Shown here one piece after another: positions 1-64,000 of a DNA stretch of 64,000 bases. The translations under genes and the position numbers were made by a program. The notes below the pieces were generated by a model. It was not told where the DNA came from, ran no database searches, and saw only the letters and a list, made by a program, of their open reading frames with translations. Source of the stretch: an uncultured Rikenellaceae bacterium (GTDB lineage: Bacteria > Bacteroidota > Bacteroidia > Bacteroidales > VadinHA17); contig CAZEUL010000005.1 in assembly GCA_964514725.1 (NCBI GenBank), forward strand, positions 129,479 through 193,478. The letters are read 5' to 3'. Numbering within the stretch: position 1 is the stretch's first letter; every line of letters starts with the position of its first letter.

Positions 1-1
1 T

Positions 2-163
2 TATGAGTATATCTGGATGCTAAAGAACAAAGGAGCAGCTGATTTTGCAGATGAGATTGTGAAGAATATGGTTATCGACGTCAGTACATTCAGCCGTAAC
101 CTTGCTGAACTGTATCTGAGTCGGAAAGCAATGGCCATGAAACTGGAACAATTATCAAAATGA
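2..163 (+). CDS. 3' fragment of a DUF4091/GH123-like glycoside hydrolase (N-terminus outside window)
   Basis: The frame is open from the window edge to TGA at 161-163. The tail ...YEYIWMLKNKG... resembles the C-terminal (D/E)YE(Y/C)xxML motif of the full-length DUF4091-like ORFs here (DYEYLFML, DYECFLML, EYEYMRLL). The stop overlaps the next start as ATGA. Confidence 0.5.
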   Translation, partial: YEYIWMLKNKGAADFADEIVKNMVIDVSTFSRNLAELYLSRKAMAMKLEQLSK

Positions 164-1416
164 GAACAGGAAAAATCTTTCTGACCGGATTAATTATACT
201 TCTGGCCGGTCATATTAATCTGGGAGCGCAAACAGTATATAAGCCACCACAGAAAAAGTTGATTTTCTTTGGCTGGCATATGCCATATATCCAGCAATTC
301 ATTGAAAATATGAAAATTTATGAAAAACCTCCCTTTGACGGGATAAGTTTAAGGATCTCTAAAGAAGCAGGCAGCGGAAACATCTTTATGGTTAAAAACT
401 GGAAGGAAGTCAGTGAAAAGGCAAAGGAAGAAGAATTGATCCGGGCAGCAGCTGTTAAAGCCGGTGAAATACTTACAGATAATTTCATTGTACTTTATGG
501 AGCTTCCCAAATGGACTGGTTCAGTGATGAGGACTGGAAACTTGCCGAAGAACAGATTCGTTACGATCTTAAGCTGGCCAGGAAAGCAGGATGCAAGGGA
601 ATTGTCTGGGATCCGGAACCTTACAAACCCGGTAAAAATCCGTGGAGATATAATGAACAGGAGAAAACCTCGCTATATTCATTTGAACAATACAGCTCTC
701 AGGTAAGGAAGCGGGGCGCTCAATTTATTTCTGTTCTTCAGGATGAGTTTCCGGGAATAGTGATTTTCTCGTTGCGCGAACTGTCCGACTGGCAGAATGG
801 ATCGCCATTTTCGACTCCGTTGCTGCCGGTCAGCAACCGTGAAAAAACAATTGATGAGCTGAAAAATGCCTGGTGGGGGTTACACATTGCATTTTATGTG
901 GGTATGATCGAAGCAATTAAACCAGGAACCAAGTTCGTTGATGGCAATGAAGAAGCTTATTACTATACTTCACCGGGGGAATTCTATGAAGTCCGCAATA
1001 CACTAGCAGTTGATGCTAAAGCACTTATTCCACCTGAATTATGGGAGAAACACTCATGCTATAACCGGATCGGACATGCAATTGCTGCTGAGTATATAGC
1101 TGGTAACTGGCTTGGCATGGCTCCATTTCCATATCGCCTTACAGGACAGGGAGTTATGATGAGTGCTGAGGAAAAGGCAAAATGGCTCGAACATAATGCA
1201 TACTATGCCCTGAAGACGGCAGATGAATATACCTGGCTCTATACTGAAGGGATGAACTGGTGGACCGGGGAAAAAGTCCCGGAGGGATTTAACGAAGCTC
1301 TGGTTTCGGCCAAACGAAAAGTGGAAGGAGGGCAGCCTCTTGGCTATGAAATCGACCAGATGATCAAAAACGCTCAGAATAAAGCAGAGGAATTTTATAA
1401 AGACAAAAATAAGTAG
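160..1416 (+). CDS. Secreted hypothetical protein, possibly a glycan-active enzyme of unknown family
   Basis: 418-aa ORF with an N-terminal signal peptide (LIILLAGHINLGAQ). It is ATGA-coupled to the upstream DUF4091-like gene. I can assign no family motif. Confidence 0.55.
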   Translation: MRTGKIFLTGLIILLAGHINLGAQTVYKPPQKKLIFFGWHMPYIQQFIENMKIYEKPPFDGISLRISKEAGSGNIFMVKNWKEVSEKAKEEELIRAAAVKAGEILTDNFIVLYGASQMDWFSDEDWKLAEEQIRYDLKLARKAGCKGIVWDPEPYKPGKNPWRYNEQEKTSLYSFEQYSSQVRKRGAQFISVLQDEFPGIVIFSLRELSDWQNGSPFSTPLLPVSNREKTIDELKNAWWGLHIAFYVGMIEAIKPGTKFVDGNEEAYYYTSPGEFYEVRNTLAVDAKALIPPELWEKHSCYNRIGHAIAAEYIAGNWLGMAPFPYRLTGQGVMMSAEEKAKWLEHNAYYALKTADEYTWLYTEGMNWWTGEKVPEGFNEALVSAKRKVEGGQPLGYEIDQMIKNAQNKAEEFYKDKNK

Positions 1417-1439
1417 TTGTGCATATAATCAATTACACT

Positions 1440-4346
1440 ATGAAAAGTAAATTTTTATTATTAAGGAATTACATCACCATTTCAATCTTTGTCCTTGTTT
1501 CTTTACAGGCAAAACCACAGATAAACAAACCTCATTTACAGGTGCCGTTTATTAAATCATCACCGGTAATTGATGGTAAACTTTCAGAGGCTTCATGGCA
1601 GCAGGCTTCTGAATTGTCAGAATTTGTCAACTGGTCGCTTGACACTTATATTAAGGATCCGGTGAGTGTGTTCTTATATTATGATGAGAAGAATCTTTAT
1701 GTCGCTTTTCTTAATAGTGATCCCGAAGCAGAAACACTTTACAAAACTGTAAGCCCGAAAGGACCCAGAGACACCTTTCTGTGGGGCAGGAATCATGCAA
1801 TGGTCGGATTAGGTTATGCGGGCACTTCTTTACAACTCATGGCAGATCCGAAAGGAACCATGACTGACTGGAAGAACAACGATATAAGCTGGAACGGAAA
1901 CTGGCAGTATGGAGCTTCCATAAACAAGACTGACTGGACTGCAGAATTTTCAATCCCGTTGAGTGATCTTGGACTCGCTGAATTAGGATCAGGTAAGGAG
2001 TTAAATCTGTCTATTTCAAGAAGCTATCCGGGAGGGGAATCCTCAAGTTGGTCGGGAATCTGCACCCTCACTCCCATGAACAATATCAGGTGTGCTTACG
2101 GAAGGTGGCAGGATCCGGTTCCCGGCACTAATACATTGTCATTTAAAGCTTCAAACTTTGGTGATAATGCAACTGATCTGCAGTGCGAATTGAAGTTTTA
2201 TGCTTTGAATGAAAAACCTGAGTTCATTAATCAGACAGGTCAGGGAGCCTCTTCCGATCTCCAGATTGTCATAAACTCTGAACCGCTTGTTTACAGGTAT
2301 AAATTTTCTATACCTCCCGGTGGTTCCATTGACGAGAAGTTGCAGTATGATCTTCCTCGGGAAGGTTCCTATTTTGCATCAGCATCAGTTTTGTCATCAA
2401 CCGGAAATGTAATCCGACGGGGAGTTGACTATTGGTTTACAATCGAACCTAACAGAAAAAAGCTGGCTCAATTAAAAGGATTGATTGGAGAAGCAATAGC
2501 TTCAATGACACGGATTCCAGGATCAGCAGCGAATAGTATGAAACAGGAGGCCGACAGACTTTATTCGGAGGTCATCAGACAGGAAGAATCGGTTGAAAAT
2601 GAATGGAAATCAGGAGGATGGGACAGGTTGACAGCAAAAACGAAAAAGCTGGAAACCGATATATCAAGACATCTTAATAAGGTAAGATGGTATACACTAA
2701 AAAACTGGAGAGGTGATTGGGATTTTGGTATTGCACTTACCCATTCTGTAATTAAACTTAAAAAAGATGCTGTTTTCCCCCATCCTGTCAGTGATAAAAT
2801 TGAGATCTCTCTTGCAGGGAATGAATATGAATCATTCCAGATGGCTCTTCTTCCCTTTAAAGCTGACATCAATAATCTTAAACTTGAAGTCAGCGACCTG
2901 ACTGCTGAAAACGGAGGTATTATCAATAAGAAGAATATTGAAATATCACTCGTGGAATATAATAATATCGAATGGCAGGCTGATTATGTTGCCGAAAAGG
3001 GCTGGCATCCTGATCCTCTGATCCCATTTAAAAACGGGATCAATATTAAAGGAAATGACCTTTGCCGGCCTTTATGGATTACTGTTTATGCACCAGCAGG
3101 AACAAAGGCAGGTGAATATAAAGGCACCATAAAAATCAGCGCTGGCGGAATGAAAGATGTTACGGCATTTATAAACTGCAGAGTATGGGGATTTGATATT
3201 CCTGCCGTAAGTCACCTTAAAACACACTCATGGGACCAGATTGAGTACCTGGCTGATTTCTATAATCTTGAAGAATACCCGGTTGAATGGTATATGAATT
3301 ATTGCGGATTACTTCTTAAGAACAGATTCAATCCGGGATCTGCCGGCGTTAATTATGTTAGTGACAAACCAGTTAAAAAGGGGAAGTATGACTTCAGCAG
3401 GGTGGAAAAGGTACTTGCCTATTGTATTGAAAGAGGTCTTACACGCTTTTCCATGATCCAGATGAAAAAAGGTTTGTACACACCTAAAGAAGCTGAGGAT
3501 GCTTACAGGTTCATTGAAGCTTACAGCAAATTCCTCAAGGAGAGAGGATGGCTTGATGAAGCCCTGGTTGAACTGTGGGATGAGCCCACAGATCTGGAAT
3601 GGCCATATATAAAGGAAAGAGCTGAAAGGATAAAGAAGATTGATAAAGATATACGTCTTCAGTTGTTTGCCGAAGGCGGTCCTTATGAATTTTCAGATCC
3701 TGCCACAGATAAATATGGACTTAATGATTTAATAGATATCTGGGCACCGGTGAATATTATTGAATCGCCTGAAACACAGGCAAAGGGTGGTGAGATCTGG
3801 ACTTATTTCTGTACACTTGCCAGGGAATCGGCCCCGAATTTCTTCATTGATTGTCCGGCAATTTACCAGAGAAGTATTGCCTGGTATTGCTGGATGTATG
3901 GTGTGGATGGTTTCGAGCACTGGAGTTCAAACTATTTCTGGCGCAATGTTAAAAAGGGTGAACCTCTTGACCGTAAATGGCCTAATGTGCCTTGGGATTC
4001 AAGGACATACTATTACTACAACGGTGAAGGTCAGCTTGTCTATCCTGGGCCTGATGGTGCTACATATTCATCGGTCAGACTTGAGAACTTCCGCGACGGG
4101 ATGGAAGATTATGAATATCTTTTCATGTTGAGAGAGCTCCTTTCTGCTCCAGGTAATGATGCTGATAATCCTGAACTCAACGCTTACAGACAGCTGCTGA
4201 AACCTGAAGATTATCTTCTGATAAAGAATCCGAGGAAGATAAAGGTTACCCTTGAAAATACCCTGCGTTTTCCTGACCAGCCTGAATTGATACTTGAACG
4301 CAGAAACATGATAGCCAGTGCAATTGAAAAACTCCTTAAAAAATAA
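1440..4346 (+). CDS. CBM9-like domain plus DUF4091 (GH123-like) glycoside hydrolase
   Basis: The track ORF starts at GTG 1419, but the likely start is ATG 1440 (MKSKFLLL, signal peptide). The N-terminus (VIDGKLSEASWQQA...LYVAF) is CBM9-like. The C-terminus has the DUF4091-type motifs IAWYCWMYGVDGFEHW, GEGQLVYPG and RLENFRDGMEDYEYLFML. Confidence 0.7.
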   Translation: MKSKFLLLRNYITISIFVLVSLQAKPQINKPHLQVPFIKSSPVIDGKLSEASWQQASELSEFVNWSLDTYIKDPVSVFLYYDEKNLYVAFLNSDPEAETLYKTVSPKGPRDTFLWGRNHAMVGLGYAGTSLQLMADPKGTMTDWKNNDISWNGNWQYGASINKTDWTAEFSIPLSDLGLAELGSGKELNLSISRSYPGGESSSWSGICTLTPMNNIRCAYGRWQDPVPGTNTLSFKASNFGDNATDLQCELKFYALNEKPEFINQTGQGASSDLQIVINSEPLVYRYKFSIPPGGSIDEKLQYDLPREGSYFASASVLSSTGNVIRRGVDYWFTIEPNRKKLAQLKGLIGEAIASMTRIPGSAANSMKQEADRLYSEVIRQEESVENEWKSGGWDRLTAKTKKLETDISRHLNKVRWYTLKNWRGDWDFGIALTHSVIKLKKDAVFPHPVSDKIEISLAGNEYESFQMALLPFKADINNLKLEVSDLTAENGGIINKKNIEISLVEYNNIEWQADYVAEKGWHPDPLIPFKNGINIKGNDLCRPLWITVYAPAGTKAGEYKGTIKISAGGMKDVTAFINCRVWGFDIPAVSHLKTHSWDQIEYLADFYNLEEYPVEWYMNYCGLLLKNRFNPGSAGVNYVSDKPVKKGKYDFSRVEKVLAYCIERGLTRFSMIQMKKGLYTPKEAEDAYRFIEAYSKFLKERGWLDEALVELWDEPTDLEWPYIKERAERIKKIDKDIRLQLFAEGGPYEFSDPATDKYGLNDLIDIWAPVNIIESPETQAKGGEIWTYFCTLARESAPNFFIDCPAIYQRSIAWYCWMYGVDGFEHWSSNYFWRNVKKGEPLDRKWPNVPWDSRTYYYYNGEGQLVYPGPDGATYSSVRLENFRDGMEDYEYLFMLRELLSAPGNDADNPELNAYRQLLKPEDYLLIKNPRKIKVTLENTLRFPDQPELILERRNMIASAIEKLLKK

Positions 4347-4350
4347 AACC

Positions 4351-6318
4351 ATGAAGCTGACAACATTTGTATTTCTCATTCAGTTTAGCACCTGTAACCT
4401 TCTGTCACAGGTCTTTACCATTGGATCCGTCTATGATCTGGATCCGGTTTTTGAGGACGGATACAGGATGCCTGTAATGAACGATTCAGTAAATATCTTC
4501 GGGATAAGAGGAGAAATTGTCTCCGGGCAGTTCGTTGTCAGCGCAAAAAAACAACTTAATAATGTAACCGTACAACTGAGTGATTTTAACGAGATTACAT
4601 CGGGCGCAGCACTACCGGACGGTTCTGTAGAATGGAATTTCGTGGGTAGCATTCCTTTAACGAAAAATACTCCCAATCAGCCTGATAGAGAGCTTACCAG
4701 GAAGGCTCCTGCACGATATCCCGAGTACCTGATGGCTGAAAAAAGTGTGAATATGCCTCAAAAAACTTTCAGGGCGATCTGGCTTACTATATCCATACCT
4801 GAAAATTTAAGAGAAGGAACCTATGCAGGAAAAGCAACGGTAAAGTGCAGTCAGGGCGAACAGTCGATACCAGTTTGCATTAGGATATATCCGTTAACTC
4901 TTTCTTCCGAAAGGCATCTTAAGGTAACCGAATGGTACAACACAGGCGCTTTCAACCGCTTTCACGGAATAAACGAGAGGTATTCCGCAGAATGGTTTGC
5001 AATGCTTAGAAAATATGCGGAAAATATGGCTGCGCACAGACAGAATGTTTTTCAGGTCCCGATGAGTGCGGTGGAAATAAGCAGGAATAAAGACGGCAGA
5101 CTTGATTTTAATTTTACAAGATTTGACCAGATTGCTGAGGTTTTCTGGGATACAAAGAAGATGGATTATCTTGAGACCGGGGAAATTATGAGGTTTGGTG
5201 ATAATGCATGGTTCAGCACTTCTATTAAAGTTCAGGATTTCAAAGTAAAAAATGAAATAACCGGAACGGTTGAGACAATTCCGGGAGATGATGTTGCACC
5301 ATATCTGCTCCCTGAAATTGAAAATCATCTGAGAAAGAAAGGGTGGCTTGACAAAACCCTTTTTCATGTAAAAGATGAACCATCGATGCATAATGCTATG
5401 GCCTGGAGAGAAAAATCATCGTATATACACAGGCTGGCTCCTGACCTTAAAAGGCTCGACGCAATAGAAACTACAAACCTTCTGAATGATATAGAAATAG
5501 CAGTTCCCAAACTCGATGCACTCGGAACCTGGCACAGCTCTTTTGAAGAAGCACGAAGGAGGGGTGTGGAGTTATGGTTTTACACTGTCGGAATTTATCA
5601 GGGCAGCCTCTTCCCCAATAAGACAATTGACCTGCCTGTAATGAACAGCCGCATACTGCACTGGCTCAACTACAAATATGATGCAACAGGTTATCTTCAC
5701 TGGGGCTGGAACCAATGGGAAGAAGATCCGTTTAAAGATGTGGGAATGCATATTGGTGATGGATGGCATGTCTACCCTGCCAGGGATGGAGTCCTCAATT
5801 CACTGAGATGGGAACAGATGAGGAACGGGATACAGGATTATGAATGCTTCCTGATGCTTGAGAAAAAGATAAAGGCTCTCAGGGATTCGCTTGGAGCCAG
5901 GGCCTCGTGGATTATCCCTTCGCAGAGAGGCAAAGAGATCGCTTCAGAGATCGTTATGAGCTTTGATGAACATTCCGATGATCCGCGCTCACTATACAAA
6001 GCAAAGGAAAAACTTTTAAATGAACTGGTAAGTTTTAACAAACCTCCTGAAATATATATTCAGACTACACCGGCAGAGGGCGCCACAATAACATACCACT
6101 CTTCAGTTGAGCTATATGGATGGACTGTTCCTGGGACAAAAATTATTGCCAACGGGAAAGAACTTCCTGTAAGTGCTCAGGGATACTTCTTCGAACAATT
6201 CGGAGGAGAGGCACTTGATAATACAAAAATAGGCCTCTCTGACGGTTCAGTATATGTACAGGCTGTGAAAGACGGGAAAACGACTGAAATTGTAAGAAGA
6301 TTTATTATTAAACGATAA
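4351..6318 (+). CDS. DUF4091 (GH123-like) glycoside hydrolase
   Basis: The likely start is ATG 4351 (MKLTTFVFL), 4 nt after the upstream stop. Motifs present are ILHWLNYKYDATGYLHWGWNQW, GDGWHVYPA and RWEQMRNGIQDYECFLML. Confidence 0.7.
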   Translation: MKLTTFVFLIQFSTCNLLSQVFTIGSVYDLDPVFEDGYRMPVMNDSVNIFGIRGEIVSGQFVVSAKKQLNNVTVQLSDFNEITSGAALPDGSVEWNFVGSIPLTKNTPNQPDRELTRKAPARYPEYLMAEKSVNMPQKTFRAIWLTISIPENLREGTYAGKATVKCSQGEQSIPVCIRIYPLTLSSERHLKVTEWYNTGAFNRFHGINERYSAEWFAMLRKYAENMAAHRQNVFQVPMSAVEISRNKDGRLDFNFTRFDQIAEVFWDTKKMDYLETGEIMRFGDNAWFSTSIKVQDFKVKNEITGTVETIPGDDVAPYLLPEIENHLRKKGWLDKTLFHVKDEPSMHNAMAWREKSSYIHRLAPDLKRLDAIETTNLLNDIEIAVPKLDALGTWHSSFEEARRRGVELWFYTVGIYQGSLFPNKTIDLPVMNSRILHWLNYKYDATGYLHWGWNQWEEDPFKDVGMHIGDGWHVYPARDGVLNSLRWEQMRNGIQDYECFLMLEKKIKALRDSLGARASWIIPSQRGKEIASEIVMSFDEHSDDPRSLYKAKEKLLNELVSFNKPPEIYIQTTPAEGATITYHSSVELYGWTVPGTKIIANGKELPVSAQGYFFEQFGGEALDNTKIGLSDGSVYVQAVKDGKTTEIVRRFIIKR

Positions 6319-6455
6319 AAAGATCTATGAAAAATTAAGATTTTATGTTGAGAGACAGAAAGAAATTATGTAATGGATGATTAAGCCGTAAGATTGTTTC
6401 TGGATGTGCTAAACAAATCACTGTCGTGTAATATTTAAAAAAGTATTGATTATCT

Positions 6456-7925
6456 ATGACATATATTAAGCCAGACAGGAGAAAATTCATTATCCAAAGT
6501 ATTCTTGGAACGGCAGGTGCCGCATTAGGAGGATTTATACCCGGAAAAATCAATCCATTACCTCTTGATGGCGAAAAGGAAAATAATAAGTTTAAGTCAG
6601 GAGTTAAGGTAACGGTCCAGGCTGAAGAAGAGGTCTATAAGTATACACCGGCCGAAAATGGTGCAGGACCAATGTGGTGCCACGGCTCGACCTGCATTGT
6701 CCGTCACGGAGATAAAGTTTATGCATCGGGAATTGAAACAGTCCCGGTCTGGAAACCACTTAACAATTGTCGGTGGATGCTTTTCAGACGTTCAGAAAAA
6801 GGATGGGAACATGTAATGACAGATGAGAAAAACCGAACCCGCGAACCAAGTCCGCTCGCTGTTTTAAGTAATGGGCAGATTTACCTGTCGGCTAATCCGA
6901 CACTGACAGGTCCTGAAGAATACAATGGTCCTTCAAAACCAGAGTTCTTTGTTTTTGATTCCAATGATCCGAATTTAAGTTACAAGCAGGTCTTTCCCGA
7001 ATGGGCCGGAAATCCTCCATTCACAGAACATTCCTACAGAAGCCTGGCAGCAGATGGGCCGTCAAATGAACTTATTATTTTTCAAAATATTGGTTATACT
7101 CATGCTGAATGGTCGTTTCTGGATAAGCAAAACCGGTGGGCAGCACAGGGACGACTTGTCTGGCCATGGGGTTCTGAATACGAAGTACCCGAACCAATAA
7201 GGATATGCTATCCCAATGTAATGCTTAAAAATAAAGCTATCTATTTCTGCGGAGTAAGCGATATAATCGAACCCAAAAAAGCATGGAGGGAATTTAAACG
7301 ACAGTTGACAGGCAATGAATGGGATTATGACTTCAGGAGGCTGTTCTTTACTTGGACAGAAGACATAACCAAAAACGCTTTTCACGACTGGATTGAGATA
7401 GCCAGTCGTGAAGAGACCTGCGGATGGATTTACCCTGCCGATTTGTATGCGGAAGATGACGGGTCGGTCCATATCCTCTGGACAGAAAGGGCTATCGATG
7501 AAAGATTGCGTGAAAAATTCTTTCCTGGCGCAAAGCAATCTCATGCCCTGAATTATGCTTTGGTAAAAAACGGGAAAGTTATTGCCAGAAATATCCTTCA
7601 TCTTAATGAAGAGGGAGGAACAAACGGAATACCATCTGAAGCACGATTTCAGATACTGCCTGACCATAGGATATTTGTTGTTTACGCAGTAAGGGAAAAT
7701 GTTACTGCAGGTCAGACAACAGTTAAAAACTATGCCAGAGAAATCGATACCGGATCAAAAAACAGAAAACCGGTACTCATCCCGCTCAGATATCCCTTTT
7801 CAGGTTTCTTTACAGCTACAGTCCGGGCAGGGTCAGAACCTTCTTCCTTCCTGGATATTCTTGGCACAACCGGTGAAAAGAATACAATACGTTATGCAAA
7901 AGTGAATCTGGACTTTGCTATTTAA
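6456..7925 (+). CDS. Tat-signal periplasmic protein of unknown function
   Basis: 489-aa ORF with a twin-arginine motif (PDRRKFIIQSILGTAGAALGG). I recognise no catalytic motif. It sits directly upstream of a Tat-signal Gfo/Idh/MocA gene. Confidence 0.55.
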   Translation: MTYIKPDRRKFIIQSILGTAGAALGGFIPGKINPLPLDGEKENNKFKSGVKVTVQAEEEVYKYTPAENGAGPMWCHGSTCIVRHGDKVYASGIETVPVWKPLNNCRWMLFRRSEKGWEHVMTDEKNRTREPSPLAVLSNGQIYLSANPTLTGPEEYNGPSKPEFFVFDSNDPNLSYKQVFPEWAGNPPFTEHSYRSLAADGPSNELIIFQNIGYTHAEWSFLDKQNRWAAQGRLVWPWGSEYEVPEPIRICYPNVMLKNKAIYFCGVSDIIEPKKAWREFKRQLTGNEWDYDFRRLFFTWTEDITKNAFHDWIEIASREETCGWIYPADLYAEDDGSVHILWTERAIDERLREKFFPGAKQSHALNYALVKNGKVIARNILHLNEEGGTNGIPSEARFQILPDHRIFVVYAVRENVTAGQTTVKNYAREIDTGSKNRKPVLIPLRYPFSGFFTATVRAGSEPSSFLDILGTTGEKNTIRYAKVNLDFAI

Positions 7926-8038
7926 TTTTTTTTTTAATCTATAACAGTTTAAAATGAAAGGTTGTATCTTTTTAAAATGGATTTTAAGCTACCACAAGTA
8001 TTTTGGAGAATTTACTAACTAAATAATACACATGAAAA

Positions 8039-9331
8039 ATGAAAAGCACTAATATTTCAAGAAGGAAATTCGTCAAAGGATTGGCAGGCAGCGCTGCCGG
8101 ATTTGCAGCATTTGGAAACAATTTAGGCATGTCAGCAATAAGTTATTCGCGTATTATTGGTGCTAATGAAAGGATCAATATTGGTGTCATTGGATGCGGT
8201 GGAATGGCAGGCAGTCACATGGAAGCTCTGTTGAAAATGAGAGAATCTGACAACGTTGAGATCACTGCAGTATGTGATATTTATACAAAGAGACTGGAAA
8301 AGGCTAAAGAGCTGACAAAAGCTCAGGCTATAAAAAATTATCAGGAACTATTGCAAAATAAGGAAATTGATTATGTACTTATAGCCACGCCTGAACATTG
8401 GCATTATCAGATGACCCTGGATGCAATAAGCGCCGGAAAGCATATTTATGTTGAAAAGCCAATGACTCATACAATTGAACAAGCCAAAGATGTATGTGAT
8501 AAAATTGCCGCGTCAAAACTCAAAATGCAGGTCGGGGTACAGGGCATGTCAGATGATTCATATGAAACCGCACATAAAATGATTCAGGAAGGGGCGCTTG
8601 GGAAGGTTGTTATGGCTCATATCGATTACTCCAGGAATTATCCCGATGATTTCTGGGCATACCCAATTGATGCAGATGCCAAACCCGGGGTAAATCTGGA
8701 TTGGGAAGCATGGCTTGGTCCTGCACCAAAACGACCATGGGACCCTAGAAGATATTTTCAGTGGAGAAGATATTGGGATTACTCCGGAGGAATTGCAACA
8801 GATCTGTTTATTCACCGGGTGACCAGGATCATTAAATCGCTTGGATTAAGTTTCCCCGATTATGTTGTTGCCACAGGTGGCACATGGAATTTTGTAAACA
8901 GTGTGGCCGAGATACCCGATACCTTTAACATGATGTTGGACTATCCTGAAAAAACAACTGTTATGGTTGTTTCATCACTGGCAAATGACATGCCGATAAG
9001 GCATGTGATAAGAGGGCACAATGCAACACTGGAATTTACAATGGAAGGATTTACAATCACTCCTCAGGAGCAATCGGAAATGGCTAAAATAAGTGGTACT
9101 GGAGAAAAAGTAAAAGGGAAAAATATCTTTACCTATAAAAAATCAGGGGGTGAAGATGTAACTTTACACCACAGAAACCTGATTGCCGCAATAAGGAAAA
9201 ACGAACCATTAAAGTGCGATCAAAATCTTGGTTTTTATGGCGTTGTAGCTTGTATGATGGGAGTTGAATCATTTCGTAAAAGAAAATATCTGAAATGGGA
9301 CCAGCAATATCAGAAAATTGTTGAAAGTTAA
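8039..9331 (+). CDS. Gfo/Idh/MocA family oxidoreductase with Tat signal (periplasmic)
   Basis: It has a Tat motif ([21 protein letters not shown]), a Rossmann N-terminus ([15 protein letters not shown]) and the family EKP motif (HIYVEKPMT). Confidence 0.85.
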
Positions 9332-9500
9332 AAATTAAAGGTTGATTATCAGTGCCTTAATAAGGTTTTCAAACAAACGTTCTGAATAGCCTCATGATAT
9401 TTTAAAAACACGAACACAAAGAACCAGGAACACTGAAAAAACCTTATCTTGCTATTGAATCTTTTAGAAGCATTGCAAATAAGTAAAAAAGAATTTAACA

Positions 9501-10958
9501 ATGAATACGAAAACTCGACCAACACTTTCACGCTTTGTTCTGTTGCCTTTGTATTCAATATGTGTTTTTGCCTCTTTACTTTTTTTAATATCCTGCTCAG
9601 CAGATAGAAAATCAAAAGCACTCTCAACTTTACAAATAGGGATTGCTGAGCTTAACTACACTCCCGAAACAGGACTTGATCTGGTTGGAAATTACCGCGG
9701 TGATGATTATGCCTCTAGAGGGGTGCACGACTCACTGTATGCAAAAGCCCTGGTTGCTTCTGACAGCAAAGGTCAGAAAGTAGCAATACTTGCAATCGAT
9801 ATATGCCTTCTTCCGAAGGAACCGGTGAAATATATCCGTGATTATATTGCATCAAAAAGCGATATAAAGTCGGAGAACATTATGGTAATGGCCACTCACA
9901 CACATAGCGGTCCGCCATCCGATCTTGATGCTCCTAAGGCAAAGGAATATCTTCTTAAAGCGGCAAATGCTGTTCTGGAGGCTGACAGGAATCTGAAACC
10001 GACAGTGGTATCGGCAGGAAGAAGCTCCGAAAACAGAATATCGCATAACCGGCGGCTCAGATGCATCGATGGTACAACACATATGTGCTGGGAGAAGTTA
10101 GAACCGGGATACGTAATAGAACCATGGGGTTCGATTGATCCTGAGGTTATTACACTGACTTTTAAGCAGGACGGAAAAGAATCGGGTGTCCTTGTTAATT
10201 TCGGTTGCCATGCTACAACCCTTACAGGTAATAACTGGCTCTATTCCGCAGATTATCCGGGATATCTCGCTGAAGCAATAAAGAAAGTAAAAGGTAAAGA
10301 TTTCAAATCGATGTTTTGTAATGGTTGCTGCGGAAATGTTACCCAGGTCGATTACAGGGTTGGGTTTCCCGATACCTTTCAGGAATGCCAGCGTATCGGG
10401 TATATACTGGCAATTGCTGCACTGGAATCAATGAAAAACTCAAATGTTGTGCCGACAGATAAGATTGTTGTATCGCGTGAAATGGTGCCACTGAATAGAA
10501 TTGATATATCTGATGAACAGATAGCCTGGGCTAAAGAGATCATGAAAAAGGTTGAAAAAGAGGGAATGCCTCCTATTCAGGCAGATGGCATGCCAGATGC
10601 ATATTATGCAAAGGAATGGCTTGAAATGAGAAAGGTTCAGGACATAACAGACAGTGTTGAGGTTATGGTGATCAGGTTAGGTGATGTTGCGTTCGTCGGT
10701 TTGCCGGGTGAGATATTTAATGAGTTTGGAATTGATATAAAATCAAAATCACCCTGCAAGAACACAATTGTAACAAGTCTGACAAATGACAACAGAGCTT
10801 ATTTCCCTACTAGAATTTCTTTCACTCAGGGACCTGTAGGATTTACACCAATGATAACTGGTTATGAGACAACCCCGGGAACAACTCTTTATGAACCCGG
10901 ATCGGGGGAAAAACTCGCAGAGTCAGCAATAAGGCAGCTGAATAAGCTTTTTGAATAA
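9501..10958 (+). CDS. Neutral/alkaline ceramidase-like lipoprotein (putative amidase)
   Basis: It has a lipoprotein signal (LLFLISCS). The N-terminal pattern LQIGIAELNYTPETGLDLVGNYRGDDYASRGVHDSLYAKALVASD...VAILAIDICLL resembles the ceramidase N-terminal domain. Confidence 0.5.
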   Translation: MNTKTRPTLSRFVLLPLYSICVFASLLFLISCSADRKSKALSTLQIGIAELNYTPETGLDLVGNYRGDDYASRGVHDSLYAKALVASDSKGQKVAILAIDICLLPKEPVKYIRDYIASKSDIKSENIMVMATHTHSGPPSDLDAPKAKEYLLKAANAVLEADRNLKPTVVSAGRSSENRISHNRRLRCIDGTTHMCWEKLEPGYVIEPWGSIDPEVITLTFKQDGKESGVLVNFGCHATTLTGNNWLYSADYPGYLAEAIKKVKGKDFKSMFCNGCCGNVTQVDYRVGFPDTFQECQRIGYILAIAALESMKNSNVVPTDKIVVSREMVPLNRIDISDEQIAWAKEIMKKVEKEGMPPIQADGMPDAYYAKEWLEMRKVQDITDSVEVMVIRLGDVAFVGLPGEIFNEFGIDIKSKSPCKNTIVTSLTNDNRAYFPTRISFTQGPVGFTPMITGYETTPGTTLYEPGSGEKLAESAIRQLNKLFE

Positions 10959-11059
10959 TTATGGTTCCGTTTTTTCAAGAGGCATTTTGACTTTTTGTTA
11001 AAATTGCTCTTCAGCAGTAAATGTAACTTACCAGCTTCTTTCAAGGAAACATAAAAAAA

Positions 11060-11815
11060 ATGATGAAAATGAAAAAAATCATTGAAAAACTAAGTTTATT
11101 AGCACTTCTAAGTGTTATCTGTTCATTTTCAGGAGAATCACTCATGGAGAGCAAACCTGTATATTATGTCGGCAGACTGAAGAAATCAATGAAGATAGAC
11201 GCCAACTGGGAAAAGCCTCAATGGAAAGTTGTCCAATCCGTTGATATCAGGAATTTTATGGGCACTGTTCCGGCTTTTAAACCTGAAGCTGAGGTAAAGA
11301 TGGCATATGATAACGATAATATCTATGTTATCTTCCATGTTCATGATCGTTATGTAAGGTGTATAACCAGCCAGATTAACGGACCTGTTTGGCAGGACAG
11401 CGCTGTTGAATTTTTCTTTGCCCCTGACCCTGAATTACCACTTCAGTATTTCAATCTTGAAACAAACTGCGGCGGAACCCCTCTTATGCATTACAACCTT
11501 ATTCCAAGGAAAGAGTCGAAGAGTTTGTCAGAGGATGATATAAAGAGGATAGAAATAGCTTCAACCCTTCCAAAGGTAATTGATCCGGAAATGACGGGCC
11601 CCGTCATCTGGACACTTGAATACAGGATACCGCTGGATATTCTTGAGAAATACTCTGCTGTATCACGTCCGAAAAAAGGTGTTGAATGGAAGGCTAACTT
11701 TTACAAGATAGCGGAAAACAGCTCAAATCCACATTATATTACCTGGGCAGTGATTGAAAATGAAAAACCTGATTTTCATAAACCTGAGTTTTTCGGACGT
11801 CTGATATTTGAATGA
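11060..11815 (+). CDS. Stand-alone CBM9-like (carbohydrate-binding family 9-like) secreted protein
   Basis: It has a signal peptide. The pattern KIDANWEKPQW...MAYDNDNIYVIFHVHD...WQDSAVEFFFAPD is typical of CBM9-like modules. Confidence 0.6.
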   Translation: MMKMKKIIEKLSLLALLSVICSFSGESLMESKPVYYVGRLKKSMKIDANWEKPQWKVVQSVDIRNFMGTVPAFKPEAEVKMAYDNDNIYVIFHVHDRYVRCITSQINGPVWQDSAVEFFFAPDPELPLQYFNLETNCGGTPLMHYNLIPRKESKSLSEDDIKRIEIASTLPKVIDPEMTGPVIWTLEYRIPLDILEKYSAVSRPKKGVEWKANFYKIAENSSNPHYITWAVIENEKPDFHKPEFFGRLIFE

Positions 11816-13420
11816 TCAGGTTATTTTTCTATACCAGGGAAGTCGTTCAAGCGGCACCTCTATTGTGATTTTAGACGGCCCAGTAACAATAGTTCCGTCA
11901 TCTCCCTTCCATTTGCCCTCAGGAATGATGATTTCCCTTGATCTAGCTCCTTTTTGAATGACCGGAGCTACCATTATATTCTTTCCAAGCATAAACTGGT
12001 CTTTTACATTTTCGTAACCTTTGCCCGGAAACTCATATTCCAGATTACGTACCATAGGTTCACCTGATGCAGCGCACTCCTTTGCCAGGTCATAGATTTC
12101 ATTTCCCATAGCCTGGTGCAGGTTTGCCATCTCCCTGCAAATCTCCAGATTATCTTTGCCAAGGACCCTCCATGGTGCTACTGAAAACTGCATCATTGGC
12201 ATCAACGCATGGATCTCAGAGGACCTCACAATCAGTTCTTCGTCAAGGACACTTGTGTCCTGGAACGAGGTCCATTCTCCTCCTCCGATTAAATCGGGGC
12301 ATCCAAACTGGTGTCCTATAATACCAAGTCCGATCATATCCGGAATAAGCACCTGCAGGTCAGCCCATGTGTGACTTTTGTCACGCAGCCGTTGTGCCAG
12401 AGGTTTTCCTGCCATTTTCCAGCAGGCACGGTATTCATTTAATGGATATTTCAGACCAATTTTTGCAAATGATTCACAATGTTCATTTGGCCCGAAATCA
12501 CCATAAGAATAAGTTCCGGTATAGTATTCCGGATCCCCGGCATCAAGTTTAAAGCCATCAACACCATATTTCCTAACCAGATTATCCAGTTGTTCTCTGA
12601 ACCATGCATCCCCATCCGGATTTGAAAGATCAATTATGGCACTGGCACCGTTCCACCAATCCACAATTGCAGGAGTCGTTTTTTCCTTATCCCTGAAAAT
12701 CATAAGTTTTTTACCCTGCAGATCGCGGTAAACGGGCGAATCAGAACTTATAAAAGGACAAACCCAGAGCATTACCCTGAATCCCAGTTCGTGCAGTTTT
12801 TTCATCATTGTTGAAGGATCCGGAAATTTCTCACAGTCAAACTTCCAGGTCCCGTATCTGTCCTGCCAGTTGTCGTCAATCATCAAAACTCCTGGAGGAA
12901 AGCCGTTTTTAATTATGTCCTCCGCATATTTGATCACATCTTTTTCGTTCTGGTCATACTGGAGTTCAATCCATGTATTATATTGTGGATTTGTGAACAT
13001 CAGAGGATCCGGAGTCAATCCTGATGGCGGGAAAAATGTTTTGCTGCAATATAAAAAAGCATCTTTAAGAGTTTCTCCCGATTTGCCTGTAATGATTTCA
13101 GCTCCGCCTGCCTGTACTTTTATCTTATCTGAAGAAAAAGTGATTCTCAGTGGTTTTTCACTCCAGATGTATCTGCCTTTGTTTGAGAGGTAAAGTGGCT
13201 GGGCCTGATTACCTTTGCAATCACCATTCTGGTCGTATGTGAAATTTCCCCCGGAATAAGGAGAATTGCGCCCGTCAACCACCGCTCCTCCCCACCATTT
13301 TTCATTTTCAAGGAGGGATATTTCTTTTATTGGCATGTTGCTCCGATTGAATTTGCAGGATTCACTAACTGCAGAAAAAACAGAAGCTGCAAGTATCAGA
13401 ACGACGATAACATTTTTCAT
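11816..13420 (-). CDS. Glycoside hydrolase family 31-like enzyme
   Basis: The pattern IDDNWQ...FDCEKFPDP...GFRVMLWVCPFI...IDLSNPDGDAWF...GVDGFKLDAGD follows the GH31 catalytic-domain layout (compare the FKTDFGE type). A signal peptide is present. Confidence 0.7.
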   Translation of the reverse strand: MKNVIVVLILAASVFSAVSESCKFNRSNMPIKEISLLENEKWWGGAVVDGRNSPYSGGNFTYDQNGDCKGNQAQPLYLSNKGRYIWSEKPLRITFSSDKIKVQAGGAEIITGKSGETLKDAFLYCSKTFFPPSGLTPDPLMFTNPQYNTWIELQYDQNEKDVIKYAEDIIKNGFPPGVLMIDDNWQDRYGTWKFDCEKFPDPSTMMKKLHELGFRVMLWVCPFISSDSPVYRDLQGKKLMIFRDKEKTTPAIVDWWNGASAIIDLSNPDGDAWFREQLDNLVRKYGVDGFKLDAGDPEYYTGTYSYGDFGPNEHCESFAKIGLKYPLNEYRACWKMAGKPLAQRLRDKSHTWADLQVLIPDMIGLGIIGHQFGCPDLIGGGEWTSFQDTSVLDEELIVRSSEIHALMPMMQFSVAPWRVLGKDNLEICREMANLHQAMGNEIYDLAKECAASGEPMVRNLEYEFPGKGYENVKDQFMLGKNIMVAPVIQKGARSREIIIPEGKWKGDDGTIVTGPSKITIEVPLERLPWYRKIT

Positions 13421-13434
13421 TCAGTTTTATATTG

Positions 13435-14130
13435 TCATTTATCAAGTGTATTCAGAAAATCTGAAAGCTTAAGAATATCATCTGTTTTGTCAAATTTAAT
13501 TTTATTGGTTTTAAGGAATGCTTTTATCTTTGTTTCGTCTGAAGGAAACATATCAACCAGGCTTTTTCTTGAAAGAAGAACAAACTCTCTTCCCGGCATA
13601 GTCAGATAAAACTGTCTTACACGCTGAAATACCATGTCTTTGTTGGCGTTAAGCTTGTAAAAGTTACCATCAACCGGCATTGTTCCGAATGATGTTGTTG
13701 AAGAAGCAGAGCTGGATACACCGTAAGGGTCTTTGTTTTGCACTTCTTTAAGTTCAAATCGCTCTTTAAGTCCGATCACATGTTTACCTTTACTCATTTG
13801 TTTTATGTAACCTTTATCATAATAGAAAGTGTCCTGAGCTATTGCCACATATTTGATATCTTTTTTGTTGATTATTGTCAGAGTGTCACGCGACTGGATA
13901 AATTCCATCTCACCCAATAGAAAATTTAAGTTAAGACGCCTTTCAGAAAATATTCCGTTTTTAAAAACCACTTTACCGGTTTTAAATTCAGGGTAAATAT
14001 ATCGTAATTCAATTGGAAAAGAATCAAGGATTTTGGTGCCAGCCTTTACCGTTATAATTTCATTCTGCTGTCCTGTAAGAACTTGGTTAAAAAAATAAAT
14101 GGACAAAATAGTAAATAGGAATTTCTTCAT
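13435..14130 (-). CDS. Secreted hypothetical protein
   Basis: 231-aa ORF with a signal peptide (FTILSIYFFNQVLTGQ). I recognise no motif. Confidence 0.5.
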   Translation of the reverse strand: MKKFLFTILSIYFFNQVLTGQQNEIITVKAGTKILDSFPIELRYIYPEFKTGKVVFKNGIFSERRLNLNFLLGEMEFIQSRDTLTIINKKDIKYVAIAQDTFYYDKGYIKQMSKGKHVIGLKERFELKEVQNKDPYGVSSSASSTTSFGTMPVDGNFYKLNANKDMVFQRVRQFYLTMPGREFVLLSRKSLVDMFPSDETKIKAFLKTNKIKFDKTDDILKLSDFLNTLDK

Positions 14131-14286
14131 TTTGATACTATTAATTTATGTTGCTTAATCTAAGAATCATTGCTTTCAAGGTTTTGAATCATATTCAAAG
14201 AAAGCTCCTGCTTATTTATTATTGTTATTAAGAGATCGGCCACTTTTTATTGCGGCAAAGATTTCCAATGTGTCATAAAAATAAAA

Positions 14287-16077
14287 TTAATAAATATTTC
14301 TGTCAACAGGTTTACTTTTTAAAAATTCACCACGTATTTTGCCAAACTGAAGATAATACCAGAAAGTATTTCTTTCTTTCTTACTTAGGCTCTCCTCAAT
14401 TTTAACTTTGTCACCCCTTTTACTGTTAACATTTTGCACATAGGATCTGAATCTTTCATAAGTGTCAGGCGGCAGGACTAATCCTTTAATATCAGGAATT
14501 GAATCCGTGTAATTTCTGTATGCTGCCAATGCTTCACAAATATGTCGGGGAATTGAACTATATCCTTTTTTTTTCAAGTTTTTAGCTTCTTCAGCAATTC
14601 CAATTATGTCTTTTTCGAGCATCAGACGAGCCATCTTATATTCGAATGCTTTCCTGTTAAGCGGATTTGATCTGATAAGCAGATCAATATTCATAGCATC
14701 TTCTGTGTGAATGAAAAAATCCTCTCTTGGCATCAGGGTAGATTTTTCACCAAGCTCAGGATCTTTTTTCACCATCTCAGTGTTGGTCAGTAACTTTTCA
14801 AATCTGTGAGCCTCTGATCTATACCGGAACGTCCTTTTAAGAACATTGATATATCTCTCAGCGACTCTGTAGTTGCCGTTAATCAGTTCAGTTTTAATAA
14901 GCATTTTCAGATTTTCGGGTGTATACCCATAGTTAACCATCAGTTCAAAAGCAAGATGACGCGCTTCATTTACAAGACCAATTGCAAAATAATAATGCAT
15001 TATTCTCGAGGCCTGTTCTCTGTTTCCTCCAAGTGAAAGAGACATTGGACCTGCATCCTGCCTTCCAAAAAACATTCTGTCGCATAACCTGCCCTTTTCC
15101 GATAAGGCAAGGTTGTAGTAAAACTGCTCTACAATATTGGAAGAACCTCTCTGCTCATGTTCCGAAATGACCTTATCAAATTGATTGTTTAAGAAAAACT
15201 TTTCTATTTTCATTACTTTTTCGAAAACAGGATTATATTGTCTGAACAGGAAAAAAACCAAAGCAGAAAAAAGAATAACTACTAAACCGGGTTCAATTAT
15301 CTTCTTAAGCTTTCCGAAGAGACTCATCTGCGATATTTTGACTATCGCCGGGAAAATGATAGACATTATGTAAAGGCTTAACATTGGTATTGTTATTCTG
15401 CCATATTCATTGAAAACCAAAGGATAACCGGTTAAAGTCCTGATAGGTTTAAGAAAGACAACCTTACTGGATAAAACTATGGTAACCGCAAGTACGATCA
15501 TTTGTAATCCGGCAAACAGAAGAGTCTTTTTTCTATCTGTGGAAGTAATGGCATAAATCAGGTAAATACCTATATTTAATATGGCATAAGTACCTGATAT
15601 ATAGTAAAATAGTGGTAAAGATAATAAAAAAACAATCCTTAATGATCGGGTTATTGGTTTTATTGAGAAAAGAAACAATGAAAATGACATCAGTAAGCCA
15701 AGGGAATGTAAAATGTTGTATCGATAATCAGCCTGACAAATTATAATTCCAATAGGCAGAAGTAAAATCAGAGGCAGGATTAAAGTCTGAAAGTGGTATA
15801 CTCTCTTAACTATTGAATTCGACAACAAAGCGAGGCTCGTCACAGCCAGTGAATTTATAAAAGAGCCAAAGAAGTTTATGTAATAAAACTGAATTATAAA
15901 ATCAGCTGCATATTTAAGAAATCCTCCAGGTTTAGAAAGATTTTTCTCAAGATAATCCAGTGTGAAAATAAATAACGATTTATTTTCATGGTAAAAGAAA
16001 ATCCCTTTTCCGAACAATTGCAGATATAAGAAGGATACAGTAAATAGAATGAAATAAAAGATAATATTCTTTCTCAT
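14287..16077 (-). CDS. Polytopic membrane protein, DUF6057-like, with a soluble helical C-terminal domain
   Basis: The N-terminal ~330 aa contain many hydrophobic helices, and the C-terminal ~260 aa are hydrophilic and TPR-like. The track start is GTG 16089. ATG 16077 forms an ATGA overlap with the upstream gene's stop and is more likely the true start. Confidence 0.55.
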   Translation of the reverse strand: MRKNIIFYFILFTVSFLYLQLFGKGIFFYHENKSLFIFTLDYLEKNLSKPGGFLKYAADFIIQFYYINFFGSFINSLAVTSLALLSNSIVKRVYHFQTLILPLILLLPIGIIICQADYRYNILHSLGLLMSFSLFLFSIKPITRSLRIVFLLSLPLFYYISGTYAILNIGIYLIYAITSTDRKKTLLFAGLQMIVLAVTIVLSSKVVFLKPIRTLTGYPLVFNEYGRITIPMLSLYIMSIIFPAIVKISQMSLFGKLKKIIEPGLVVILFSALVFFLFRQYNPVFEKVMKIEKFFLNNQFDKVISEHEQRGSSNIVEQFYYNLALSEKGRLCDRMFFGRQDAGPMSLSLGGNREQASRIMHYYFAIGLVNEARHLAFELMVNYGYTPENLKMLIKTELINGNYRVAERYINVLKRTFRYRSEAHRFEKLLTNTEMVKKDPELGEKSTLMPREDFFIHTEDAMNIDLLIRSNPLNRKAFEYKMARLMLEKDIIGIAEEAKNLKKKGYSSIPRHICEALAAYRNYTDSIPDIKGLVLPPDTYERFRSYVQNVNSKRGDKVKIEESLSKKERNTFWYYLQFGKIRGEFLKSKPVDRNIY

Positions 16078-17555
16078 CTTTCTAACCACTTTGCTTTGAC
16101 AGGTTCATTAAGAGATGCTTTGAAAAAAGCCCGCGGGCCAATTTCAGGCTTTCCCGTAATTAGTTCGGGTCTGTTGAAAGTTTTTTCCATCCGTCTGTAT
16201 TTGTCCGGATCTTTTTGAGGAAGTATAAAAGGTTTTCCCGGATTGTCAGTACTTCCTATGTATGAAAAAAAGGGCCTTGCGGTCAGACCATCCAAACGTT
16301 TACTGCTGAATACCAGCCATTTGCTATTCGCAGACCAGGAATGATAACTTTCTGTCTCATCACTGTTCAGGTCCATCCTTTTACACTTCATCGTCTGAAG
16401 ATCAAGCATAAATAGATCCGCTTCCCTGTGCCAGATAGAAAATGTTCCATAGTTGTGAAGTGTGAAGACAAGAAATCTTCCATCGGGAGAAATGGAAGGA
16501 AATGATACAGATTTATCGATTTCAGATGCATTAAAAACCAATTCAGCCTCATCAAATTTCCCATTGACAGGATTGAAACGTCTTCTGTATAGATCATATT
16601 TAATCCTGCTGTAATCAAATTCCTCTGATACCTGAGGAGTCCTGCAGTAATAAAGAAACATCCCATCTGGAGACCAGAAAGGGTAGGTTTCCATAAATTT
16701 TATTGAATCTCTGTTGTTTGTATCAAACACAGCATTTTTCTCCAGATCATATAATATAAGTGAGGAATAAAGGTCTGTCACTTCAATGTTTTTTCCTCGT
16801 ATCATATGAAATGACTGAACAGTCCGATTTGATGAGAAGGCAACGTATCTGCCTGAGGGATGCCATGAAGGATAAACGACATTGGCTTTCATGTTTTCTG
16901 TCCTGAGTATCCTTCTTGTAAGACTGTTTCCGTCAAAAAAATATGTTCCTCCTTTTGATCCCCTTATATGAATAAGAAATTTTTCCGGCTTATTCTGATA
17001 AAAGGAATGGCAATTCATGCAGTTTCCGTCAAGAAGCTGGTTTTCAACAAATGGCATTTCCCTGAAGCTTTCAGTGGATCTCAGCATAATCTGCATTTCG
17101 GACCATGATTCATAACCCGGATAAAGAATGCGGTAACAGAGCCACGGATCTAATTTATCAGGTTTAACATACATCCTGAACGGATCATATTTTATAAGCT
17201 TGTTCCCTTTATCTTTCGATATTATTTCGAATTCCAAACTGCCATCTTTTGTCTGATAAAGCAGTTTCCTCCATAACCTCAGGGGGAATATTACTTTGCC
17301 GTCTGAAGATTTTAAGGTCTGGACAATTCCGCGCGAAGAGGTTATGTTTATAACAAAGTATTTCCCCTGCTCAGTAATTCTGAAATTCATTGGTGCGATG
17401 TTTTCCGGAATTGTTACGCCGGAATAGTCGGGTTCAATAACCGGTTCTCTACCGGCCAAATTGGCTTTTGAAATTTCAATTCTGTCACAGCCGGCTGTTA
17501 TCATTGCAGGAATCAGTAAAAGAAGTTTCCATCTTATGAGTGCACCCCTGTTCAT
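16074..17555 (-). CDS. Lipoprotein with one CXXCH haem motif and PD40/TolB-like beta-propeller repeats
   Basis: It has a lipobox (MITAGC), a single CMNCH motif, and repeats WHPSGRYVAFSS, WSPDGMFLYY, ISPDGRFLVFT and WSANSKWLVFSS. Confidence 0.55.
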   Translation of the reverse strand: MNRGALIRWKLLLLIPAMITAGCDRIEISKANLAGREPVIEPDYSGVTIPENIAPMNFRITEQGKYFVINITSSRGIVQTLKSSDGKVIFPLRLWRKLLYQTKDGSLEFEIISKDKGNKLIKYDPFRMYVKPDKLDPWLCYRILYPGYESWSEMQIMLRSTESFREMPFVENQLLDGNCMNCHSFYQNKPEKFLIHIRGSKGGTYFFDGNSLTRRILRTENMKANVVYPSWHPSGRYVAFSSNRTVQSFHMIRGKNIEVTDLYSSLILYDLEKNAVFDTNNRDSIKFMETYPFWSPDGMFLYYCRTPQVSEEFDYSRIKYDLYRRRFNPVNGKFDEAELVFNASEIDKSVSFPSISPDGRFLVFTLHNYGTFSIWHREADLFMLDLQTMKCKRMDLNSDETESYHSWSANSKWLVFSSKRLDGLTARPFFSYIGSTDNPGKPFILPQKDPDKYRRMEKTFNRPELITGKPEIGPRAFFKASLNEPVKAKWLER

Positions 17556-17655
17556 AATTGATTGTTTTGCAAGGTTATGAATTTACTGATCTGTTCTTTT
17601 ACATGGAAGTAAGTTAACCATTTGTTGAATAGAAGTTAATATTATGGTATCAAAT

Positions 17656-20037
17656 TTATTTTCGGAAAATTGAGCTTACAATATCTTCATCTGAAAGTTC
17701 GTCCCCCTTTGCAGGGCCATGCCAGACACCTCCTCCGAAAGTGATTATATAAATCTTACTTGAATCAACCAAATCCGGTTCAACCCTTTTTCCCCATTTG
17801 AAATTGTATCCTCTGATCCTGTTCCATGTTTCCCCTCTGTCCTCTGACCGGTATGCTGATCCGTTAAATCCGCAGGCATAATATGTTTCGTTTCTTTTAT
17901 CAAACGTAATATCATGAATATGCTGGTCTTTTCCAAGTGTCTGTTTCCACGATTTACCGTCATCAGTTGAAAGGAAGATGCCACCACCGGTATCGGAACG
18001 GTATTTTCCCGGAGATACTCTTCCCCAGGCTGAAAGTATTAGTCTTCCCGGTTTTTTATTATCAATTGAAATGTCCATTGGTCCGTTTGTTCCTTCCGGC
18101 AATTTCATTTTCACCCAGTTTTCAGCTCCGTCATCCGATCTGTAAAGTGCTCCATCAAGCTCATTACCTATTGAACCATCTTCGCTTTTTCTGCAAACAA
18201 TCAGAAACAGCTCCCCGTTTTTACTCATTGAAAGTCTCCAGGCAAATGGTTCACTTCCTTCAATTCCTGAGCTTTTATTTGTCCATGACCTGCCTCCGTC
18301 TAAGGATTTAAAAACACCCCTGCCAAAAGCACATGCGTATAAAGTCCTTGAATCTTTGCTGCTTTCAGGATCAATAAGGATATGCGTAATAGCTGCTTCT
18401 CCAATGTCGCGGCTCACAGGGTTCCAGGTTTTGCCTCCATCAGAGGAGTTAACTATGCCTCCCTTAAAAGTGTCCGGTCCTCTTCTTCTCCACATTTTCG
18501 GCCTTGGAAGGTCATGAATATCGCTCATTGCAGCCCATACTCTGCCTTTAATCTGATCGTCAAAAGCAAGCCAGTAAGTGCTGTTGACCCAGTTGCGGGG
18601 TATCCCGTTGTTATTGGTTGCACTCTCCCAGCTTTCTCCCCAGTCATTGCTCTCCATCAGTCCAATGTCTGTATTTGCAATAAAAACATGAGATTTTACA
18701 AATGGATCAAAAAAAATGTTATAACCAGTTGTTACATCCAGACCTCTTGAAATCCATCCGGCACCTTCTTTTCTCCTGGTGTAAACCTGCTGCCATTTTT
18801 CCCCGCCATCAGGTGTCCTGATTGTGCGTCCAAAATCTGTTGTAAAGCAAATGTCAGGGTCGCCTGGAGCAACAGCAATTGAAAACGGATTTTCTCCCCA
18901 TCCCGGACCAAAACGTTCATCAATCCATCCCTTCTCATAATTTGATGAGAAAATTCCGCCATTCCTTGTAAGGTTATCTTTCCAAACGAGCTTCCAGGTC
19001 ATACCGTAATCTTCGCTTTTTGCAACCCCTATCAAAATTGTATCAGATGATACATTCAATCCTGAATAAGAGACATAAGCAATCCGCGGATTAGTTGAAC
19101 ATGTCGCTATTGTTCTCCACTCCGGCATTTCTGACCCTGGCTGACAGAACCTTAAAATATCATCCTGACGGTTTTCCCATGTTTTGCCTTTATCCTCCGA
19201 GTAATATATTCCTGAGGGAGATGCTTCAGGGTTGAAATATGATTTCCCCGAGATGGCATATATTATCAACTTCTGTTTCAGACTGTCATAACCTGCCGCA
19301 TATTCATTAATAATATTTACCCCTGATGGTCCTCTGTTTTTAAACCAATTTCCATTTTCCTTCACAGAAATGTAGTTTTTACTTGTGATACAAATTGTTC
19401 TGTTATTGACAGGAGAGCCCTGGTCAATGAAAATATTCCTTGCGTCATTCTCCATTTCTAGTTCCTTTTTCCAGCTCTTCCCCTGATCGTCTGAAGTGAA
19501 GTAACCTGTTTTCCTGTCAATTGAAAAAACTGCATGAAGGTTCATTGAATTGGATGGGTCGACTGCAAAAGCAAGCACCATTCTTCTTGTGCTGTCAACT
19601 GTAACCAATTGTTCATCTGCATGATCACCCTTGGATATTATACTGATTATTTCTGATTCCTTAGGGTAAACAATGTTCCAGGTAATGCCGCAATCTGTGC
19701 TCTTAAACAATGCTATCGAATTAGCATAAATAATATCAGGATTTACAGGATCGAATGCAAAGAACCTGACAGGTCCTCTGAGGTTGAACATCCTCCATGA
19801 TTCTCCTCCGTTATAGGTAATGTATGATCCTGTCATGTCGCATGCAACACATACAATATCAGGATCATGAGGACTTATAGCTGGCCAGAACATCGCCCCA
19901 CCACCCCCTGGTCCGATCCTGCTCCATTCAGGTTCCTCCCGTCTGCTGTTATTTTCAACAGATCTGCCACCACATCCGTAAAGTATGGCTAAAAAGAAAA
20001 TCAATACTCTTATTATGTGCAATTTTGGTGTTCCCAT
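17656..20037 (-). CDS. BNR/Asp-box repeat lipoprotein (double beta-propeller, GH74/sortilin-like)
   Basis: It has a lipobox (ILYGCG). I count at least eleven SxDxGxTW-type Asp-boxes, including STDCGITW, SDDQGKSW, SEDKGKTW, SEDYGMTW, SSDGGKTW, SLDGGRSW, STDDGKSW and SEDRGETW. Confidence 0.75.
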   Translation of the reverse strand: MGTPKLHIIRVLIFFLAILYGCGGRSVENNSRREEPEWSRIGPGGGGAMFWPAISPHDPDIVCVACDMTGSYITYNGGESWRMFNLRGPVRFFAFDPVNPDIIYANSIALFKSTDCGITWNIVYPKESEIISIISKGDHADEQLVTVDSTRRMVLAFAVDPSNSMNLHAVFSIDRKTGYFTSDDQGKSWKKELEMENDARNIFIDQGSPVNNRTICITSKNYISVKENGNWFKNRGPSGVNIINEYAAGYDSLKQKLIIYAISGKSYFNPEASPSGIYYSEDKGKTWENRQDDILRFCQPGSEMPEWRTIATCSTNPRIAYVSYSGLNVSSDTILIGVAKSEDYGMTWKLVWKDNLTRNGGIFSSNYEKGWIDERFGPGWGENPFSIAVAPGDPDICFTTDFGRTIRTPDGGEKWQQVYTRRKEGAGWISRGLDVTTGYNIFFDPFVKSHVFIANTDIGLMESNDWGESWESATNNNGIPRNWVNSTYWLAFDDQIKGRVWAAMSDIHDLPRPKMWRRRGPDTFKGGIVNSSDGGKTWNPVSRDIGEAAITHILIDPESSKDSRTLYACAFGRGVFKSLDGGRSWTNKSSGIEGSEPFAWRLSMSKNGELFLIVCRKSEDGSIGNELDGALYRSDDGAENWVKMKLPEGTNGPMDISIDNKKPGRLILSAWGRVSPGKYRSDTGGGIFLSTDDGKSWKQTLGKDQHIHDITFDKRNETYYACGFNGSAYRSEDRGETWNRIRGYNFKWGKRVEPDLVDSSKIYIITFGGGVWHGPAKGDELSDEDIVSSIFRK

Positions 20038-20194
20038 TATACTTTAGTTATTTATCATTTAAAAAGAATGCCACCTGTTTAAATATAATATACCTGTCAG
20101 CCTTATATCATTATGTGCCGCAAAGGTTATTTGTTTTTTGTCTTACGATGATTAAATTGCATCAGAAATTCTATAAAGAATAGATTCCCATTAT

Positions 20195-21577
20195 ATGATT
20201 AATATTAACAAAAATATTAAAACCACTGATCTTTCAGGGAAACTTAAAAAATTTTGGCAGCTGTCTGGAGAGAAAATATTGCTTGTTGACAGAAATTATG
20301 ATGAATCAAATGGATCACCTGTATTCACCATTAACGGAAAGTATTCAACACGAGGATGGACGGAATGGACACAGGGATTTCAATACGGATCTGCCATTTT
20401 GCAATACGATGCCACGGGAGAAAATGAACATCTCATCTATGCGAAGAAAAAGGTACTTGAAAAAATGGCACCTCATTTAAGCCATACGGGAGTCCATGAC
20501 CACGGATTTAACAATGTCAGCACTTACGGTAACCTTCTGCGCCTTATGGTTGAAGGAAAAATTACTTTTAATGAATGGGAAAAGAATTTCTACGAACTTG
20601 CCCTGAAATTATCGGGCGCTGTACAGGCTTCCCGCTGGACAAAAACTAAAGATGGAGGATTCATACACTCCTTCAACGGACCTCATTCCCTTTTCGTTGA
20701 TACTATCCGTTCATGTCGTGCCCTTACCATCAGCCATATGCTGGGTCATAATCTTCAGGGGGAGGGAGATGTAAAGATCAGTCTGCTGGAACGGGCGCTT
20801 TTGCACATGAAAGCTACTGCAAAATATTCAATATTCTATGGCGAAGGCCGAGATATCTATGATGTTTGGGGAAGAACAGCCCATGAAAGCATTTTTAATA
20901 TAAAAGATGGAAATTTCCGTTGTTCAGGTACCCAACAGGGATATTCAGGGTTCAGTACTTGGACCAGAGGATTGGCATGGGCTATGTGTGGATTTGCTGA
21001 ACAGCTTGAATGGTTAGAAACTGTTGAAGACAATGAGCTTGAAGTATTTGGCGGAAAAGATCAGATTAGATCTGTATTCCTTAGGGCCGCGAGAGCAACA
21101 TGCGATTATTACATTGTCAACACCCCTGTTGATGGTATACCTTACTGGGACACTGGTGCACCCGGACTTCATCTGATAAATGATTATCTCGACAGACCTG
21201 CAGATCCATTTAATTCATATGAACCTGTTGACAGTTCGGCTGCAGCCATTGCATCCCAGGGATTGCTGCGACTGGGCAAATATCTCAGTGAGACCGGTTA
21301 TGACGTTGACGGAAAAAAATACTGGCAGGCAGGACTTGTAATAGTAAATACTTTACTTTCAGAACCATACCTTAGTGCAAATCCTGAACACCAGGGACTG
21401 CTTCTTCATACAGTTTATCATCGCCCCAATGGATGGGACTTTATTCCTGAAGGAAGTAGAACTCCTTACGGGGAATCATGTATGTGGGGAGACTATCATT
21501 TGAGAGAGATTTGTCTTTACCTCAGCAGGATTAACAGTAATAGCAGATATTATACCTATTTCAATTGCGTAAAATGA
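20195..21577 (+). CDS. Cytoplasmic (alpha/alpha)6-type hydrolase, GH88-like (unsaturated glucuronyl hydrolase-like)
   Basis: It has no signal peptide. The motifs GWTEWTQGFQYGS and GVHDHGFN are reminiscent of GH88/GH105-type enzymes. The family assignment is tentative. Confidence 0.45.
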   Translation: MININKNIKTTDLSGKLKKFWQLSGEKILLVDRNYDESNGSPVFTINGKYSTRGWTEWTQGFQYGSAILQYDATGENEHLIYAKKKVLEKMAPHLSHTGVHDHGFNNVSTYGNLLRLMVEGKITFNEWEKNFYELALKLSGAVQASRWTKTKDGGFIHSFNGPHSLFVDTIRSCRALTISHMLGHNLQGEGDVKISLLERALLHMKATAKYSIFYGEGRDIYDVWGRTAHESIFNIKDGNFRCSGTQQGYSGFSTWTRGLAWAMCGFAEQLEWLETVEDNELEVFGGKDQIRSVFLRAARATCDYYIVNTPVDGIPYWDTGAPGLHLINDYLDRPADPFNSYEPVDSSAAAIASQGLLRLGKYLSETGYDVDGKKYWQAGLVIVNTLLSEPYLSANPEHQGLLLHTVYHRPNGWDFIPEGSRTPYGESCMWGDYHLREICLYLSRINSNSRYYTYFNCVK

Positions 21578-22407
21578 GCATAGACCCAGTAAAAGACCTT
21601 AAACGTCTTTGCATACACACAATTACTACAAAACCGTGGAAAATAGAGGAAGCTGCAAAACATTATTCAAAATCAGGTGTGAAAGGAATAACAGTATGGC
21701 GAGATGCACTTAACGGAAGAAACATCAAGGAGATTGGCGATATGCTTCGTGACCGCGGAATGACAATTGTCTCTCTCTGCCGCGGAGGGTTTTTCCCTGC
21801 TACCAGTAAGAAAAAAAGACAGGCAGCAATTGATGATAACAGACTGGCAATCGAGGAAGCCTTTAAACTCGGAACCGATAAGATCGTTCTTGTATGCGGT
21901 GCAGATCCCGCACTGCCACTTAAGGATTCAAGAAAACAGATATTTGAAGGAATATGTTCTATTCTTGCAGATGCTGAGAAAGCCGGAGTTAAACTGGCAA
22001 TAGAACCTTTGCACCCAATGTATGCCGACACACGGTCAGCCATAAACACAATCGCCCAGGCAAACGATATGGCAGAATCAATTGGCAGTGAAAATGTCGG
22101 TGTTGCTGTTGACGTGTATCATCTGTGGTGGGATCCTGATCTGAAAAAGGAGATATTGAGATGCGGTAAAAACAACAAGATCTTTGCTTTCCATGTCTGC
22201 GACTGGAAATCACCTACGCTTGACATTCTCAACGACCGCGGACTGATGGGAGAGGGATGTATCCCGATAAGAGAAATAAGATCATGGGTGGAGGCGGCTG
22301 GTTTTAATGGATTTATTGAAGTTGAGATTTTCTCAAACATCTGGTGGAAAACCGATCAAACTGAATTTCTTGGAAAAATTATTGAGGCGTATAAGAAGTA
22401 TGTGTGA
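21574..22407 (+). CDS. Sugar phosphate isomerase/epimerase (xylose isomerase-like TIM barrel), cytoplasmic
   Basis: ATG 21574 overlaps the upstream stop as ATGA, whereas the track start is TTG 21565. Motifs KLAIEPLHP and VAVDVYHLWWD are typical of the AP-endonuclease-2/xylose-isomerase-like fold. Confidence 0.75.
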   Translation: MSIDPVKDLKRLCIHTITTKPWKIEEAAKHYSKSGVKGITVWRDALNGRNIKEIGDMLRDRGMTIVSLCRGGFFPATSKKKRQAAIDDNRLAIEEAFKLGTDKIVLVCGADPALPLKDSRKQIFEGICSILADAEKAGVKLAIEPLHPMYADTRSAINTIAQANDMAESIGSENVGVAVDVYHLWWDPDLKKEILRCGKNNKIFAFHVCDWKSPTLDILNDRGLMGEGCIPIREIRSWVEAAGFNGFIEVEIFSNIWWKTDQTEFLGKIIEAYKKYV

Positions 22408-22513
22408 CAAAAGTCCTGAAAATCATCGATCCCATTGGAACTCAAACTGCCACTTTTACAACTTCCCATGGCTAATTTAGGAGTATGAAGGAATAAAAAA
22501 TAAAAGATAAGAA

Positions 22514-23659
22514 ATGAAAAAGCATTCAGTCGGCATAATCATGAATGGCGTTACTGGAAGGATGGGAACAAACCAGCACCTTCTCCGTTCAATATGTGAA
22601 ATTATTAAACAGGGAGGAGTAAAAATCGGAACTTCCGGAACGATTATGCCTGATCCGGTACTGGTTGGACGTAATGAGGATAAACTTAAAATCCTATGTG
22701 AGATAAGCGGCATAAAAAAAATGACTACTGATCTTGATTCAGTTCTTGGGGATCCATCATTTACTGTATATTTTGATGCTCAGACAACGGGCAAAAGAGC
22801 TGATGCAGTAAAAAAAGCAATAAGGGCCGGGAAGCATATTTATTGCGAAAAACCCGTGGCCACAAATACCAGTGAGGCATTGGAATTATTCACCCTTTGC
22901 AAACAGTCAGGTCTGAAGAATGGCGTTGTTCAGGACAAGCTGTGGCTGCCTGGAATTATCAAACTAAAGAGACTTATTCAAGAAGGTTTTTTTGGTAAAA
23001 TACTTTCAGTAAGAGGTGAATTCGGTTATTGGGTTTTTGAGGGGGATGTAATACCTTCACAACGGCCATCATGGAATTACAGGAAGGAGGATGATGGAGG
23101 AATAATAAAGGATATGCTTTGTCACTGGCGTTATGTTCTTGACAATGTTTTCGGAAAGGTAAAGGCCGTGTCATGCATTGGTGCCACCCACATAGAAAGA
23201 AGAGTAGATGAAACAGGAAAAGAATACAAATGTACTGCTGATGATTCTGCTTATGTAACCTTTGAGCTTGAAAATGGCATTATTGCCCACTTCAATTCCT
23301 CATGGACAGTAAGGGTTCGACGCGACGACCTTCTGACACTTCAGGTTGATGGGACAAAAGGATCGGCAGTGGCGGGCCTCAGAGAGTGTTATATCCAGCA
23401 TTATGGGAATACACCACGACCGGTATGGAATCCTGACATTCCTCAACCAATAAACTTCTTCGATGGATGGTCAAAGGTGCCTGAACAGGAGATCTATGAG
23501 AATGCATTTAAAGTACAGTGGGAACTTTTTCTTAAACATATAGTGAATGATGACCCATTCCCATGGGATCTCCGTGAGGGAGCAAAAGGTGTTCAGCTTG
23601 CAGAGAAAGGGCTGGAAAGCTGGGCTAAACGATGTTGGATCGATATACCTGAACTTTAA
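22514..23659 (+). CDS. Gfo/Idh/MocA family oxidoreductase, cytoplasmic
   Basis: It has a Rossmann N-terminus (VGIIMNGVTGRMG) and the EKP motif (HIYCEKPVA). It has no signal peptide. Confidence 0.85.
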   Translation: MKKHSVGIIMNGVTGRMGTNQHLLRSICEIIKQGGVKIGTSGTIMPDPVLVGRNEDKLKILCEISGIKKMTTDLDSVLGDPSFTVYFDAQTTGKRADAVKKAIRAGKHIYCEKPVATNTSEALELFTLCKQSGLKNGVVQDKLWLPGIIKLKRLIQEGFFGKILSVRGEFGYWVFEGDVIPSQRPSWNYRKEDDGGIIKDMLCHWRYVLDNVFGKVKAVSCIGATHIERRVDETGKEYKCTADDSAYVTFELENGIIAHFNSSWTVRVRRDDLLTLQVDGTKGSAVAGLRECYIQHYGNTPRPVWNPDIPQPINFFDGWSKVPEQEIYENAFKVQWELFLKHIVNDDPFPWDLREGAKGVQLAEKGLESWAKRCWIDIPEL

Positions 23660-23765
23660 AATCTAAATAATCTGAAACCCGCATGTATTATAAACACAAA
23701 CAAAAATGAAAAAAACGACAACATGTGGGTTATATGTGACCTTTTAAAATCAAAATTATTTACAA

Positions 23766-24776
23766 ATGAAAACTACACGCAGAAATTTCATATCCAGGTC
23801 AGTGTTGACAGCTGCCGGTATTACAGCCGGAATCAACTCTACCCTTTTTGACATTCAAAGTATAACAGAATCCGGAACAATACCCGCGAATTTGCATACA
23901 TTGGATGACGATGCCTTCAAAATATCCATCTTCTCAAAACATCTCCATTGGCTTAATTACAGCGATATGGCCAAAGCACTGTCAGATATGGGATTTGACG
24001 GAGCTGACCTTACCGTTCGTCCGGGCGGACATGTTCTTCCGGAGAATGTCGAAATAGATCTGCCAAAAGCAGTAGAAGCCCTTGCAAGAAACGGCAAAAA
24101 AGTCTATATGATTACCACTTCAGTAATCGATGCAGAGGATCCGCTTTCAGCTAAAATATTGAAAACAGCCTCCTCTCTCGGAATTAAACATTACAGAACA
24201 GGTTACCTATTTTATAACGAAAAGAACCCTGTAAGCAGCGATCTGGCCAGATTTCAGCAACAACTTGAAAAACTTGCGATCCTGAATGCGAAATATTCAA
24301 TATCAGGCGAATATCAGAACCACTCCGGAAACTACGGTCAGGGAATCTATTTTGGCGCCCCAATCTGGGATCTTTCCGCAGCCCTTGAAAAAATCAATTC
24401 ACCATGGCTCGGTTCACAATATGATGTTTACCATGCTACTGTTGAAGGAGCTAATGCCTGGTCAGTCGGACTAAGACTTATTGGTAAATACATCAGATCG
24501 GGAGATATCAAGGACTTTAAATGGATGGAGAAAGATGGCAGAGTCAGATCTGTTACAGTACCACTGGGTGACGGCATGGTCGACTTTAAAACTTTTTTCA
24601 TTTTTCTAAGGGAAAATAAAATTGGCATTCCTCTTTCAATACATTATGAATATCCGCTTGGCGGCGCCGAAAATGGTAGTAGAGAGCTTACAATGAAGAA
24701 AGCAGATGTACTGGCAGCTATGAAAAGGGATCTTGAAACGCTTAAAAAATATCTGAAAGAAACTGGATTAGCATAA
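23766..24776 (+). CDS. Sugar phosphate isomerase/epimerase-type TIM barrel with Tat signal (periplasmic)
   Basis: It has a Tat motif (TTRRNFISRSVLTAAGITAG) and TIM-barrel motifs ISGEYQNHSG and QYDVYHATVEG. Confidence 0.75.
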   Translation: MKTTRRNFISRSVLTAAGITAGINSTLFDIQSITESGTIPANLHTLDDDAFKISIFSKHLHWLNYSDMAKALSDMGFDGADLTVRPGGHVLPENVEIDLPKAVEALARNGKKVYMITTSVIDAEDPLSAKILKTASSLGIKHYRTGYLFYNEKNPVSSDLARFQQQLEKLAILNAKYSISGEYQNHSGNYGQGIYFGAPIWDLSAALEKINSPWLGSQYDVYHATVEGANAWSVGLRLIGKYIRSGDIKDFKWMEKDGRVRSVTVPLGDGMVDFKTFFIFLRENKIGIPLSIHYEYPLGGAENGSRELTMKKADVLAAMKRDLETLKKYLKETGLA

Positions 24777-24939
24777 CAAAATTTGTTCTGTCATTTGGGC
24801 AAGCATCAAGAGAATAAGGTTAAAAATGTCTTTAAAACAAATACCTTATACATAGATCTTGAGCAAAAACCAACTGATAAGTGATCTTTAGATAAAGTGA
24901 TAAATAATTTTATGTCAGCGGGATATTAAATCCGGGAAT

Positions 24940-27216
24940 ATGAAAAATATGAAATATTGGGTATTGCATATTTTGCTTTTTCTTTCATTTATGTGCAATG
25001 CTTATGCACAGAAAAAAGCCTTTACCAGAGAAGATTTTGCCAAACCTCCTATACAGTATTGGCCCAGACCTTTATATTTCTGGAATAATATAACTGTCAG
25101 GCCAGAAGTATTAACCGATCAGATGCAAAAAATGCGCGATATATGCGGTTATGGAGGTTTCGGAGTTGTTCCGTTCGGGAAACATTTCAGTCCTGAATAT
25201 CTCTCAGAAGATTACCTTAATCTTTATGGGATCATGCTTGAAAAGGCAAAAGAACTCGGAATGGCTGTAAGTCTTTATGATGAGTTTGGATTCCCCAGCG
25301 GATCGGTTGGTGCATTTGATGAAGGAGACGGAACGCCTCGGTTTCAGATGAAATATCCTGATTATACAATTCAGAGACTTGACAAGTTTGAGGATGAAGT
25401 AACCGGACCATTATTTTATGAGAGGAAGATCCCCGAAGGTAAAATTATGGGTGTAGTGGCCATGAATATGGAAGATAAGAAAAGAATGGACCTTTCTTCA
25501 GATGTGAGAGATGGAATTCTGAAATATAATATTCCCCCTGGCCGATGGAAGATCATGTTCTTCAGTTGTTTAATTGACGGTAATCCGTTAACGGATTATC
25601 TTAATCCTGAAGCAGCTTATAATTTCACGAAAATGGTGCACGATGTTTATTACAACCGTTTTAAAAATTATTTCGGAAATGTCATTTACGGGACCTTTTT
25701 TGATGAACCTTCAATGTTCCATGCTCAATTCAGGATGTGGACACCGATGTTTAATGAAAAATTTATCAAAAAGTATGGATTCAGTCCGGCAACACTTTAT
25801 CCTGCCTTGTGGTATGATATCGGACCTGATACGCAATCTGCACGCAATTATTTGTTTGGTTTTCGTGCTGAATTGTATTCGGAAGGGTTTCACAAAGTGG
25901 TGAACGACTGGTCGGTGGCTCACGGGATAACTGCTACCGGACATACAGCTCCCGAAGAGGCAATTATACCTGCAAACGGTTCAGGCGACCTTATGAAATC
26001 ATTCAAATTCCTCGAGATACCTGGTATAGACAAGATAGGGGGATACCGCTACGCAGAAAGATTCTATAAAATTGTCAGTTCTTCCGCTTACAACTGGGAC
26101 AAGAAGCTGGTAATGTCTGAAACTTATGGTGCGATGCCTAATTACAATGAGCCGGGCGATCTGACATGGAATAATATCTGGGCTATTGCAAATGATCAAT
26201 ATTCTAAAGGAATAAATATGCTTATTCCCCATGCAGTCTGGTATGATAATACCAAAGTAACATACAAACCTGAACTTTCACACCGGAATCCTCTTTATGC
26301 CGACAGTTTGAAAACTTTTACGACCTATCTTGCACGACTGAATGTTATTTTGCAGGCTGGAGGAAGACATGTTGCGGATGTTGCGGTGCTTTATCCAATT
26401 AACTCTCTTCTTGGTGACCATTATTTCTATACTGAAAAAGGTCCGGCAAATGTTGACGGATGGGTGGATCCCAATAACAGCTTTTACAATGAAGCAGTTT
26501 CAGAAATAGACTATGTTAATCTCGGCGATTGGCTTATAAATGGTACAGGAACTGATTTTACTTTTATTCACCCGGAAGTACTTGATGAAAAATGCAAAGT
26601 TGAGCAAGGACGACTTGATTTGATGAATAATATTAATTATGAGAGTTATAAAGTGCTTTGCCTTCCTTCATGTTACATGATTTCTCTGAGCAATCTGAAA
26701 AAGATTACCGACTTTTATAATTCCGGAGGGTTGGTTTTATTTACCACACGTCTTCCACATAAATCATGTGAAGCAGGGCAGGACAGCGCAGTGGTAAGGA
26801 TGATAAAATCTATCTTTCCGTTAATGGAAGAAAATGCATATGATATGATAGAAAATGAGAAAGGAGGAAAAGCATTTTTCCTTCCCAGCCCTGATGCACT
26901 CGGAATATCGGAAGTTTTATATGGATCAGGATTGGATTTTGATGTCAGGTATCCATTAAATCCTAATTTGCAATATATTCATAAGATAGTTGAGGGCCGG
27001 AATGTATTTTTGTTTGCCAATACGGGAAAAACAGCAATTCAGACCGAAACAACTATTATTGGAAGGATTCCCTTAGAGGAATGGAACCCCCATACAGGTG
27101 CTGTAAGGGAATCGGATTTCAGATTTATTGAAAACAAAACTTCAGGTTTATATTCAACGGTTGTGAGTTTAAACCTGAAACCATATAATTCAGTTTTTTT
27201 AATCGAGAAAGAATAA
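24940..27216 (+). CDS. Secreted putative glycoside hydrolase (family uncertain)
   Basis: It has a signal peptide. The N-terminal FAKPPIQYWPRPLYFWNN pattern resembles the PPxxYRPxPFWxWN start of large Bacteroidota proteins annotated as glycosyl hydrolases. I cannot identify catalytic residues by eye. Confidence 0.4.
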   Translation: MKNMKYWVLHILLFLSFMCNAYAQKKAFTREDFAKPPIQYWPRPLYFWNNITVRPEVLTDQMQKMRDICGYGGFGVVPFGKHFSPEYLSEDYLNLYGIMLEKAKELGMAVSLYDEFGFPSGSVGAFDEGDGTPRFQMKYPDYTIQRLDKFEDEVTGPLFYERKIPEGKIMGVVAMNMEDKKRMDLSSDVRDGILKYNIPPGRWKIMFFSCLIDGNPLTDYLNPEAAYNFTKMVHDVYYNRFKNYFGNVIYGTFFDEPSMFHAQFRMWTPMFNEKFIKKYGFSPATLYPALWYDIGPDTQSARNYLFGFRAELYSEGFHKVVNDWSVAHGITATGHTAPEEAIIPANGSGDLMKSFKFLEIPGIDKIGGYRYAERFYKIVSSSAYNWDKKLVMSETYGAMPNYNEPGDLTWNNIWAIANDQYSKGINMLIPHAVWYDNTKVTYKPELSHRNPLYADSLKTFTTYLARLNVILQAGGRHVADVAVLYPINSLLGDHYFYTEKGPANVDGWVDPNNSFYNEAVSEIDYVNLGDWLINGTGTDFTFIHPEVLDEKCKVEQGRLDLMNNINYESYKVLCLPSCYMISLSNLKKITDFYNSGGLVLFTTRLPHKSCEAGQDSAVVRMIKSIFPLMEENAYDMIENEKGGKAFFLPSPDALGISEVLYGSGLDFDVRYPLNPNLQYIHKIVEGRNVFLFANTGKTAIQTETTIIGRIPLEEWNPHTGAVRESDFRFIENKTSGLYSTVVSLNLKPYNSVFLIEKE

Positions 27217-27448
27217 CTGTCTGATGTTTCTGATTGGAATCTGATTGTTAATCTTTCAACTTTTTTCCTCCTGATGCCATTCAGATTGCCATCCATAATT
27301 GCATTACTGAATGATAAATTGTGTTCTGTGAATCAACACAAGGATTAATAAGACCACAATTGAACATCAGCCAATTTCAAGGCTTTAAATATATTTTTCG
27401 AAAACCTGATGGGAGAAGCCAATGGATTGATTGGCAATAATTTCACCC

Positions 27449-28729
27449 TTACTGTTTATCGTAAACAATTTCCTTTAATCCTGAAACTTTGTTTCCTGAA
27501 GCGGTAACTCTTGAACTGTTTTTGCCAACACGTATGGCCGTAGTTTGTTTCCCTTTGCCTGTTGACCTGATAGTGTTATTTTTTATAATGATGTCGTGTG
27601 TGACCCCACCTATATAAAGGCCGCTGGCTTCCTCCTTCATGCCATTATTTTCTATTACGTTGTTAACAAAAGTATTGCGGTGTCCGGCATTCTGTTCATT
27701 CTCATCACGGAACAAAACTCCCTGATGGGCATTTTCATAAACATGATTGTTTTCAAAAACATTATCAGTATCCTTATGACCTATTGAAATTCCATTATCT
27801 TCATTGGCATATAATATATTGTTCCTGAAAATCCCATTCTGCACTCTCCAGCAGAGAAACAATCCGTCTCCCTTGTTGTGATGTGCAATACAGTTTTCAA
27901 CTACCGAATGGTCTGATCCTGTGCCTGGATGAAATCCAAGACCACCGCCATTTGATGCTTCAGAGCCTCTGATAGTTATTTTTTCGGTTATCTGCCAGCT
28001 GAAAGAATCCCCGTTAAATTCATTGACTTTCACATTCTCAACAAGACAGTTTTTTGACTTGTGAATATAGACACCTCCACCCCTGCATCCATTTATATAA
28101 TCATTTTTTGCCTTATTCCCTTCAATCACCAGATCTGCAATTCTGACATTCTGTACTCCAACAGCCTCAATGATTGAGCAGGCATTTGAGACAACACCAT
28201 TTTTCTCTGCTATATAATCGTTCACAGTGTTGTTGTCGAAATAGATGACATTATCAATGATATCTGTTATGACCGCTGTAGTCACTTCCCATCCCTGATT
28301 GTTGTCATCATCTGAAAGCTGTATTCCCATCCCTTTCCTGAATCCGCTGGCATCTTTGACGACAGCCTTAAGCATACCCCAGTCGGCATCAATGATGTAG
28401 CTGGTCCTGAAACCATCACATTTCCTGAGAATCGTAGATTTCCCTGATCCGACAAGTGAGATATTATCTGAAAGGCGAACGGGCCCGGTTATTTCATAAG
28501 TTCCGGGATTTAATCTTACAGTTCCTCCTCCTCTGGTCTTGATAGCATCCAGTGCTATCTGAATCGCTGATGAGGAATAGCCCGGTATGTCTGCCTCAGG
28601 TCCGCCGACCGTAATAATCTGTTCCGCCTTTTTTACATCAACCAGACCAATATTCTGCCCAATTGCAAAGATGCCTGTCAACAAGCATGTGATTAATGAT
28701 GTTGCAACTTTTTTAAATTCTCTTTTCAT
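27449..28729 (-). CDS. Right-handed parallel beta-helix repeat protein (pectate-lyase fold)
   Basis: The likely start is MKREFKK at 28729, whereas the track start 28771 overlaps the upstream gene. PbH1-like repeats are present (NNILYANEDNGI, NNHVYENAHQGV, NNVIENNG, NNTIRS). Confidence 0.65.
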   Translation of the reverse strand: MKREFKKVATSLITCLLTGIFAIGQNIGLVDVKKAEQIITVGGPEADIPGYSSSAIQIALDAIKTRGGGTVRLNPGTYEITGPVRLSDNISLVGSGKSTILRKCDGFRTSYIIDADWGMLKAVVKDASGFRKGMGIQLSDDDNNQGWEVTTAVITDIIDNVIYFDNNTVNDYIAEKNGVVSNACSIIEAVGVQNVRIADLVIEGNKAKNDYINGCRGGGVYIHKSKNCLVENVKVNEFNGDSFSWQITEKITIRGSEASNGGGLGFHPGTGSDHSVVENCIAHHNKGDGLFLCWRVQNGIFRNNILYANEDNGISIGHKDTDNVFENNHVYENAHQGVLFRDENEQNAGHRNTFVNNVIENNGMKEEASGLYIGGVTHDIIIKNNTIRSTGKGKQTTAIRVGKNSSRVTASGNKVSGLKEIVYDKQ

Positions 28730-28770
28730 TTCTAGATTTTTATGGTTTTGGAAATACAAGTTTATTTTCA

Positions 28771-30708
28771 TTATTTTTTATTGTTCTGCAATTTCTTTTC
28801 AATAAGATTCCCCATCATGATTCTCTGAAAATCCCATTTTTGAGCATCAAAGCTCCATACATCAAGATTCCCGATGGATTTAGGACCAAATGGGGCCTTA
28901 ATGATTTGATTGACAATAGAATCGGCCCGCATAGTATTGCCATCAGCCTCTGATAACAGCCTCATGTACTCATATTCCTGTACTCCATCACGCATGGCTT
29001 TCAGCCGGATAGAGGGACATGCACCATTTACATTGGGTACAACACCAGGAGCATAAATCAAAAGAGCATTGCCATTGATTTTTTTATACGTGAATTCAGC
29101 CTCAGATTCTGGTCTTGCCTTAGATGCGTCTTTCCATGTTTCCGGATCATACCATCCGCTTATCCAGCCTGCTCCGGCTCCCCAGCTTAACCATGAACGG
29201 GTCCTGTATTTCCAGCTGCTCCAGCTTATTGCACGGTCATTGACAAGCGGAAGATCCAGAAATGTAGAACTTCCTACCCAGCTGTTCACCTTGCTCTCGT
29301 AAAGCATCGGCCCGTACAGCCATACTTTAATGCCCATATCCTGATATTTCTTAACCGTTTCATAGTCATATTCAATGGTATGGGAAGCCCAGGAGTTAAT
29401 TGAATTCTTCACAACCTGAAGCGCTTCTTCGGTGTAGCCGCCATCAATCCGAAAATTTGCCTCAGGATATAATTCACGGAACATATCGCCATAATATACC
29501 ATACGGCTCCATGCCTCAGGGAAATATGATTCATCAAGCCCATTCAGATAAACAGTGATATCAGTTTTGGAGGTATCAATAAGTGATTTGAAATGCTCAC
29601 GAACCTGTTTAATACATTCAGTATATATTGTTCTGTTTGCAGGTTCTCTTTCAACATCAGGCTTACCGATATCAGGCCAGCCTTTAGTTCCGTGTTTTCC
29701 ATATACATCAAACGGCAGAACGAATGTTTCAATAGGTTCTCCATACCCCGGACCAAAATGATATCCGAATTCTTTTGTAAATGCCTTGCCTGTGAAATAT
29801 TTATTTAAACGATCATCAAAGGCCTTCCAGTCAATAATAACCTTTCCTGTCTCGCTTATTTTAAGCCCGGGCTCGTATGTCGGATCCAGCATGGTCACCC
29901 TGTTTCTTTTTAATAACTGATATATCTCCAGTTCCTGCTTCTCAGGCATGCTTTTCATAAATCCTTCATGTTGAAGGCCCGCCTTTAACTTATTCTCATT
30001 AGGCAGCTCAAAATCCCATATTGTGAGATTTACGGGAATTTTGCGTGTGAATCCTTTAATTGTTATCTTTAATTCTGATGAATAAACACCCGGAGCCGCT
30101 TCCTGCCTGCTGAAAGGAATAAACTGATCAAACCAGATAATTATAGATTTCTGATTATCAATCCGGTTGTTGAAATCAGGAAGCCATAAAGGATATATCC
30201 ACCGCCATTTTACCTGTGATGAATCATCCTGAATGTAAGAAAAAGGGATAAGGGCATCCGGGTACCATCCATTGCCAAGTGAAGCTTTGGGATATCCCGT
30301 GCTTGGAGTTTTAACTTCAACTGCCCATTCAAGAAAAGGTTCAGGCTTTACCGGAACTTCAATTTCTCCTTTTCTGAATGGAGCCATCTCAACTCTGATA
30401 TTATCCAGTGTCTCTTTAATCAAAGTGGTTATTACCAGCTGAAATGAAAGATATTCTCCTCTTGCGGCATGCAGTGTTACCAGATTACCATCATAAATCA
30501 GATTTTTCTTTAGCAGATCCCTGCCTGTCTCCTTATCATCTTTTAAGAGAACAAACCGGTTATCAATGATTTCATTGTTTGTCGGATCAAGCCTTACCGA
30601 AGATGGGATTACCGTAACCGTCCAGTCTGATCCTCCTCCGTTTTTTTTAGGGGCCGAGCAGCTGTATAATGTGTAAATAATCAATGAAATAATAAACAGA
30701 TTTCTCAT
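28771..30708 (-). CDS. DUF4091 (GH123-like) glycoside hydrolase lipoprotein
   Basis: It has a lipobox (LYSCS). Motifs AISWSSWKYRTRSWLSWGAG, ALLIYAPG and RLKAMRDGVQEYEYMRLL match the other DUF4091-like ORFs in this window. Confidence 0.7.
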   Translation of the reverse strand: MRNLFIISLIIYTLYSCSAPKKNGGGSDWTVTVIPSSVRLDPTNNEIIDNRFVLLKDDKETGRDLLKKNLIYDGNLVTLHAARGEYLSFQLVITTLIKETLDNIRVEMAPFRKGEIEVPVKPEPFLEWAVEVKTPSTGYPKASLGNGWYPDALIPFSYIQDDSSQVKWRWIYPLWLPDFNNRIDNQKSIIIWFDQFIPFSRQEAAPGVYSSELKITIKGFTRKIPVNLTIWDFELPNENKLKAGLQHEGFMKSMPEKQELEIYQLLKRNRVTMLDPTYEPGLKISETGKVIIDWKAFDDRLNKYFTGKAFTKEFGYHFGPGYGEPIETFVLPFDVYGKHGTKGWPDIGKPDVEREPANRTIYTECIKQVREHFKSLIDTSKTDITVYLNGLDESYFPEAWSRMVYYGDMFRELYPEANFRIDGGYTEEALQVVKNSINSWASHTIEYDYETVKKYQDMGIKVWLYGPMLYESKVNSWVGSSTFLDLPLVNDRAISWSSWKYRTRSWLSWGAGAGWISGWYDPETWKDASKARPESEAEFTYKKINGNALLIYAPGVVPNVNGACPSIRLKAMRDGVQEYEYMRLLSEADGNTMRADSIVNQIIKAPFGPKSIGNLDVWSFDAQKWDFQRIMMGNLIEKKLQNNKK

Positions 30709-31005
30709 ATTTTATGTATATGTATTTTCTAATAAATTTATCTCAATATTTTGGAATCCATTTCACACATTCCAATACCATTCCATCATTCTGCAATTTT
30801 CACGTTCCCCCATTATCCTCATACTGTTTTCCTTCGGCCGTGAAGTCAATAACTTTCCCAATTTATAAAAATGTTTAAATTATTAATGCAACAAATGAAA
30901 TTGTCATAACAGTTTTATTATCTTTTTACTTTAAAATTGAAAATATTTGATCCATATTTAATAAATACTATGATTATTGTCTTACATTAAGTTAATCAGG
31001 ATAAA

Positions 31006-31800
31006 ATGAAAAATACAGTTTTGTTTATTTTAGTGCTAAATATAATTGCATGCACCAGGGATGAAAAGGTGATGTACGCAGATCTTACACCTGCTGAATT
31101 TAAAGAAAGAATTGAGAAATGTCCTGTAGCTTATCTTCCATTGGGGACCCTTGAATGGCATGGCGATCATCTGCCTCTTGGTTCAGACGGACTGCAGGCA
31201 GAAGGATTTTTTAAGAAACTGGCAGAAAATTTTGGAGGCATCGTTTTACCAAAGCTTTTTGTTGGCCCTGATGGATATGATACACTAATAGCAGGCAGGG
31301 AGTATTATGGAATGGATTGCGGAAAGGTTTTCAGTAATCAGTGTAATTATGAGATACAGCAGCTGCCCGGTAGTGCCTACTGGGTTTCTGATTCAACCTT
31401 CGATATTCTTATGAACGGCATAATGAAACAGCTAAGCCGTGCCGGATTCAGGATTGTTGTTGCACATGGTCATGGACCATCGACTCAATATATAGGATCT
31501 CATGCACAGGAATTTTTGAAGCGTTATAATCTTGTTGTCATGAATTGCTGGGGCGGCGACAAGGATGACCTTTGCCTGATGTGCGATCATGCAGGTGCTA
31601 ACGAAACCTCTTTGATGATGTTTCTTCATCCTGATCTTGTAAAGATGCAAAACCTGCCATCTGATCCTGATGTCTGGCCTCTTGGGATGCTTGGCAAGGA
31701 TCCGAGGACTGATGCCACCAGCTCCAAAGGAAGAAAAATAGTAGAGTTTGAAATTGAAAAAATGAAATCGATTCTTCAGAAAGAACTTGAAAAACTCTGA
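31006..31800 (+). CDS. Creatininase-family amidohydrolase, lipoprotein
   Basis: It has a lipobox (LNIIAC) and the creatininase-type metal motif YLPLGTLEWHGDHLPLGSDG. Confidence 0.7.
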   Translation: MKNTVLFILVLNIIACTRDEKVMYADLTPAEFKERIEKCPVAYLPLGTLEWHGDHLPLGSDGLQAEGFFKKLAENFGGIVLPKLFVGPDGYDTLIAGREYYGMDCGKVFSNQCNYEIQQLPGSAYWVSDSTFDILMNGIMKQLSRAGFRIVVAHGHGPSTQYIGSHAQEFLKRYNLVVMNCWGGDKDDLCLMCDHAGANETSLMMFLHPDLVKMQNLPSDPDVWPLGMLGKDPRTDATSSKGRKIVEFEIEKMKSILQKELEKL

Positions 31801-31952
31801 TAACTAAAAGTATGTTAATGAATTCTGATTATAGCTGGTATTCTTTACATCCGGGAATATTTATATTTAATATTCCGAATATTTTCATATTGATCAATCC
31901 GGAAAAATTCGCATAGATAATTGGAATTAAATAAACTTTTACCCCACCAGGC

Positions 31953-34900
31953 ATGCGTATCACAACCTTATTCTTATTTTCATTAACGATTTCTTTATAC
32001 GGCCAGAAGGCAATTATCCGGGAAGTTGTGAGACCAGTTACAACATACCCATACTCTGACCCCGATCCTGTGCCAAAACCGGGAAGAACCTATCCGTATT
32101 TCAGATTTGATGGATATACTAATAAATCAGCTCCGGTCAACTGGAAAATGATTGAGCTTGAAAATGATTATATACGCCTTGCTGTTATGCCAGAAATAGG
32201 CGGGAAAGTATGGGAAGCCTATGAGAAATCAGAGAATTATCCATTTGTTTTTACAACAAAGGCGGTCAAATTCCGTGATATTGCCCTTCGCGGCCCATGG
32301 ACCACGGGAGGACTTGAATTTAATTTCGGTGATATCGGGCACGCTACTACCTGTTCAACTCCGGTGGATTACTTCACCAGACAAAATTCCGACGGAAGTG
32401 TAAGCTGCTTTATTGGTGCTACTGAATGGGCATCAAGAACTACCTGGAGGGTTGAGATCAGGCTTGAAGCCGACAAAGCATATTTTACAACCCGCTCATG
32501 GTATTATAACGGTACACCTGTTGAGCAGGAGCTATATCATTGGATAAATGCAGGCTTTAAGGCGTCAGGAAACCTTGAGTTCATCTTTCCGGGCACACAC
32601 CATGTCGGACATGGAGGAGAATACGGTAACTGGCCTCTGGATACCGTTGGGAGGGATCTCTCATTTTATGAGAATAATAATTTTGGCAGCTATAAATCAT
32701 ATCATATATTTGGTCGTCCATCAGATTTTTATGGGGGTTTCTGGCATGACGACAACATGGGATTTGGCCGCTTTTCACCCTATTATGAAAAGCTAGGTAA
32801 AAAAATATGGATTCTGGGACTTTCACAGGAAGGGACAAGATGGGAAAATCTTCTTGGCGATAACGACGGACTTAATGTAGAGCTACAGTCAGGCCGGTTG
32901 TTTACCCAGGCTTCGGAGTCAAGCATGTTTACTCCATTCAAACATGTAGGTTTTTCACCATTTGCAACTGACTCATGGTCAGATATGTGGTTCCCCGTGA
33001 AGCATACCCGTGGGATGACACAAGCCTGCTCCAAAGGGGCCCTTAACCTAAGGTCTGAAGACGGATGGCTTAAAATCGACTGGATGTCGCTTGGAAACCA
33101 GCATGATTCCCTTATAATACTTGACGGCCGGAAACCATTAATCTCAAGGTATTTAGACCTAAATCCATTAGGTTTGTTCCGCGATTCGTTGATATGGAAC
33201 GGCAATCCTGATATATTGAAGGTAAAAATAGGCAACTACCTGATTTCCGACGGTTCGGTCCAGTCAATAAACCGTCCGTTGCAAAGTCCTTCCAGCTTCA
33301 GATGGGATTCTGAATATGGTTTGTTACTGAGGGGTTCTGACCTGAGCAAACAAAAGAACTACAAGGAAGCTGAATCCTTCTTTCTTGAAGCATTGGATAA
33401 GAATCCATATTTTGTCCCAGCTCTCATCCAGATGTCAGAGATACGATTCAGACAGGGATTATATAATGAATCCCGCGAGTATGCAAAAAAAGCTCTTTCA
33501 ATTAATACTTATGATCCATGGGCAAATTATTTCTGGGGGCTTGCAAGCGACAAAGCAGGTTATTATGCAGATGCTGTTGATGGTTTTTCAGTTGCAACAA
33601 TTGATCCTTATGCCAGACCGGCCGCTTTATTGAACCTGACCCGTCTGTCAATAAGACAAAAGAATCTGATCAGAGCGAAAAGCCTTGTTGATAAATGTAT
33701 TGGTTCGAATCCTGAAAATGAAGATCCATTGATCCTTAAAGCCCTGATAACAAGACTTTCAGGAGAAAAGGATCTCTCTTTGAAATATCTGAGTGAGATT
33801 CTTGAAAGCAATCCCCTGTGCCATCAGGCCAGGTTTGAGAAATATCTGAATACTGAAAACATAGCTGACAAGAATGACTTCGTAAACATGATCAGGCAGG
33901 AAATGCCACATGAGACCTTCATTGAACTGGCTTTAAATTACTATAATCTTGGGCTGACCGGAGAGGCTTTAGAGTTACTTGGTATGGCACCCCGCAATCC
34001 AATGGTGGAGCTCTGGCAAGCTTTTCTTCTGAACAGGACCGGTAAAAAAGAAGATGCTGAAAGGTTACTTGATTCTGCTTCTTCAGCATCTCCTGAACTT
34101 GTTTTTCCATTCCGGACCGAAATGATCCCTCTTTTTTCATGGGCAAACAGTATAATACCTTCATGGAAATGGAGGTACTATGAAGCGCTTATACACTGGC
34201 AGAACCATTTAAATGATAGAGCAGGTAACTTGTTCATGGCATGCGGTGATGAACCTGATTTTGTGCCATTTTACATTGCAAAAGCCAGATTCTTCAGTGA
34301 CAACCCTGCAGTTGTAAAGGCTTCTCTTGAAAAAGCCGTGGAGATGGACCCTTTATTCTGGAGGACATCAATTGATCTTGCTAAATTCTATGCAGAATCA
34401 GGCGATACCAAAGGAGCTCTTAAAATTGCAGGTAAAAATTACAAAAATCACCCTGGAAGTTTCGTGATAGGACTTCAATATGCGCAGATGCAGACTCTCA
34501 ATCAGATGTATATTGAAGCCCTTGCTACTCTTAAAGGTCTGGAAATGCTCCCGGCCGAAGGTGATGTGAATGCACACACATTGTTCAGACAAACAAATAT
34601 TCTTCTTGCACTTGATCTTATTAAGGGAAAAAAATATCACAAAGCTGTTCATTATCTGCAAGAGGCTGAAAAATGGCCTGAAAATCTTTTTTCCGGGGAA
34701 CCCTATCTGGCTGATAACCGGGTAACACGCTTTATTACATCATATTGTATGGAGAAGCTAAACAGAAAGAAAGATGCAGAAGCTGGAATAAATTATATAA
34801 AGAATTACCGAAATCCTGATGGCAGAACCTTCAGGTCAGGTGATATACTGACTAAGTTACTACTCACTGGTAACCAGGAATTTAAGAATACCTTGAAGCT

Positions 34901-34967
34901 GGTCCTTGAAAACCTTGGTAGTGACAGGGATAAAGAAGTGCTTGTTAAGTTTCTGGAGTTGTTATAA
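31953..34967 (+). CDS. DUF5107-like N-terminal domain fused to a long TPR-repeat region
   Basis: 1004-aa ORF with a signal peptide. The N-terminal ~450 aa (YPYSDPDPVP...YPYFRFDGY) resemble DUF5107, and the C-terminal half is helical-repeat (TPR-like) sequence. Confidence 0.55.
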   Translation: MRITTLFLFSLTISLYGQKAIIREVVRPVTTYPYSDPDPVPKPGRTYPYFRFDGYTNKSAPVNWKMIELENDYIRLAVMPEIGGKVWEAYEKSENYPFVFTTKAVKFRDIALRGPWTTGGLEFNFGDIGHATTCSTPVDYFTRQNSDGSVSCFIGATEWASRTTWRVEIRLEADKAYFTTRSWYYNGTPVEQELYHWINAGFKASGNLEFIFPGTHHVGHGGEYGNWPLDTVGRDLSFYENNNFGSYKSYHIFGRPSDFYGGFWHDDNMGFGRFSPYYEKLGKKIWILGLSQEGTRWENLLGDNDGLNVELQSGRLFTQASESSMFTPFKHVGFSPFATDSWSDMWFPVKHTRGMTQACSKGALNLRSEDGWLKIDWMSLGNQHDSLIILDGRKPLISRYLDLNPLGLFRDSLIWNGNPDILKVKIGNYLISDGSVQSINRPLQSPSSFRWDSEYGLLLRGSDLSKQKNYKEAESFFLEALDKNPYFVPALIQMSEIRFRQGLYNESREYAKKALSINTYDPWANYFWGLASDKAGYYADAVDGFSVATIDPYARPAALLNLTRLSIRQKNLIRAKSLVDKCIGSNPENEDPLILKALITRLSGEKDLSLKYLSEILESNPLCHQARFEKYLNTENIADKNDFVNMIRQEMPHETFIELALNYYNLGLTGEALELLGMAPRNPMVELWQAFLLNRTGKKEDAERLLDSASSASPELVFPFRTEMIPLFSWANSIIPSWKWRYYEALIHWQNHLNDRAGNLFMACGDEPDFVPFYIAKARFFSDNPAVVKASLEKAVEMDPLFWRTSIDLAKFYAESGDTKGALKIAGKNYKNHPGSFVIGLQYAQMQTLNQMYIEALATLKGLEMLPAEGDVNAHTLFRQTNILLALDLIKGKKYHKAVHYLQEAEKWPENLFSGEPYLADNRVTRFITSYCMEKLNRKKDAEAGINYIKNYRNPDGRTFRSGDILTKLLLTGNQEFKNTLKLVLENLGSDRDKEVLVKFLELL

Positions 34968-35045
34968 AATTGGATGGAAAAATTATTTTGGCACCAATTC
35001 ATCCCGACTGCTATCAGGATGGCGACAATATGATGTTTACTTGTT

Positions 35046-36191
35046 TTAAGCTACTCCAAACCTTTCAAGTTTGTAAAACCTGAATGCATTATCCCAATAG
35101 ATTTTCTTCAATACTTCATCATCGAGTCCGATACCGTCTATTTTCCATTTTCCCTGGATAGGAGTAGGATGATCAAATTGTTTATCATTGGTCTGGAAAT
35201 AGCGCCAGTGGATATCATAAAAATGATGGTTTTCTTCCATTGTGAAATCCTTACAGGGGCCTGCCCCCTGAACTTCACACTCCTCCCATAATGCCATATC
35301 TGTTCCGAACATTATTCTGTCCTGATACTTTGTAAAAAAGTCATGGCCTTCCTGTGGATCATGTTTCCCAAGTTCCCCGATGCGAGCTGCAGTATCGATG
35401 TTAAGGTTAGGGAGCTGATCGAGCCAGGTGCTCACCATTTTAAGATTTTCCGAATAACCGGCTACATGAACTGCAACGAATTTTACATTTGGGAAAGTTC
35501 TGTAGACATTATTGACCTGTTCAAAAAGAGTTTCCAGAGCAGGGTATTTAGTGCGGTCTGCAAAAGACCATTCAGGATGGAGTTCGAGTTCCTCCCAGCG
35601 CTCATTCTGAGGATTCCATGGTTGAAAGAAAGCTACCGGATCTCCTGTGTGGAAAGCTACCGGTATACCAAGTTTCTCGGCCCTTTCCCATATAGGGTAC
35701 AGCCTCGGATCGTCGATGGCGATAAGCTTTCCATCCATATCCCTGGCAGTAAGTCCAAGGTCTTTAAGATTCTTGAGTGCAATGGCCCCTGCATCGACAG
35801 CTTTTTCAAGTATGTCTGGGGCTTTTATGAAAAATTCAGGATCGGTCTTAGCCAGATCCCAATCAAAGGTATAATGAAGGCCAAATCTGTTTCTGTATGG
35901 CTTTATGGCATTATTGATTTCATAAAATGCCCGGTCACCGACATACATATCTGAGTCGGAACCGGAAATTGAAGCTATCAGCACTGCGTATCTGATTAAA
36001 TTATCATCCAATATCCTGAGAGCTTTTTCAATTTTTCCGGGTGTCGCGTGCATGTGGGCATCGATCAGACGGCCCCCGGCCGGTTTTAACTTATCTGGTT
36101 TGCTTGCACTATTGCATTGATTCAATCCTGCTGCCGAAATTACTGCTGCACCCATAGATGAAAGTTTTATAAATTCTCTTCTGCTTATCAT
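35046..36191 (-). CDS. Amidohydrolase-family metallohydrolase with Tat signal
   Basis: It has a Tat motif (ISRREFIKLSSMGAAVISAAG), the HxH motif (LIDAHMHA) and a C-terminal FGTDM motif. Confidence 0.7.
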   Translation of the reverse strand: MISRREFIKLSSMGAAVISAAGLNQCNSASKPDKLKPAGGRLIDAHMHATPGKIEKALRILDDNLIRYAVLIASISGSDSDMYVGDRAFYEINNAIKPYRNRFGLHYTFDWDLAKTDPEFFIKAPDILEKAVDAGAIALKNLKDLGLTARDMDGKLIAIDDPRLYPIWERAEKLGIPVAFHTGDPVAFFQPWNPQNERWEELELHPEWSFADRTKYPALETLFEQVNNVYRTFPNVKFVAVHVAGYSENLKMVSTWLDQLPNLNIDTAARIGELGKHDPQEGHDFFTKYQDRIMFGTDMALWEECEVQGAGPCKDFTMEENHHFYDIHWRYFQTNDKQFDHPTPIQGKWKIDGIGLDDEVLKKIYWDNAFRFYKLERFGVA

Positions 36192-36203
36192 TTTATTCCG
36201 GAT

Positions 36204-37559
36204 TTATTTTGTCAAATCACCAAAAACATCTGACCGGCGATCCTTGCGCCATACAGTTTTCCACACCCCCAGCCCTGCGTTTCCTAGCCAGTACCATCGG
36301 GGGTTGTAATTCAGATCTACATCCGCCACCAGCAAACTGCCCTGGGTGGAGCTTTCCTGAAGCACTTCACCTGCAGGATTTACTATTACACTGTGACCGT
36401 CGAAAATGTTTGTCACAAAGTAGACTCCGTTGTCAACAGCCCTGGCTCTGGCGATGAGTTTCCACATATCAGGATCCCTGACATCTCCCCAGACCGGGCA
36501 GAATAAGATTTCAGCTCCGTTTATTGCAAGAATCCGGGAAATTTCAGGGAAAGCGCTGTCCCAACAGATCAGAATGCCAATTTTCCCAAAATCTGTAGTG
36601 AAAACAGGAAATTCATTTCCAGGTATTGCCCCGGCTTCGGTCTCCGAATCAGGTAGCTGCACCTTTTCATAAATTCCCTCTATATTCCCCTTACGACCGT
36701 AAAGCACAGCCACATTTTTCAATGTATCATCCTTCCAGCTGTAAAGACCCGAAACTATGTACATTCCATATTCCTTAGCCTTGCGTGACATCATAACAGA
36801 TGCACTACCCTCAAGCGTGTTGGCTTCTGTTTTCTGCATCCCTAGTCCGGTATTGCAGGTAGGCCAGCCCTCCGGGAGGCATACTATTGTACAGCCTGCT
36901 TTACCCGCCTTGTCAAGCATTTCACTCATTAAAGATACGTTCTTTTCAACTGTCGGACCCGGCGGGCGAAAATAAAAGGTCCCGACTTTTATTTTTCTGG
37001 GCTGCTCGGGTTCACACGATTCGAAAACAATGTCATCCCACCACACTGTACCAGTACTCCATCTGAACACCAGATTGATCTCAGCGGCTGTAGTCCCCGC
37101 TACAGATCTGATCTTGTCCGAGGCAAGTATCCAACCTCCATCCTCGTTCCTTTCGGTATAAATATAATTGTAACCAAGTTGTTCATCTTCCCTAAACCAT
37201 TTTACCCTTATCAAGACACTTTTATGAACCGATTTAATTCCACTCGTACGGTACCTGACACTTACCTGATAGGCCTGATCTCCTTTTACTGAAATTTTCT
37301 GGGCAGCTATCCCGTGGCAGTTGGGATTATTGCTTTCCATCCTCAAACCAGAATTCCCGCTGAAAAAAACCTTTTTGTCTAATGCAGTCAGAGGCTTCAT
37401 GGAAGGAACCGGACCGCTGATTTTCCAGTTTACTGCATCGGTTGAAGAGGCCTCAAATCCAGGATTTATTACCAGATTATCTGCAAATGAAATTCCTGAA
37501 AAGAGAATAAAGCTGACAATTGAAACCACCGCAGGCAGTATATTAGATTTTTCTTTCAT
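36204..37559 (-). CDS. Secreted carbon-nitrogen hydrolase (nitrilase superfamily) with an N-terminal CBM4/9-like jelly-roll domain
   Basis: It has a signal peptide and an N-terminal NLVINPGFEASS...WKISG CBM-like module. The E-K-C triad context is present (VCLPEGWP, YEKVQLP, ILICWDSAFPE). Confidence 0.75.
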   Translation of the reverse strand: MKEKSNILPAVVSIVSFILFSGISFADNLVINPGFEASSTDAVNWKISGPVPSMKPLTALDKKVFFSGNSGLRMESNNPNCHGIAAQKISVKGDQAYQVSVRYRTSGIKSVHKSVLIRVKWFREDEQLGYNYIYTERNEDGGWILASDKIRSVAGTTAAEINLVFRWSTGTVWWDDIVFESCEPEQPRKIKVGTFYFRPPGPTVEKNVSLMSEMLDKAGKAGCTIVCLPEGWPTCNTGLGMQKTEANTLEGSASVMMSRKAKEYGMYIVSGLYSWKDDTLKNVAVLYGRKGNIEGIYEKVQLPDSETEAGAIPGNEFPVFTTDFGKIGILICWDSAFPEISRILAINGAEILFCPVWGDVRDPDMWKLIARARAVDNGVYFVTNIFDGHSVIVNPAGEVLQESSTQGSLLVADVDLNYNPRWYWLGNAGLGVWKTVWRKDRRSDVFGDLTK

Positions 37560-37595
37560 GTGTTTAGACTGTTTATTTGTTAAACCTGGTTCCTT

Positions 37596-38525
37596 TTAGC
37601 CTTTGAACCATTTATAGGTACATCCCTGGTTGAAATGAATTACTTCAATCGAAGGATACCTGTCTTTTATTATCCTGTTCAGCGATCTTATCCCCATCTC
37701 TTCACTTACGCCATGATTAATGACAATAAGAGGATGTCCGGTATCCTCCGCGTAAACAGTCTGGATATGGGTCCGGATAACGTCATCTATAGCCACAAAT
37801 ACATCGGGTTTCAAATCAGCAAAATCCATCGGGTCACAGATCCAGCCGGTTCCCAGGCCCACACTCGAAACCATTCTTTGAGGATCACCGTAGAATGCAA
37901 CTCCGGGCTGCCCCAACTGCGACAGCTTGCCGGCAATCATTCCGGCAAAGCTTGAAGCAGTCATTTTATTAAATCTATAAACATTATAATAAGTACGAGA
38001 GGAAATTATATCATTTTTACCAAACCCGAGGAATTCTCCGAATGCAAAAGGAATACCTTTTTCCTGCAGCGCATCAATTGTGTCGTGGTTTCTTATTATC
38101 ACAAGCTGGTTTTCATTAATCCACTTTTTCTTCTTTTCGATCTGTAACAGGTATTGTTGCTTGGTGTAATCAGATGATCTATCAAGAAAGCTGGGAACCT
38201 CATCAAGATCCCAATGTGTATAAAATGTCGGCTCATGAGTAACAAGGACATTTACCCCTGAAGTAACGGCCTTTTTACATGTTTCCCATGTCGACATCCA
38301 GCACGTTCCTATCTTTTTAATTTTTACATCAGGATTGCCGATTATTATCCTGTCAACTGTCTTCTTAGGAAGATTTGTAAGCGAGACAAGATAATTCTGA
38401 AGCTCCTTAACGGTCAGGTCATCAGACATTTTGCCTTTTAACGGGTACCCTTCCGGTGAAAACCCGGAAATTCCAAAGTAACTGCCGGAAAGTGCTGTAA
38501 CTCTTATAAAATCTTTTCTATTCAT
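37596..38525 (-). CDS. NIF3-like (dinuclear metal centre) family protein with a Tat-like signal
   Basis: The pattern IKKIGTCWMSTWETCKKAVTSGVNVLVTHEPTFY follows the NIF3 N-terminal layout. The N-terminus MNRKDFIRVTALSG is Tat-like, with RK in place of RR. Confidence 0.5.
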   Translation of the reverse strand: MNRKDFIRVTALSGSYFGISGFSPEGYPLKGKMSDDLTVKELQNYLVSLTNLPKKTVDRIIIGNPDVKIKKIGTCWMSTWETCKKAVTSGVNVLVTHEPTFYTHWDLDEVPSFLDRSSDYTKQQYLLQIEKKKKWINENQLVIIRNHDTIDALQEKGIPFAFGEFLGFGKNDIISSRTYYNVYRFNKMTASSFAGMIAGKLSQLGQPGVAFYGDPQRMVSSVGLGTGWICDPMDFADLKPDVFVAIDDVIRTHIQTVYAEDTGHPLIVINHGVSEEMGIRSLNRIIKDRYPSIEVIHFNQGCTYKWFKG

Positions 38526-38742
38526 ACTGCTGAAAGAATTGTAATGTTGTGCCCTAAGTTATAAAATGAAATGATCATTTCGGAGATCATTATAAAAATT
38601 GTGGAACACCTGTAAATTAAGGAAATCTGAAAAAATGCGACTTAAGAAGTTTTACCAGATTTAAAAGCTTATTATAGAATATTTTTAATAAAGATTTTAC
38701 CTTTATTGGAGCTATGATGGGTTTTTTCCAAACAGTTATTTA

Positions 38743-39714
38743 ATGAAAAACGAAAAACATTTTTTGGAAGGAAGGGGTAAAACTTCTTCAAGAAGAAGAT
38801 TCCTTTCAATGGGAGCTGGAATTTTGACCGGAGCTTTTATCCGAAATATACCTTTAACAGAGAGTCAATATAGACCTGGGCATATTTCAAGGGATCCATT
38901 ATCCTGGCCGGATACCGGCCTTATTTTTGACTGCCACCTTCATTGTCCCTCAGAAAAAGGTGAAAGTTGGCAATGGTACAAGGTTACAAACACCTTTGAA
39001 GACTTTCTTAAATACCTTGACAAGACAGGTGTGCATAGAGGAATAATTAATTCACAGAGAAGCTATGGTGAGAGGCCGGAAGAATTCATAGCCGGTAATC
39101 GTGAAATCGCAAGATTTGTCGAAAAATACAAGGGGCGCTTTATAGGGGCATGTGTTGTCAATCCACTTTACATTGAAGAAGCACTTCGTGAGATTGAGTT
39201 TTGCCACAGGGAACTTGGTTTTATCTGGGTAGGTGAGTTATGCAATTACATGGTCCCATATGATTATTCAATAAAAGAATTCGAAACACTTGTAAATTAT
39301 GTTTCCGGCCGTGGAATGATTCTATCATTGCATACGGAACATGGTGAGATGGAATATATTGCTCAGAAATTTCCAAAAGCCACAATTGCTTTTGCTCATT
39401 TTGGAGATGATCATGAATATGAAGACATTTTTAAGAGAATTGACATTGTGGCTGCAAATCCGAATTATTATCTCGACACTTCCGGTTATGGTCACGATCG
39501 TGTTGGAGTACTTGAATATGCCGTGAAAAAAATTGGTCCCGACAGGATCCTGTTTGGCTCTGATTTTTCCATAAATGATCCATCGACCGTGATTGCAAGG
39601 ATTAAAAACTCTTTTCTGTCAGAGGAGGAAAAACAAAAAATACTTTCAGGGAATCTCTTAAAACTACTTGAGAAATCAGGAATTGAAGCCGGAGAAAATT
39701 TTTTGCCTGAATAA
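38743..39714 (+). CDS. Amidohydrolase-family metallohydrolase with Tat signal
   Basis: It has a Tat motif (SSRRRFLSMGAGILTGAF), the HxH motif (IFDCHLHCP) and a C-terminal LFGSDF motif. Confidence 0.7.
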   Translation: MKNEKHFLEGRGKTSSRRRFLSMGAGILTGAFIRNIPLTESQYRPGHISRDPLSWPDTGLIFDCHLHCPSEKGESWQWYKVTNTFEDFLKYLDKTGVHRGIINSQRSYGERPEEFIAGNREIARFVEKYKGRFIGACVVNPLYIEEALREIEFCHRELGFIWVGELCNYMVPYDYSIKEFETLVNYVSGRGMILSLHTEHGEMEYIAQKFPKATIAFAHFGDDHEYEDIFKRIDIVAANPNYYLDTSGYGHDRVGVLEYAVKKIGPDRILFGSDFSINDPSTVIARIKNSFLSEEEKQKILSGNLLKLLEKSGIEAGENFLPE

Positions 39715-39715
39715 A

Positions 39716-40570
39716 TTAATCTAAGCCTGGTTCCACATGTATAATTACATTCAGCTTCTCAAACTTTGATGAAAGTATCTCTTCAATGTGGTCACAATAA
39801 CTATGAGCGTTTTCAACTGACTGATCCTTCGGGATTTCAATATGAAGATCAATAAATCTGTAATTTCCTGATATTCTTGTTCTTAAGCCGTGGTAATTTA
39901 CTTCCATTTCATCAAGCATTTTTTCAAGCTTTTCAACCTCATCGTCCGACCAGGCTTCATCAAGCAAAGGTCTGAATGCTTTCCTGCTCAAAACCCATGC
40001 TTCTTTTATGATCAGACCAGCGACACAAATTGCAACCAAGGGATCAAGCCAGTAGATATCTGTCAGAATAATGAGACCAAGCCCGGCTGCCACGCCAAGT
40101 GAAGTATATACATCAGTCTTGAGGTGCAGTGCGTCTGCTTCAAGAGCAACTGAACCTGTCTGCTTTGCAACCTTGTAAAGTTGACGTGAAACAAAAGTGT
40201 TGACAACTGCAGAAACGACCATAACCAGAGAGCCAAGTCCCAGGGATTCAATAATTGTTTGTCCGCCAGTTATCTTTTTTATTGCCTCAATTATTATCCA
40301 TATAGCGGCAACAAATATCAGAAGAGCTTCAATGACTCCTGATATGTTTTCAACCTTTCCGTGACCGTATGGGTGACGTGTGTCGGGTGGATTATCGGAT
40401 ACTTTCACCGAAACGAAAGCAATTACTGATGCTATTAAATCCATTGATGAATGTATAGCCTCCGAAATAATACTTACCGATCCGCTGATAAGACCAACGG
40501 CCAGCTTAATAGCAATCAGAAAACTATTAGAAATTACTGATATCCTGGCAATTCGTATTTTGGGATTCAT
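39716..40570 (-). CDS. Cation diffusion facilitator (CDF) family metal efflux transporter
   Basis: It has six hydrophobic helices, the CDF HxxxD motifs (HSSMDLIAS, HLKTDVYTS) and a C-terminal cytoplasmic domain. Confidence 0.85.
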   Translation of the reverse strand: MNPKIRIARISVISNSFLIAIKLAVGLISGSVSIISEAIHSSMDLIASVIAFVSVKVSDNPPDTRHPYGHGKVENISGVIEALLIFVAAIWIIIEAIKKITGGQTIIESLGLGSLVMVVSAVVNTFVSRQLYKVAKQTGSVALEADALHLKTDVYTSLGVAAGLGLIILTDIYWLDPLVAICVAGLIIKEAWVLSRKAFRPLLDEAWSDDEVEKLEKMLDEMEVNYHGLRTRISGNYRFIDLHIEIPKDQSVENAHSYCDHIEEILSSKFEKLNVIIHVEPGLD

Positions 40571-40627
40571 TAAGTTTAGAAAAATTACAAAACTATATAC
40601 AGTGTTTTTAAATAACTTGGAAATTCT

Positions 40628-41500
40628 TTAAATACTTGAAATAAGGTCACGAACCTTCTCTATCAGCCATTCTGGAGTTGATGTTGCACCACAGACTCCG
40701 GCTGATTTTTTCCCTTTGAACCATGTTAAATCAATTTCTTCAAGAGATGAAACAAAATAAGTATCAGGATTTACATTCTTGCAGACCGAATAAAGTATTT
40801 TGCCATTTGAACTCTCTTTGCCGCTTACAAATATTATGATATCGTGCCTGCTGGCAAATTCTTTCAAGTAAGGTTCCCTGTTTGCTATTTGACCGCATAC
40901 TGTATTATGAATCCTTAGCAATTTGCTTGCATCTCCATTGTGTTTTGTTATTTTTTCTGAAATCAGATTTTTTATCTTCTGGTACTCTTTCATATCCATT
41001 GTTGTCTGAGAAAAAAGATGCACAGGCCTTTTAAAATCTATCTTATTCAGGTCGTCCGGGTCAGAGATAAGTATCCCTTCATTTTCAGTCTGACCAAGTA
41101 ATCCTATAACTTCAGCATGCCCGGGCTTCCCAAAAATGACTACCTGCCCGTTGTTATCCCTGGAGGCCTTCCAGGTATCTCTGATCTTTGATTGAAGTCG
41201 TTTAACAATAGGGCATGTGGCTTCTATTATCTCAATGTTGTTTTTCCTGGCTCTCTCATAAGTTTCCGGAGGTTCTCCGTGTGCTCTTATTAGTACCTTG
41301 CAGTCCTTATATCCCTTGAACTGATTATGGTCAATTGAAACAAGACCGAGATTTGAAAGACGCTCCACTTCTTTGTCATTATGTACTATTGGTCCAAGGG
41401 AAAAGACTTTTTCACCTTTAAGCAATGCTTTTTCTGCAATTTCAACTGCATTCCTGACACCAAAACAGAATCCTGATCGTTTATCTGTTTCAACCTTCAT
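40628..41500 (-). CDS. ispH: 4-hydroxy-3-methylbut-2-enyl diphosphate reductase
   Basis: It has GFCFGVRNAVEIAE, GPIVHN and TVCGQIANRE motifs and a length of ~290 aa. Confidence 0.9.
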   Translation of the reverse strand: MKVETDKRSGFCFGVRNAVEIAEKALLKGEKVFSLGPIVHNDKEVERLSNLGLVSIDHNQFKGYKDCKVLIRAHGEPPETYERARKNNIEIIEATCPIVKRLQSKIRDTWKASRDNNGQVVIFGKPGHAEVIGLLGQTENEGILISDPDDLNKIDFKRPVHLFSQTTMDMKEYQKIKNLISEKITKHNGDASKLLRIHNTVCGQIANREPYLKEFASRHDIIIFVSGKESSNGKILYSVCKNVNPDTYFVSSLEEIDLTWFKGKKSAGVCGATSTPEWLIEKVRDLISSI

Positions 41501-42191
41501 TAAACTTGTTTTTGATAATTTCCATTATCCATACCATCTGGTCATTTACTGTCATCCTGCTATTATCCAGAGTTATTGCGTCTTCTGCACGGCGCAATGG
41601 ACTTATGTCCCTGTTTTCATCAGCTATATCCCTGGCTATAATATTTCTTTTCACTGTCTCAAAATCAACATCGATGTTTTTACTTCTGAGTTCATCGAAT
41701 CTCCTTTTTGCCCTTATATCAACTGAGGCAGTCATGAATATTTTAAGCTCGGCATCAGGAAATACGACTGTTCCTATATCTCTGCCATCCATTACAATTC
41801 CCTTGAATACCCCGATTTCCCTCTGAAGCTCAACCATCCTCGATCGAACCTCCTGAATCTGACTTATCCTGCTTACATAGGAAGATACCTCTACTCCCCT
41901 TATTTCAGTTTCAACATTTTCTGAATTAAGATATGTCTCATATTCACCCTGATCGGGATTATAAACAAATCCGATATGAATATTTTTCAGATCAGAAATA
42001 ATTAAACCGGTTTTAATCACATCTTCTCCAATGTATCCTTTTCTTAAACAATAAAGAGTTACAGCCCTGTACATGGCTCCGCTGTCGATATAGATATAAT
42101 TCAATTCCTTTGCTATAGCCTTTGCAAAAGTGCTTTTACCGCAGGATGAATATCCGTCAATGGCGATTATCAGTTTTTTCTCCACAATCAA
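41490..42191 (-). CDS. cmk: Cytidylate kinase
   Basis: It has the P-loop IAIDGYSSCGKST and the DSGAMYR and MDGRDIGT motifs. It overlaps ispH by 11 nt. Confidence 0.9.
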   Translation of the reverse strand: MIVEKKLIIAIDGYSSCGKSTFAKAIAKELNYIYIDSGAMYRAVTLYCLRKGYIGEDVIKTGLIISDLKNIHIGFVYNPDQGEYETYLNSENVETEIRGVEVSSYVSRISQIQEVRSRMVELQREIGVFKGIVMDGRDIGTVVFPDAELKIFMTASVDIRAKRRFDELRSKNIDVDFETVKRNIIARDIADENRDISPLRRAEDAITLDNSRMTVNDQMVWIMEIIKNKFNEG

Positions 42192-42217
42192 AGTCTGTCA
42201 GATACAAATATGGCAAA

Positions 42218-43336
42218 TTAAAACACAAAATCTGTACTATTTTTTTTCGGTACCCTTTTTAATAAATTGTTCGGTCTGATAATGAGTGAAATATTATTTG
42301 AGGTCCCTGCCAGATGATAAGAAGCACGACCAAATCCAACACTAAGAATGGACGTATTTATACCAAAACCCCATGAAAAACCTACTCCAGCCATCCTCGA
42401 TTCAGTCTGAAGCTCTTTTCTTCTCTGATAGTTGTAACCGGCACTCAGATAAAAATTCCTGTGGGGGATCAGCTCAGCTCCAATTATGAAATGCCTCATT
42501 AAATTTTCCATGAATTCGGAAGATGAAGCGTCCAATTCTGATTTTTCATTTGTTCCATATTCATGTGTGAGATCAAACTTCTCAAGATGGCGTATTGTAA
42601 ATGAGAATCTGAAAGGGGCATGTGTCAGTTTGGCAGAAATTCCTGCTTGTATTTCGAATGGTGCAAAATGCCGTTTCTCTCCTGCATACGTCGTTATCTG
42701 ACCTCCTATGTTCCTTAAAACAATCCCGGCGGAAAAGAGTTCATCCTCTGATCTCCATCCTGCTCCTATATCGGCTGCCATTCCAAAAGATGTGTACCTT
42801 TCAAGATGCGACAATACTGGTTTGATATTTATGCCAAGTGAAAACAATGAATCTATTCTTAAAGAATAAATCAGGGAAAAAGAATATTCTGATGCTCCGA
42901 ATGAACCGGTAATATTTCCTGAAATATCCGCCCCGGTGATTTTTCCATAATCGAGACAGGTAAGCCCGGCAGCAATACTACCTATTTTTGGTACGGACAT
43001 TGAATAAATGGCCATCCCATAATTTATCCCAGCAAAGTAGTTCACATAATTAAGAGAAATGCTTTTATCCATCGAAGAAGAAAGAAGTGATGGATTGTTC
43101 AGGGCTAAAGCCGGGTCTTTTACAGGAAGTGAAACATTCATCCCGCCAAGTGAAGTAATAAGGCCTGATTGTGAGATATTCAGAAACTCATAAGCCCTTC
43201 CACCTCCTGTTTGGGCAGAAACTTCTTCTATAAGAATGAAAATAAAAATTATGCTTAAAGTTCTGTTCACCTTAATCGTATCTGAGTGTAAATATAAAAG
43301 ATTTAACAGGCAAATAAATACAATGGAGTCCCTCAA
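42218..43336 (-). CDS. porQ: Type IX secretion system PorQ-like outer-membrane beta-barrel protein
   Basis: After the signal peptide, the pattern AQTGGGRAYEFLNISQSGLITSLGG...NNPSLL...ISLNYVNYFAGINYG follows the PorQ/PorP-family N-terminal signature. The rest has beta-barrel-like alternating sequence. Confidence 0.6.
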   Translation of the reverse strand: MRDSIVFICLLNLLYLHSDTIKVNRTLSIIFIFILIEEVSAQTGGGRAYEFLNISQSGLITSLGGMNVSLPVKDPALALNNPSLLSSSMDKSISLNYVNYFAGINYGMAIYSMSVPKIGSIAAGLTCLDYGKITGADISGNITGSFGASEYSFSLIYSLRIDSLFSLGINIKPVLSHLERYTSFGMAADIGAGWRSEDELFSAGIVLRNIGGQITTYAGEKRHFAPFEIQAGISAKLTHAPFRFSFTIRHLEKFDLTHEYGTNEKSELDASSSEFMENLMRHFIIGAELIPHRNFYLSAGYNYQRRKELQTESRMAGVGFSWGFGINTSILSVGFGRASYHLAGTSNNISLIIRPNNLLKRVPKKNSTDFVF

Positions 43337-43363
43337 AGATTCAGAGGTTGTAAATTATGTTCT

Positions 43364-44287
43364 TTAAGCAGTTTTTCCTGTAAGAATCAGAGCTTCATCG
43401 CTTTTCTTTTTCCGGCCGTTTGTCTGCGACATAATTAGACCGCTTATGACTATCAGCATACCTGCAATGTTCTGAAAGGTCAGGCTATCTCCAAGTATCA
43501 GAAAAGAAAAAACTGCAGTAAAAACAGGGATAAAATTTGTAAATACATTAGCCTTTGATATACCAATATTCCTTACCGAAAAAGCAAACAGAATAAATGC
43601 ACCACATGATGCAAATATTGCCAAAGCAACAATGGGTATAAATGCTTTGACCGAAAAAGGTGAACTTATCAGCGGATTTAATTCGAAAGCAATAAAAACA
43701 GGAAAAAAAAGAATTGTTCCAATGAAGTTCTGGACATTCACAATAAACACCGGACTATAATTTCCAACCAGCCTGCTCAGTGTGAGATTGTAACCTGTTG
43801 CAGAAACAACCGCAAGCATAAGCAGACTTATACCCTTAATGTTAAATAATAAAACCCCTTCTTTATTGACAATGAAGATAACAACTCCAATAAAGGAAAT
43901 TACGATGCCTGCATAATTCACAAATCTGAGTTTTTCTTTGAAAAACACCCATGCTCCAATAGCTGCAATGACAGGAATTGTTGAGATCAGAACCGATCCG
44001 ACAGTTGCTGAAACATAAGTTAATCCGTAACTTTCACCCAGGAAATAAAGAAAAGGTTCAAAAAGGGCAAGCATCAAAAATAGCTTTAAATCTTCTCTTC
44101 TTATCTTCATAAATTTCTTCTTAAAGTAAAGGTAGGTGCTAAGAAGTATTAATGAAAGAACAAGTCTGAAAAACACAATTGTTATTGGCCTGAAAGACTC
44201 ATTTGCCATTTTAAACCATATAAATGAAAATGCCCAGAATATCATTGCAAGCATTACTGCTCCATAAACCCTGAACCTGATGTTCAT
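43364..44287 (-). CDS. EamA/DMT family transporter
   Basis: It has ten hydrophobic helices in a two-fold 5+5 layout typical of EamA-domain permeases. Confidence 0.8.
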   Translation of the reverse strand: MNIRFRVYGAVMLAMIFWAFSFIWFKMANESFRPITIVFFRLVLSLILLSTYLYFKKKFMKIRREDLKLFLMLALFEPFLYFLGESYGLTYVSATVGSVLISTIPVIAAIGAWVFFKEKLRFVNYAGIVISFIGVVIFIVNKEGVLLFNIKGISLLMLAVVSATGYNLTLSRLVGNYSPVFIVNVQNFIGTILFFPVFIAFELNPLISSPFSVKAFIPIVALAIFASCGAFILFAFSVRNIGISKANVFTNFIPVFTAVFSFLILGDSLTFQNIAGMLIVISGLIMSQTNGRKKKSDEALILTGKTA

Positions 44288-44517
44288 TTTTGAATAATCG
44301 TGTTTATATGGGGTGCGAATTTAATCTTTATAATCGAAACTGTTTGAAAACCTGAGGAATTTCTAAATTGTTTTGTTTCTGATATTTTCGACTGTATTAA
44401 TCAAAGTTCCCGAACATGTCAGTTAACATTCATAGGAATAATAAGTTAACTCCAGTATCAGTTTCGAACAACCTGTAAATTAAGAAATCTCAGATTTGTT
44501 TGTGAATCTTAAATTAT

Positions 44518-44525
44518 TATATTTG
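44518..44525 (+). promoter_or_regulatory. Candidate Bacteroidota -7 promoter element (TAnnTTTG) for the etf operon
   Basis: TATATTTG is an exact match to the TAnnTTTG consensus and lies 60 nt upstream of the etfB ATG. TTTG repeats sit ~20 nt further upstream (44495-44502). Confidence 0.4.
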
Positions 44526-44584
44526 CCGCCTCTAAACTTTACAAAACCTAAGGGAATTACTATTATCTAAAAAAATCATTACAA

Positions 44585-45334
44585 ATGAAAATTCTGGTTT
44601 GCATAAGTAATGTGCCTGATACAACGACTAAAATAAAATTCACTGGAGACAATAAAAGCCTTGATACCACTGGCATTCAATGGGTGATCAATCCATGGGA
44701 TGAACTGTCTCTTACGCGGGCCCTGGAACTTAAAGATGATCTTACTACCGGAGTAAAATCAGTTACAGTCGGTCATGTAGGATTAATCGGTTCGGAACCA
44801 ACAATAAGGAAGGCGCTCGCAATAGGTGCCGATGATGCATTCAGGGTCAATGCAGAACCTGTTGATGCTTATTTTGTGGCGGGCCAGATTGCAGAGGTAG
44901 TAAAGAAGGAGCAGTTCGATATAATTATGTGCGGTATTGAATCGAGTGATTTCAATGGTTCTGTTGTCGGCGGGATGATCTCTGAATTTCTCGGCGTCCC
45001 CTCTATTTCTTCAGTTTCGGCAATAAAAATTGAAAACGGTAAACCTGTTATTACAAGGGAAATTGACGGAGGGAAAGAAACAGTTCTCACTGAGGTTCCC
45101 TTTGTTGCAGTTGTTCAGAAAGGTATTGCAAAAGAACCCAGAATTGCCGCAATGAGAGGAATTATGGCTGCAAGAACAAAGCCCATAAGGATCTACGAAC
45201 CTGCAGCTTTTGAAATGCTTACCGAAGTCACTGGTTTTGAAAAACCAAAACAGCGCGCCGCCTGCAAATTCGTTGATCCAGAAAATCCCGCTTCTCTTAT
45301 TGATCTTCTACAGAATGAAGCAAAAGTAATTTAA
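44585..45334 (+). CDS. etfB: Electron transfer flavoprotein beta subunit
   Basis: The N-terminus is MKILVCISNVPDTTTKIKF. The length is ~250 aa and the gene lies directly upstream of etfA. Confidence 0.9.
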   Translation: MKILVCISNVPDTTTKIKFTGDNKSLDTTGIQWVINPWDELSLTRALELKDDLTTGVKSVTVGHVGLIGSEPTIRKALAIGADDAFRVNAEPVDAYFVAGQIAEVVKKEQFDIIMCGIESSDFNGSVVGGMISEFLGVPSISSVSAIKIENGKPVITREIDGGKETVLTEVPFVAVVQKGIAKEPRIAAMRGIMAARTKPIRIYEPAAFEMLTEVTGFEKPKQRAACKFVDPENPASLIDLLQNEAKVI

Positions 45335-45361
45335 AGTCAGAAACGAAATTTTTAATTGAAT

Positions 45362-46330
45362 ATGTCAGTTTTAGTTTATACAGAAAATTGGGATGGTAAA
45401 TTCAAGAAACTTTCATTTGAACTTGTCTCCTATGCAGCTAAAGTTGCAGAAATGCTTAAAACTAATGTTACATCTGTAACAATAGGGAAAGCTGATGCTG
45501 AAGAATTAAAAAAACTTTCTGAGTATGGAGCTGACAAGATACTTAATGTCACGGATTCAACCCTATTATCCCTCGATAATCAGGTCTATGCAAAGTTAAT
45601 TTCAGAAATTGCGAAAAATGAGAATTCGGAAGTTATTATATTCTCAAATAACAATAGCGGAAAAGCTATTGCGCCGCGTGTTTCAGTCAGACTCAAAGCC
45701 GGTCTTGCCTCGGGAGTAAGCAAATTGCCAATAAGCATTGATCCGTTTGTTGTATATAAAAGGGCATTCTCGGGCAATGCTTTTGCGTATATGAAAATTA
45801 ATTCGGCAATAAAGATTATTACCCTTGCCCAGAATTCCTACGAATTGATAAGGAAACCGACAGGCGCTTCCCCGGAAATAATTGTAGCAGAGATTGACCT
45901 TTCAACTATAAAGACAAAGATTTCAGAGGTCCAGAAACAAACGGGGAAAATTCTTCTGACAGATGCCGAGATAGTGGTTTCAGGAGGAAGAGGAATGAAA
46001 TCGCCGGATAACTGGGGTCCAATTGTTGAACTTGCTTCTTTGCTGGGAGGTGCCACTGCCTGCTCAAGACCTGTTTCAGATGAAGGATGGAGACCTCATG
46101 AAGAACATACCGGCCAGACCGGTAAAATAATTTCACCTAATCTTTATATTGCAGTTGGCATTTCTGGCGCAACACAGCATCTTGCCGGAATTAGTTCTTC
46201 CAAATATATTGTTGCTATTAATACTGATAAGGATGCACCTATATTTGAAGCTGCCCAATATGGTATCGTCGGCGATGCCCTGAAAGTGCTTCCAAAACTG
46301 GTTGAAGCAGTCAAAGGTATTAAGAAATGA
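45362..46330 (+). CDS. etfA: Electron transfer flavoprotein alpha subunit
   Basis: The start is ATG 45362 (MSVLVY). The C-terminal FAD-binding region is present (VVSGGRGM...PNLYIAVGISGATQHLAG). Confidence 0.9.
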   Translation: MSVLVYTENWDGKFKKLSFELVSYAAKVAEMLKTNVTSVTIGKADAEELKKLSEYGADKILNVTDSTLLSLDNQVYAKLISEIAKNENSEVIIFSNNNSGKAIAPRVSVRLKAGLASGVSKLPISIDPFVVYKRAFSGNAFAYMKINSAIKIITLAQNSYELIRKPTGASPEIIVAEIDLSTIKTKISEVQKQTGKILLTDAEIVVSGGRGMKSPDNWGPIVELASLLGGATACSRPVSDEGWRPHEEHTGQTGKIISPNLYIAVGISGATQHLAGISSSKYIVAINTDKDAPIFEAAQYGIVGDALKVLPKLVEAVKGIKK

Positions 46331-46562
46331 ATGATTAATTTCTCATTTTCCTTTCTATTGATGAGAACAAAATTCACTTATTTGATTTCAAGGGTAAAAA
46401 GTTTTAATCATGAAAAACAATCATGAAAAAAGATCTCAGTGTCCTTAATGAAAATTCTTTACAACTTTTGCGGTTAAATGATATAATTCTTTTTTTACCT
46501 CAGTTTAAGCTTTATTTAAAGATTGACTTAACTTCTACTGCAAAACAGACAATATCATACAA

Positions 46563-48665
46563 ATGATCAGACAAACAATATTTGCCATTGCCCTTTTAAT
46601 AACCCTGGGACTCTTTTTTTACACAATAAGACGTCTTATCAGGTTCTTCGGTTTTACCAGGCCTGCTTTTACTGTAAAGGATTATGGGAAACGATTTAAT
46701 ATTATGATGAAAGTGGCTTTGGGCCAGACAAAGATTTTCCGGAAACCTGTATTGGGCTTTTTTCATGCTTTGGTATTCTGGGGCTTTTGCGTAATACTTT
46801 TCGGCAGTATTGAAATGGTTATTGATGGCCTGGCAGGCACAAATCGGGCATTGAAATTTCTGGGGCCGGTTTATGATTTTTTAATGGCAACAGGTGACAT
46901 ATTCGCATTACTGGTTGCAATATCCATAATTGTTTTTCTCATCCGCCGGCTTTTTTTTCATATAAAGAGATTTGAAGGACCTGAGATGAAAAAAAAATCA
47001 CATCTCGATGCTAATGTCGCTCTTACCCTTATTCTTCTGCTGATGATCTCCCTTCTCACAATGAATACAGGGTATCTGGGCTACAACTTTTCATCAGGCG
47101 GTGAGGTTTACGGATCATTTCCTGTAAGTATTCTGCTGATGGATCTTTTTGACGGGTTTTCAAGGGAAGATTTTAGTTTAATGCACGAGATTTCATGGTG
47201 GACCCACATACTTCTCATTTTCTTTTTTGCCAACTATCTGCCTTACTCCAAGCATTTTCATGTTTTCATGTCTGTTCCTAATGTTTTTTTGTCACGGCTT
47301 GAGCCTCTGGGCAAACTTACAAATATGGACAACATAACCAGGGAAGTGAAACTGATGTTGAATCCCGATACAACTTTTTCGGCTGTATCGTCTGATTCTC
47401 CAGCAGAAAGATTTGGAATAAAGGATGCTGAAGATGCGACCTGGAAAAATTATTTTGATTCATTATCATGCACTGAGTGTGGAAGATGTACATCTGTTTG
47501 TCCGGCCAACCTTACAGGTAAAAAATTATCGCCGCGAAAAATAATGATGGACCTTCGGGCAAGAATGAAAGAAAAAGGTCCGGGAATGATAGCAAAAGGA
47601 AAGGATTTTAATGATAATCGCTCTCTTCTACGCAGCTATATTTCCGAAGAAGAATTATGGGCATGTACAACCTGCAATGCCTGCTCAAAGGAGTGTCCCA
47701 TCAACATCAACCAGCCGTCCTTAATTGTGGATATGCGGCGCTATTTGGTACTTGAGGAGGCATCTGCACCGGGAGAGCTTAAAAGCATGTTCAGCTATAT
47801 TGAAAACAACGGGGCTCCTTGGCAGTATTCTCCTGAAGACAGACTTAACTGGACCAGAGATCTTAACTTCAAAATCCCAATACTTTCTGAAATGGCCTCC
47901 AGAGGGGAAAAACCAGAATATCTATTCTGGGTAGGATGTGCCGGTGCTTATGATGACAGATATAAGAAGGTAGTCAGATCCTTTGCAAGTATTTTGAATC
48001 ATATTGGAATAAACTATGCTGTCCTGGGAAATGAGGAAACATGTACAGGAGATCCGGCAAGAAGAGCCGGAAATGAACTTCTTTACCAGATGCAGGCTTT
48101 TCAGGTAATAGATATCTTTAACAGATATGGTGTTAGAAAAATCATAACCACCTGCCCACATTGCTTTAATATTTTCAAAAATGAATACCCTGATCTTGGA
48201 GGCAATTTTGAGATTATCAATTATTTACAATTTCTCGATAATAAACATAAAGAAGGGGTATTGGATTTCTCCGTAGAAGCTTTGAAAGACGTAAAGATTA
48301 CCTATCATGATCCCTGTTATCTTGGAAGGGCAAATGACATTTATTCAGAACCCCGGACTCTTTTAAAAGCTGTTTCCGGAAAATATACAGAAATGAAAAG
48401 GCATAAAAGCTTTGCATTATGCTGCGGTGCAGGGGGATCTCAGATGTTCAAAGAAGCTGAAAAAGGAACCAGGGAGATTTTTATTGAAAGAACTGAAGAA
48501 GCCCTGGCAACAGAAGCCAAAATAATTGTAACAGCATGCCCTTTCTGTATGACAATGCTTACCGACGGACTTAAATACAAAAACAAAGAGGAAGAAATTA
48601 AAAATCTCGACATTGCCGAATTAATAGCATTATCACTTGAGAACCGGGAAAAAACAATCTCATAA
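46563..48665 (+). CDS. Membrane-anchored (Fe-S)-binding oxidoreductase with two CCG domains (HdrD/DsrK/GlpC-like; EtfD-like)
   Basis: The N-terminus has ~6 TM helices. There are two ferredoxin-type clusters (CTECGRCTSVCP, CTTCNACSKECP) and CCG-type cysteine motifs (CPHCFN, CCGAGG, ACPFC). Confidence 0.75.
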   Translation: MIRQTIFAIALLITLGLFFYTIRRLIRFFGFTRPAFTVKDYGKRFNIMMKVALGQTKIFRKPVLGFFHALVFWGFCVILFGSIEMVIDGLAGTNRALKFLGPVYDFLMATGDIFALLVAISIIVFLIRRLFFHIKRFEGPEMKKKSHLDANVALTLILLLMISLLTMNTGYLGYNFSSGGEVYGSFPVSILLMDLFDGFSREDFSLMHEISWWTHILLIFFFANYLPYSKHFHVFMSVPNVFLSRLEPLGKLTNMDNITREVKLMLNPDTTFSAVSSDSPAERFGIKDAEDATWKNYFDSLSCTECGRCTSVCPANLTGKKLSPRKIMMDLRARMKEKGPGMIAKGKDFNDNRSLLRSYISEEELWACTTCNACSKECPININQPSLIVDMRRYLVLEEASAPGELKSMFSYIENNGAPWQYSPEDRLNWTRDLNFKIPILSEMASRGEKPEYLFWVGCAGAYDDRYKKVVRSFASILNHIGINYAVLGNEETCTGDPARRAGNELLYQMQAFQVIDIFNRYGVRKIITTCPHCFNIFKNEYPDLGGNFEIINYLQFLDNKHKEGVLDFSVEALKDVKITYHDPCYLGRANDIYSEPRTLLKAVSGKYTEMKRHKSFALCCGAGGSQMFKEAEKGTREIFIERTEEALATEAKIIVTACPFCMTMLTDGLKYKNKEEEIKNLDIAELIALSLENREKTIS

Positions 48666-48675
48666 AAAATTAACT

Positions 48676-50454
48676 ATGGAAATCAGAAAAATTTTGAAAA
48701 GCGGAGAATTTCTTATAAGGGAAGTTGACTGCAAAGATGTATTCATACCGGAAGAATTCAGCGAAGAACAAAATATGATTGCCCAGACATGTAAGGATTT
48801 TCTTGAATCAGAGGTATATCCGAATTTGCAGGCAGTTGAAAAAGGCGACAGGGCCCTTATGAAGAGCATGTTAAAAAAATCGGGTGAACTTGGGCTCATG
48901 GGTATTTCAATTCCGGAAGAGTACGGTGGATTTGGACAGTCATTTGTCACCCAGATGCTTGTCGCCGAGACCACAGGAGCCGGATATTCATTCTCCGTCG
49001 CATATATGGCCCATTGCGGGATCGGAACACTTCCTATCATGTATTACGGGAACGAGGATCAACGACAAAGATATGTTACAAAACTTGCAACAGGCGAACT
49101 TCTGGGAGCTTATTGTCTTACCGAACCCGGCGCAGGAAGCGATGCTAATTCCGGAAAAACCTCTGCTAAACTCTCTTTAGATGGAAAATACTATATAATC
49201 AATGGCCAGAAAATGTGGATAACCAATGCCGGATTTGCTGATACCCTTGTCGTCTTTGCAAAAATTGATAATGACCGGGTATTGAGCGCTTTTATCGTTG
49301 AAACAGGCTATCCTGGAGTTGTAATTGGTCCTGATGAACATAAAATGGGAATAAAAGGATCATCAACTGCCCAGATTTATTTTAACGATGTAAAGGTACC
49401 TGTAGAAAACCTGCTGGGTAAAAGAGGCGAAGGATTCAGAATTGCACTCAGCATCCTTCATATGGGACGACTTAAACTTGGGGCCAATGTACTGGGTGCA
49501 GCAAAAAAAGCAATTACTGATTCAGTTAAATACGCGAACGAAAGAAAACAGTTTGGAGTCTTAATTTCAACATTCGGAGCAATAAAATATAAACTTGCAC
49601 AACAGGTCATAAGGCTTTTTGCATCAGAGTCGGCAGTATACAGAGTAAGTAAGGATATTGATGATCTTATGGACAGACTCAAATCTGAATGCGGTGATAA
49701 AGGCAGAGCAACTATAGAAGCCATAAGCCATTATGCCGTCGAAGCTGCGCTTTTGAAAGTTATTGGCTCGGAAATGCTCGATTATGTCGCGGATGAGGCC
49801 GTTCAGATCCATGGCGGAATGGGATATTCTTCTGAAATGGATGTGGAAAGAGGTTATCGTGATTCACGTATCAACAGAATTTTTGAAGGTACAAACGAAA
49901 TAAACCGGCTTCTGGTCTCAGATACTGTAATGAAAAGAGCAATGAAAGGTGACTTTGACCTTTTCGGTGAAGCTGAGAAACTTTTCGGAATCCTTGACAA
50001 TATTGAAGATGCCGGAAATAAAAATGAGAGTTATTTCCAGGAAAAATACAGATATATTAAAAACTTCAAGAAAATCATTCTGCTCTGTATGCATGCAGCG
50101 GTTAAACAATTCGATAAGAATCTGGTCAATGAACAGGAGGTCATGAATAATATTGCTGAAATGATTATGGAAACCTATCTGTCAGAATCACTTGCATTAC
50201 GAATTGAAAAGATTGAAATGATTAAAGGTTTTGTAACTGAATACAGAGATATACTTGACGTTAACATATATGACACTTCTGAAATAATCAGAAAATCAGC
50301 CCTCGATGCTGTTTATTCCACAGACTTTGAAAATAATACCGAAAAAATGGTAAGAGCAATTGAAATGCTTTCAAAAATCCGAGGAGTTAATGTTAAAAAT
50401 GCCAGAAGACGTATTGCTGATAAACTTATTGCAGATAACCATTATAAATTCTGA
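48676..50454 (+). CDS. Acyl-CoA dehydrogenase, long (VLCAD/ACAD9-like) form with an extra C-terminal domain
   Basis: The likely start is ATG 48676 (MEIRKIL). Motifs GAYCLTEPGAGSDA and YRDSRINRIFEGTNEINR are present, followed by ~180 extra C-terminal residues. Confidence 0.85.
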   Translation: MEIRKILKSGEFLIREVDCKDVFIPEEFSEEQNMIAQTCKDFLESEVYPNLQAVEKGDRALMKSMLKKSGELGLMGISIPEEYGGFGQSFVTQMLVAETTGAGYSFSVAYMAHCGIGTLPIMYYGNEDQRQRYVTKLATGELLGAYCLTEPGAGSDANSGKTSAKLSLDGKYYIINGQKMWITNAGFADTLVVFAKIDNDRVLSAFIVETGYPGVVIGPDEHKMGIKGSSTAQIYFNDVKVPVENLLGKRGEGFRIALSILHMGRLKLGANVLGAAKKAITDSVKYANERKQFGVLISTFGAIKYKLAQQVIRLFASESAVYRVSKDIDDLMDRLKSECGDKGRATIEAISHYAVEAALLKVIGSEMLDYVADEAVQIHGGMGYSSEMDVERGYRDSRINRIFEGTNEINRLLVSDTVMKRAMKGDFDLFGEAEKLFGILDNIEDAGNKNESYFQEKYRYIKNFKKIILLCMHAAVKQFDKNLVNEQEVMNNIAEMIMETYLSESLALRIEKIEMIKGFVTEYRDILDVNIYDTSEIIRKSALDAVYSTDFENNTEKMVRAIEMLSKIRGVNVKNARRRIADKLIADNHYKF

Positions 50455-50587
50455 TATGTCATGCTGAGTTCTAATCTTCAGATCCTGATTTGATTCCAGC
50501 CTTTTCTGATAATGACTTGCAGCTTTCGATCTGCATGAAATAAAAAATTCAGATGCTGACTAATATTGACAAATATTATCCAAATAA

Positions 50588-50601
50588 ATGATATATGTCA
50601 A
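50588..50601. promoter_or_regulatory. Crp/Fnr-type box (imperfect) upstream of the cytochrome operon
   Basis: ATGATATATGTCAA matches TTGAT-N4-ATCAA at 8 of 10 specified positions and lies 109 nt upstream of ATG 50710. It is embedded in a ~51-nt module paralogous to 57452-57502. Confidence 0.5.
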
Positions 50602-50677
50602 TTTATTTTGTGATAAAGAACATCTAAGAATCTTTAAAATTGCATACAGCAGTCTTAAGATACTATTTTTTCTCAGA

Positions 50678-50685
50678 TATCTTTG
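50678..50685 (+). promoter_or_regulatory. Candidate -7 promoter element (TAnnTTTG) for the cytochrome operon
   Basis: TATCTTTG is an exact consensus match and lies 25 nt upstream of ATG 50710. Confidence 0.35.
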
Positions 50686-50709
50686 TGAAAAACTTAACAA
50701 CAGACGGAA

Positions 50710-51087
50710 ATGAAAATAATAGCTAACAAATCACACCTTTTCTTGGTGACAATGATTATGCTGTTTGCTGCATTAGTGTTAGGATCATGCGAGAAATATA
50801 CTTATCAGGTGGAAGTTGTTGATCCCGGAGTCCCTGTCCTTTTTCAGACTCAGATTCAACCTATTTTTAATAATAACTGTATTGCATGTCATAAAGGTAC
50901 AAGAAATCCTGATTTAAGAGATGGGAATTCATATACCTCACTTACTACCGGCGGCTATGTAAATCTTCCGGCAGAATCAAGCAAACTTTACAGGCAGGTT
51001 ATTTCAGCCAGCCATGCCCCGTTTACACTTGATTCGGAGAAGCAGTTGATCCTAATGTGGATAAGTCAGGGGGCCAAGAATAATTAA
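50710..51087 (+). CDS. Monohaem c-type cytochrome lipoprotein (PSCyt1-like haem domain)
   Basis: It has a lipobox (LVLGSC) and a single CXXCH in the context IQPIFNNNCIACHKG. Confidence 0.65.
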   Translation: MKIIANKSHLFLVTMIMLFAALVLGSCEKYTYQVEVVDPGVPVLFQTQIQPIFNNNCIACHKGTRNPDLRDGNSYTSLTTGGYVNLPAESSKLYRQVISASHAPFTLDSEKQLILMWISQGAKNN

Positions 51088-51118
51088 GTGATTTTGTAAC
51101 CTAATAAACCAGAATAAA

Positions 51119-51982
51119 ATGAAAAAAACTTTGTTGTTTTTGTTTATATCCGCCCTAATGGTTTCATTGACAGCCCAGGAAGGGGATCAAACCAAAGAAA
51201 AATCTAAACCGGTCAGATTCACCTTTGGAACAGGGATACTTATTGATAATCAGACTGTAGAAACAACCTTCAAGGGAAGCCTTGAATTACAGATCCATCA
51301 CCGGTTCAGTCTCATTGAAAACTATCATAATCTATTTGGAATCTATGGAGCCGCAAATACACGACTTGGTTTGAATTATGGTGTAACTGACAGACTTATG
51401 ATAGGCGTCGGAACCACTAAGGATTATAAACTCCAGGATATCCAGTGGAAGTATCAGATACTGAGGCAGACAGAGGATAACAGCATTCCTTTATCACTTT
51501 CATATTATGGGAATTTCGTTATTGATCTCAGGAAAAAGGAAGCATTCGGACCGGTAGACAGATACAGAGATATTCACAGATTATCTTATTTTACCCAGCT
51601 TATTGCTGCCAGGAAATTCAATGATATCTTATCACTCCAGCTGGCACCGTCAGTTATTTATTTTAATGCTGTGCCGCAATATACAAATGACTCAAAATAT
51701 AAGAACCTTAATTTCGGCCTGTCTGCAGGTGCCAGGGCAAATGTTTCCGGGTCACACTCAATTATATTGGAATATGATCAACTGCTTACCAAACAGGACC
51801 TTGAAGAACAGCCAAAGCCAAACCTGTCCGTCGGATGGGAATTGGGAACCGCTACTCATACCTTCCAGCTGTTTGTTGCAAACTATTCCCAGGTTATTTA
51901 TCAGCGCAACCTGGTATTTAATACAAACGATTTCACGAATGGTGATTATCTGATTGGCTTTAACATAACAGTCAGGTTCTAA
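51119..51982 (+). CDS. Outer-membrane beta-barrel protein (DUF5777-like)
   Basis: It has a signal peptide (MVSLTAQ) and amphipathic beta-strand patterning throughout. The C-terminus ends in an aromatic residue (NITVRF), as in OM barrels. The early HHRF motif is as I recall for DUF5777. Confidence 0.6.
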   Translation: MKKTLLFLFISALMVSLTAQEGDQTKEKSKPVRFTFGTGILIDNQTVETTFKGSLELQIHHRFSLIENYHNLFGIYGAANTRLGLNYGVTDRLMIGVGTTKDYKLQDIQWKYQILRQTEDNSIPLSLSYYGNFVIDLRKKEAFGPVDRYRDIHRLSYFTQLIAARKFNDILSLQLAPSVIYFNAVPQYTNDSKYKNLNFGLSAGARANVSGSHSIILEYDQLLTKQDLEEQPKPNLSVGWELGTATHTFQLFVANYSQVIYQRNLVFNTNDFTNGDYLIGFNITVRF

Positions 51983-51989
51983 GTTCAAT

Positions 51990-53000
51990 ATGCAAAAAGT
52001 AATTAAACCTGGTGCAGTCTGGGCATTTATTCTGATTCTAATTTCACAATCGGTAAATGGAGTATTACAGAAAGATCCAAAACAAAATGGATCGCAGCCT
52101 GAAGTAACTGATACTCTCAAATACATTTCACCATTCTTTGAAGATAATGAGCGCTGTTTGAAGTGCCATGGGCAGAGGAGATACGAATACACCAATGAGG
52201 TCCTTGGGCGTCAGGTAAAATCTTTGATGTTTTCTGAAAGGATTATCGACAGGAACAAATTTTACCAGTCGAACCACAAAAGTTTCAGTTGTACAGATTG
52301 TCATTCTAAGGGCTATCTTACCTTCCCACATCCTGGTGAATTAAGGATGGAGCAAAAATTCAATTGTATGGATTGTCATGGCGGCGATGAAAACTTTGCT
52401 CAGTACCATTTTGAAGAAATTGAATCCGAATACCAGAAAAGTGTCCATTACAAGCTTGAGGAAGAAGGTTTTACATGCTGGAAATGTCACGGCCCGCATG
52501 ACTACAGAATAAGTATCCGAAATACTTCAAATCTTAAGGAAACCATACTTTATGATAATAATATCTGTCTGAACTGTCATTCAAACTACAATCACTTTAT
52601 GCTTCTGACAGAAAGAGAAGAGATGAATATTCTGAAGAAGCACGAATGGCTGCCTAACCAGGATGCACATTTTAAAAGCGTCAGGTGTATTGAATGCCAT
52701 GCCCAAACTAACGATACATTGCTTGTAGCACATTATATTAAACCAAAATCAGAAGCTGTAAAGAAATGCAATGAATGCCACTCCCGGAATTCAATTCTGA
52801 TGTCATCCTTGTATAAATTTCAATCTAAAGAACAAAGAAAAGATGGCTTCCTTAACGGGATTATCCTTAATGAGTCTTATGTTATAGGTGCAAACAGAAA
52901 TGAATATCTTAATCTGTTAAGCATTCTAATTTTCATATTTACTTTGGTTATTATCGGAGTTCATGTTTTTTTCAGAATTATTAAAGCAAAAAAGAACTGA
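51990..53000 (+). CDS. Heptahaem c-type cytochrome with a C-terminal membrane anchor
   Basis: It has a signal peptide and seven CXXCH motifs (CLKCH, CTDCH, CMDCH, CWKCH, CLNCH, CIECH, CNECH). A C-terminal TM helix (LLSILIFIFTLVIIGVHVFF) is present. Confidence 0.8.
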   Translation: MQKVIKPGAVWAFILILISQSVNGVLQKDPKQNGSQPEVTDTLKYISPFFEDNERCLKCHGQRRYEYTNEVLGRQVKSLMFSERIIDRNKFYQSNHKSFSCTDCHSKGYLTFPHPGELRMEQKFNCMDCHGGDENFAQYHFEEIESEYQKSVHYKLEEEGFTCWKCHGPHDYRISIRNTSNLKETILYDNNICLNCHSNYNHFMLLTEREEMNILKKHEWLPNQDAHFKSVRCIECHAQTNDTLLVAHYIKPKSEAVKKCNECHSRNSILMSSLYKFQSKEQRKDGFLNGIILNESYVIGANRNEYLNLLSILIFIFTLVIIGVHVFFRIIKAKKN

Positions 53001-53632
53001 TGGTTCATAAATTATACCTGTATCCAAAATGGGTTAGATTATGGCATATTGTTAATGCCATTCTTTTCATTATACTTATTGTTACCGGCCTGAGCATGCA
53101 ATACACCGACATTCAGAATGAAAATTTTTTCGTGGTCGGATTTGCCAGAGCTGTCAAGTGGCATAATTTTGCAGCAATATTATTGACATTCAATTATGTA
53201 TTTTTTGTTACCGGAAACATTATTACTAAAAACGGCAGGCATTACAGGATCTCTAAACAAAACTTCTGGACAGACCTTTGGTTACAGCTTAAATACTATT
53301 CCAAAGGTATGTTTAAAGGAGAAAAACACCCATTTCCGGTAACCGAGATGCGAAAATTCAATCCACTCCAGAAATTTACATATATTCTGGCAATGTATCT
53401 GGCAATGCCTTTATTAATAATTTCAGGTTTGGGTTTACTGTTTCCCGAAATTACCATTAAAAGATTTTTGGGGATGAGCGGCCTGATCCTGACCGATGTG
53501 CTTCATATTACAATGGGATTTTTATTATCAATATTCATGGTGATTCATATATATACGTGTACCCTTGGATCAAAACCCTCTTCTCTGTTTAAAGGAATTT
53601 TGACCGGTTATCATGAATCAGAAGAACATTAA
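53000..53632 (+). CDS. Membrane b-type cytochrome (PhsC/FdnI/HydC-like, cytochrome b561 family)
   Basis: The start overlaps the upstream stop as TGATG. The N-terminal WVRLWHIVNAILF signature is present, with four TM helices carrying His residues (WH, KWHN, VLHIT, MVIHIY). Confidence 0.7.
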   Translation: MVHKLYLYPKWVRLWHIVNAILFIILIVTGLSMQYTDIQNENFFVVGFARAVKWHNFAAILLTFNYVFFVTGNIITKNGRHYRISKQNFWTDLWLQLKYYSKGMFKGEKHPFPVTEMRKFNPLQKFTYILAMYLAMPLLIISGLGLLFPEITIKRFLGMSGLILTDVLHITMGFLLSIFMVIHIYTCTLGSKPSSLFKGILTGYHESEEH

Positions 53633-53697
53633 TCTTTTGACATCTCATAAAATTGCACGATTATTGTATCAAATAACCAAAACTTAAAAACATAATC

Positions 53698-54111
53698 ATG
53701 AAAACTATTAAGAAAACTTTGATTTATTCAGTAATGTTAATTGCCGTCATTTCATTTTTTTGTTTTACCGTAACTGCTCAACAACCCAAACCCTGGGATG
53801 TTCCTGCTGAATATAAAGACATGAAAAATCCTGTTGCAAAGGGCGATGAAAGTAACAAAGCAGGTTTGGCCCTCTATACTAAATATTGTGCATCATGCCA
53901 TGGCAAGACCGGTTTGGGTGATGGGGTAAAAGCAAGGATGCTTAAAGATTTCCCCGGGGATTTTTCAAAGGATTATTACCAAAACCAGACTGACGGAGAA
54001 CATTTTTATAAAACCAAATTTGGCAGGAATGATATGCCAAAATATGAAGGTAAGTTGAGTGACGAAAATATATGGAATATTGTAAACTATATGAGGACAT
54101 TTAAAAAATAG
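53698..54111 (+). CDS. Class I monohaem c-type cytochrome, periplasmic
   Basis: It has a signal peptide, CASCHG, and a distal Met candidate in GRNDMPKY. Confidence 0.75.
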   Translation: MKTIKKTLIYSVMLIAVISFFCFTVTAQQPKPWDVPAEYKDMKNPVAKGDESNKAGLALYTKYCASCHGKTGLGDGVKARMLKDFPGDFSKDYYQNQTDGEHFYKTKFGRNDMPKYEGKLSDENIWNIVNYMRTFKK

Positions 54112-54184
54112 ATATCCGTTTTAATAACTGGCTTTGGATTTCTTAAAGCCTGAACAGGATTTTTTAGGATCTTAAATCATTTGT

Positions 54185-54223
54185 GGGAATGAATGCCATT
54201 GGATTCATTCCCGTTTTTGTTTT
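54185..54223 (+). terminator. Rho-independent terminator ending the 50710-54111 operon
   Basis: A perfect 10-bp stem GGGAATGAAT / ATTCATTCCC with an 8-nt loop is followed by GTTTTTGTTTT. Confidence 0.8.
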
Positions 54224-54384
54224 AATGACATATTAATCATAAATGGAATTACAAATAAATATTATTCTTTAACTTTTAAAAATAATGTTAGTCTGTAACT
54301 ATTTTTTTGTAAGCAAGAATATCCAGAACTGACATAAAAATGCTTTTATTTTATCTGATAATAAACCTTAAATAACCGTTTACC

Positions 54385-55884
54385 ATGGAATTTAGATCTT
54401 TGGGAAGGAACTGGATAACCATTATTGGTACGTTGATCGCAGCAGTTAATCTGGTACTGATAATAGCTTTGTTCATTATATCAACACTGTTTGATAAAAG
54501 TTCCACCTACCTTGGTTTATTCATTTATATAATCCTTCCCGGTTTCATGCTGCTTGGATTAATAATGATTCCTGTAGGAATATTGATCTCCAGAAAAAAG
54601 GTAATATTATCTTCTCCTGAAGGTAAGAAGAGACTTCCTAATATTGATCTGAATAATCCTGCCCATAAAAAAGCTTTCATTGTTTTTTCAGTGGCAACAG
54701 TTATTATTCTTTTTCTTTCAACCTATGGAAGTTTTGAAGCTTATCATCTGACGGAATCGGTTGAATTCTGCGGAACTCTTTGCCACAAGGTTATGGAACC
54801 TGAATATACTGCGTATCAAAATTCTCCTCATGCCAATGTAGCGTGTGTTGACTGCCATGTTGGTTCCGGGGCCTCGTGGTATGTCAAATCCAAATTGTCA
54901 GGTTTGTACCAGGTGTACGCCACCATTACCAAAACCTATAAGGCACCTATTGAAACACCACTGCATGACCTGCGTCCCGCCAGGGAAACCTGCGAACGAT
55001 GCCACTGGCCTCAGAAATTTTACTCAAGAAAGATCTATACCGGCAAATACTTCCTGGCCGATTCGCTGAATTCTGAATGGGATATTATACTCCAGATGAA
55101 AACGGGTCCTGAATATGAAAATCTGGGTTTTACAGAAGGGATACACTGGCATATTAATCCTGATGTTAAAATTGAATATAAATCAGAAAATGACAAAAGG
55201 GAGATAATAAATTATGTAAAATACACTGATAAAGGAACTGGTGAGGAAATAGTTTACAAAAATTCTAATCTTGAAATATCTGACAGTGCTCTGGCAGCTG
55301 CTTCTGCCAGAACAATGGATTGCATAGATTGCCATAACAGGCCATCTCATAATTATAGTTCACCTCCGGTATATTTCGACCGGATTATGCTGACAGGTGG
55401 TGTATCTAAGGAGATCCCGTTCATTAAAAAAACATCTATGGGAATTCTGGCTGACACTTTCACTGATAAGGACACAGCAATGATGCAGATAAGAGATGGA
55501 ATCCTTAATTTCTATAAGTCAGATTTTGCAAACTTCTATTCATATAATAATGATAAAATTGAAAAATCAATTATTGCCGTTCAAAAAGCATTTTCGCAGA
55601 ATACTTTTCCTGCAATGGGGGTTAATTATAGCGTTTATCCGGATCATATAGGGCATCTCGAATCTGAGGGTTGTTTCAGGTGCCATAATGATACCTTTGT
55701 ATCTGAAACAGGGCGGAAAATCACTCGTGACTGCAACATCTGTCATACAATTGTGGGACAAGGCAGGCCGGGTTCAATGCAATTTTCCAATATCAGGGAA
55801 TCACTTGAATTTATGCACCCTGTTGATATAGGAACAGCCTGGAAAGAAGCCAACTGTTCCGATTGCCACAAGTTTCTTTACTAA
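54385..55884 (+). CDS. Inner-membrane NapC/NirT-family multihaem cytochrome (3 TM helices, 7 haem motifs; ImcH-like architecture)
   Basis: It has three N-terminal TM helices. The NapC/NirT signature is FCGTLCHKVMEPEYTAYQNSPHANVACVDCH. There are six CXXCH motifs (CVDCH, CERCH, CIDCH, CFRCH, CNICH, CSDCH) plus one CX3CH (CGTLCH, nt 54769-54786). Confidence 0.75.
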   Translation: MEFRSLGRNWITIIGTLIAAVNLVLIIALFIISTLFDKSSTYLGLFIYIILPGFMLLGLIMIPVGILISRKKVILSSPEGKKRLPNIDLNNPAHKKAFIVFSVATVIILFLSTYGSFEAYHLTESVEFCGTLCHKVMEPEYTAYQNSPHANVACVDCHVGSGASWYVKSKLSGLYQVYATITKTYKAPIETPLHDLRPARETCERCHWPQKFYSRKIYTGKYFLADSLNSEWDIILQMKTGPEYENLGFTEGIHWHINPDVKIEYKSENDKREIINYVKYTDKGTGEEIVYKNSNLEISDSALAAASARTMDCIDCHNRPSHNYSSPPVYFDRIMLTGGVSKEIPFIKKTSMGILADTFTDKDTAMMQIRDGILNFYKSDFANFYSYNNDKIEKSIIAVQKAFSQNTFPAMGVNYSVYPDHIGHLESEGCFRCHNDTFVSETGRKITRDCNICHTIVGQGRPGSMQFSNIRESLEFMHPVDIGTAWKEANCSDCHKFLY

Positions 55885-56112
55885 AGCAAAGACTTATAAG
55901 TTTAAAGGATCTTATTCCACTATCAAATATCCATAATTGAAAGAGACTGTGTTAAAAACCTTTAAATTGAGTTCATCATCCTTAATATCCTTCGCTCCAT
56001 CCTTTGTAATACGCTGCGGATCATTTATTTATTTCATGCCATAAAGAAATGTCAAGGTTTTCTCAAAGACAAAGGACTTTTAATTCAGCCTCTTTCTAAC
56101 AGGATTTAATAG

Positions 56113-57339
56113 CTATATGGCAGCTAAGGTGTTTTCCAGTAGTTTTTTGGCATACTTGTAGTTATGCACGCCCTTACTCTTATCTCTCAATATAAGCTGG
56201 AAATTAATCATTGCTCCAAATTGTGCATTTGTAAGTTGGGGCATTGCAGGTAAGGTATTGTTATAAGTTTTCTGATCATTTGTCCATCCTGTAGTCGATG
56301 GTGATTTATATTTACCACCGGGGTTTGATCCCGGATCATAAATATCAAAATATCCGGTATAACCACCTGTTTCAGCATCCTTGTTCATAATGCTTGGTGT
56401 TGCAATTAAATCAAGCTTGGCTCCCAATTCGTTGAGCTTTTCTGTTATATCGTTAGCAACTCCTGTAAAAGTAGGATTTGTTTCACTCATCGATGAATGA
56501 CATCCCGTCATATTACAACCATTAAAATTACCCGCAGAAATAAATGAATGTCCTCCCGTAAATCCTGAAGGAGTTGCCATATGGCAATCCACACAGGAAG
56601 CTCCTGCCGTGTGCGGTGAATTTGAATAACCAGTTCCGAATTCAATGCCTCCGATTCCAGCAAGCATTGCACCATGCGACCCATAATGGACGCCGGTCCT
56701 GTATGAGATCGAAGATAATGTATAAGTTGCAGTAGGTTCGGATACGAGTTTTGAGTAGTCAATCAGATTTCCTGATGCTGCAGTAATCGGCCGAGGTTGA
56801 TGACATTTTGCACATAAATTTCCTGTATTCTTGGCAAGATTAATGGTCTTGGATCCTCCCCACATAGTCATCGGAACAGCCGCAGTCGTTGTAAGTGGAA
56901 GAAACTCCGTTCCTGCATAATTTGTATGCAGTGAACTATGGCATGTAAAACAGCTGATTTCTCCGGGGAATGCCAGAACTGAAGCACTTGCCACATAATT
57001 GTTAATATACTTTGTAGGATCTGATGGATTAACCACAAAGGTTGCAGGGGTACTCTTCTTTACAACATCCAGGAAACCCTGGTGTGAATGACAGGGAGCA
57101 CAGTTATTCCTTGTTCCTTCCTCAAAAGCCTCACCAAGATAATGTAAGGAATGCTTATATTCATTTGCTTTGGCATCTACCGTTGAACTGTTATGGCATA
57201 GTTTGCAAGTCTCATTGGCATCTTTACCGTCCTTGCCATCGTTCCCATCAGCTCCGGCCGGCCCCATAGGACCTTCGCAGGCTGAAAAAAGGATTGAAGC
57301 GGCAAATAAAATACTGAATGATTTCAGAAGGTTTTTCAT
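56113..57339 (-). CDS. Multihaem c-type cytochrome lipoprotein with an N-terminal collagen-like tether
   Basis: The likely start is ATG 57339 (MKNLLKSF), and the lipobox is LFSAC. Six consecutive G-X-Y triplets (GPMGPAGADGNDGKDGKD, nt 57221-57274) follow the lipid-anchor Cys. There are five CXXCH motifs (CKLCH, CAPCH, CFTCH, CAKCH, CVDCH) plus CX4CH (CNMTGCH, nt 56497-56517). Confidence 0.75.
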   Translation of the reverse strand: MKNLLKSFSILFAASILFSACEGPMGPAGADGNDGKDGKDANETCKLCHNSSTVDAKANEYKHSLHYLGEAFEEGTRNNCAPCHSHQGFLDVVKKSTPATFVVNPSDPTKYINNYVASASVLAFPGEISCFTCHSSLHTNYAGTEFLPLTTTAAVPMTMWGGSKTINLAKNTGNLCAKCHQPRPITAASGNLIDYSKLVSEPTATYTLSSISYRTGVHYGSHGAMLAGIGGIEFGTGYSNSPHTAGASCVDCHMATPSGFTGGHSFISAGNFNGCNMTGCHSSMSETNPTFTGVANDITEKLNELGAKLDLIATPSIMNKDAETGGYTGYFDIYDPGSNPGGKYKSPSTTGWTNDQKTYNNTLPAMPQLTNAQFGAMINFQLILRDKSKGVHNYKYAKKLLENTLAAI

Positions 57340-57474
57340 AAAATGGATATTAGGTTTTTTCTTTACGCAATGTAACAATAACAAAATTTTAATTTATCAA
57401 CCGAAGCGGTGTTATTTGCAATATTTTTAATTGATAAATATTTATGTTATAATTGACAAATATTAATAAAATAG

Positions 57475-57488
57475 TTGATATATATCAA
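57475..57488. promoter_or_regulatory. Perfect Crp/Fnr-type palindrome TTGATATATATCAA in a divergent promoter
   Basis: It is an exact TTGAT-N4-ATCAA. It lies 78 nt upstream of the Crp/Fnr gene ATG (57566) and 136 nt upstream of the divergent cytochrome ATG (57339). Confidence 0.65.
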
Positions 57489-57565
57489 TTATTTATATGA
57501 TATTTGTTAATTCTTGTATTTATGATTAAACGAAAATTTAAATTAGAGACCTAAATATATAAAAG

Positions 57566-58261
57566 ATGTCAGAAAAGGAATCTTTAGAGACTGGTAAAAC
57601 AAATATTCCAAAGTGGAAAAACTTTCAGCACCTGTCAAAAACTGAAATGCAGCTGGTAAAAGATAATATTTTCGAAGCCTGGTTCAAAGCAGGGGAGATC
57701 ATTTTGAAGCAAGGATCACCTTCATCAAGTGTTCTGTTTCTTAATTCCGGAATTGCCAAAAGTTTTATTGAAGGGGAAAGAGGTAAAAACTTCATAATGG
57801 AGATTATTCAGCCTGGGACTCTCATGATGGGACCGGGTGCTTATGTAAACTCAAGGAATACGATCTCTGTAGCGGCAATAACTCCTGTTCATGCATCCTT
57901 CCTGGATTTTGGTATCTTCAGGCAGTTGGTTAAAACCAATAGTGCCTTTGCTGAAAGCCTTTTAGTTGATCTTTGTTCAAAATCACTTCAGTCTCATTTA
58001 AAAATAGTTAACCTTGCTCAGAAGAAAATGCCTGGACGTATTGCTGAAGCGCTTCTATATTTTGCAGATGAAGTTTATAATTCAGACGAATTTGAACTGT
58101 ATCTTACAAGGCTGGAACTGGGTGAAATGACAAATATGGCCAAAGAAAGTGTGGTAAGAATTCTTAAGGAAATGGATGAAGCCGGAGTTATAAGCGTGAA
58201 ATCTTCATTTATCAAAATTATTGATAAGGATAAATTACGTATCATATCCGAAAAAGGCTGA
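57566..58261 (+). CDS. Crp/Fnr family transcriptional regulator
   Basis: It has a cNMP-binding-like N-terminal domain and a C-terminal HTH whose recognition helix KESVVRILKEM is close to CRP RETVGRILKML. It has only one Cys, so it lacks an FNR-type Fe-S cluster. Confidence 0.85.
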   Translation: MSEKESLETGKTNIPKWKNFQHLSKTEMQLVKDNIFEAWFKAGEIILKQGSPSSSVLFLNSGIAKSFIEGERGKNFIMEIIQPGTLMMGPGAYVNSRNTISVAAITPVHASFLDFGIFRQLVKTNSAFAESLLVDLCSKSLQSHLKIVNLAQKKMPGRIAEALLYFADEVYNSDEFELYLTRLELGEMTNMAKESVVRILKEMDEAGVISVKSSFIKIIDKDKLRIISEKG

Positions 58262-58295
58262 AAAAACTGAAGCTGTTTATTCCCAAGTAAAATTG

Positions 58296-61200
58296 ATGAT
58301 GAAAATATTTAAATTCTTATTCTCTCCCGTTTTGATGGGAGTTCTTTTAATAATTTTTGCAGTTTCAATGGCTGCAGCAACTTTCATTGAAAACGATTTC
58401 GGTTCCCCCGCTGCATACAAATCAGTATATGATACAAGATGGTTTGAGTTGATATTGTTGCTGCTTGCTGTTAATCTTATCGGTCAGATGATTACCTTCA
58501 AACTGTTCAGAAGCTCAAAACTTACAGTGTCACTTTTTCATCTGTCATTCGTGGTGATGATTATCGGAGCAGCCATTACAAGGTATTTCGGATGGGAGGG
58601 TTCAATCCATATAAGAGAAGGTGAGGAAAAGGATATCTGTTATTCATCTGACAGGTATCTGGCATTCTCACTTAAAGATGAAGCAGGTAATATAATAAGC
58701 CAGAATCAGGAAAAATTTATCGTGGGGGCCGGACATTACAGGGAAAAAATGGTGATAAATGGTAAATGGCATGAACTCATACTTTCAAAAATAATTACAA
58801 ACGCTGTAGAGGTTGTGAACGATTCACGTAACGGAGAGGCTATAGTTTCTATGATTGCAGGTTATAATGAAACTAAGGAATCCATACATCTTAAAAAGGG
58901 GGATACAACCATTATGGATGGTATTTCAATTGGTTTTTACCCTGAAACAGAAACCGACCTTAAGATAACCTCCGACTCCGTTGCATTTTATATTCAGGGA
59001 AAGATTCCTTTCACCCTTATGAATATGATGACGCAGGAAAAAACTGCGGTTGATAACGGAAAGGTGGCCGAACTGAAAGAGATGCAGATAATAACGGCAG
59101 GAAATATAAGGCTTGTCACTCAGAAGCTTACAAGGAGCGGCACCCTGAATCCGGTTTCGGCTGACAAACAGATTCAGGCGACCGGGAAAAATGTTCTGGT
59201 TTTTGATTTGTTATCGGAAGGGAAGAGTGTGGCAACAGTTAATCTCTGGGATACCGGTAAGGAAATCAGATCTTCAGGAACAGCTGAAATAGCAGGTAAG
59301 TCTCTGGAGATTACTTATGGTCCGCTTGAGAAGAAACTTAATTTTTCACTTCGGCTTAACGATTTTATCCTTGAAAGGTATCCCGGTTCCAATAGTCCGT
59401 CAGGATATAAAAGTGATGTTGTTCTTTATGACAGGACGGCAGGAGTGGAAAAACCTTTTATCATCTTTATGAACAACATCTTAAAATACAAAGGATTCAG
59501 ATTTTATCAGTCATCTTATGATCCTGATGAAAAAGGTACCGTTTTATCAGTAAATCATGATCCGGTGGGTATGAATGTAACTTATACCGGCTATTCTTTA
59601 TTATTTATTTTTATAATTCTTTCACTATTAAACAATAAATCCGTTTTTAAAAGTATAAATGCTGGTTACTGGAGTTCTTCTTTAAGAAAAAAAGTACCTT
59701 TCATACTGTTTTTTATTGTCTTTAACGGAGTTGTAAATTTAAATGCCCAAAAGCTTATACCCGATAAAAGATCAGCAGAAGAATTTGGTCAAATACTTGT
59801 TCAGGATCAAAAAGGAAGGACAAAACCTTTGTTTACACTAAGTAACGATATCCTCCGAAAGGTGGCAAGGGAAAATTCATTGGACGGACTGACTCCCATG
59901 CAGGTTTACCTGGGCGTTTACCTCGATTTTGAAAAGTGGAAAGATGTACCTCTGATAAAAATTTCCAACAGAGAGCTGCAGAGAAGGATTGGGATAAGTG
60001 GTAATATGGCAGCATTTTCAGATATAGTTGATATCAGCAGAGGAGGAATCTATAAACTTTCAGATGATGTCAACAGAGTGTATTCATTACCTCCGGGTGA
60101 ACGTAATAAGTATGACAAGGAAATAATTAAGGCTGACGAACGGATTAACATTGTTTACATGATTTATACCGGTAGGTTCCTTAAGATTTTTCCGAGGAAA
60201 GACGGGCAGCACGACTGGGAATTTCCTGAAAATGCCCTTAAAACTGCTGTTAACAAAGAGGATTCTCTATACCTTGAGAACGTCATCCCGATGTTTGCAG
60301 ATGCAATCAGGTCAAAAAACCGGTCGGTGGCGAGTACGATCTCACAATCCATTATTGATTACCAGAAGAAATTTGCACGTTACGATCTTCCTCCTGAATC
60401 AAAATCGAGGGCTGAAATAATTTATTACAAACTAATGATCTTTGAAAGGCTTTTCCCTTTTTATGCGGGAATTGGATTAGTGATGCTTATCGGACTTTTG
60501 GTTATGGTTATAAGGGGAATTAAAACCAAATCCTTTTTTGTTAAAGTTTTGGGATGGCTCCTGTTTGCCGGATTTTTACTTCATACACTTGGCCTGGGAT
60601 TACGATGGTATATATCGGGTCATTCTCCCATGAGTAATGGCTATGAATCAATGATCTTTATTTCATGGGTCACGCTTCTTGCAGGATTTATCTTTAGCAG
60701 GAAATCGGCATTTGCACTTTCAGCTACAGCTGTGCTTGCTTCAATGACACTTATGGTAGCCCATCTGAGCTTTATGGATCCTGAAATAACCAACCTTGTT
60801 CCGGTGCTGAAATCATACTGGCTTACTCTTCATGTTTCAGTGATTACCGGCAGCTATGGATTTCTTGGCCTGGGTGCGATCCTCGGCTTAATTTCAATGA
60901 TACTTATTTCCCTCTCCAGTATTAAAAACAGGGAAAGAATTTCTGTTACAATCGACGAGCTGGTTGTTATTAATTACAGAACACTAACTCTCGGGTTGTA
61001 TTTACTAACAATAGGGACCTTCCTTGGAGCTGTTTGGGCTAATGAATCGTGGGGAAGATATTGGGGCTGGGATCCTAAGGAGACTTGGTCGCTGATTACA
61101 ATTATCGTCTATACTTTTATAACGCATTCAAAGAATATCCCGGGTCTCAAAGATATCTTTTCGTTCAACCTGTTTTCTCTCTTTGGCTTCTCTTCAGTCC

Positions 61201-61364
61201 TGATGACTTATTTTGGTGTAAACTATTATTTATCGGGCTTGCATTCATACGCGGGGGGAGATTCTGTTCCGATACCCGGATTTGTTTATTTTACTGTTTT
61301 GATTCTTGTGTCTTTGTCGTTTTTAGCTTATTCCAGATACAGGAAATGGGAAAAACAGACATAG
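58296..61364 (+). CDS. ccsBA: Fused system II cytochrome c biogenesis protein CcsBA (ResB-like + CcsA haem lyase)
   Basis: The likely start is ATG 58296 (MMKIFKF), whereas the track ORF starts earlier and overlaps the regulator gene. The N-terminal part is ResB-like with a large periplasmic domain. The C-terminal part is polytopic and carries the CcsA tryptophan-rich WWD motif (WGRYWGWDPKETWS). Confidence 0.85.
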   Translation: MMKIFKFLFSPVLMGVLLIIFAVSMAAATFIENDFGSPAAYKSVYDTRWFELILLLLAVNLIGQMITFKLFRSSKLTVSLFHLSFVVMIIGAAITRYFGWEGSIHIREGEEKDICYSSDRYLAFSLKDEAGNIISQNQEKFIVGAGHYREKMVINGKWHELILSKIITNAVEVVNDSRNGEAIVSMIAGYNETKESIHLKKGDTTIMDGISIGFYPETETDLKITSDSVAFYIQGKIPFTLMNMMTQEKTAVDNGKVAELKEMQIITAGNIRLVTQKLTRSGTLNPVSADKQIQATGKNVLVFDLLSEGKSVATVNLWDTGKEIRSSGTAEIAGKSLEITYGPLEKKLNFSLRLNDFILERYPGSNSPSGYKSDVVLYDRTAGVEKPFIIFMNNILKYKGFRFYQSSYDPDEKGTVLSVNHDPVGMNVTYTGYSLLFIFIILSLLNNKSVFKSINAGYWSSSLRKKVPFILFFIVFNGVVNLNAQKLIPDKRSAEEFGQILVQDQKGRTKPLFTLSNDILRKVARENSLDGLTPMQVYLGVYLDFEKWKDVPLIKISNRELQRRIGISGNMAAFSDIVDISRGGIYKLSDDVNRVYSLPPGERNKYDKEIIKADERINIVYMIYTGRFLKIFPRKDGQHDWEFPENALKTAVNKEDSLYLENVIPMFADAIRSKNRSVASTISQSIIDYQKKFARYDLPPESKSRAEIIYYKLMIFERLFPFYAGIGLVMLIGLLVMVIRGIKTKSFFVKVLGWLLFAGFLLHTLGLGLRWYISGHSPMSNGYESMIFISWVTLLAGFIFSRKSAFALSATAVLASMTLMVAHLSFMDPEITNLVPVLKSYWLTLHVSVITGSYGFLGLGAILGLISMILISLSSIKNRERISVTIDELVVINYRTLTLGLYLLTIGTFLGAVWANESWGRYWGWDPKETWSLITIIVYTFITHSKNIPGLKDIFSFNLFSLFGFSSVLMTYFGVNYYLSGLHSYAGGDSVPIPGFVYFTVLILVSLSFLAYSRYRKWEKQT

Positions 61365-61592
61365 CATTGCTAACCGCAAAAGACTATGCTGTAAATTCCT
61401 TTAAGCGGCTATTTAAGGAGCCATTGTATGCGCTCGTTCTATCCACATTGTCTTTCAGGGTTGGCAATAAATCCTTAAACCAAAGAATGTCAGAAAGTTA
61501 ACAAGTGAGGATCAGGGATATAAGATTCAAGTAATATGCTTTTATTACAGATTCTTGTTTTTAGTTTCGTTTATTAAAACAAGCTTTAAAAG

Positions 61593-61624
61593 CTCATCAA
61601 AAAAAGGCTGTCCAGCCTGATGAG
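61593..61624 (-). terminator. Nested hairpin with U-tract downstream of tRNA-His (possible terminator)
   Basis: Read on the minus strand the sequence is CTCATCA-GGCT-GGAC-AGCC-TTTTTT-TGATGAG. An inner 4-5 bp hairpin is followed by a T-run, and both are enclosed by a 7-bp outer stem (61593-61599 / 61618-61624). The inner stem is short, so confidence is low. Confidence 0.35.
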
Positions 61625-61639
61625 GAGAGCCTTTTCTGG

Positions 61640-61717
<78 letters not shown>

Positions 61718-61856
61718 GTTTACGGCTTGCAAAATAAGCCCAAAAATTCCATTTAGCAAAATTTTAAATTTATTTTCTGCAAAGTCTATTCAATTGCTAT
61801 CTTTGGGCCGGTCTATAAATTTATGGACCTTCCTGTAAAATTTTGTTCTGATAAAA

Positions 61857-63245
61857 ATGGTTTCAGGAAAAACTTTGAGCGCCCTGTTCTCAGGATTGGG
61901 GAAAATTAAACTGATAGACAATATTTCAGGGTTACAGCTTTTTCACCTGATGCGTTTTACTGTTTTCCTGATAATCAGCATTGTATTTACAAAAAGTCAC
62001 CTCACTAGAGCAGATATAGGTTCCTGGGAAATGTTCCTGTTTATTTCAGGACTTGTCAGTTTTTTCTGGGTCACAGGTATAATACAATCACTTCTGCCAC
62101 TTTATCACCGGAATAAAACTTACCATAAAATTGGCGACAATGGAGAAGGCAAATCTCCTGAAATATTTAATGCATTTATTTTGCTGTGCGTTTTCAGCCT
62201 TGTTTTTTTCGCACTTGGCCATTCAATTAAGAATAGCTTCTCTGTCTTCAAAATATCAGGAGATGTTCCATATATCAACCTGCTTCTGCTATATCTGCTT
62301 TTAAGCAATCCGGTCTGTCTCATTGAATACATTTATCTGCTTAACAATCGTTCCTACAGAATATTTCAGTACGGTATATACACATTTTCTCTACAGCTAA
62401 TACTTGTTATCAGTCCGATACTTTTTGGAAAGGACATCATTTGGTCTATTTATGGATTGCTGGCGGTAACAGGAGTGAGATGGATATGGTTGGTGATACT
62501 TTTGAGAAGATATACCGAAACGGAGATCTCGGTAAAATTCATGAAAGAACACCTCTATCTGGGAGTCCCTTTGATTCTTACATCTCTAATAAGCGGCTCA
62601 GCTCAGTACACTGATGGTGTAATAATATCAGCTGTCTATCGTGATCCTGGTATGTTCGCATGGTTCAGATATGGTGCCAAGGAATTCCCACTCGTCCTTT
62701 TACTTGCAAATGGGCTCAGCAATGCTATGCTTCCTGAATTCTCGACGAGAAGCAGAATGAAGGAAGCACTTGCAAAGATCAAATTCAAGTCACGGAAACT
62801 TATGCATTTATGTTTTCCTGCAACCATGATAATCATGCTTTTCGCAAGGTGGATCTATCCGCGTATCTTTACTCCCGAGTTTCAAAAAAGTGCAGATATC
62901 TTCCTGATCTATACTTTACTTGTTATCCCCAGGCTTATCTTTCCACAGACTGTAATTGTTGGCAGAAAAAAGACACACATTACCCTGATTGCCGCAACTC
63001 TTGAGCTTTTGCTTAATATCCCTCTGAGCCTGATGATGATTAAATGGGGATATAACATAGTAGGTGTGGCTCTTGCAACTTTTATTGTCTATACTTTCGG
63101 TAAACTGTTTCTTGCGGGATATCTCTGGATTAAGATGAAAATTAAACCTTCAGATTATATTCCATTGAAAGTTTATTTGATTTATTCCATCCTGCTTGCC
63201 TTGCTTTTCGTACTTATTGACCACAGGATAATAGATATTCATTAA
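61857..63245 (+). CDS. Polytopic membrane protein, MOP/oligosaccharide flippase-like (polysaccharide biosynthesis protein)
   Basis: 462-aa ORF with ~12-14 hydrophobic helices and a layout like Wzx/MurJ-type flippases. I could confirm no diagnostic motif. Confidence 0.5.
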   Translation: MVSGKTLSALFSGLGKIKLIDNISGLQLFHLMRFTVFLIISIVFTKSHLTRADIGSWEMFLFISGLVSFFWVTGIIQSLLPLYHRNKTYHKIGDNGEGKSPEIFNAFILLCVFSLVFFALGHSIKNSFSVFKISGDVPYINLLLLYLLLSNPVCLIEYIYLLNNRSYRIFQYGIYTFSLQLILVISPILFGKDIIWSIYGLLAVTGVRWIWLVILLRRYTETEISVKFMKEHLYLGVPLILTSLISGSAQYTDGVIISAVYRDPGMFAWFRYGAKEFPLVLLLANGLSNAMLPEFSTRSRMKEALAKIKFKSRKLMHLCFPATMIIMLFARWIYPRIFTPEFQKSADIFLIYTLLVIPRLIFPQTVIVGRKKTHITLIAATLELLLNIPLSLMMIKWGYNIVGVALATFIVYTFGKLFLAGYLWIKMKIKPSDYIPLKVYLIYSILLALLFVLIDHRIIDIH

Positions 63246-63314
63246 ATGAAATATCAACGACACATCCGTCTTTATCTGCCGGACTTCCGTAAGTTTGTAT
63301 TCTTAAATTCTTCT

Positions 63315-63322
63315 TATATTTG
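63315..63322 (+). promoter_or_regulatory. Candidate -7 promoter element (TAnnTTTG)
   Basis: TATATTTG is an exact consensus match and lies 73 nt upstream of ATG 63396. Confidence 0.35.
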
Positions 63323-63395
63323 CTTCGACAGTGCATTACGGAAAGATGCTTTAATGTCATTTTGTTTATAATAGAGACTGTTAGAAGCCACTTCT

Positions 63396-64000
63396 ATGCA
63401 ATTAATCCAGGTAACAACCAGGCAGGACAGAAAGGAATTTCTCAATTTCCCTAAAAGATTATATAAAGATGATCCATTCTGGGTATGCCAGCTGGATTCT
63501 GAGCTTGAGGCACTTTTCGATCCGGAGAAGAATTATTTACTCAGGCAGGGAGAAGCCATCAGATGGATACTTAAGGGAGATGATGGAAAAACTGTCGGAA
63601 GGATAGCTGCTTTTATTGATAAAGTAAGATCGGTTGTTTACAGTCAGCCTACAGGCGGAATAGGTTTCTTTGAGGTGGTGGAAAACAGAGATGCAGCCTT
63701 CATGCTCTTTGATGCAGGGAAAAACTGGCTTGCCTCAAAAGGGATGGAAGCGATGGATGGCCCTATTAATTTCGGAGAAAACGATAATAACTGGGGTTTG
63801 CTCGTTGAGGGATTCATGCAACAGGGATATGGAATGCCTTATCACAAGAAATATTACCGGAGATTTTTTGAAGAATATGGATTCCGTAACTATTTTGAAC
63901 AATATTCATATCACAGGGAGGTAAGAACAAAGGACAACAAAATAGTTGAGTTTCCGCCGCGAATAATGAAAATAGCCGAATGGTTGTCAAAACGCCCCGG
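63396..64000 (+). CDS. Conserved hypothetical, putative GNAT-type N-acetyltransferase (C-terminus outside window)
   Basis: This frame is absent from the supplied track because it runs off the window. I translated it by hand from ATG 63396 (MQLIQVTTRQDRKEFLNFPKRLYKDDPFW...GIGFFEVVEN...) and found no stop to position 64000. The function is recalled from similar Bacteroidota proteins and is tentative. Confidence 0.5.
   Translation, partial: MQLIQVTTRQDRKEFLNFPKRLYKDDPFWVCQLDSELEALFDPEKNYLLRQGEAIRWILKGDDGKTVGRIAAFIDKVRSVVYSQPTGGIGFFEVVENRDAAFMLFDAGKNWLASKGMEAMDGPINFGENDNNWGLLVEGFMQQGYGMPYHKKYYRRFFEEYGFRNYFEQYSYHREVRTKDNKIVEFPPRIMKIAEWLSKRP

Follow-up and report, generated by a model that had tools for sequence, protein, structure and literature searches.

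A putative lineage-specific island of exported accessory enzymes for modified sugars in an uncultured Bacteroidales bacterium

What might a run of adjacent genes do together when each encodes a signal-bearing protein and the families concerned are usually found inside the cell? The question was raised by six genes at positions 31006-39714 of the window, the whole stretch of 64,000 nucleotides analysed here, for which the original prediction proposed an exported amide/C-N bond hydrolase cluster. The six ORFs and the Pfam domains assigned to them were borne out by the ORF list and a Pfam search, with the matches of all six proteins lying above the gathering score. The genes, the gaps between them and a recurrent end-piece of the cluster are as follows.

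31006..31800, plus strand: creatininase-family lipoprotein, 264 aa (Pfam PF02633, 105 bits)
31953..34967, plus strand: exported DUF5107 (YphG-type) protein with approximately 600 aa of TPR, 1004 aa (PF17128, 354 bits)
35046..36191, minus strand: first Tat-signal PF04909 TIM-barrel hydrolase, 381 aa (Amidohydro_2, 86 bits)
36192..36203, minus strand: gap of 12 bp between the nitrilase-fold and first amidohydrolase genes
36204..37559, minus strand: beta-sandwich (CBM4/9-like) plus nitrilase-superfamily protein, 451 aa (PF00795, 130 bits)
37560-37595, minus strand: gap of 36 bp between the NIF3-like and nitrilase-fold genes
37596..38525, minus strand: divergent NIF3/DUF34-like protein with a Tat-like RK leader, 309 aa (DUF34_NIF3, 51 bits)
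38526..38742, no strand: divergent intergenic region of 217 bp between the NIF3-like operon and the second amidohydrolase gene, from the gene layout
38743..39714, plus strand: second Tat-signal PF04909 TIM-barrel protein, 323 aa (Amidohydro_2, 82 bits)
39716..40570, minus strand: CDF cation-efflux transporter, the recurrent cluster end-piece (Pfam Cation_efflux and ZT_dimer)

Judged by intergenic length, the 12-bp and 36-bp gaps place the NIF3-like, nitrilase-fold and first amidohydrolase genes in one minus-strand operon, with the NIF3-like gene first and the first amidohydrolase gene last. The second amidohydrolase gene forms its own transcription unit, and the 217-bp region beside it contains AT-rich palindromes, including AATGATC-N8-GATCATT. 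The set as a whole comprises three transcription units in a convergent and divergent layout. A single operon of six genes was ruled out; the set splits into modules that are found apart.

Export signals were judged by eye, with a crude script and by conservation in orthologues. Export of all six proteins is plausible, as their leaders are kept in orthologues and the genome encodes TatC. The creatininase-like lipoprotein begins with the leader MKNTVLFILVLNIIAC, in which the lipobox Cys16 is invariant, while the DUF5107 and CN_hydrolase proteins carry Sec-type leaders. The first amidohydrolase possesses the motif SRREFIK (RREFI is present in four of five orthologues) and a conserved Cys downstream of the hydrophobic region; in the second, RRxF is invariant across six sequences. 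The NIF3-like protein displays M-x-RKDF, invariant in five orthologues, but since the motif contains RK and not RR it can be called Tat-like only. Approximately 150-200 ORFs of the genome contain an RR motif, including some 30 Tat-type Gfo/Idh/MocA paralogues. Exported versions of cytoplasmic-type families are thus the rule in this genome, and six consecutive signal-bearing genes are unremarkable here in themselves. Nor are the families, described in the original prediction as normally cytoplasmic, strictly so: the nitrilase-superfamily domain of Lnt faces the periplasm, and the vanins and biotinidase are secreted.

The label of amide/C-N bond hydrolase cluster is not supported for the set; only the creatininase-like and nitrilase-fold proteins conform to it. 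The creatininase-like lipoprotein, compared with the wider PF02633 family (MftE, IolN and ArfB), belongs to a true C-N hydrolase family. Its scores were 70 bits for the true creatininase equivalog (cut-off 235), 46 for MftE (cut-off 172) and 36 for IolN (cut-off 245), and its substrate is therefore not assignable.

The beta-sandwich plus nitrilase-fold protein likewise belongs to a true C-N hydrolase family. Its CN_hydrolase Pfam match is limited to residues 203-418, and the triad Glu-Lys-Cys (E230, K299, C332) is invariant in 29 homologues. The AlphaFold model (pLDDT 77) placed a beta-sandwich at N-terminal residues 30-185. The identity of this sandwich as a CBM is weak: CBM_4_9_1 matched at E=0.0085, which does not reach the cut-off, and one homologue has a precomputed PF02018 match. 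The top Foldseek matches of the model were Nit2 (2W1V), N-carbamoylputrescine amidase and the PH0642 amidase, and the protein falls far under every NCBIfam equivalog cut-off. At E<1e-30 the protein has 263 representatives at the 50% clustering level, most of the 150 listed spanning both domains, and the two-domain architecture constitutes an uncharacterised family of its own.

The HxH motif predicted in both amidohydrolases is present and invariant (H46/H48 in the first, H65/H67 in the second). Sequence and profile searches returned no solved relative of the first at E<1e-3. A profile comprising the second, its orthologues and two paralogues was closest to gamma-resorcylate decarboxylase (3S4T, 2e-18), then to LigW, ACMSD and LigJ; among the activities matched are 5-carboxyvanillate decarboxylase and 4-oxalomesaconate hydratase. 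On this profile evidence the second PF04909 protein has its nearest relatives among ACMSD-type decarboxylases and hydratases. Those PF04909 members that have been characterised act as decarboxylases, lactonases or hydratases; LigI and the L-fucono and L-rhamnono lactonases belong to the family as well. We know of no characterised member that is an amidase, and the family name 'amidohydrolase' is thus misleading here.

DUF5107 and NIF3 are not hydrolase families. An AlphaFold model of residues 18-420 of the DUF5107 protein (pTM 0.74, mean pLDDT only 65) gave 5CD6 (BDI_1685) as its best Foldseek match (E=5e-13), followed by galactose mutarotases and mutarotase-like (supersandwich) domains of GH and PL. 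The exported YphG-type protein is thus predicted to have the fold of galactose mutarotases. Within a metal-binding family, the NIF3-like protein is an exported and divergent paralogue: it scored 37.6 for the TIGR00486 equivalog, below the cut-off of 130.55, while a canonical NIF3 elsewhere in the genome scored 265 bits. Its best solved relative was 9G9U (E=8e-16).

The cluster is syntenic in several related genomes with differing flanks. Together with the neighbouring CDF metal exporter gene, the set is intact at six loci of related uncultured Bacteroidales. Its core (creatininase-like, DUF5107, first amidohydrolase, nitrilase-fold and NIF3-like genes) was found in G000, G008, L017, L020, L030 and L031, among which the outer neighbours differ, and the CDF gene adjoins or closes the cluster in G000, G006, L017, L018, L020, L030 and L031. 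Within the genus, orthologues of the first amidohydrolase, NIF3-like and creatininase-like genes were present only where the nitrilase-fold orthologue was also present. The nitrilase-fold gene occurs alone in G015, G019, L019 and L021, and the first amidohydrolase gene alone in L029. Every intact copy belongs to a single uncultured Bacteroidales lineage, to which the set is confined; the cluster proteins are 62-91% identical among these copies, and synteny may therefore in part be plain shared ancestry.

This raises the alternative that the genes share no function, being unrelated exported enzymes in a variable chromosomal region that recur together because the sampled genomes descend from a recent common ancestor. 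The three transcription units, with no regulator, are consistent with it, as are the abundance of exported paralogues of such families in the genome and the fact that, of 25 species in the genus, just 2 have the complete set (it is decaying in a third). Moreover, the pairing of DUF5107 with PF04909 was absent from all eight other Bacteroidota genomes with DUF5107, and is not conserved outside the lineage. Against this, the set is kept despite the differing flanks, losses are correlated, and decay is marked in G006 by a first amidohydrolase pseudogene with two stops beside the remaining part of the cluster. Three of the four DUF5107 genes of the genome have, no more than 5 kb away, a gene homologous to that of the first amidohydrolase (27-41% identity), giving three DUF5107 plus PF04909 loci in one genome: one in the window, one on contig C21 and one near 101-111 kb of contig C5. 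Contig C1 also encodes a Tat-signal nitrilase-fold gene next to PF04909 genes. We consider an absence of shared function unlikely.

The surroundings of the cluster and of its paralogues point to sugars. The region had been described as glycan-degrading, which holds for the left flank (GH123-like, beta-helix and GH106-like genes) but not for the right, which is housekeeping (CDF, IspH/LytB, Cmk and ETF). The C21 locus encodes Tat-GFO, a Tat-signal enolase-superfamily protein, DUF5107, PF04909, a class II aldolase and an FGGY kinase; the C5 locus encodes SIS/AgaS-like, GatZ, PfkB, aldolase and PF04909 genes. Both are sugar operons. Contig C3 has a run of NagB-like, NagA-like and SSF transporter genes with a Tat-signal PF04909 gene after them. 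In relatives, genes for periplasmic sugar dehydrogenases are found within the cluster or next to it, and the L020 cluster is interrupted by genes for a GMC oxidoreductase, a Gluconate_2-dh3 subunit and a cytochrome c. In G008 and L031 the cluster is adjoined by a Tat-GFO gene and by a nitrilase-GH20 (hexosaminidase) fusion that is a paralogue. DUF5107 orthologues in Runella and Larkinella are located in SusC/SusD loci. The suggested amino-sugar link is thus real for sugars and probably for amino sugars, given the mutarotase fold, the beta-sandwich, the GH20-fused paralogue and the AgaS/GatZ/PfkB and NagA/NagB operons.

The original prediction went further and suggested a periplasmic pathway, taken here as a single dedicated one whose six proteins would act together to remove N-acyl, carbamoyl, amidino or lactam-type decorations from amino-sugar polymers. 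The intact nitrilase-fold triad with its beta-sandwich and the intact creatininase-like metal ligands are in keeping with such chemistry, as are the adjoining nitrilase-GH20 fusion, the GH123-like and ceramidase-like genes in the window and the amino-sugar catabolic genes beside paralogous modules. However, the second PF04909 protein is related to decarboxylases and hydratases, the first is without a solved relative, the DUF5107 protein has a mutarotase fold, NIF3 has no known hydrolase role (PMC8469502), and the modules separate freely. The first-amidohydrolase homologue on C21 is without a signal peptide, so a DUF5107-PF04909 pair need not share a compartment; its cytoplasmic location favours a small soluble substrate over a polymer. 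Export and recurrence survive from the idea of an undescribed periplasmic pathway, but a single clear pathway, with three units, separable modules and one lineage, is in our view quite improbable. A literature search found no paper on such a gene set.

Least probable, and in our view doubtful, is the scavenging in the periplasm of nitrogen-rich or aromatic non-sugar small molecules (creatinine or ureides, amidated dicarboxylates, hydroxybenzoate-type acids) with the sugar genes as mere neighbours: the closest solved relatives (Nit2 omega-amidase and N-carbamoylputrescine amidase, creatininase, and the gamma-resorcylate, LigW and ACMSD decarboxylases) and the adjacent URO-D, B12-binding methyltransferase-like and PhyH genes of L018 would accord with it, but scores lie far under the equivalog cut-offs of the named small-molecule enzymes, the mutarotase-fold partner and amidase beta-sandwich indicate sugars, and association with GFO/GH109-type, GH20, AgaS/GatZ and NagA/NagB genes is repeated.

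We therefore return to a lineage-specific periplasmic accessory island for modified sugars, a reading to which we give about an even chance. It has the appearance of a toolkit of sugar-processing modules, not of a single linear pathway, and it is not categorically new. The six genes and the CDF gene would form a co-inherited island of three modules: the creatininase-like lipoprotein with the exported YphG-type DUF5107-TPR protein; the operon encoding the NIF3-like protein, the nitrilase-fold amidase with its beta-sandwich and the first PF04909 hydrolase; and the second PF04909 protein, joined in relatives by an EamA transporter, plus the CDF exporter. Such an island might finish off, in the periplasm and prior to uptake, non-standard sugar units beyond the reach of ordinary glycosidases, candidate substrates being amino-, amide-bearing or oxidised (lactone or acid) sugars from complex glycans. 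The mutarotase-fold DUF5107 domain may bind or interconvert sugars, and its recurrent PF04909 partner may open a lactone, or otherwise act on a sugar acid derivative by hydrolysis or decarboxylation. Anchored to glycan through its beta-sandwich, the nitrilase-fold enzyme with its Cys-Glu-Lys triad could remove amide, carbamoyl or N-acyl groups via a thioester intermediate, while the creatininase-like binuclear metal enzyme could open a cyclic amide or diketo ring. The NIF3-like protein and CDF exporter possibly supply metal to the island enzymes.

Each component can be set beside a known system. The creatininase-like protein resembles the creatinine amidohydrolase of P. putida (PDB 1J2T/3A6E) in its full-length Pfam match and in the alignment of binuclear-metal ligands and catalytic His (lEwH, sD, GHG, HagxnEtS), but is a lipoprotein. 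The DUF5107 protein shares with E. coli YphG and Parabacteroides distasonis BDI_1685 (PDB 5CD6) the order of DUF5107 followed by TPR and a mutarotase-like fold; the copy here has a signal peptide, as have all four copies of the genome. Both PF04909 proteins score above the Pfam cut-off, and the HxH, His and Asp positions of ACMSD-related enzymes are retained in each; unlike those enzymes, both carry Tat leaders. The C-terminal 250 aa of the nitrilase-fold protein adopt in the model the alpha-beta-beta-alpha fold of Nit2, N-carbamoylputrescine amidase and P. horikoshii PH0642 amidase (Foldseek E ~1e-19; 22-32% identity over the aligned structure), with the Glu-Lys-Cys triad conserved and sequence matches down to E=1e-22; unlike Nit2-type enzymes, it possesses a Sec leader, and a beta-sandwich of approximately 160 aa is added at its N-terminus.

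The NIF3-like protein aligns with 9G9U over 260 residues, including the T-H-E-P metal-site motif, and is a third, divergent paralogue beside the canonical cytoplasmic copy. A review of the family describes NIF3/DUF34 proteins as mostly cytoplasmic in bacteria and mentions no signal-bearing bacterial subfamily (PMC8469502); unlike E. coli YbgI and S. aureus SA1388, the protein here has a conserved Tat-like RK leader. Finally, while no SusC/SusD pair or regulator was found among the genes scanned around the cluster, and its enzyme families lie outside CAZy, the island resembles Bacteroidota polysaccharide utilisation loci with periplasmic Gfo/Idh/MocA (GH109-type) enzymes in that its proteins are exported and its genes adjoin glycoside hydrolase genes and recur beside Tat-GFO.

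Six open reading frames were recovered between positions 31006 and 39714 of the window where the original prediction had placed them, each with the predicted Pfam domain above its curated cut-off. An adjacent cation-efflux gene completes the stretch considered here:

31006-31800, plus strand: creatininase-like protein (Creatininase)
31953-34967, plus strand: DUF5107 domain followed by TPR
35046-36191, minus strand: first amidohydrolase (Amidohydro_2)
36204-37559, minus strand: nitrilase-fold protein of 451 aa (CN_hydrolase on residues 203-418)
37596-38525, minus strand: NIF3-like protein (DUF34_NIF3)
38743-39714, plus strand: second amidohydrolase (Amidohydro_2)
39716-40570, convergent with the second amidohydrolase gene: CDF cation-efflux gene

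Judged from gene layout, the island comprises three transcription units. The creatininase-like gene precedes the DUF5107 gene across a 152-bp gap; the NIF3-like, nitrilase-fold and first amidohydrolase genes, transcribed in that order and separated by 36 and 12 bp, clearly form one operon; and the second amidohydrolase gene stands alone, convergent on the CDF gene and 217 bp away from the divergently transcribed NIF3-like gene. AT-rich perfect inverted repeats are located between the creatininase-like and DUF5107 genes (GGAATATT-N7-AATATTCC, 31854-31876) and between the NIF3-like and second amidohydrolase genes (AATGATC-N8-GATCATT, 38570-38591). The only motif common to the two is a TGATCA core, which is frequent across the genome. 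As the window has 18 copies of this hexamer and its density over the whole genome is 0.42 per kb, the idea of a shared TGATCA-type operator in both intergenic regions was dropped. Scans for sigma-70 promoters and terminators are uninformative for this organism. None of the six island proteins reached an NCBIfam equivalog cut-off and therefore no named enzyme could be assigned; for all of them, the catalytic assignments are ones that we infer.

Export was judged from leader motifs together with their conservation in orthologues. Four orthologues of the creatininase-like protein all retain its lipobox cysteine (Cys16). Leaders of the classical Sec type are present on the DUF5107 and nitrilase-fold proteins. 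Both amidohydrolases are predicted Tat substrates, each having a twin-arginine motif, conserved in orthologues, and after it a mildly hydrophobic region, and TatC is encoded in the genome (232 bits). The leader of the first reads SRREFIK, and of five orthologues four retain RREFI, the gene call of the remaining one being truncated; that of the second reads SRRRFLS, and its R17, R18 and F20 are shared by all four orthologues and both paralogues compared. The NIF3-like leader carries R-K-D-F rather than RR, a motif invariant in five orthologues on which our crude script made no Tat call, and so is best called Tat-like. Carriage of an export signal by all six proteins, as first proposed, is thus plausible, and the description of the NIF3-like signal as Tat-like agrees with its RK motif.

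Applied to the whole 4.2-Mb source genome, the crude script picked out some 150-200 ORFs in which a hydrophobic stretch comes after an RR or RK motif, including about 30 Tat-type Gfo/Idh/MocA paralogues (Tat-GFO; 417-514 aa). By this measure the predicted Tat secretome is very large, and the export of 'cytoplasmic' families is therefore an organism-wide habit, not one peculiar to the six genes. Exported enzymes beside glycoside hydrolases are normal in Bacteroidota. Two further exported proteins, neither with a Pfam match, are encoded inside the glycoside hydrolase region near the window start (6456-7925 and 160-1416), one of 489 aa with the Tat motif DRRKFI and the other of 418 aa with a Sec leader.

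Comparison across genomes revealed a core set comprising the creatininase-like, DUF5107, first amidohydrolase, nitrilase-fold and NIF3-like genes, the relative order of which is constant in six loci: the window, genome G008 of the same genus, and loci L017 (GCA_964268325.1), L020, L030 and L031. The outer flanks vary among these loci (CorA, esterase, MFS/DUF6786, BcGHD/DUF1961 and fucosidase). The predicted synteny was thereby upheld, within one lineage of uncultured Bacteroidales; no island orthologues were found in 16 other sampled families of the order. The slot beyond the NIF3-like gene is occupied by the second amidohydrolase in the window, by EamA and the second amidohydrolase in L017, L020 and L030 (with a histidine kinase in the latter two), and by a Tat-GFO, a nitrilase-GH20 fusion and an aminotransferase in G008 and L031. 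The CDF gene is the closing gene in every locus other than G008, where it is absent from the stretch compared. An insertion between the nitrilase-fold and first amidohydrolase genes of L020 (11395-14709) encodes a Gluconate_2-dh3 subunit, a GMC oxidoreductase and a multihaem cytochrome c, and is a three-gene periplasmic flavoprotein dehydrogenase set.

Partial and solitary versions were also observed. Locus L018 is without the NIF3-like gene and the second amidohydrolase, its DUF5107 being called at only 201 aa, while a further genome of the genus, G006, keeps the nitrilase-fold, NIF3-like, EamA, second amidohydrolase and CDF genes. In the latter, a first-amidohydrolase pseudogene (C8:550-1308, L013; 57% identical, two in-frame TAG stops) lies 3.7 kb from the surviving genes, which is evidence of ongoing decay of the island there. 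The nitrilase-fold gene is solitary in G015, G019, L019 and L021, where it frequently has Tat-GFO or GH28 genes close by, and the first amidohydrolase is solitary in L029. Of 24 further species of the genus, five carry an orthologue of the nitrilase-fold gene, two of the NIF3-like gene and one of the creatininase-like gene, with the first amidohydrolase represented by one intact copy and one pseudogene. Wherever an orthologue of the NIF3-like, first amidohydrolase or creatininase-like gene occurs, the genome encodes the nitrilase-fold protein too. That the island genes share no function at all is the alternative that survives best and is, in our judgement, unlikely: modules do occur singly, and the constancy of the gene set against changing flanks argues for functional linkage.

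The original prediction labelled the six genes an amide/C-N hydrolase cluster, a label that is unsupported because just two of the six proteins belong to C-N-cutting families. The creatininase-like lipoprotein is a member of the creatininase family (PF02633; 105 bits over positions 1-233 of 238) whose lEwH, sD, GHG and HagxnEtS motifs align with 3A6E, the metal ligands and catalytic His of P. putida creatininase being kept. Against the creatinine amidohydrolase proper (TIGR04448), it scored 70.4 bits with an equivalog cut-off of 235. Both amidohydrolases belong to Amidohydro_2 (PF04909, ACMSD-related; 86 and 82 bits, cut-off 26.4). The HxH motif reported for each was confirmed, along with the remaining His and Asp metal-site positions, with H46, H48, H181, H242 and D298 invariant in the first and H65, H67, H197, H219 and D274 in the second. 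A profile of the second amidohydrolase with its orthologues and two paralogues matched gamma-resorcylate decarboxylase (2e-18), LigW, ACMSD and LigJ hydratase. For the first, PDB sequence and profile searches gave no solved relative at E<1e-3. The suggestion that this pair hydrolyses amide bonds consequently finds no backing in their solved relatives, which for the second are decarboxylases and hydratases. To our knowledge, the PF04909 enzymes characterised so far act as decarboxylases, lactonases or hydratases and not as amidases, so the family name 'amidohydrolase' misleads here.

The nitrilase-fold protein was placed in the nitrilase superfamily (PF00795; 130 bits, cut-off 23) with an alpha-beta-beta-alpha fold and a Glu-Lys-Cys catalytic triad (E230, K299 and C332) invariant in 29 homologues. 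Its AlphaFold model (mean pLDDT 77) comprises an N-terminal beta-sandwich (residues 30-185) followed by the nitrilase fold. Foldseek found the catalytic domain closest to Nit2 omega-amidase, N-carbamoylputrescine amidase and the PH0642 amidase (E about 1e-19), as did sequence matches. Every NCBIfam equivalog cut-off for a named nitrilase enzyme (AguB, deaminated-glutathione amidase, nitrilase and Lnt) was missed, the best scores being 78 against 410 (AguB), 76 against 355, 73 against 500 and 47 against 133. A single amide-removal pathway, as first proposed, could draw on the intact triad and the beta-sandwich of this protein; set against the PF04909 results, we think it somewhat less probable still than the absence of a shared function.

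The N-terminal domain of the same protein had been described as CBM-like. In the whole-protein Foldseek query the catalytic domain dominated the matches, and the fold family of the N-terminal domain was thus not assignable in that way. The modeled beta-sandwich agrees with the description, while the match to CBM_4_9_1 is only sub-threshold (E=0.0085; 16.8 bits, below the cut-off of 27), so a CBM-like identity with putative sugar binding is plausible, not proven. One homologue carries a precomputed PF02018 assignment. The combination of the two domains is not uncommon, with 263 representatives at E<1e-30 (50% clustering level); most of the 150 matches listed from these cover both domains at 30-46% identity. 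Fusions of CN_hydrolase with GH20b/GH20 (beta-hexosaminidase-like; 1060-1080 aa) were also encountered, at C2:40166-48977 (L026), L014:12974-19300 and L031:91-6417.

The DUF5107 protein belongs to the DUF5107/YphG family (PF17128, 354 bits), with TPR after the domain and a mutarotase-like fold. Foldseek analysis of a model of the domain (pTM 0.74, mean pLDDT 65) gave as best match the structural-genomics protein BDI_1685 (5CD6, E=5e-13), followed by galactose mutarotases and the mutarotase-like (supersandwich) domains of GH and PL enzymes. A control Pfam search for DUF5107 gave a match in E. coli. The closest cultured orthologues with the DUF5107-TPR arrangement are those of Runella slithyformis and Larkinella soli (61-67% identical), in SusC/SusD loci (L027:1082-12961 and L028:5259-16421). 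These loci carry a 1100-aa FG-GAP/UnbV_ASPIC protein, and that of Larkinella adjoins GH109, galactokinase and Asparaginase_2 genes. A DUF5107-PF04909 pairing general to Bacteroidota was considered and rejected: DUF5107 was present in 9 of 151 sampled genomes, with PF04909 nearby in 0 of the 8 others.

The NIF3-like protein is a divergent third paralogue (DUF34_NIF3 about 48-50.7 bits, cut-off 23.4; NIF3-like protein TIGR00486 37.6 against 130.55), the genome also encoding a canonical copy at 265 bits. Its first metal-site motif reads HE, as in its best solved relative, 9G9U (E=8e-16), at a position where E. coli YbgI presumably has HH. Bacterial NIF3/DUF34 proteins are predominantly cytoplasmic, and a role as metal chaperone or insertase has been proposed, in a family review that makes no mention of signal peptides (PMC8469502).

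The six island proteins were compared by BLAST with all ORFs of the assembly and the matches inspected. Paralogous modules were found on the following contigs:

C21:11359-22568 (L024), minus-strand operon: Tat-GFO, Tat-signal enolase-superfamily protein (MR_MLE_C), exported DUF5107-TPR protein, signal-less PF04909 protein, 460-aa Pfam-less protein, class II aldolase, FGGY kinase
C5:101953-110730 (L022), about 19 kb upstream of the window: SIS (AgaS-like), GatZ/KbaZ, PfkB, class II aldolase, lipoprotein PF04909; divergent exported DUF5107-TPR gene
C3: NagB-like, NagA-like, SSF transporter, Tat-signal PF04909, second PF04909
C1: lipoprotein PF04909, Tat-signal CN_hydrolase, Tat-signal PF04909, another PF04909
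C2 (L026): Tat-GFO, URO-D, nitrilase-GH20 fusion (1080 aa), EamA, DeoR regulator, class I/II aminotransferase

The C21 operon looks like a complete sugar route divided between periplasm and cytoplasm, its exported enolase-superfamily enzyme being unusual. The C5 operon is a tagatose-6-phosphate or galactosamine-type catabolic arm tied to the DUF5107 and PF04909 families, and a module of the C2 type directly adjoins the island in G008 and L031. These repeated pairings thus reveal that the island families recur beside genes of sugar and amino-sugar catabolism. A set that scavenges small molecules other than sugars, to which kinship with N-carbamoylputrescine amidase might lend itself, is improbable beside this recurrence.

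Among the genes scanned at 160-55884 of the window, no Plug/SusD or regulator domain was detected; a polysaccharide utilisation locus, with its SusC/SusD pair and dedicated regulator, is thus not recognisable there. Three GH123-like genes (beta-N-acetylgalactosaminidase family) and one for a neutral-ceramidase-like lipoprotein fall within one 30 kb stretch (1419-6318, 9501-10958 and 28771-30708), suggesting that the substrates handled locally may be glycoconjugates rich in GalNAc, perhaps glycosphingolipids.

Sugar oxidation and the chemistry of lactones or sugar acids account no less well than amide removal for the mutarotase-fold protein, its PF04909 partners and the recurrent periplasmic dehydrogenases of the GFO and GMC types. 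With the nitrilase-fold enzyme and its GH20-fused paralogue, a step acting on an amide or N-acyl group of hexosamine-type sugars stays plausible. Our preferred reading is therefore an accessory island, modular and periplasmic, that serves modified sugars, a reading supported by an exported, co-inherited and sugar-connected gene set and whose chances we consider evenly balanced.

A more far-reaching proposal, and the one to which we give the least credence, is that the beta-sandwich and nitrilase-fold protein represents a new class of glycan-active amidase in the periplasm, operating jointly with a NIF3-like/CDF metal-insertion system. Such an enzyme would found a 'carbohydrate esterase-like' de-amidating or de-N-acylating family on the nitrilase fold, stripping periplasmic sugars of amide-type groups, for example uronamide, N-acyl or carbamoyl. 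The putatively Tat-exported NIF3-like protein and the adjacent CDF exporter would insert metal into neighbouring periplasmic metalloenzymes; if so, NIF3/DUF34 would gain its first defined biochemical role.

Bacteroidota degrade complex glycans, and sugar decorations commonly stall that degradation. Were the modified-sugar island to handle amide-bearing or oxidised sugars in the periplasm, non-CAZy families (the nitrilase fold, the creatininase fold and the ACMSD-type TIM barrel) would join the glycan-degradation toolkit, with testable handles on three large uncharacterised families: YphG/DUF5107, the exported NIF3-like proteins and the beta-sandwich and nitrilase-fold proteins.

A literature search on DUF5107, BDI_1685, PUL carbon-nitrogen hydrolases, nitrilase-superfamily glycan deacetylases and twin-arginine Amidohydro_2 proteins returned nothing relevant; the one necromass paper concerns an unrelated Serratia gene. 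The island is thus a well-documented candidate rather than a demonstrated pathway. All of its families are already known, and what is unusual is their combination, together with the conserved Tat-like NIF3 paralogue, the pairing of an exported YphG-type protein with PF04909 enzymes and a sizeable uncharacterised beta-sandwich and nitrilase family.

Follow-up and report, generated by a model that had tools for sequence, protein, structure and literature searches.

In Geobacter, the quinol oxidases CbcBA and ImcH are needed for extracellular electron transfer. Clusters homologous to cbcBA have been reported in Bacteroidetes, CbcL-type b/c modules are known from iron reducers as well as from iron oxidisers, and ImcH homologues have to date been reported only from Fe(III) reducers. 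OcwA of Thermincola potens is a cell-surface terminal reductase and reduces nitrite and hydroxylamine. In MtrCAB, PioAB and the Geobacter Pcc/Ext conduits, an outer-membrane barrel is combined with periplasmic or lipid-anchored c cytochromes and with inner-membrane quinol oxidases.

The 64-kb window (the whole stretch of DNA that was analysed) comes from an uncultured Bacteroidales bacterium and contains a conserved, co-regulated cluster in which two membrane quinol oxidases of the Geobacter type are joined by further haem proteins and an unstudied outer-membrane barrel. The arrangement suggests a path that takes respiratory electrons toward the cell surface. Its nine ORFs (A to I) are present in 50565-61364, where the preliminary description had placed them. 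The ORFs and the regulatory elements are:

50566-50601, unstranded: two Fnr/Crp-type boxes, TTGACAAATATTAT and ATGATATATGTCAA, inverted repeat about 122 nt 5' of the A start
50678-50685, plus strand: candidate Bacteroidota -7 promoter element of the A-E operon, TATCTTTG, proposed from TAnnTTTG, which we take to be the Bacteroides promoter consensus
50710-51087, plus strand: A, 125-aa monohaem lipoprotein (lipobox LGSC, one CIACH)
51119-51982, plus strand: B, 287-aa DUF5777 beta-barrel, predicted to be in the outer membrane (PF19089, 238 bits)
51990-53000, plus strand: C, CbcA-like heptahaem cytochrome c (signal peptide, C-terminal TM anchor)
53000-53632, plus strand: D, CbcB-like four-TM dihaem cytochrome b (PF01292, 87 bits)
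53698-54111, plus strand: E, class I monohaem cytochrome c with an N-terminal signal sequence (PF13442, PF00034)
54183-54214, plus strand: intrinsic terminator closing the A-E operon (12-bp stem, then a T-run)
54385-55884, plus strand: F, ImcH-like inner-membrane quinol oxidase (three TM helices, CX3CH, then six CXXCH)
56113-57339, minus strand: G, hexahaem lipoprotein of the NrfA/OcwA multihaem family (six haem motifs, lipobox)
57431-57488, unstranded: Fnr/Crp-type box cluster in the divergent G/H promoter region (motif and inverted-repeat scan)
57566-58261, plus strand: H, Crp/Fnr-family regulator (PF00027 and PF13545)
58296-61364, plus strand: I, fused CcsBA (ResB+CcsA), system II cytochrome c synthase (PF05140, PF01578)

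The protein types, membrane topologies and haem counts agree with the preliminary description. The 22 c-haem motifs are distributed over five proteins (A 1, C 7, E 1, F 7, G 6); all other window ORFs of 100 aa or more together have just one CXXCH, and this clustering, which places 22 of the 23 haem motifs of window ORFs in the A-I block, is therefore far beyond chance. A and G carry lipoboxes, F has three TM helices and D four, and C has both its signal peptide and its C-terminal TM helix. The C stop and the D start overlap (TGATG), by which D is predicted to be translationally coupled to C, the terminator follows E, and H and I are of the types first assigned to them. As had been claimed, Mo, Fe-S, Cu and sirohaem subunits are not encoded in 50565-61364, and no protein reaches the thresholds of the curated models for nitrite, sulfite, tetrathionate and thiosulfate reductases.

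C and D fit the published description of CbcA and CbcB of Geobacter. As in CbcBA (GSU0593/GSU0594), one gene encodes a cytochrome c that has seven haems, a periplasmic domain and one C-terminal TM helix, and the gene after it in the operon encodes a dihaem cytochrome b with four TM helices, of the 'thiosulfate reductase cytochrome b' type. Of 107 members of the C family, 93 have seven CXXCH and 94 the C-terminal TM helix, and seven further His are invariant besides the haem motifs. In D, His16, His55, His169 and His183 are invariant, and the protein scores 172 bits against the PhsC model, under the cutoff of 204 ('thiosulfate reductase cytochrome b-like'). The cbcBA operon opens with GSU0597, GSU3489 and GSU0596, whereas the operon here opens with a monohaem lipoprotein and a DUF5777 barrel; moreover, the Geobacter operon is under sigma-54/BccR regulation, whereas a Crp/Fnr protein and an Fnr-type box are found here.

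F (499 aa) fits the description of ImcH (GSU3259) in all published sequence features checked: three N-terminal TM helices, an NrfH-like region, a CX3CH beside TM helix 3 followed by six CXXCH, and, at equal spacing, the Glu, Lys, Gln and Tyr that surround haem 1. The conserved ImcH residues E127, H137, K173, Q179 and Y188 correspond at a constant offset to E124, H134, K170, Q176 and Y185 of F, and these are retained in 17-18 of 18 family members. Unlike ImcH, F is optional in its lineage (9 of 56 related loci), it forms its own transcription unit past the terminator, for which an Fnr-type box was not detected, and its predicted periplasmic partners are monohaem class I cytochromes instead of PpcA-type trihaem proteins. 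The proposal that the cluster is a conduit and not a classical reductase is strengthened because C+D and F match quinol oxidases required for extracellular electron transfer; passage of electrons across the outer membrane is conjectural. The label 'uncharacterised' holds in part: the inner-membrane modules are of known kinds, with Bacteroidetes cbcBA homologues already published, and the new element is the A+B pair.

The A family retains the lipid Cys, a CxxCH and a C-terminal W-I-x-x-G-A, and a conserved distal Met or His was not found in its alignment. The matches of A to known families are all sub-threshold (Cytochrome_CBB3, E 0.0028; LIC11213 lipoprotein, 29 bits with a cutoff of 100). B has the signatures of the outer-membrane protein that it had been proposed to be (PF19089, a signal peptide, a terminal Phe and amphipathic beta periodicity); a PDB search found no sequence relative of B, and we found no literature on the DUF5777 barrel. 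DUF5777 proteins fall into 1274 clusters at 50% identity, nearly all of them standalone and about 290 aa long. A lies directly 5' of DUF5777 in 59 of 67 diverse loci. Where distant A-B loci have enough downstream DNA (23 loci), the pair adjoins a quinone-interacting module, CbcBA-like or DsrOP-like, in 19, and an E-like cytochrome is present in 17. One natural fusion, P0258, joins an E-like domain (34% identity over 124 aa, E 3.5e-27) to a DUF5777 barrel.

The porin-cytochrome conduits share with the cluster the combination of barrel, c cytochromes and inner-membrane quinol oxidases, and differ from it in several respects. MtrB/PioB-type porins are far larger (roughly 650-700 aa) than B, which has about 265 mature residues and for which we estimate roughly 12-16 strands; by this estimate B could not enclose a multihaem protein as MtrB does, which counts against the conduit reading. 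An MtrA-like decahaem protein is absent here. The lipoproteins lack a recognised surface-export signal (the Bacteroidota signal C-X-K-(D/E)2 occurs in 0 of 131 A-family and 0 of 66 G-family lipoproteins), and A and G may therefore face the periplasm.

Synteny was analysed in the best 80 of 321 species genomes. In these roughly 80 species-level Bacteroidales genomes the set A-B-C-D, E, G, H and I almost always occurs in the same order, in agreement with the co-conservation expected from the preliminary description: D is preceded by A, B and C in 70 of 72 loci, and E, G, H and I are each present in 50-53 of 56 related loci (H in 53). The flanks (ETF, FadE and a Wzx-like gene) are also syntenic in close relatives, and the order conservation among these is partly inherited, since they form a single lineage with syntenic flanking housekeeping genes. 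The D-to-G stretch is variable, with F, DsrOP-like modules and extra copies of E and G. About half of the relatives have, between D and E, a Tat-signal four-cluster Fe-S protein and an NrfD-family membrane protein, as in NrfCD/DsrOP/QrcCD. After this insert comes a secreted protein of about 300 aa that is uncharacterised and shows weak Ig-like matches, and the insert has no Mo or haem catalytic partner; a module of this type adjoins A-B in distant loci and is absent from the window itself.

A predicted Fnr-type operator, conserved along with the genes, is common to the A operon and the G/H promoters. Of 72 relatives, 55 have the box nTGAT-N4-ATCAA (at most one mismatch) in the 260 nt before A, in the rows read mostly at a distance of about 120-125 nt from the A start. 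The G/H spacer has it in 42 of 59 relatives, and there it mostly lies some 112-117 nt in, again for the rows read; the background is 0.13 per kb. The perfect TTGAT-N4-ATCAA occurs once in the window, at 57475-57488 in the G/H promoter region. H has no N-terminal Cys cluster in its sequence.

Combining these data, we suggest, with about even confidence, that the cluster encodes a menaquinol-fed c-cytochrome chain under Crp/Fnr control that leads from the inner membrane to haem proteins associated with the outer membrane. The CbcBA-like complex of dihaem D and anchored heptahaem C, and in the source genome also F, would oxidise menaquinol and pass electrons to E. E would reduce G as well as a unit of lipoprotein A and barrel B, and an acceptor at or beyond the outer membrane would then be reduced; the candidates are Fe(III), Mn(IV), humic quinones and other oxidants to which the membrane is poorly permeable. 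Through the common box H would activate both transcription units, and I would attach the haems. In this scheme we infer the carrier order past the inner membrane, the direction of flow, the nature of the acceptor and any passage through B. The chain is supported by the likeness of C+D and F to CbcBA and ImcH, the relationship of G to OcwA, the ordered co-conservation, the box 5' of A and in the G/H spacer, the deep pairing of A and B beside a quinol module and E, the E-barrel fusion, and the absence of catalytic Mo, Fe-S, Cu and sirohaem subunits. Against it count the small size of B, the missing surface-export signals of A and G, the soluble-substrate enzymes in the family of G together with nitrite reduction by OcwA, the partly inherited gene order among close relatives, and a regulator unlike the sigma-54 BccR of Geobacter. 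Class I cytochromes c are often of high potential and could feed other periplasmic enzymes, and the type of E thus also counts against the proposed path, in that such enzymes might be fed instead.

Alternatively, the system may be a periplasmic reductase for a soluble substrate, a live rival because G belongs to the NrfA/OcwA family, although we consider it rather unlikely. G would then be the catalytic enzyme, with nitrite, hydroxylamine, NO, sulfite or some comparable small oxidant as its substrate, and be fed from menaquinol via CbcBA-, ImcH- or DsrOP-like modules and E, with B acting only as a substrate channel or anchor and A as an accessory carrier. G has five CXXCH and one CX4CH, all six invariant, and is a remote member of this family. 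Both the sequence profile (E 4.5e-6) and the fold (probability 1.0, E 3.4e-4) give OcwA (6i5b) as its best match, a remote similarity at 19-20% identity and a TM of just 0.36; in the AF2 model (mean pLDDT 68) the C-terminal helical bundle is confident. G shares with OcwA, NrfA and ONR the C-terminal haem pair (CVDCHM ... CxxCH) and the helical bundle with its GVHNY motif, and differs from the nine-haem OcwA in its six haems, as a Gram-negative lipoprotein, and by a collagen-like linker and the CX4CH. That detectable relatives of G are confined to the NrfA/OcwA/ONR family, and that some G relatives reach the Pfam NrfA model (for instance in L063, with 25.4 bits and a cutoff of 24.1), favours a soluble substrate, as do the activities of OcwA on nitrite and hydroxylamine, the missing surface-export signals and the NrfH-like region in F. 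The same holds for the modules inserted in relatives, NrfCD/DsrOP-type modules classically feeding periplasmic multihaem reductases, and for the position of G beside the CcsBA lyase, which recalls the dedicated lyase NrfI adjoining nrfA in Wolinella. However, G lacks CXXCK and matches none of the curated NrfA, Otr and MccA models, and its six invariant His outside the haem motifs would suffice to make all haems bis-His, leaving no open catalytic site. Moreover, A-B is conserved in many loci without a detected G relative, so G is not the constant element, and a soluble substrate leaves the tight coupling of outer-membrane barrel and lipoprotein cytochrome, and the E-barrel fusion, unexplained. 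In the chain that we favour, G is a candidate terminal reductase.

Flow in the opposite direction is very unlikely. A and B would in that case act as a split Cyc2 that oxidises extracellular Fe(II) or reduced humics, with electrons passing via E to a terminal oxidase or reductase encoded elsewhere, or uphill to quinone via the b/c or NrfD modules. Cyc2 consists of a monohaem cytochrome and a small porin, which the A-B pair resembles, and the class I cytochrome nearby resembles Cyc1-type carriers, which are of class I. The existence of a fused cytochrome-DUF5777 protein, the occurrence of CbcL-type modules in iron oxidisers as well as reducers, and the presumed soil origin of some distant A-B loci, as suggested by their sample labels, point the same way. 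Yet in Cyc2 cytochrome and barrel are fused, whereas A and B are separate proteins in the window and the fusion found has an E-like and not an A-like domain. ImcH homologues reported so far are from Fe(III) reducers, an Fnr-type box suits the induction of an acceptor pathway, the lineage comes from fens, peat, sediments and digesters according to record titles, and the locus encodes no oxidase. The outward chain probably runs opposite to Cyc2. That no single system exists, and that unrelated respiratory modules and a general cytochrome c synthase lie side by side in a lineage-specific hotspot, is highly improbable: the entire neighbourhood is syntenic in close relatives, so that order alone proves little, the D-G stretch is variable and I could be the organism's sole CcsBA, but the same box stands 5' of A and in the G/H spacer, A-B lies beside a quinol module and E even in distant loci without flanking synteny, C and D appear translationally coupled, and nearly all haem motifs of the window are in one block.

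I passes the TIGR03144 model (190.1 bits, cutoff 187.6). A TTG start at 58221 would overlap H, and the ATG at 58296, giving 1022 aa, is the likelier start, relatives being 1013-1032 aa long.

The nine open reading frames of the island (50565-61364) lie where a preliminary description had placed them, and profile searches assign their products as follows.

Genes of the island
A, 50710-51087, plus strand: monohaem lipoprotein
B, 51119-51982, plus strand: DUF5777 barrel (PF19089, 238.2 bits against a cutoff of 23.1, profile positions 3-247 of 247)
C, 51990-53000, plus strand: heptahaem cytochrome c
D, 53000-53632, plus strand: cytochrome b, prokaryotic cytochrome b561 family (PF01292; 172 bits as PhsC-like, cutoff 204)
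E, 53698-54111, plus strand: class I cytochrome c (PF13442 and PF00034)
F, 54385-55884, plus strand: ImcH-like protein with a NapC/NirT/NrfH-type region
G, 56113-57339, minus strand: hexahaem lipoprotein
H, 57566-58261, plus strand: Crp/Fnr regulator
I, plus strand, probable start at 58296: ResB and CcsA fusion, system II cytochrome c synthase CcsBA (TIGR03144, CcsB equivalog, 190.1 bits against a cutoff of 187.6; PF05140 and PF01578)

The earlier count of 22 c-type haem motifs in five proteins proved right (A 1, C 7, E 1, F 7, G 6); the first of the seven in F is CX3CH and the last of the six in G is CX4CH. The remaining open reading frames of at least 100 amino acids in the window hold a single CXXCH in total, in a 493-aa PD40-repeat lipoprotein (16074-17555), where it is probably a chance occurrence. 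The topologies first proposed agree with hydropathy and N-terminal sequences, which place lipoboxes in A and G, signal peptides in B and E, a signal peptide and a C-terminal transmembrane helix (residues 309-327) in C, four transmembrane helices in D and three in F. The stop codon of C overlaps the start codon of D in the sequence TGATG, and a terminator with a 12-bp stem lies 3' of E, both as described; A and B are separate genes with 31 nt between them. The sole correction concerns I, the presence of which stands and the start of which is more probably the ATG at 58296 than the TTG at 58221.

The absence of a molybdenum or Fe-S gene from the island, first noted by eye, is borne out by Pfam and NCBIfam searches, and the models of nitrite, sulfite, tetrathionate and thiosulfate reductases all score below their thresholds on the island proteins. 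These results, together with the want of a catalytic partner, led us to reject a classical operon of the Nrf, Phs, Ttr, Otr or Mcc type. With respect to Nrf, F scores 65.6 bits on the NrfH model TIGR03153 (cutoff 134.2) and has seven haems and three transmembrane helices, whereas NrfH is a tetrahaem protein with one; likewise, NrfA is a pentahaem protein with CXXCK or an equivalent, whereas G is without CXXCK. PhsABC thiosulfate reductase was rejected because D falls below the cutoff and neither a PhsA (molybdenum) nor a PhsB (Fe-S) gene is present in the island. Porins of the MtrB/PioB type measure approximately 650-700 aa, and the caveat raised earlier about the size of B stands: its 287 aa fall far short of what wrapping a multihaem protein in the manner of MtrB would take. 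An MtrCAB or porin-cytochrome conduit was rejected on account of this small DUF5777 barrel and of the missing MtrA, the best score of C on the MtrA/DmsE-type decahaem model TIGR03508 being 39.8 bits against a cutoff of 192. A literature search on extracellular electron transfer clusters of Bacteroidales or Bacteroidota returned nothing specific.

C and D match the published description of CbcA and CbcB of Geobacter point for point. CbcA carries seven c-type haems in a periplasmic domain and has one C-terminal transmembrane helix, and CbcB, which is encoded together with it and is mostly annotated as 'thiosulfate reductase'-like, is a dihaem cytochrome b with four transmembrane helices; C correspondingly has seven CXXCH motifs, a signal peptide and one C-terminal helix, and D is a PhsC-like PF01292 protein with four transmembrane helices and four invariant histidines that is translationally coupled to C. 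This likeness is set by the published features and by the statement in the CbcBA paper that homologous clusters occur in Bacteroidetes, rather than by alignment with GSU0593/GSU0594. The family alignment of C keeps the seven haem motifs, seven further invariant histidines and the C-terminal anchor, and that of D keeps the four histidines. CbcBA is needed for extracellular respiration close to the thermodynamic limit. Prolixibacter and Labilibaculum are among the genera in which cbcBA has been reported. Its operon in Geobacter is sigma-54-dependent and involves BccR, whereas here a neighbouring Crp/Fnr-type regulator and a conserved Fnr-type palindrome are found. C also has a weak colinear match (E 3.6e-5) to PDB 28pb_A, a 278-aa chain named 'Cytochrome c', that spans five haem motifs and includes a common W-L-P-x-x-D-x-H segment; judged by this match, 28pb_A may represent a solved structure related to the CbcA-type cytochromes.

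F, in turn, has the features by which ImcH is defined, i.e. three transmembrane helices, a CX3CH motif beside the membrane domain, six CX2CH motifs and a length between 495 and 519 aa: three N-terminal helices show as hydropathy peaks (residues 13-31, 49-67 and 97-115), CGTLCH lies at 129-134 and is joined by six CXXCH motifs, and the protein has 499 aa. A biochemical study lists E127, H137, K173, Q179 and Y188 as conserved haem-1 and quinol-site residues of Geobacter ImcH, and F has E124, H134, K170, Q176 and Y185, at a constant offset of -3. Counting F itself, the haem pattern is kept in 16 of 18 family members and the quinol-site residues in 17-18 of 18. As with C and D, the likeness is set by published features, homology having been shown for the shared NapC/NirT/NrfH region and not by alignment with GSU3259. 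The inner-membrane parts of the island are thus new members of the known families CbcBA and ImcH, for C, D and F by published descriptions, and I is likewise a new member of the CcsBA family.

Considering these protein identities and topologies with the co-conservation and the shared operator described below, we suggest, with roughly even confidence, that the island is a regulated chain from menaquinol to an acceptor that lies at the outer membrane or outside it. In this model, (i) menaquinol would be oxidised by the CbcBA-like C and D, and here also by the ImcH-like F, (ii) electrons would then pass to E, (iii) E would deliver them to G and to the outer-membrane unit formed by A and B, and (iv) the acceptor at or beyond the outer membrane would be reduced. 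The order of the carriers, the direction of flow, the passage through B and the acceptor are what we infer. Peat, sediments, digesters and guts harbour abundant Bacteroidota, whose respiration of insoluble or extracellular acceptors is poorly understood; judged by published features, a large uncultured Bacteroidales lineage has two of the three quinol oxidases needed by Geobacter for extracellular electron transfer, and these Geobacter-like oxidases would here be wired to a different, undescribed outer-membrane unit.

The main rival, which we hold to be rather unlikely, is a periplasmic reductase acting on a soluble substrate, in which G would catalyse the reaction and B would serve as a channel. 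G belongs to a family annotated as hypothetical only, the alignment of which (51 members) has six invariant haem motifs and six other invariant histidines that could, by sequence, be enough to ligate all six haems. Its best PDB match is OcwA (6i5b), with E 1.6e-4 for the single sequence and 4.5e-6 for the profile, and takes in the C-terminal CVDCHM...CxxCH pair and a GVHNY helix motif. In an alignment-based AlphaFold model of G (mean pLDDT 68) the C-terminal helical bundle is confident, and a Foldseek search with this model places OcwA on top (probability 1.0, E 3.4e-4, TM only 0.36), with NrfA entries far lower. The best matches by both sequence and fold being OcwA, G would be a remote member of the NrfA/OcwA family, and a new branch of it as judged from sequence and model; CXXCK was not found in G, and neither PF02335 nor the NCBIfam NrfA models match it. 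OcwA itself is a cell-surface terminal reductase of Thermincola that is structurally of the NrfA/HAO/MccA family and that also reduces nitrite and hydroxylamine. G may be either a catalyst or a protein that does no more than transfer electrons. If G were a soluble-substrate reductase, it would represent a new NrfA-family branch with a CX4CH haem.

The lipoprotein export signal of Bacteroidota, C-X-K-(D/E)2 directly after the lipidated cysteine, bears on the same choice. All 131 lipoproteins of the A family and all 66 of the G family lack it, the residues from the lipidated cysteine being C-E-K-Y-T-Y in A and C-E-G-P-M-G-P in G; under this rule both proteins are placed on the periplasmic side, which weakens the simple picture of surface cytochromes. 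The signal does occur, as C-T-K-D-D, in 6 of 20 EB_dh lipoproteins of distant loci. G further carries, one residue past its lipidated cysteine, six collagen-like Gly-X-Y triplets (GPM GPA GAD GND GKD GKD; residues 23-40, 57220-57273 on the minus strand) that may form an extended spacer, and the family consensus at this position is C-E-G-P-M-G-P-x-G-x-x-G.

To return to the chain that would end at or beyond the outer membrane, its undescribed element is the pair of A and the DUF5777 barrel together with the phylum-wide coupling of this pair to quinol modules. B starts with a signal peptide, ends in an aromatic residue and shows the amphipathic periodicity of beta strands; a rough estimate of approximately 12-16 strands comes from this periodicity combined with a poor single-sequence AlphaFold model (pLDDT 33), the last 105 residues of which contain seven strands. 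The DUF5777 family comprises approximately 1274 clusters at 50% identity, nearly all of them standalone proteins of approximately 290 aa. A profile of 63 sequences found no sequence relatives in the PDB up to E 10, and searches for 'DUF5777' and 'PF19089' found no paper. The A family (144 sequences, including A) conserves the lipidated cysteine, E-K-Y-x-Y directly after it, CxxCH and a C-terminal W-I-x-x-G-A; since no distal Met or His is conserved among these sequences, the haem of A may be unusually ligated.

A metagenome scan anchored on mid-distance DUF5777 proteins gave 80 diverse loci, close and distant, with barrels 34-83% identical to B. An A-like monohaem lipoprotein lies directly upstream of the barrel in 59 of the 67 loci with upstream DNA. 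Of the distant loci, 23 offer 4.5 kb or more of downstream sequence; in 19 of them the pair adjoins a quinone-interacting module (DsrOP-like in 13, CbcBA-like in 2, both in 4), and in 17 an E-like cytochrome is encoded. Because the pair is kept across distant loci, A and B form a deeply conserved unit, with which different quinol modules of the inner membrane and different large haem lipoproteins are combined. P0258, a DUF5777 representative of 407 aa, is a natural fusion of an N-terminal cytochrome c to the barrel; its cytochrome domain is E-like, not A-like (34% identity to E over 124 aa, E 3.5e-27), which by sequence points to a physical association of E with the barrel. This is the one fused barrel among 150 listed cluster representatives, and a JGI metagenome scan with P0258 alone as query returned no relatives. 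Many distant DUF5777 loci also have, upstream of A, a lipoprotein of approximately 400 aa with an EB_dh haem domain (PF09459) and one CXXCH.

EB_dh lipoproteins upstream of the A and B pair in distant loci
L167:5203-6414: EB_dh lipoprotein
L112, L119, L131, L136, L137, L157: similar genes

We tentatively put forward, as a proposal that may well not hold, that A and B, docked by E, are a previously unrecognised minimal outer-membrane electron gate that is phylum-wide in Bacteroidota, plugs into interchangeable CbcBA-, ImcH- or DsrOP-like quinol modules and varied terminal haem lipoproteins, and would be a third architecture beside MtrAB-type conduits and Cyc2. The terminal haem lipoproteins would be the OcwA-like G here and the EB_dh lipoproteins elsewhere, some of them with a surface-export signal. 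If it is true that A and B carry electrons across the outer membrane, DUF5777 would provide a phylum-wide genomic marker of this capacity and a small tractable system. Alternatively, a monohaem protein with a barrel could serve inward electron uptake as a Cyc2-like unit. We regard this as improbable; in Cyc2 the monohaem domain and the porin are one polypeptide, whereas A and B are separate and the one fused DUF5777 protein among those listed carries an E-like domain.

A check proposed at the outset was whether the genes of the island occur together, in this order, in other genomes. A search of genomes with D as anchor gave relatives in at least 321 at species level; the best 80 of the 321, all close Bacteroidales relatives, were searched with the island proteins by tBLASTn. 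The relatives of the window are MAGs of this order that come from peat and fens, from lake sediment and aquifers, and from digesters. A-E, G, H and I are mostly kept; F does not share this conservation. One of the carriers is the 4.99-Mb chromosome OY970276.1.

Island genes in relatives (best 80 of 321 genomes; denominators are loci with enough DNA)
A, B and C upstream of D: 70/72 loci
E: 50/56 loci
G: 53/56 loci
H: 53/56 loci
I: 50/56 loci
F: 9/56 loci
Fe-S and NrfD pair between D and G: 28/56 loci

The inserted pair consists of a Tat-signal Fe-S protein with four clusters and an NrfD-family membrane protein, DsrO/DsrP-like by NCBIfam, and 3' of this DsrO/NrfC-like and DsrP/NrfD-like pair lies an uncharacterised secreted protein (approximately 300 aa; weak Ig-like matches). 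In distant loci these three genes adjoin A and B, and some related loci have a second module of multihaem, Fe-S and NrfD proteins or extra copies of E or G.

DsrO/DsrP-like pair with the approximately 300-aa protein, between D and E
L063:10639-13841
L007:12563-15756

The close relatives represent one lineage and their flanks are syntenic as well, so that gene order alone is weak evidence for a functional unit. Evidence of another kind comes from the operator. The sole perfect TTGAT-N4-ATCAA in the window lies at 57475-57488, in the divergent spacer of G and H; near-perfect copies adjoin it, and an inverted pair lies approximately 122 nt upstream of A. With one mismatch or none, the box recurs in the 260 nt that precede A in 55 of 72 loci (in the rows read, mostly approximately 120-125 nt from the start) and between G and H in 42 of 59 (in the rows read, mostly approximately 112-117 nt into the spacer), against a background of 0.13 per kb; before F no Fnr-type box was found. 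This recurrence at both places supports one regulon, presumably, from sequence, under H. That the island is a mere hotspot of unrelated modules, a reading that lineage synteny would leave open, is very improbable, since the shared Fnr-type operator and the distant A and B loci are evidence beyond such synteny.

H is without an N-terminal cysteine cluster. Crp/Fnr proteins adjoining A and B in two distant loci (L114:4541-5236 and L146:453-1166) have cysteine-rich starts, e.g. MVENCNAPCCVNCES, like O2-sensing Fnr. A scan for sigma-70 promoters was uninformative: it gave 50 sites where 41 were expected.

Directly upstream of the island, 44585-50454 encodes EtfB, EtfA, a 700-aa membrane-bound Fe-S/CCG oxidoreductase that is HdrD/GlpC-like with a hydrophobic start, and an FadE-type acyl-CoA dehydrogenase. 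EtfA, the Fe-S oxidoreductase and FadE are together syntenic with the island in 49 of 58 related loci; a flanking Wzx-like gene is syntenic too. The ETF, oxidoreductase and FadE genes suggest a link of fatty-acid oxidation to the electron outlet, in which acyl-CoA electrons would be fed into the quinone pool drained by the island; the arrangement may reflect functional coupling or mere lineage synteny. Recent acquisition of the island was rejected, its chromosomal position being the same in close relatives and its GC content (0.36-0.38) barely below the window average. A tRNA gene (61643-61716, minus strand) lies just downstream of I; in one relative (L004:18903-20165, GCA_040772125.1) I is followed by an integrase of the phage type and a restriction-modification gene of type II/IIS, and in other relatives by the Wzx-like gene. 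Elsewhere in the window glycoside hydrolases and other unremarkable genes predominate, and its first part (1-44000) has typical saccharolytic Bacteroidales content, including several GH123, GH31, GH106, BNR/sortilin-like, DUF5107-TPR and DUF6057 proteins.

Follow-up and report, generated by a model that had tools for sequence, protein, structure and literature searches.

An open reading frame in the DNA of an uncultured Rikenellaceae bacterium encodes a membrane-bound multihaem cytochrome c whose first haem-binding motif has three residues, rather than two, between its cysteines. Is this spacing genuine, to which family does the protein belong, and what might it do for its host? We addressed these questions in the window, by which we mean the whole stretch of 64,000 nucleotides that was analysed (GCA_964514725.1 CAZEUL010000005.1:129479-193478), and among homologues and related genomes. 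An earlier note on this DNA had described an ImcH-like product with three N-terminal transmembrane (TM) helices, a NapC/NirT signature, a first haem motif C-G-T-L-C-H at nucleotides 54769-54786 and six canonical CXXCH motifs. The features of the gene and its product, in window coordinates, are:

54385-55884, plus strand: imcH-like gene; product of 499 aa, a heptahaem c-type cytochrome of the inner membrane and putative menaquinol dehydrogenase
54412-54492, plus strand: TM helix 1, residues ~10-36, from hydropathy and an AlphaFold2 (AF2) helix
54508-54588, plus strand: TM helix 2, hydrophobic core, residues ~42-68, from hydropathy and AF2
54667-54945, plus strand: NapC/NirT homology region with NrfH-like fold, residues 95-187, Pfam PF03264
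54670-54735, plus strand: TM helix 3, residues ~96-117, running into haem site 1
54769-54786, plus strand: haem site 1, C129-G-T-L-C133-H134 (CX3CH), TGC GGA ACT CTT TGC CAC
54793-54795, plus strand: Met137, in the family signature F-C-G-x-x-C-H-x-V-M-x-P, aligned with the Met of NrfH CXXCHXM
54844-54858, plus strand: haem site 2, CVDCH, residues 154-158, invariant
54892-54894, plus strand: Lys170, quinol-site lysine, aligned with ImcH K173 and NrfH K82; role from bioRxiv 10.1101/2023.05.03.539133
54910-54912, plus strand: Gln176, equivalent to Geobacter ImcH Q179 (NrfH has Asp89), proposed distal ligand of haem 1 in the same preprint
54991-55005, plus strand: haem site 3, CERCH, residues 203-207, invariant
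55321-55335, plus strand: haem site 4, CIDCH, residues 313-317, invariant
55672-55686, plus strand: haem site 5, CFRCH, residues 430-434, invariant
55732-55746, plus strand: haem site 6, CNICH, residues 450-454, invariant
55855-55869, plus strand: haem site 7, CSDCH, residues 491-495, invariant

Translation of 54385-55884 on the plus strand gave a protein of 499 aa in which every element of that description was recovered. Kyte-Doolittle hydropathy identified three hydrophobic segments (~10-35, 42-68 and 96-115), and an AlphaFold2 model computed from a 43-sequence alignment (mean pLDDT 85.9) contained long helices at 10-36, 41-76 and 92-123, bearing out the three TM helices. Applied to the K- and R-rich loop between residues 69 and 96, the positive-inside rule predicts that this loop and the N-terminus are cytoplasmic and that the haem domain is periplasmic. 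The NapC/NirT signature was supported by a match of Pfam Cytochrom_NNT (PF03264) to residues 95-187 (E 5.9e-12; 46.1 bits against a gathering cutoff of 24.1), which spans model positions 5-101 of 174. C129-G-T-L-C133-H134 lies ~12 residues beyond TM helix 3, and the six canonical motifs begin at residues 154, 203, 313, 430, 450 and 491.

We asked whether the extra residue in C-G-T-L-C-H could be an indel introduced during sequencing or assembly, or could have arisen recently by mutation of a CXXCH site. An in-frame 3-nt artefact is improbable per se, and the spacing recurs throughout the relatives of the protein. Of 8000 candidates scored in a word-indexed search, 7991 were homologues. In all of the best 120 of these 7991, which are independent sequences from many assemblies (69-86% identity, mostly 499 aa, and Bacteroidales/Bacteroidetes where named), CX3CH is followed by six CXXCH motifs and the first motif reads CG[T/M/I/A]LCH. 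For distant homologues, an exhaustive HMMER search over 1.84 billion cluster representatives returned 3330 matches at E<=1e-3, 642 of them at E<=1e-30, and we surveyed the best 150 of the 3330 (30-73% identity, full-length ones 30-49%). Among the 144 that cover site 1, CX3CH occurs in 139 and CXXCH in five. The five exceptions indicate that the fold tolerates a spacing of two residues. In a FastTree phylogeny, the nearest neighbours of every CXXCH representative carry CX3CH. This scatter points to CX3CH as the ancestral state and to the shorter spacing as a rare, independent secondary loss, so that the five look like secondary reversions and the extra residue appears strongly, but not absolutely, retained. 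The Geobacter orthologue described below reads CGELCH at site 1, and CX3CH has been reported family-wide (PMC6295460, PMC4251993). Conservation across orthologues thus rules out an indel artefact, and we assign a negligible probability to any recent origin of the spacing.

Conservation around site 1 extends beyond the spacing. C129, C133 and H134 are present in 144/144 of the representatives covering the site, and the block F128-C-G-x-x-C-H-x-V-M137-x-P139 is the best-conserved part of the protein, with M137 kept in 145/147 representatives and P139 invariant or nearly so among homologues. Lys170 is retained in 148/151 and Gln176 in 133/149. Six histidines outside the motifs (H149, H254, H256, H322, H424 and H478) are likewise invariant or nearly so. 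They suffice for bis-His coordination of haems 2-7 and leave haem 1 with a non-His distal residue, an arrangement in keeping with the His/Gln ligation of haem 1 that has been proposed for Geobacter ImcH.

We next compared the protein with characterized members of the NapC/NirT superfamily. NrfH of Desulfovibrio vulgaris was the only PDB sequence match below the default E of 0.001 (2j7a_C, E 2.5e-4) and, with Foldseek, the only confident fold match (2j7a_C; probability 1.00, TM score 0.55 normalised to NrfH, 115 columns, 24% identity). To our knowledge, it is also the sole NapC/NirT-family protein with a solved structure (PDB 2J7A, 2VR0). The membrane helix and the first four haem sites of the two proteins superpose, and sequence and fold matches, hydropathy and AF2 together identify TM helix 3 as the counterpart of the one membrane anchor of NrfH. 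The HMMER alignment pairs FCGTLCHKVMEP of the window protein with FC-TSCH-IMNP of NrfH, so that ImcH proteins have one additional residue within the motif and another between His and Met. Compared with the CXXCH of NrfH and NapC, CX3CH is longer by one residue, an insertion that is ancestral. The same comparison aligns K170 with Lys82 and Q176 with Asp89, quinol-site residues of NrfH. NrfH differs in having CXXCH-X-M, a single TM helix, four haems and an obligate NrfA partner, whereas the window protein has CX3CH-XX-M, three TM helices, ~290 more residues and three more haems. Its best NCBIfam match was the NrfH model TIGR03153, at 65.6 bits against an equivalog cutoff of 134.2, and NrfA (PF02335) was not found in the 97%-complete genome; on these two grounds we rejected a role as NrfH.

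CymA of Shewanella, NapC and TorC share superfamily PF03264 with the window protein and also pass menaquinol electrons to periplasmic redox partners, but they are tetra- or pentahaem proteins with one TM helix, so that haem number differs, and the window protein matches only the first ~100 model residues. Scores for the NapC/NirT tetrahaem subfamily TIGR02161 (15.9 bits, cutoff 310.6) and for TorC TIGR02162 (~24.6-24.7 bits, cutoff 455-478.2) were low. NapC/TorC-type proteins, whose ligand is presumed to be His, widely retain a Met equivalent to Met137. For this reason it is unlikely that the invariant Met137, homologous to the Met that serves NrfH haem 1 as proximal ligand, replaces His134 as the true axial ligand. 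CX3CH beside a TM helix has also been described in two Rhodoferax CymA homologues (PMC6295460).

To establish whether the protein belongs with ImcH, for which the earlier note had argued from the overall layout, we required a Geobacter sequence. Because the published N-terminus of G. sulfurreducens ImcH was absent from the best 150 of the 3330 representatives, genome contigs were scanned instead with a degenerate DNA pattern coding for MTLRKT and, 361-385 nt further on, for F-C-X3-C-H-X2-M-X-P. Two records matched, a Geobacter sp. MAG and a Deltaproteobacteria MAG, whose ORFs are identical over a 455-aa overlap; the second ORF leaves the end of its contig, and the complete ORF in the Geobacter MAG encodes 504 aa. 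Its C132-G-E-L-C-H137 and Q179 agree with the residue numbers published for ImcH. Our ImcH reference is therefore this Geobacter MAG orthologue carrying the published MTLRKT N-terminus, rather than the record of strain PCA itself. BLASTP aligned the window protein with it at 38% identity over 489 aa (E 6e-133, 11 gap positions), placing FCGTLCHKVMEPE of the window protein against FCGELCHTVMTPE of the orthologue. The alignment keeps all seven haem motifs in register and pairs K170 with K173 and Q176 with Q179, and each protein is the sole strong match of the other between the two genomes (E 7e-120 and 4.6e-120). The similarity to ImcH and NapC that the earlier note had made decisive is thus highly significant.

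The identity of 38% falls within the range of 31.5-49% reported when Geobacter ImcHs are compared with ImcHs from other phyla (PMC6295460). Homology, three TM helices, an initial CX3CH, six CXXCH motifs (5-9 in the family, typically six) and Lys/Gln at haem 1 together make up the sequence hallmarks of the ImcH family, and all are present. The two proteins are also alike in length (499 and 504 aa), in the NapC/NirT region, in the six distal histidines and in their genes, of which GSU3259 of Geobacter is monocistronic and the window gene appears to be (see also Pimenta et al. 2023). They differ in setting: the window host is of Bacteroidales type and has very few cytochromes, with no PpcA-type partner seen, and its gene lies within a cytochrome/beta-barrel/cytochrome-b cluster beside the sole CcsBA lyase. 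The imcH-like gene is single-copy in its genome, where only two other proteins match NapC/NirT strongly; each is fused to a sulfatase-modifying-factor-like domain and has a canonical CXXCH at the first haem site. We conclude that this gene of a Bacteroidales-type genome is very probably orthologous to Geobacter imcH, and propose that its product oxidizes menaquinol at haem 1.

Placing the protein in this family bears on how its motif should be viewed. The first motif of ImcH was given as CXXXCH in the legend to Fig. 1B of Levar et al. (2014, mBio, PMC4251993), who also described Geobacter imcH as monocistronic. Zhong & Shi (2018, Front Microbiol, PMC6295460) found ImcH homologues in 12 phyla, including Bacteroidetes and Ignavibacteriae; all of those surveyed had an atypical CX3CH beside the TM domain together with 5-9 CXXCH, and all but two had three TM helices. 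CX3CH is therefore an established hallmark of the ImcH family and not an anomaly of the window gene. The non-canonical spacing to which the earlier note drew attention is real, but the novelty that it implied is not, and the motif itself offers little that is new.

An alternative is that the CX3CH site is vestigial and haem-free, leaving a hexahaem cytochrome with quinol oxidized elsewhere. Non-canonical spacing can make a poor haem-lyase substrate, and the haem count published for recombinant Geobacter ImcH was obtained by expression in a System I host (bioRxiv 10.1101/2023.05.03.539133), whereas this genome has only the System II lyase CcsBA. That count, however, was 6.6 Fe per protein with a mass fitting seven haems, and in the same preprint a partial high-spin signal was assigned to haem 1, for which His/Gln ligation was predicted. 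An unused site would be expected to drift, yet the two cysteines and the histidine of site 1 are universal among the representatives that cover it and lie within the best-conserved block. The homologous site of NrfH, moreover, holds the quinol-oxidizing haem. Taken together, these observations make a haem-free site 1 very improbable. We favour a haem-loaded CX3CH; haems have already been counted in the type member of the family, and since loading of this motif was thereby addressed in Geobacter, the present locus adds little to knowledge of haem-binding motifs as such.

The lyase that would load the site is encoded nearby:

58221-61364, plus strand: fused CcsBA (ResB-CcsA) System II haem lyase, two genes downstream of the imcH-like gene, identified with Pfam and NCBIfam

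No other gene of the Cytochrom_C_asm family was found in the 97%-complete genome, which rules out a lyase dedicated to CX3CH. As the sole lyase, CcsBA must be a general one that also matures the imcH-like protein, and it would act in trans on all c-type sites, CX3CH included. One CcsBA would then handle CXXCH, CX3CH and the CX4CH site of a neighbouring cytochrome.

A working model for the protein can be assembled by homology. Three helices would anchor it, with the haem domain in the periplasm. Menaquinol would bind in a pocket at the membrane surface beside haem 1, ringed by Met137, Lys170 and Gln176, and haem 1 would be attached through the family-specific C-G-x-x-C-H. Protons from menaquinol oxidation would be released to the periplasm, while electrons would travel through a chain in which seven haems lie close together, haems 2-7 being predicted to be bis-His coordinated with the six conserved non-motif histidines as distal ligands, and would leave for periplasmic cytochromes. 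The precedent is the recombinant Geobacter protein, which is reduced by menadiol, oxidizes menaquinol analogues, passes electrons to periplasmic PpcA and releases protons to the periplasm (bioRxiv 10.1101/2023.05.03.539133). It is for G. sulfurreducens ImcH alone that seven covalent haems, menaquinol oxidation and a need for the protein in reducing high-potential extracellular acceptors are known. Haem occupancy, quinol specificity and partners of the window protein are extrapolated from the Geobacter protein, with which it is only 38% identical.

The genes around the imcH-like gene suggest where such electrons might go. Upstream lie four genes and a hairpin:

51119-51982, plus strand: DUF5777 beta-barrel gene
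51990-53000, plus strand: heptahaem cytochrome c with a C-terminal anchor
53000-53632, plus strand: cytochrome b of PhsC/FdnI type
53698-54111, plus strand: monohaem cytochrome c, directly preceding the imcH-like gene
54183-54214, plus strand: intrinsic-terminator-like hairpin, 12 pairs followed by a T-run, also found as an inverted repeat

The downstream neighbour (56113-57384) is convergent and encodes a 423-aa lipoprotein multihaem cytochrome, the one with the CX4CH site. The earlier note had treated the imcH-like gene as its own transcription unit behind a terminator, and its surroundings are consistent with this. The hairpin sits between the preceding stop at 54111 and the start codon, where it would terminate the upstream cytochrome operon and set the imcH-like gene apart; with this terminator on one side and a convergent gene on the other, the gene appears monocistronic. 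The 273-nt spacer upstream likewise contained no match to TTGAT-N4-ATCAA at <=2 mismatches, in line with the Crp/Fnr box that the note had found missing.

We examined whether imcH and this cluster occur together in relatives. In one congener the same cluster is found with imcH inverted onto the strand of the lipoprotein cytochrome, and our search for inverted repeats that might account for this inversion yielded nothing convincing; in a genome from another family, cluster and imcH are fully co-directional. Four other congeners have imcH alone beside thrA/thrC-type housekeeping genes, far from cytochrome genes. Across 25 genomes of the genus, 16 have both ImcH and the cluster, one has ImcH only, three have the cluster only and five have neither (Fisher p 0.0055, a value that ignores phylogeny and genome incompleteness). 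For all 41 relatives the corresponding numbers, with the same provisos, are 18, 1, 5 and 17. Because three congeners carry the cluster without ImcH, the functional link is statistical only, but the pattern suggests an accessory role for ImcH, as a quinol dehydrogenase that acts together with the cluster. An entry based on cytochrome b is present in the cluster itself, which recalls how Geobacter has both ImcH and CbcL. The imcH-like protein is thus probably a second quinol-oxidizing entry beside the heptahaem-c/cytochrome-b module, with both feeding the periplasmic cytochromes encoded in the cluster.

What lies beyond these cytochromes is less certain. The genome has nine ORFs with >=2 CXXCH, none with more than seven haem motifs, and we saw no PpcA-like trihaem protein in it. 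Such a cytochrome-poor genome means that a long-range extracellular pathway in the style of Geobacter is not evident. NrfH, NapC and CymA serve dedicated enzymes. The protein might accordingly be an ImcH by descent that feeds a reductase for periplasmic or soluble acceptors, or that works in reverse as a quinone reductase, in place of high-potential extracellular reduction. Consistent with this are the few multihaem cytochromes, with no obvious decahaem or porin-cytochrome conduit in the genome, the NrfH model as the closest in NCBIfam and the housekeeping location of imcH in four congeners. However, the NrfH and NapC cutoffs were missed widely, NrfA was not found in the genome, no reductase gene adjoins the imcH-like gene, and imcH co-occurs, and in three genomes co-localizes, with the cluster of beta-barrel, heptahaem c, cytochrome b and lipoprotein cytochrome, which itself looks like an envelope-spanning electron route. 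We therefore consider a periplasmic or reverse role rather unlikely.

A more specific proposal, which we put forward tentatively, is that ImcH and the adjacent split CbcL-like pair of heptahaem c and cytochrome b are alternative quinol entries into one compact trans-envelope electron route, whose parts would be the DUF5777 beta-barrel, the monohaem cytochrome c and the lipoprotein six-haem cytochrome. If true, a phylum poor in cytochromes would have a minimal pathway for extracellular electron transfer, kept in at least two families of the order. Independently of that proposal, the window places an intact, full-length ImcH orthologue in a Bacteroidales genome, beside a conserved cytochrome/beta-barrel cluster and the sole System II lyase, and supports imcH as a marker of respiratory, possibly extracellular, electron transfer in uncultured Bacteroidales.

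Two further observations concern the region as a whole. GC content is uniform (0.33-0.41) and gives no compositional sign of recent transfer. Downstream of the imcH-like gene lies a gene for a Crp/Fnr regulator behind a perfect Crp/Fnr box, the only perfect one in the window (57475-57488), and Crp/Fnr-type boxes occur at at least two promoters of the proposed trans-envelope route.

Five cluster representatives of the ImcH family (P0142, P0162, P0189, P0209 and P0264) carry CXXCH at haem site 1, for example FCGS-CH, and they are dispersed across the tree with CX3CH relatives around them. The CXXCH sites in these proteins look like secondary reversions, and the five representatives serve as natural 'deletion mutants' for the extra residue. 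The features of the window that bear on imcH and its neighbours are as follows.

Features around imcH in the window
44585-50454, forward strand: etfB and etfA, with genes for a 700-aa Fe-S/CCG-domain membrane oxidoreductase and for a long acyl-CoA dehydrogenase
51119-54111, forward strand: DUF5777 beta-barrel, heptahaem c, PhsC/FdnI-type cytochrome b and monohaem c
56113-57384, reverse strand: lipoprotein multihaem cytochrome, 423 aa, with five CXXCH and one CX4CH (CNMTGCH)
57475-57488: Crp/Fnr box TTGATATATATCAA within the promoter region from which the lipoprotein cytochrome and crp/fnr genes diverge (further positions: 57431-57466 and 50588-50601)
58221-61364, forward strand: fused ResB-CcsA (CcsBA), 1,047 aa

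The CX4CH site of the lipoprotein cytochrome is a second non-canonical haem motif within the cluster. We considered CcsBA as a dedicated maturase of CX3CH or CX4CH sites and rejected this assignment: it is the sole Cytochrom_C_asm-family gene across the entire 4.2-Mb genome and is therefore the general haem lyase. Elsewhere, the genome encodes three further proteins with haem motifs.

Proteins on other contigs of the genome
C15:77268-78806, reverse strand, and C28:20776-22308, forward strand: two NapC/NirT fusion proteins of ~510 aa
C6:28526-29116, reverse strand: membrane-anchored protein, 196 aa, carrying one CX3CH motif (CASVCH) and, after it, three CXXCH

In both fusion proteins, a complete NapC/NirT tetrahaem domain is joined to a C-terminal sulfatase-modifying factor/formylglycine-generating enzyme-like domain; at the first haem site they have a canonical motif, CTSCH or CISCH, with IH after it instead of xM. 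The 196-aa protein is a second candidate CX3CH cytochrome of the genome, and BLAST found no relationship between it and ImcH.

Taken together, the 51119-54111 genes have the appearance of a CbcL-like quinol oxidoreductase in split form, accompanied by a small barrel. The heptahaem protein has its transmembrane anchor at the C-terminal end, the cytochrome b gene starts at the final base of the heptahaem gene (53000), and the set is kept together with imcH in a different family (L018). Directly adjoining the cluster upstream, the 44585-50454 genes are likely to form a path that feeds the quinone pool from fatty-acid oxidation.

The box at 57475-57488 is the only perfect Crp/Fnr box in the window; ATGATATATGTCAA, with two mismatches, lies 5′ of the cytochrome operon beginning at 50710. 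No box (TTGAT-N4-ATCAA, at most two mismatches) was found in the 273-nt spacer upstream of imcH. Congener G003 has the same cluster, but with imcH inverted (contig C9, 7856-9352, opposite in orientation to that of the window). There, imcH lies directly 3′ of the lipoprotein cytochrome gene on the same strand, an arrangement that could place it under the Fnr-box promoter. We found no convincing inverted repeats flanking imcH in the window.

Two imcH copies, each with 74% identity to the query, occur in G022 (contig C37, 3071-4567 and 11484-12980), one on either side of etfB-etfA-FeS/CCG genes that are duplicated in inverted orientation; this duplication is either a genuine segmental one or an artefact of metagenome assembly. 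In some congeners the cluster genes show signs of decay: in G005 imcH (contig C6) contains an in-frame TAG and the lipoprotein cytochrome gene is broken into two, and in G024 (contig C22) stop codons fragment the heptahaem gene.
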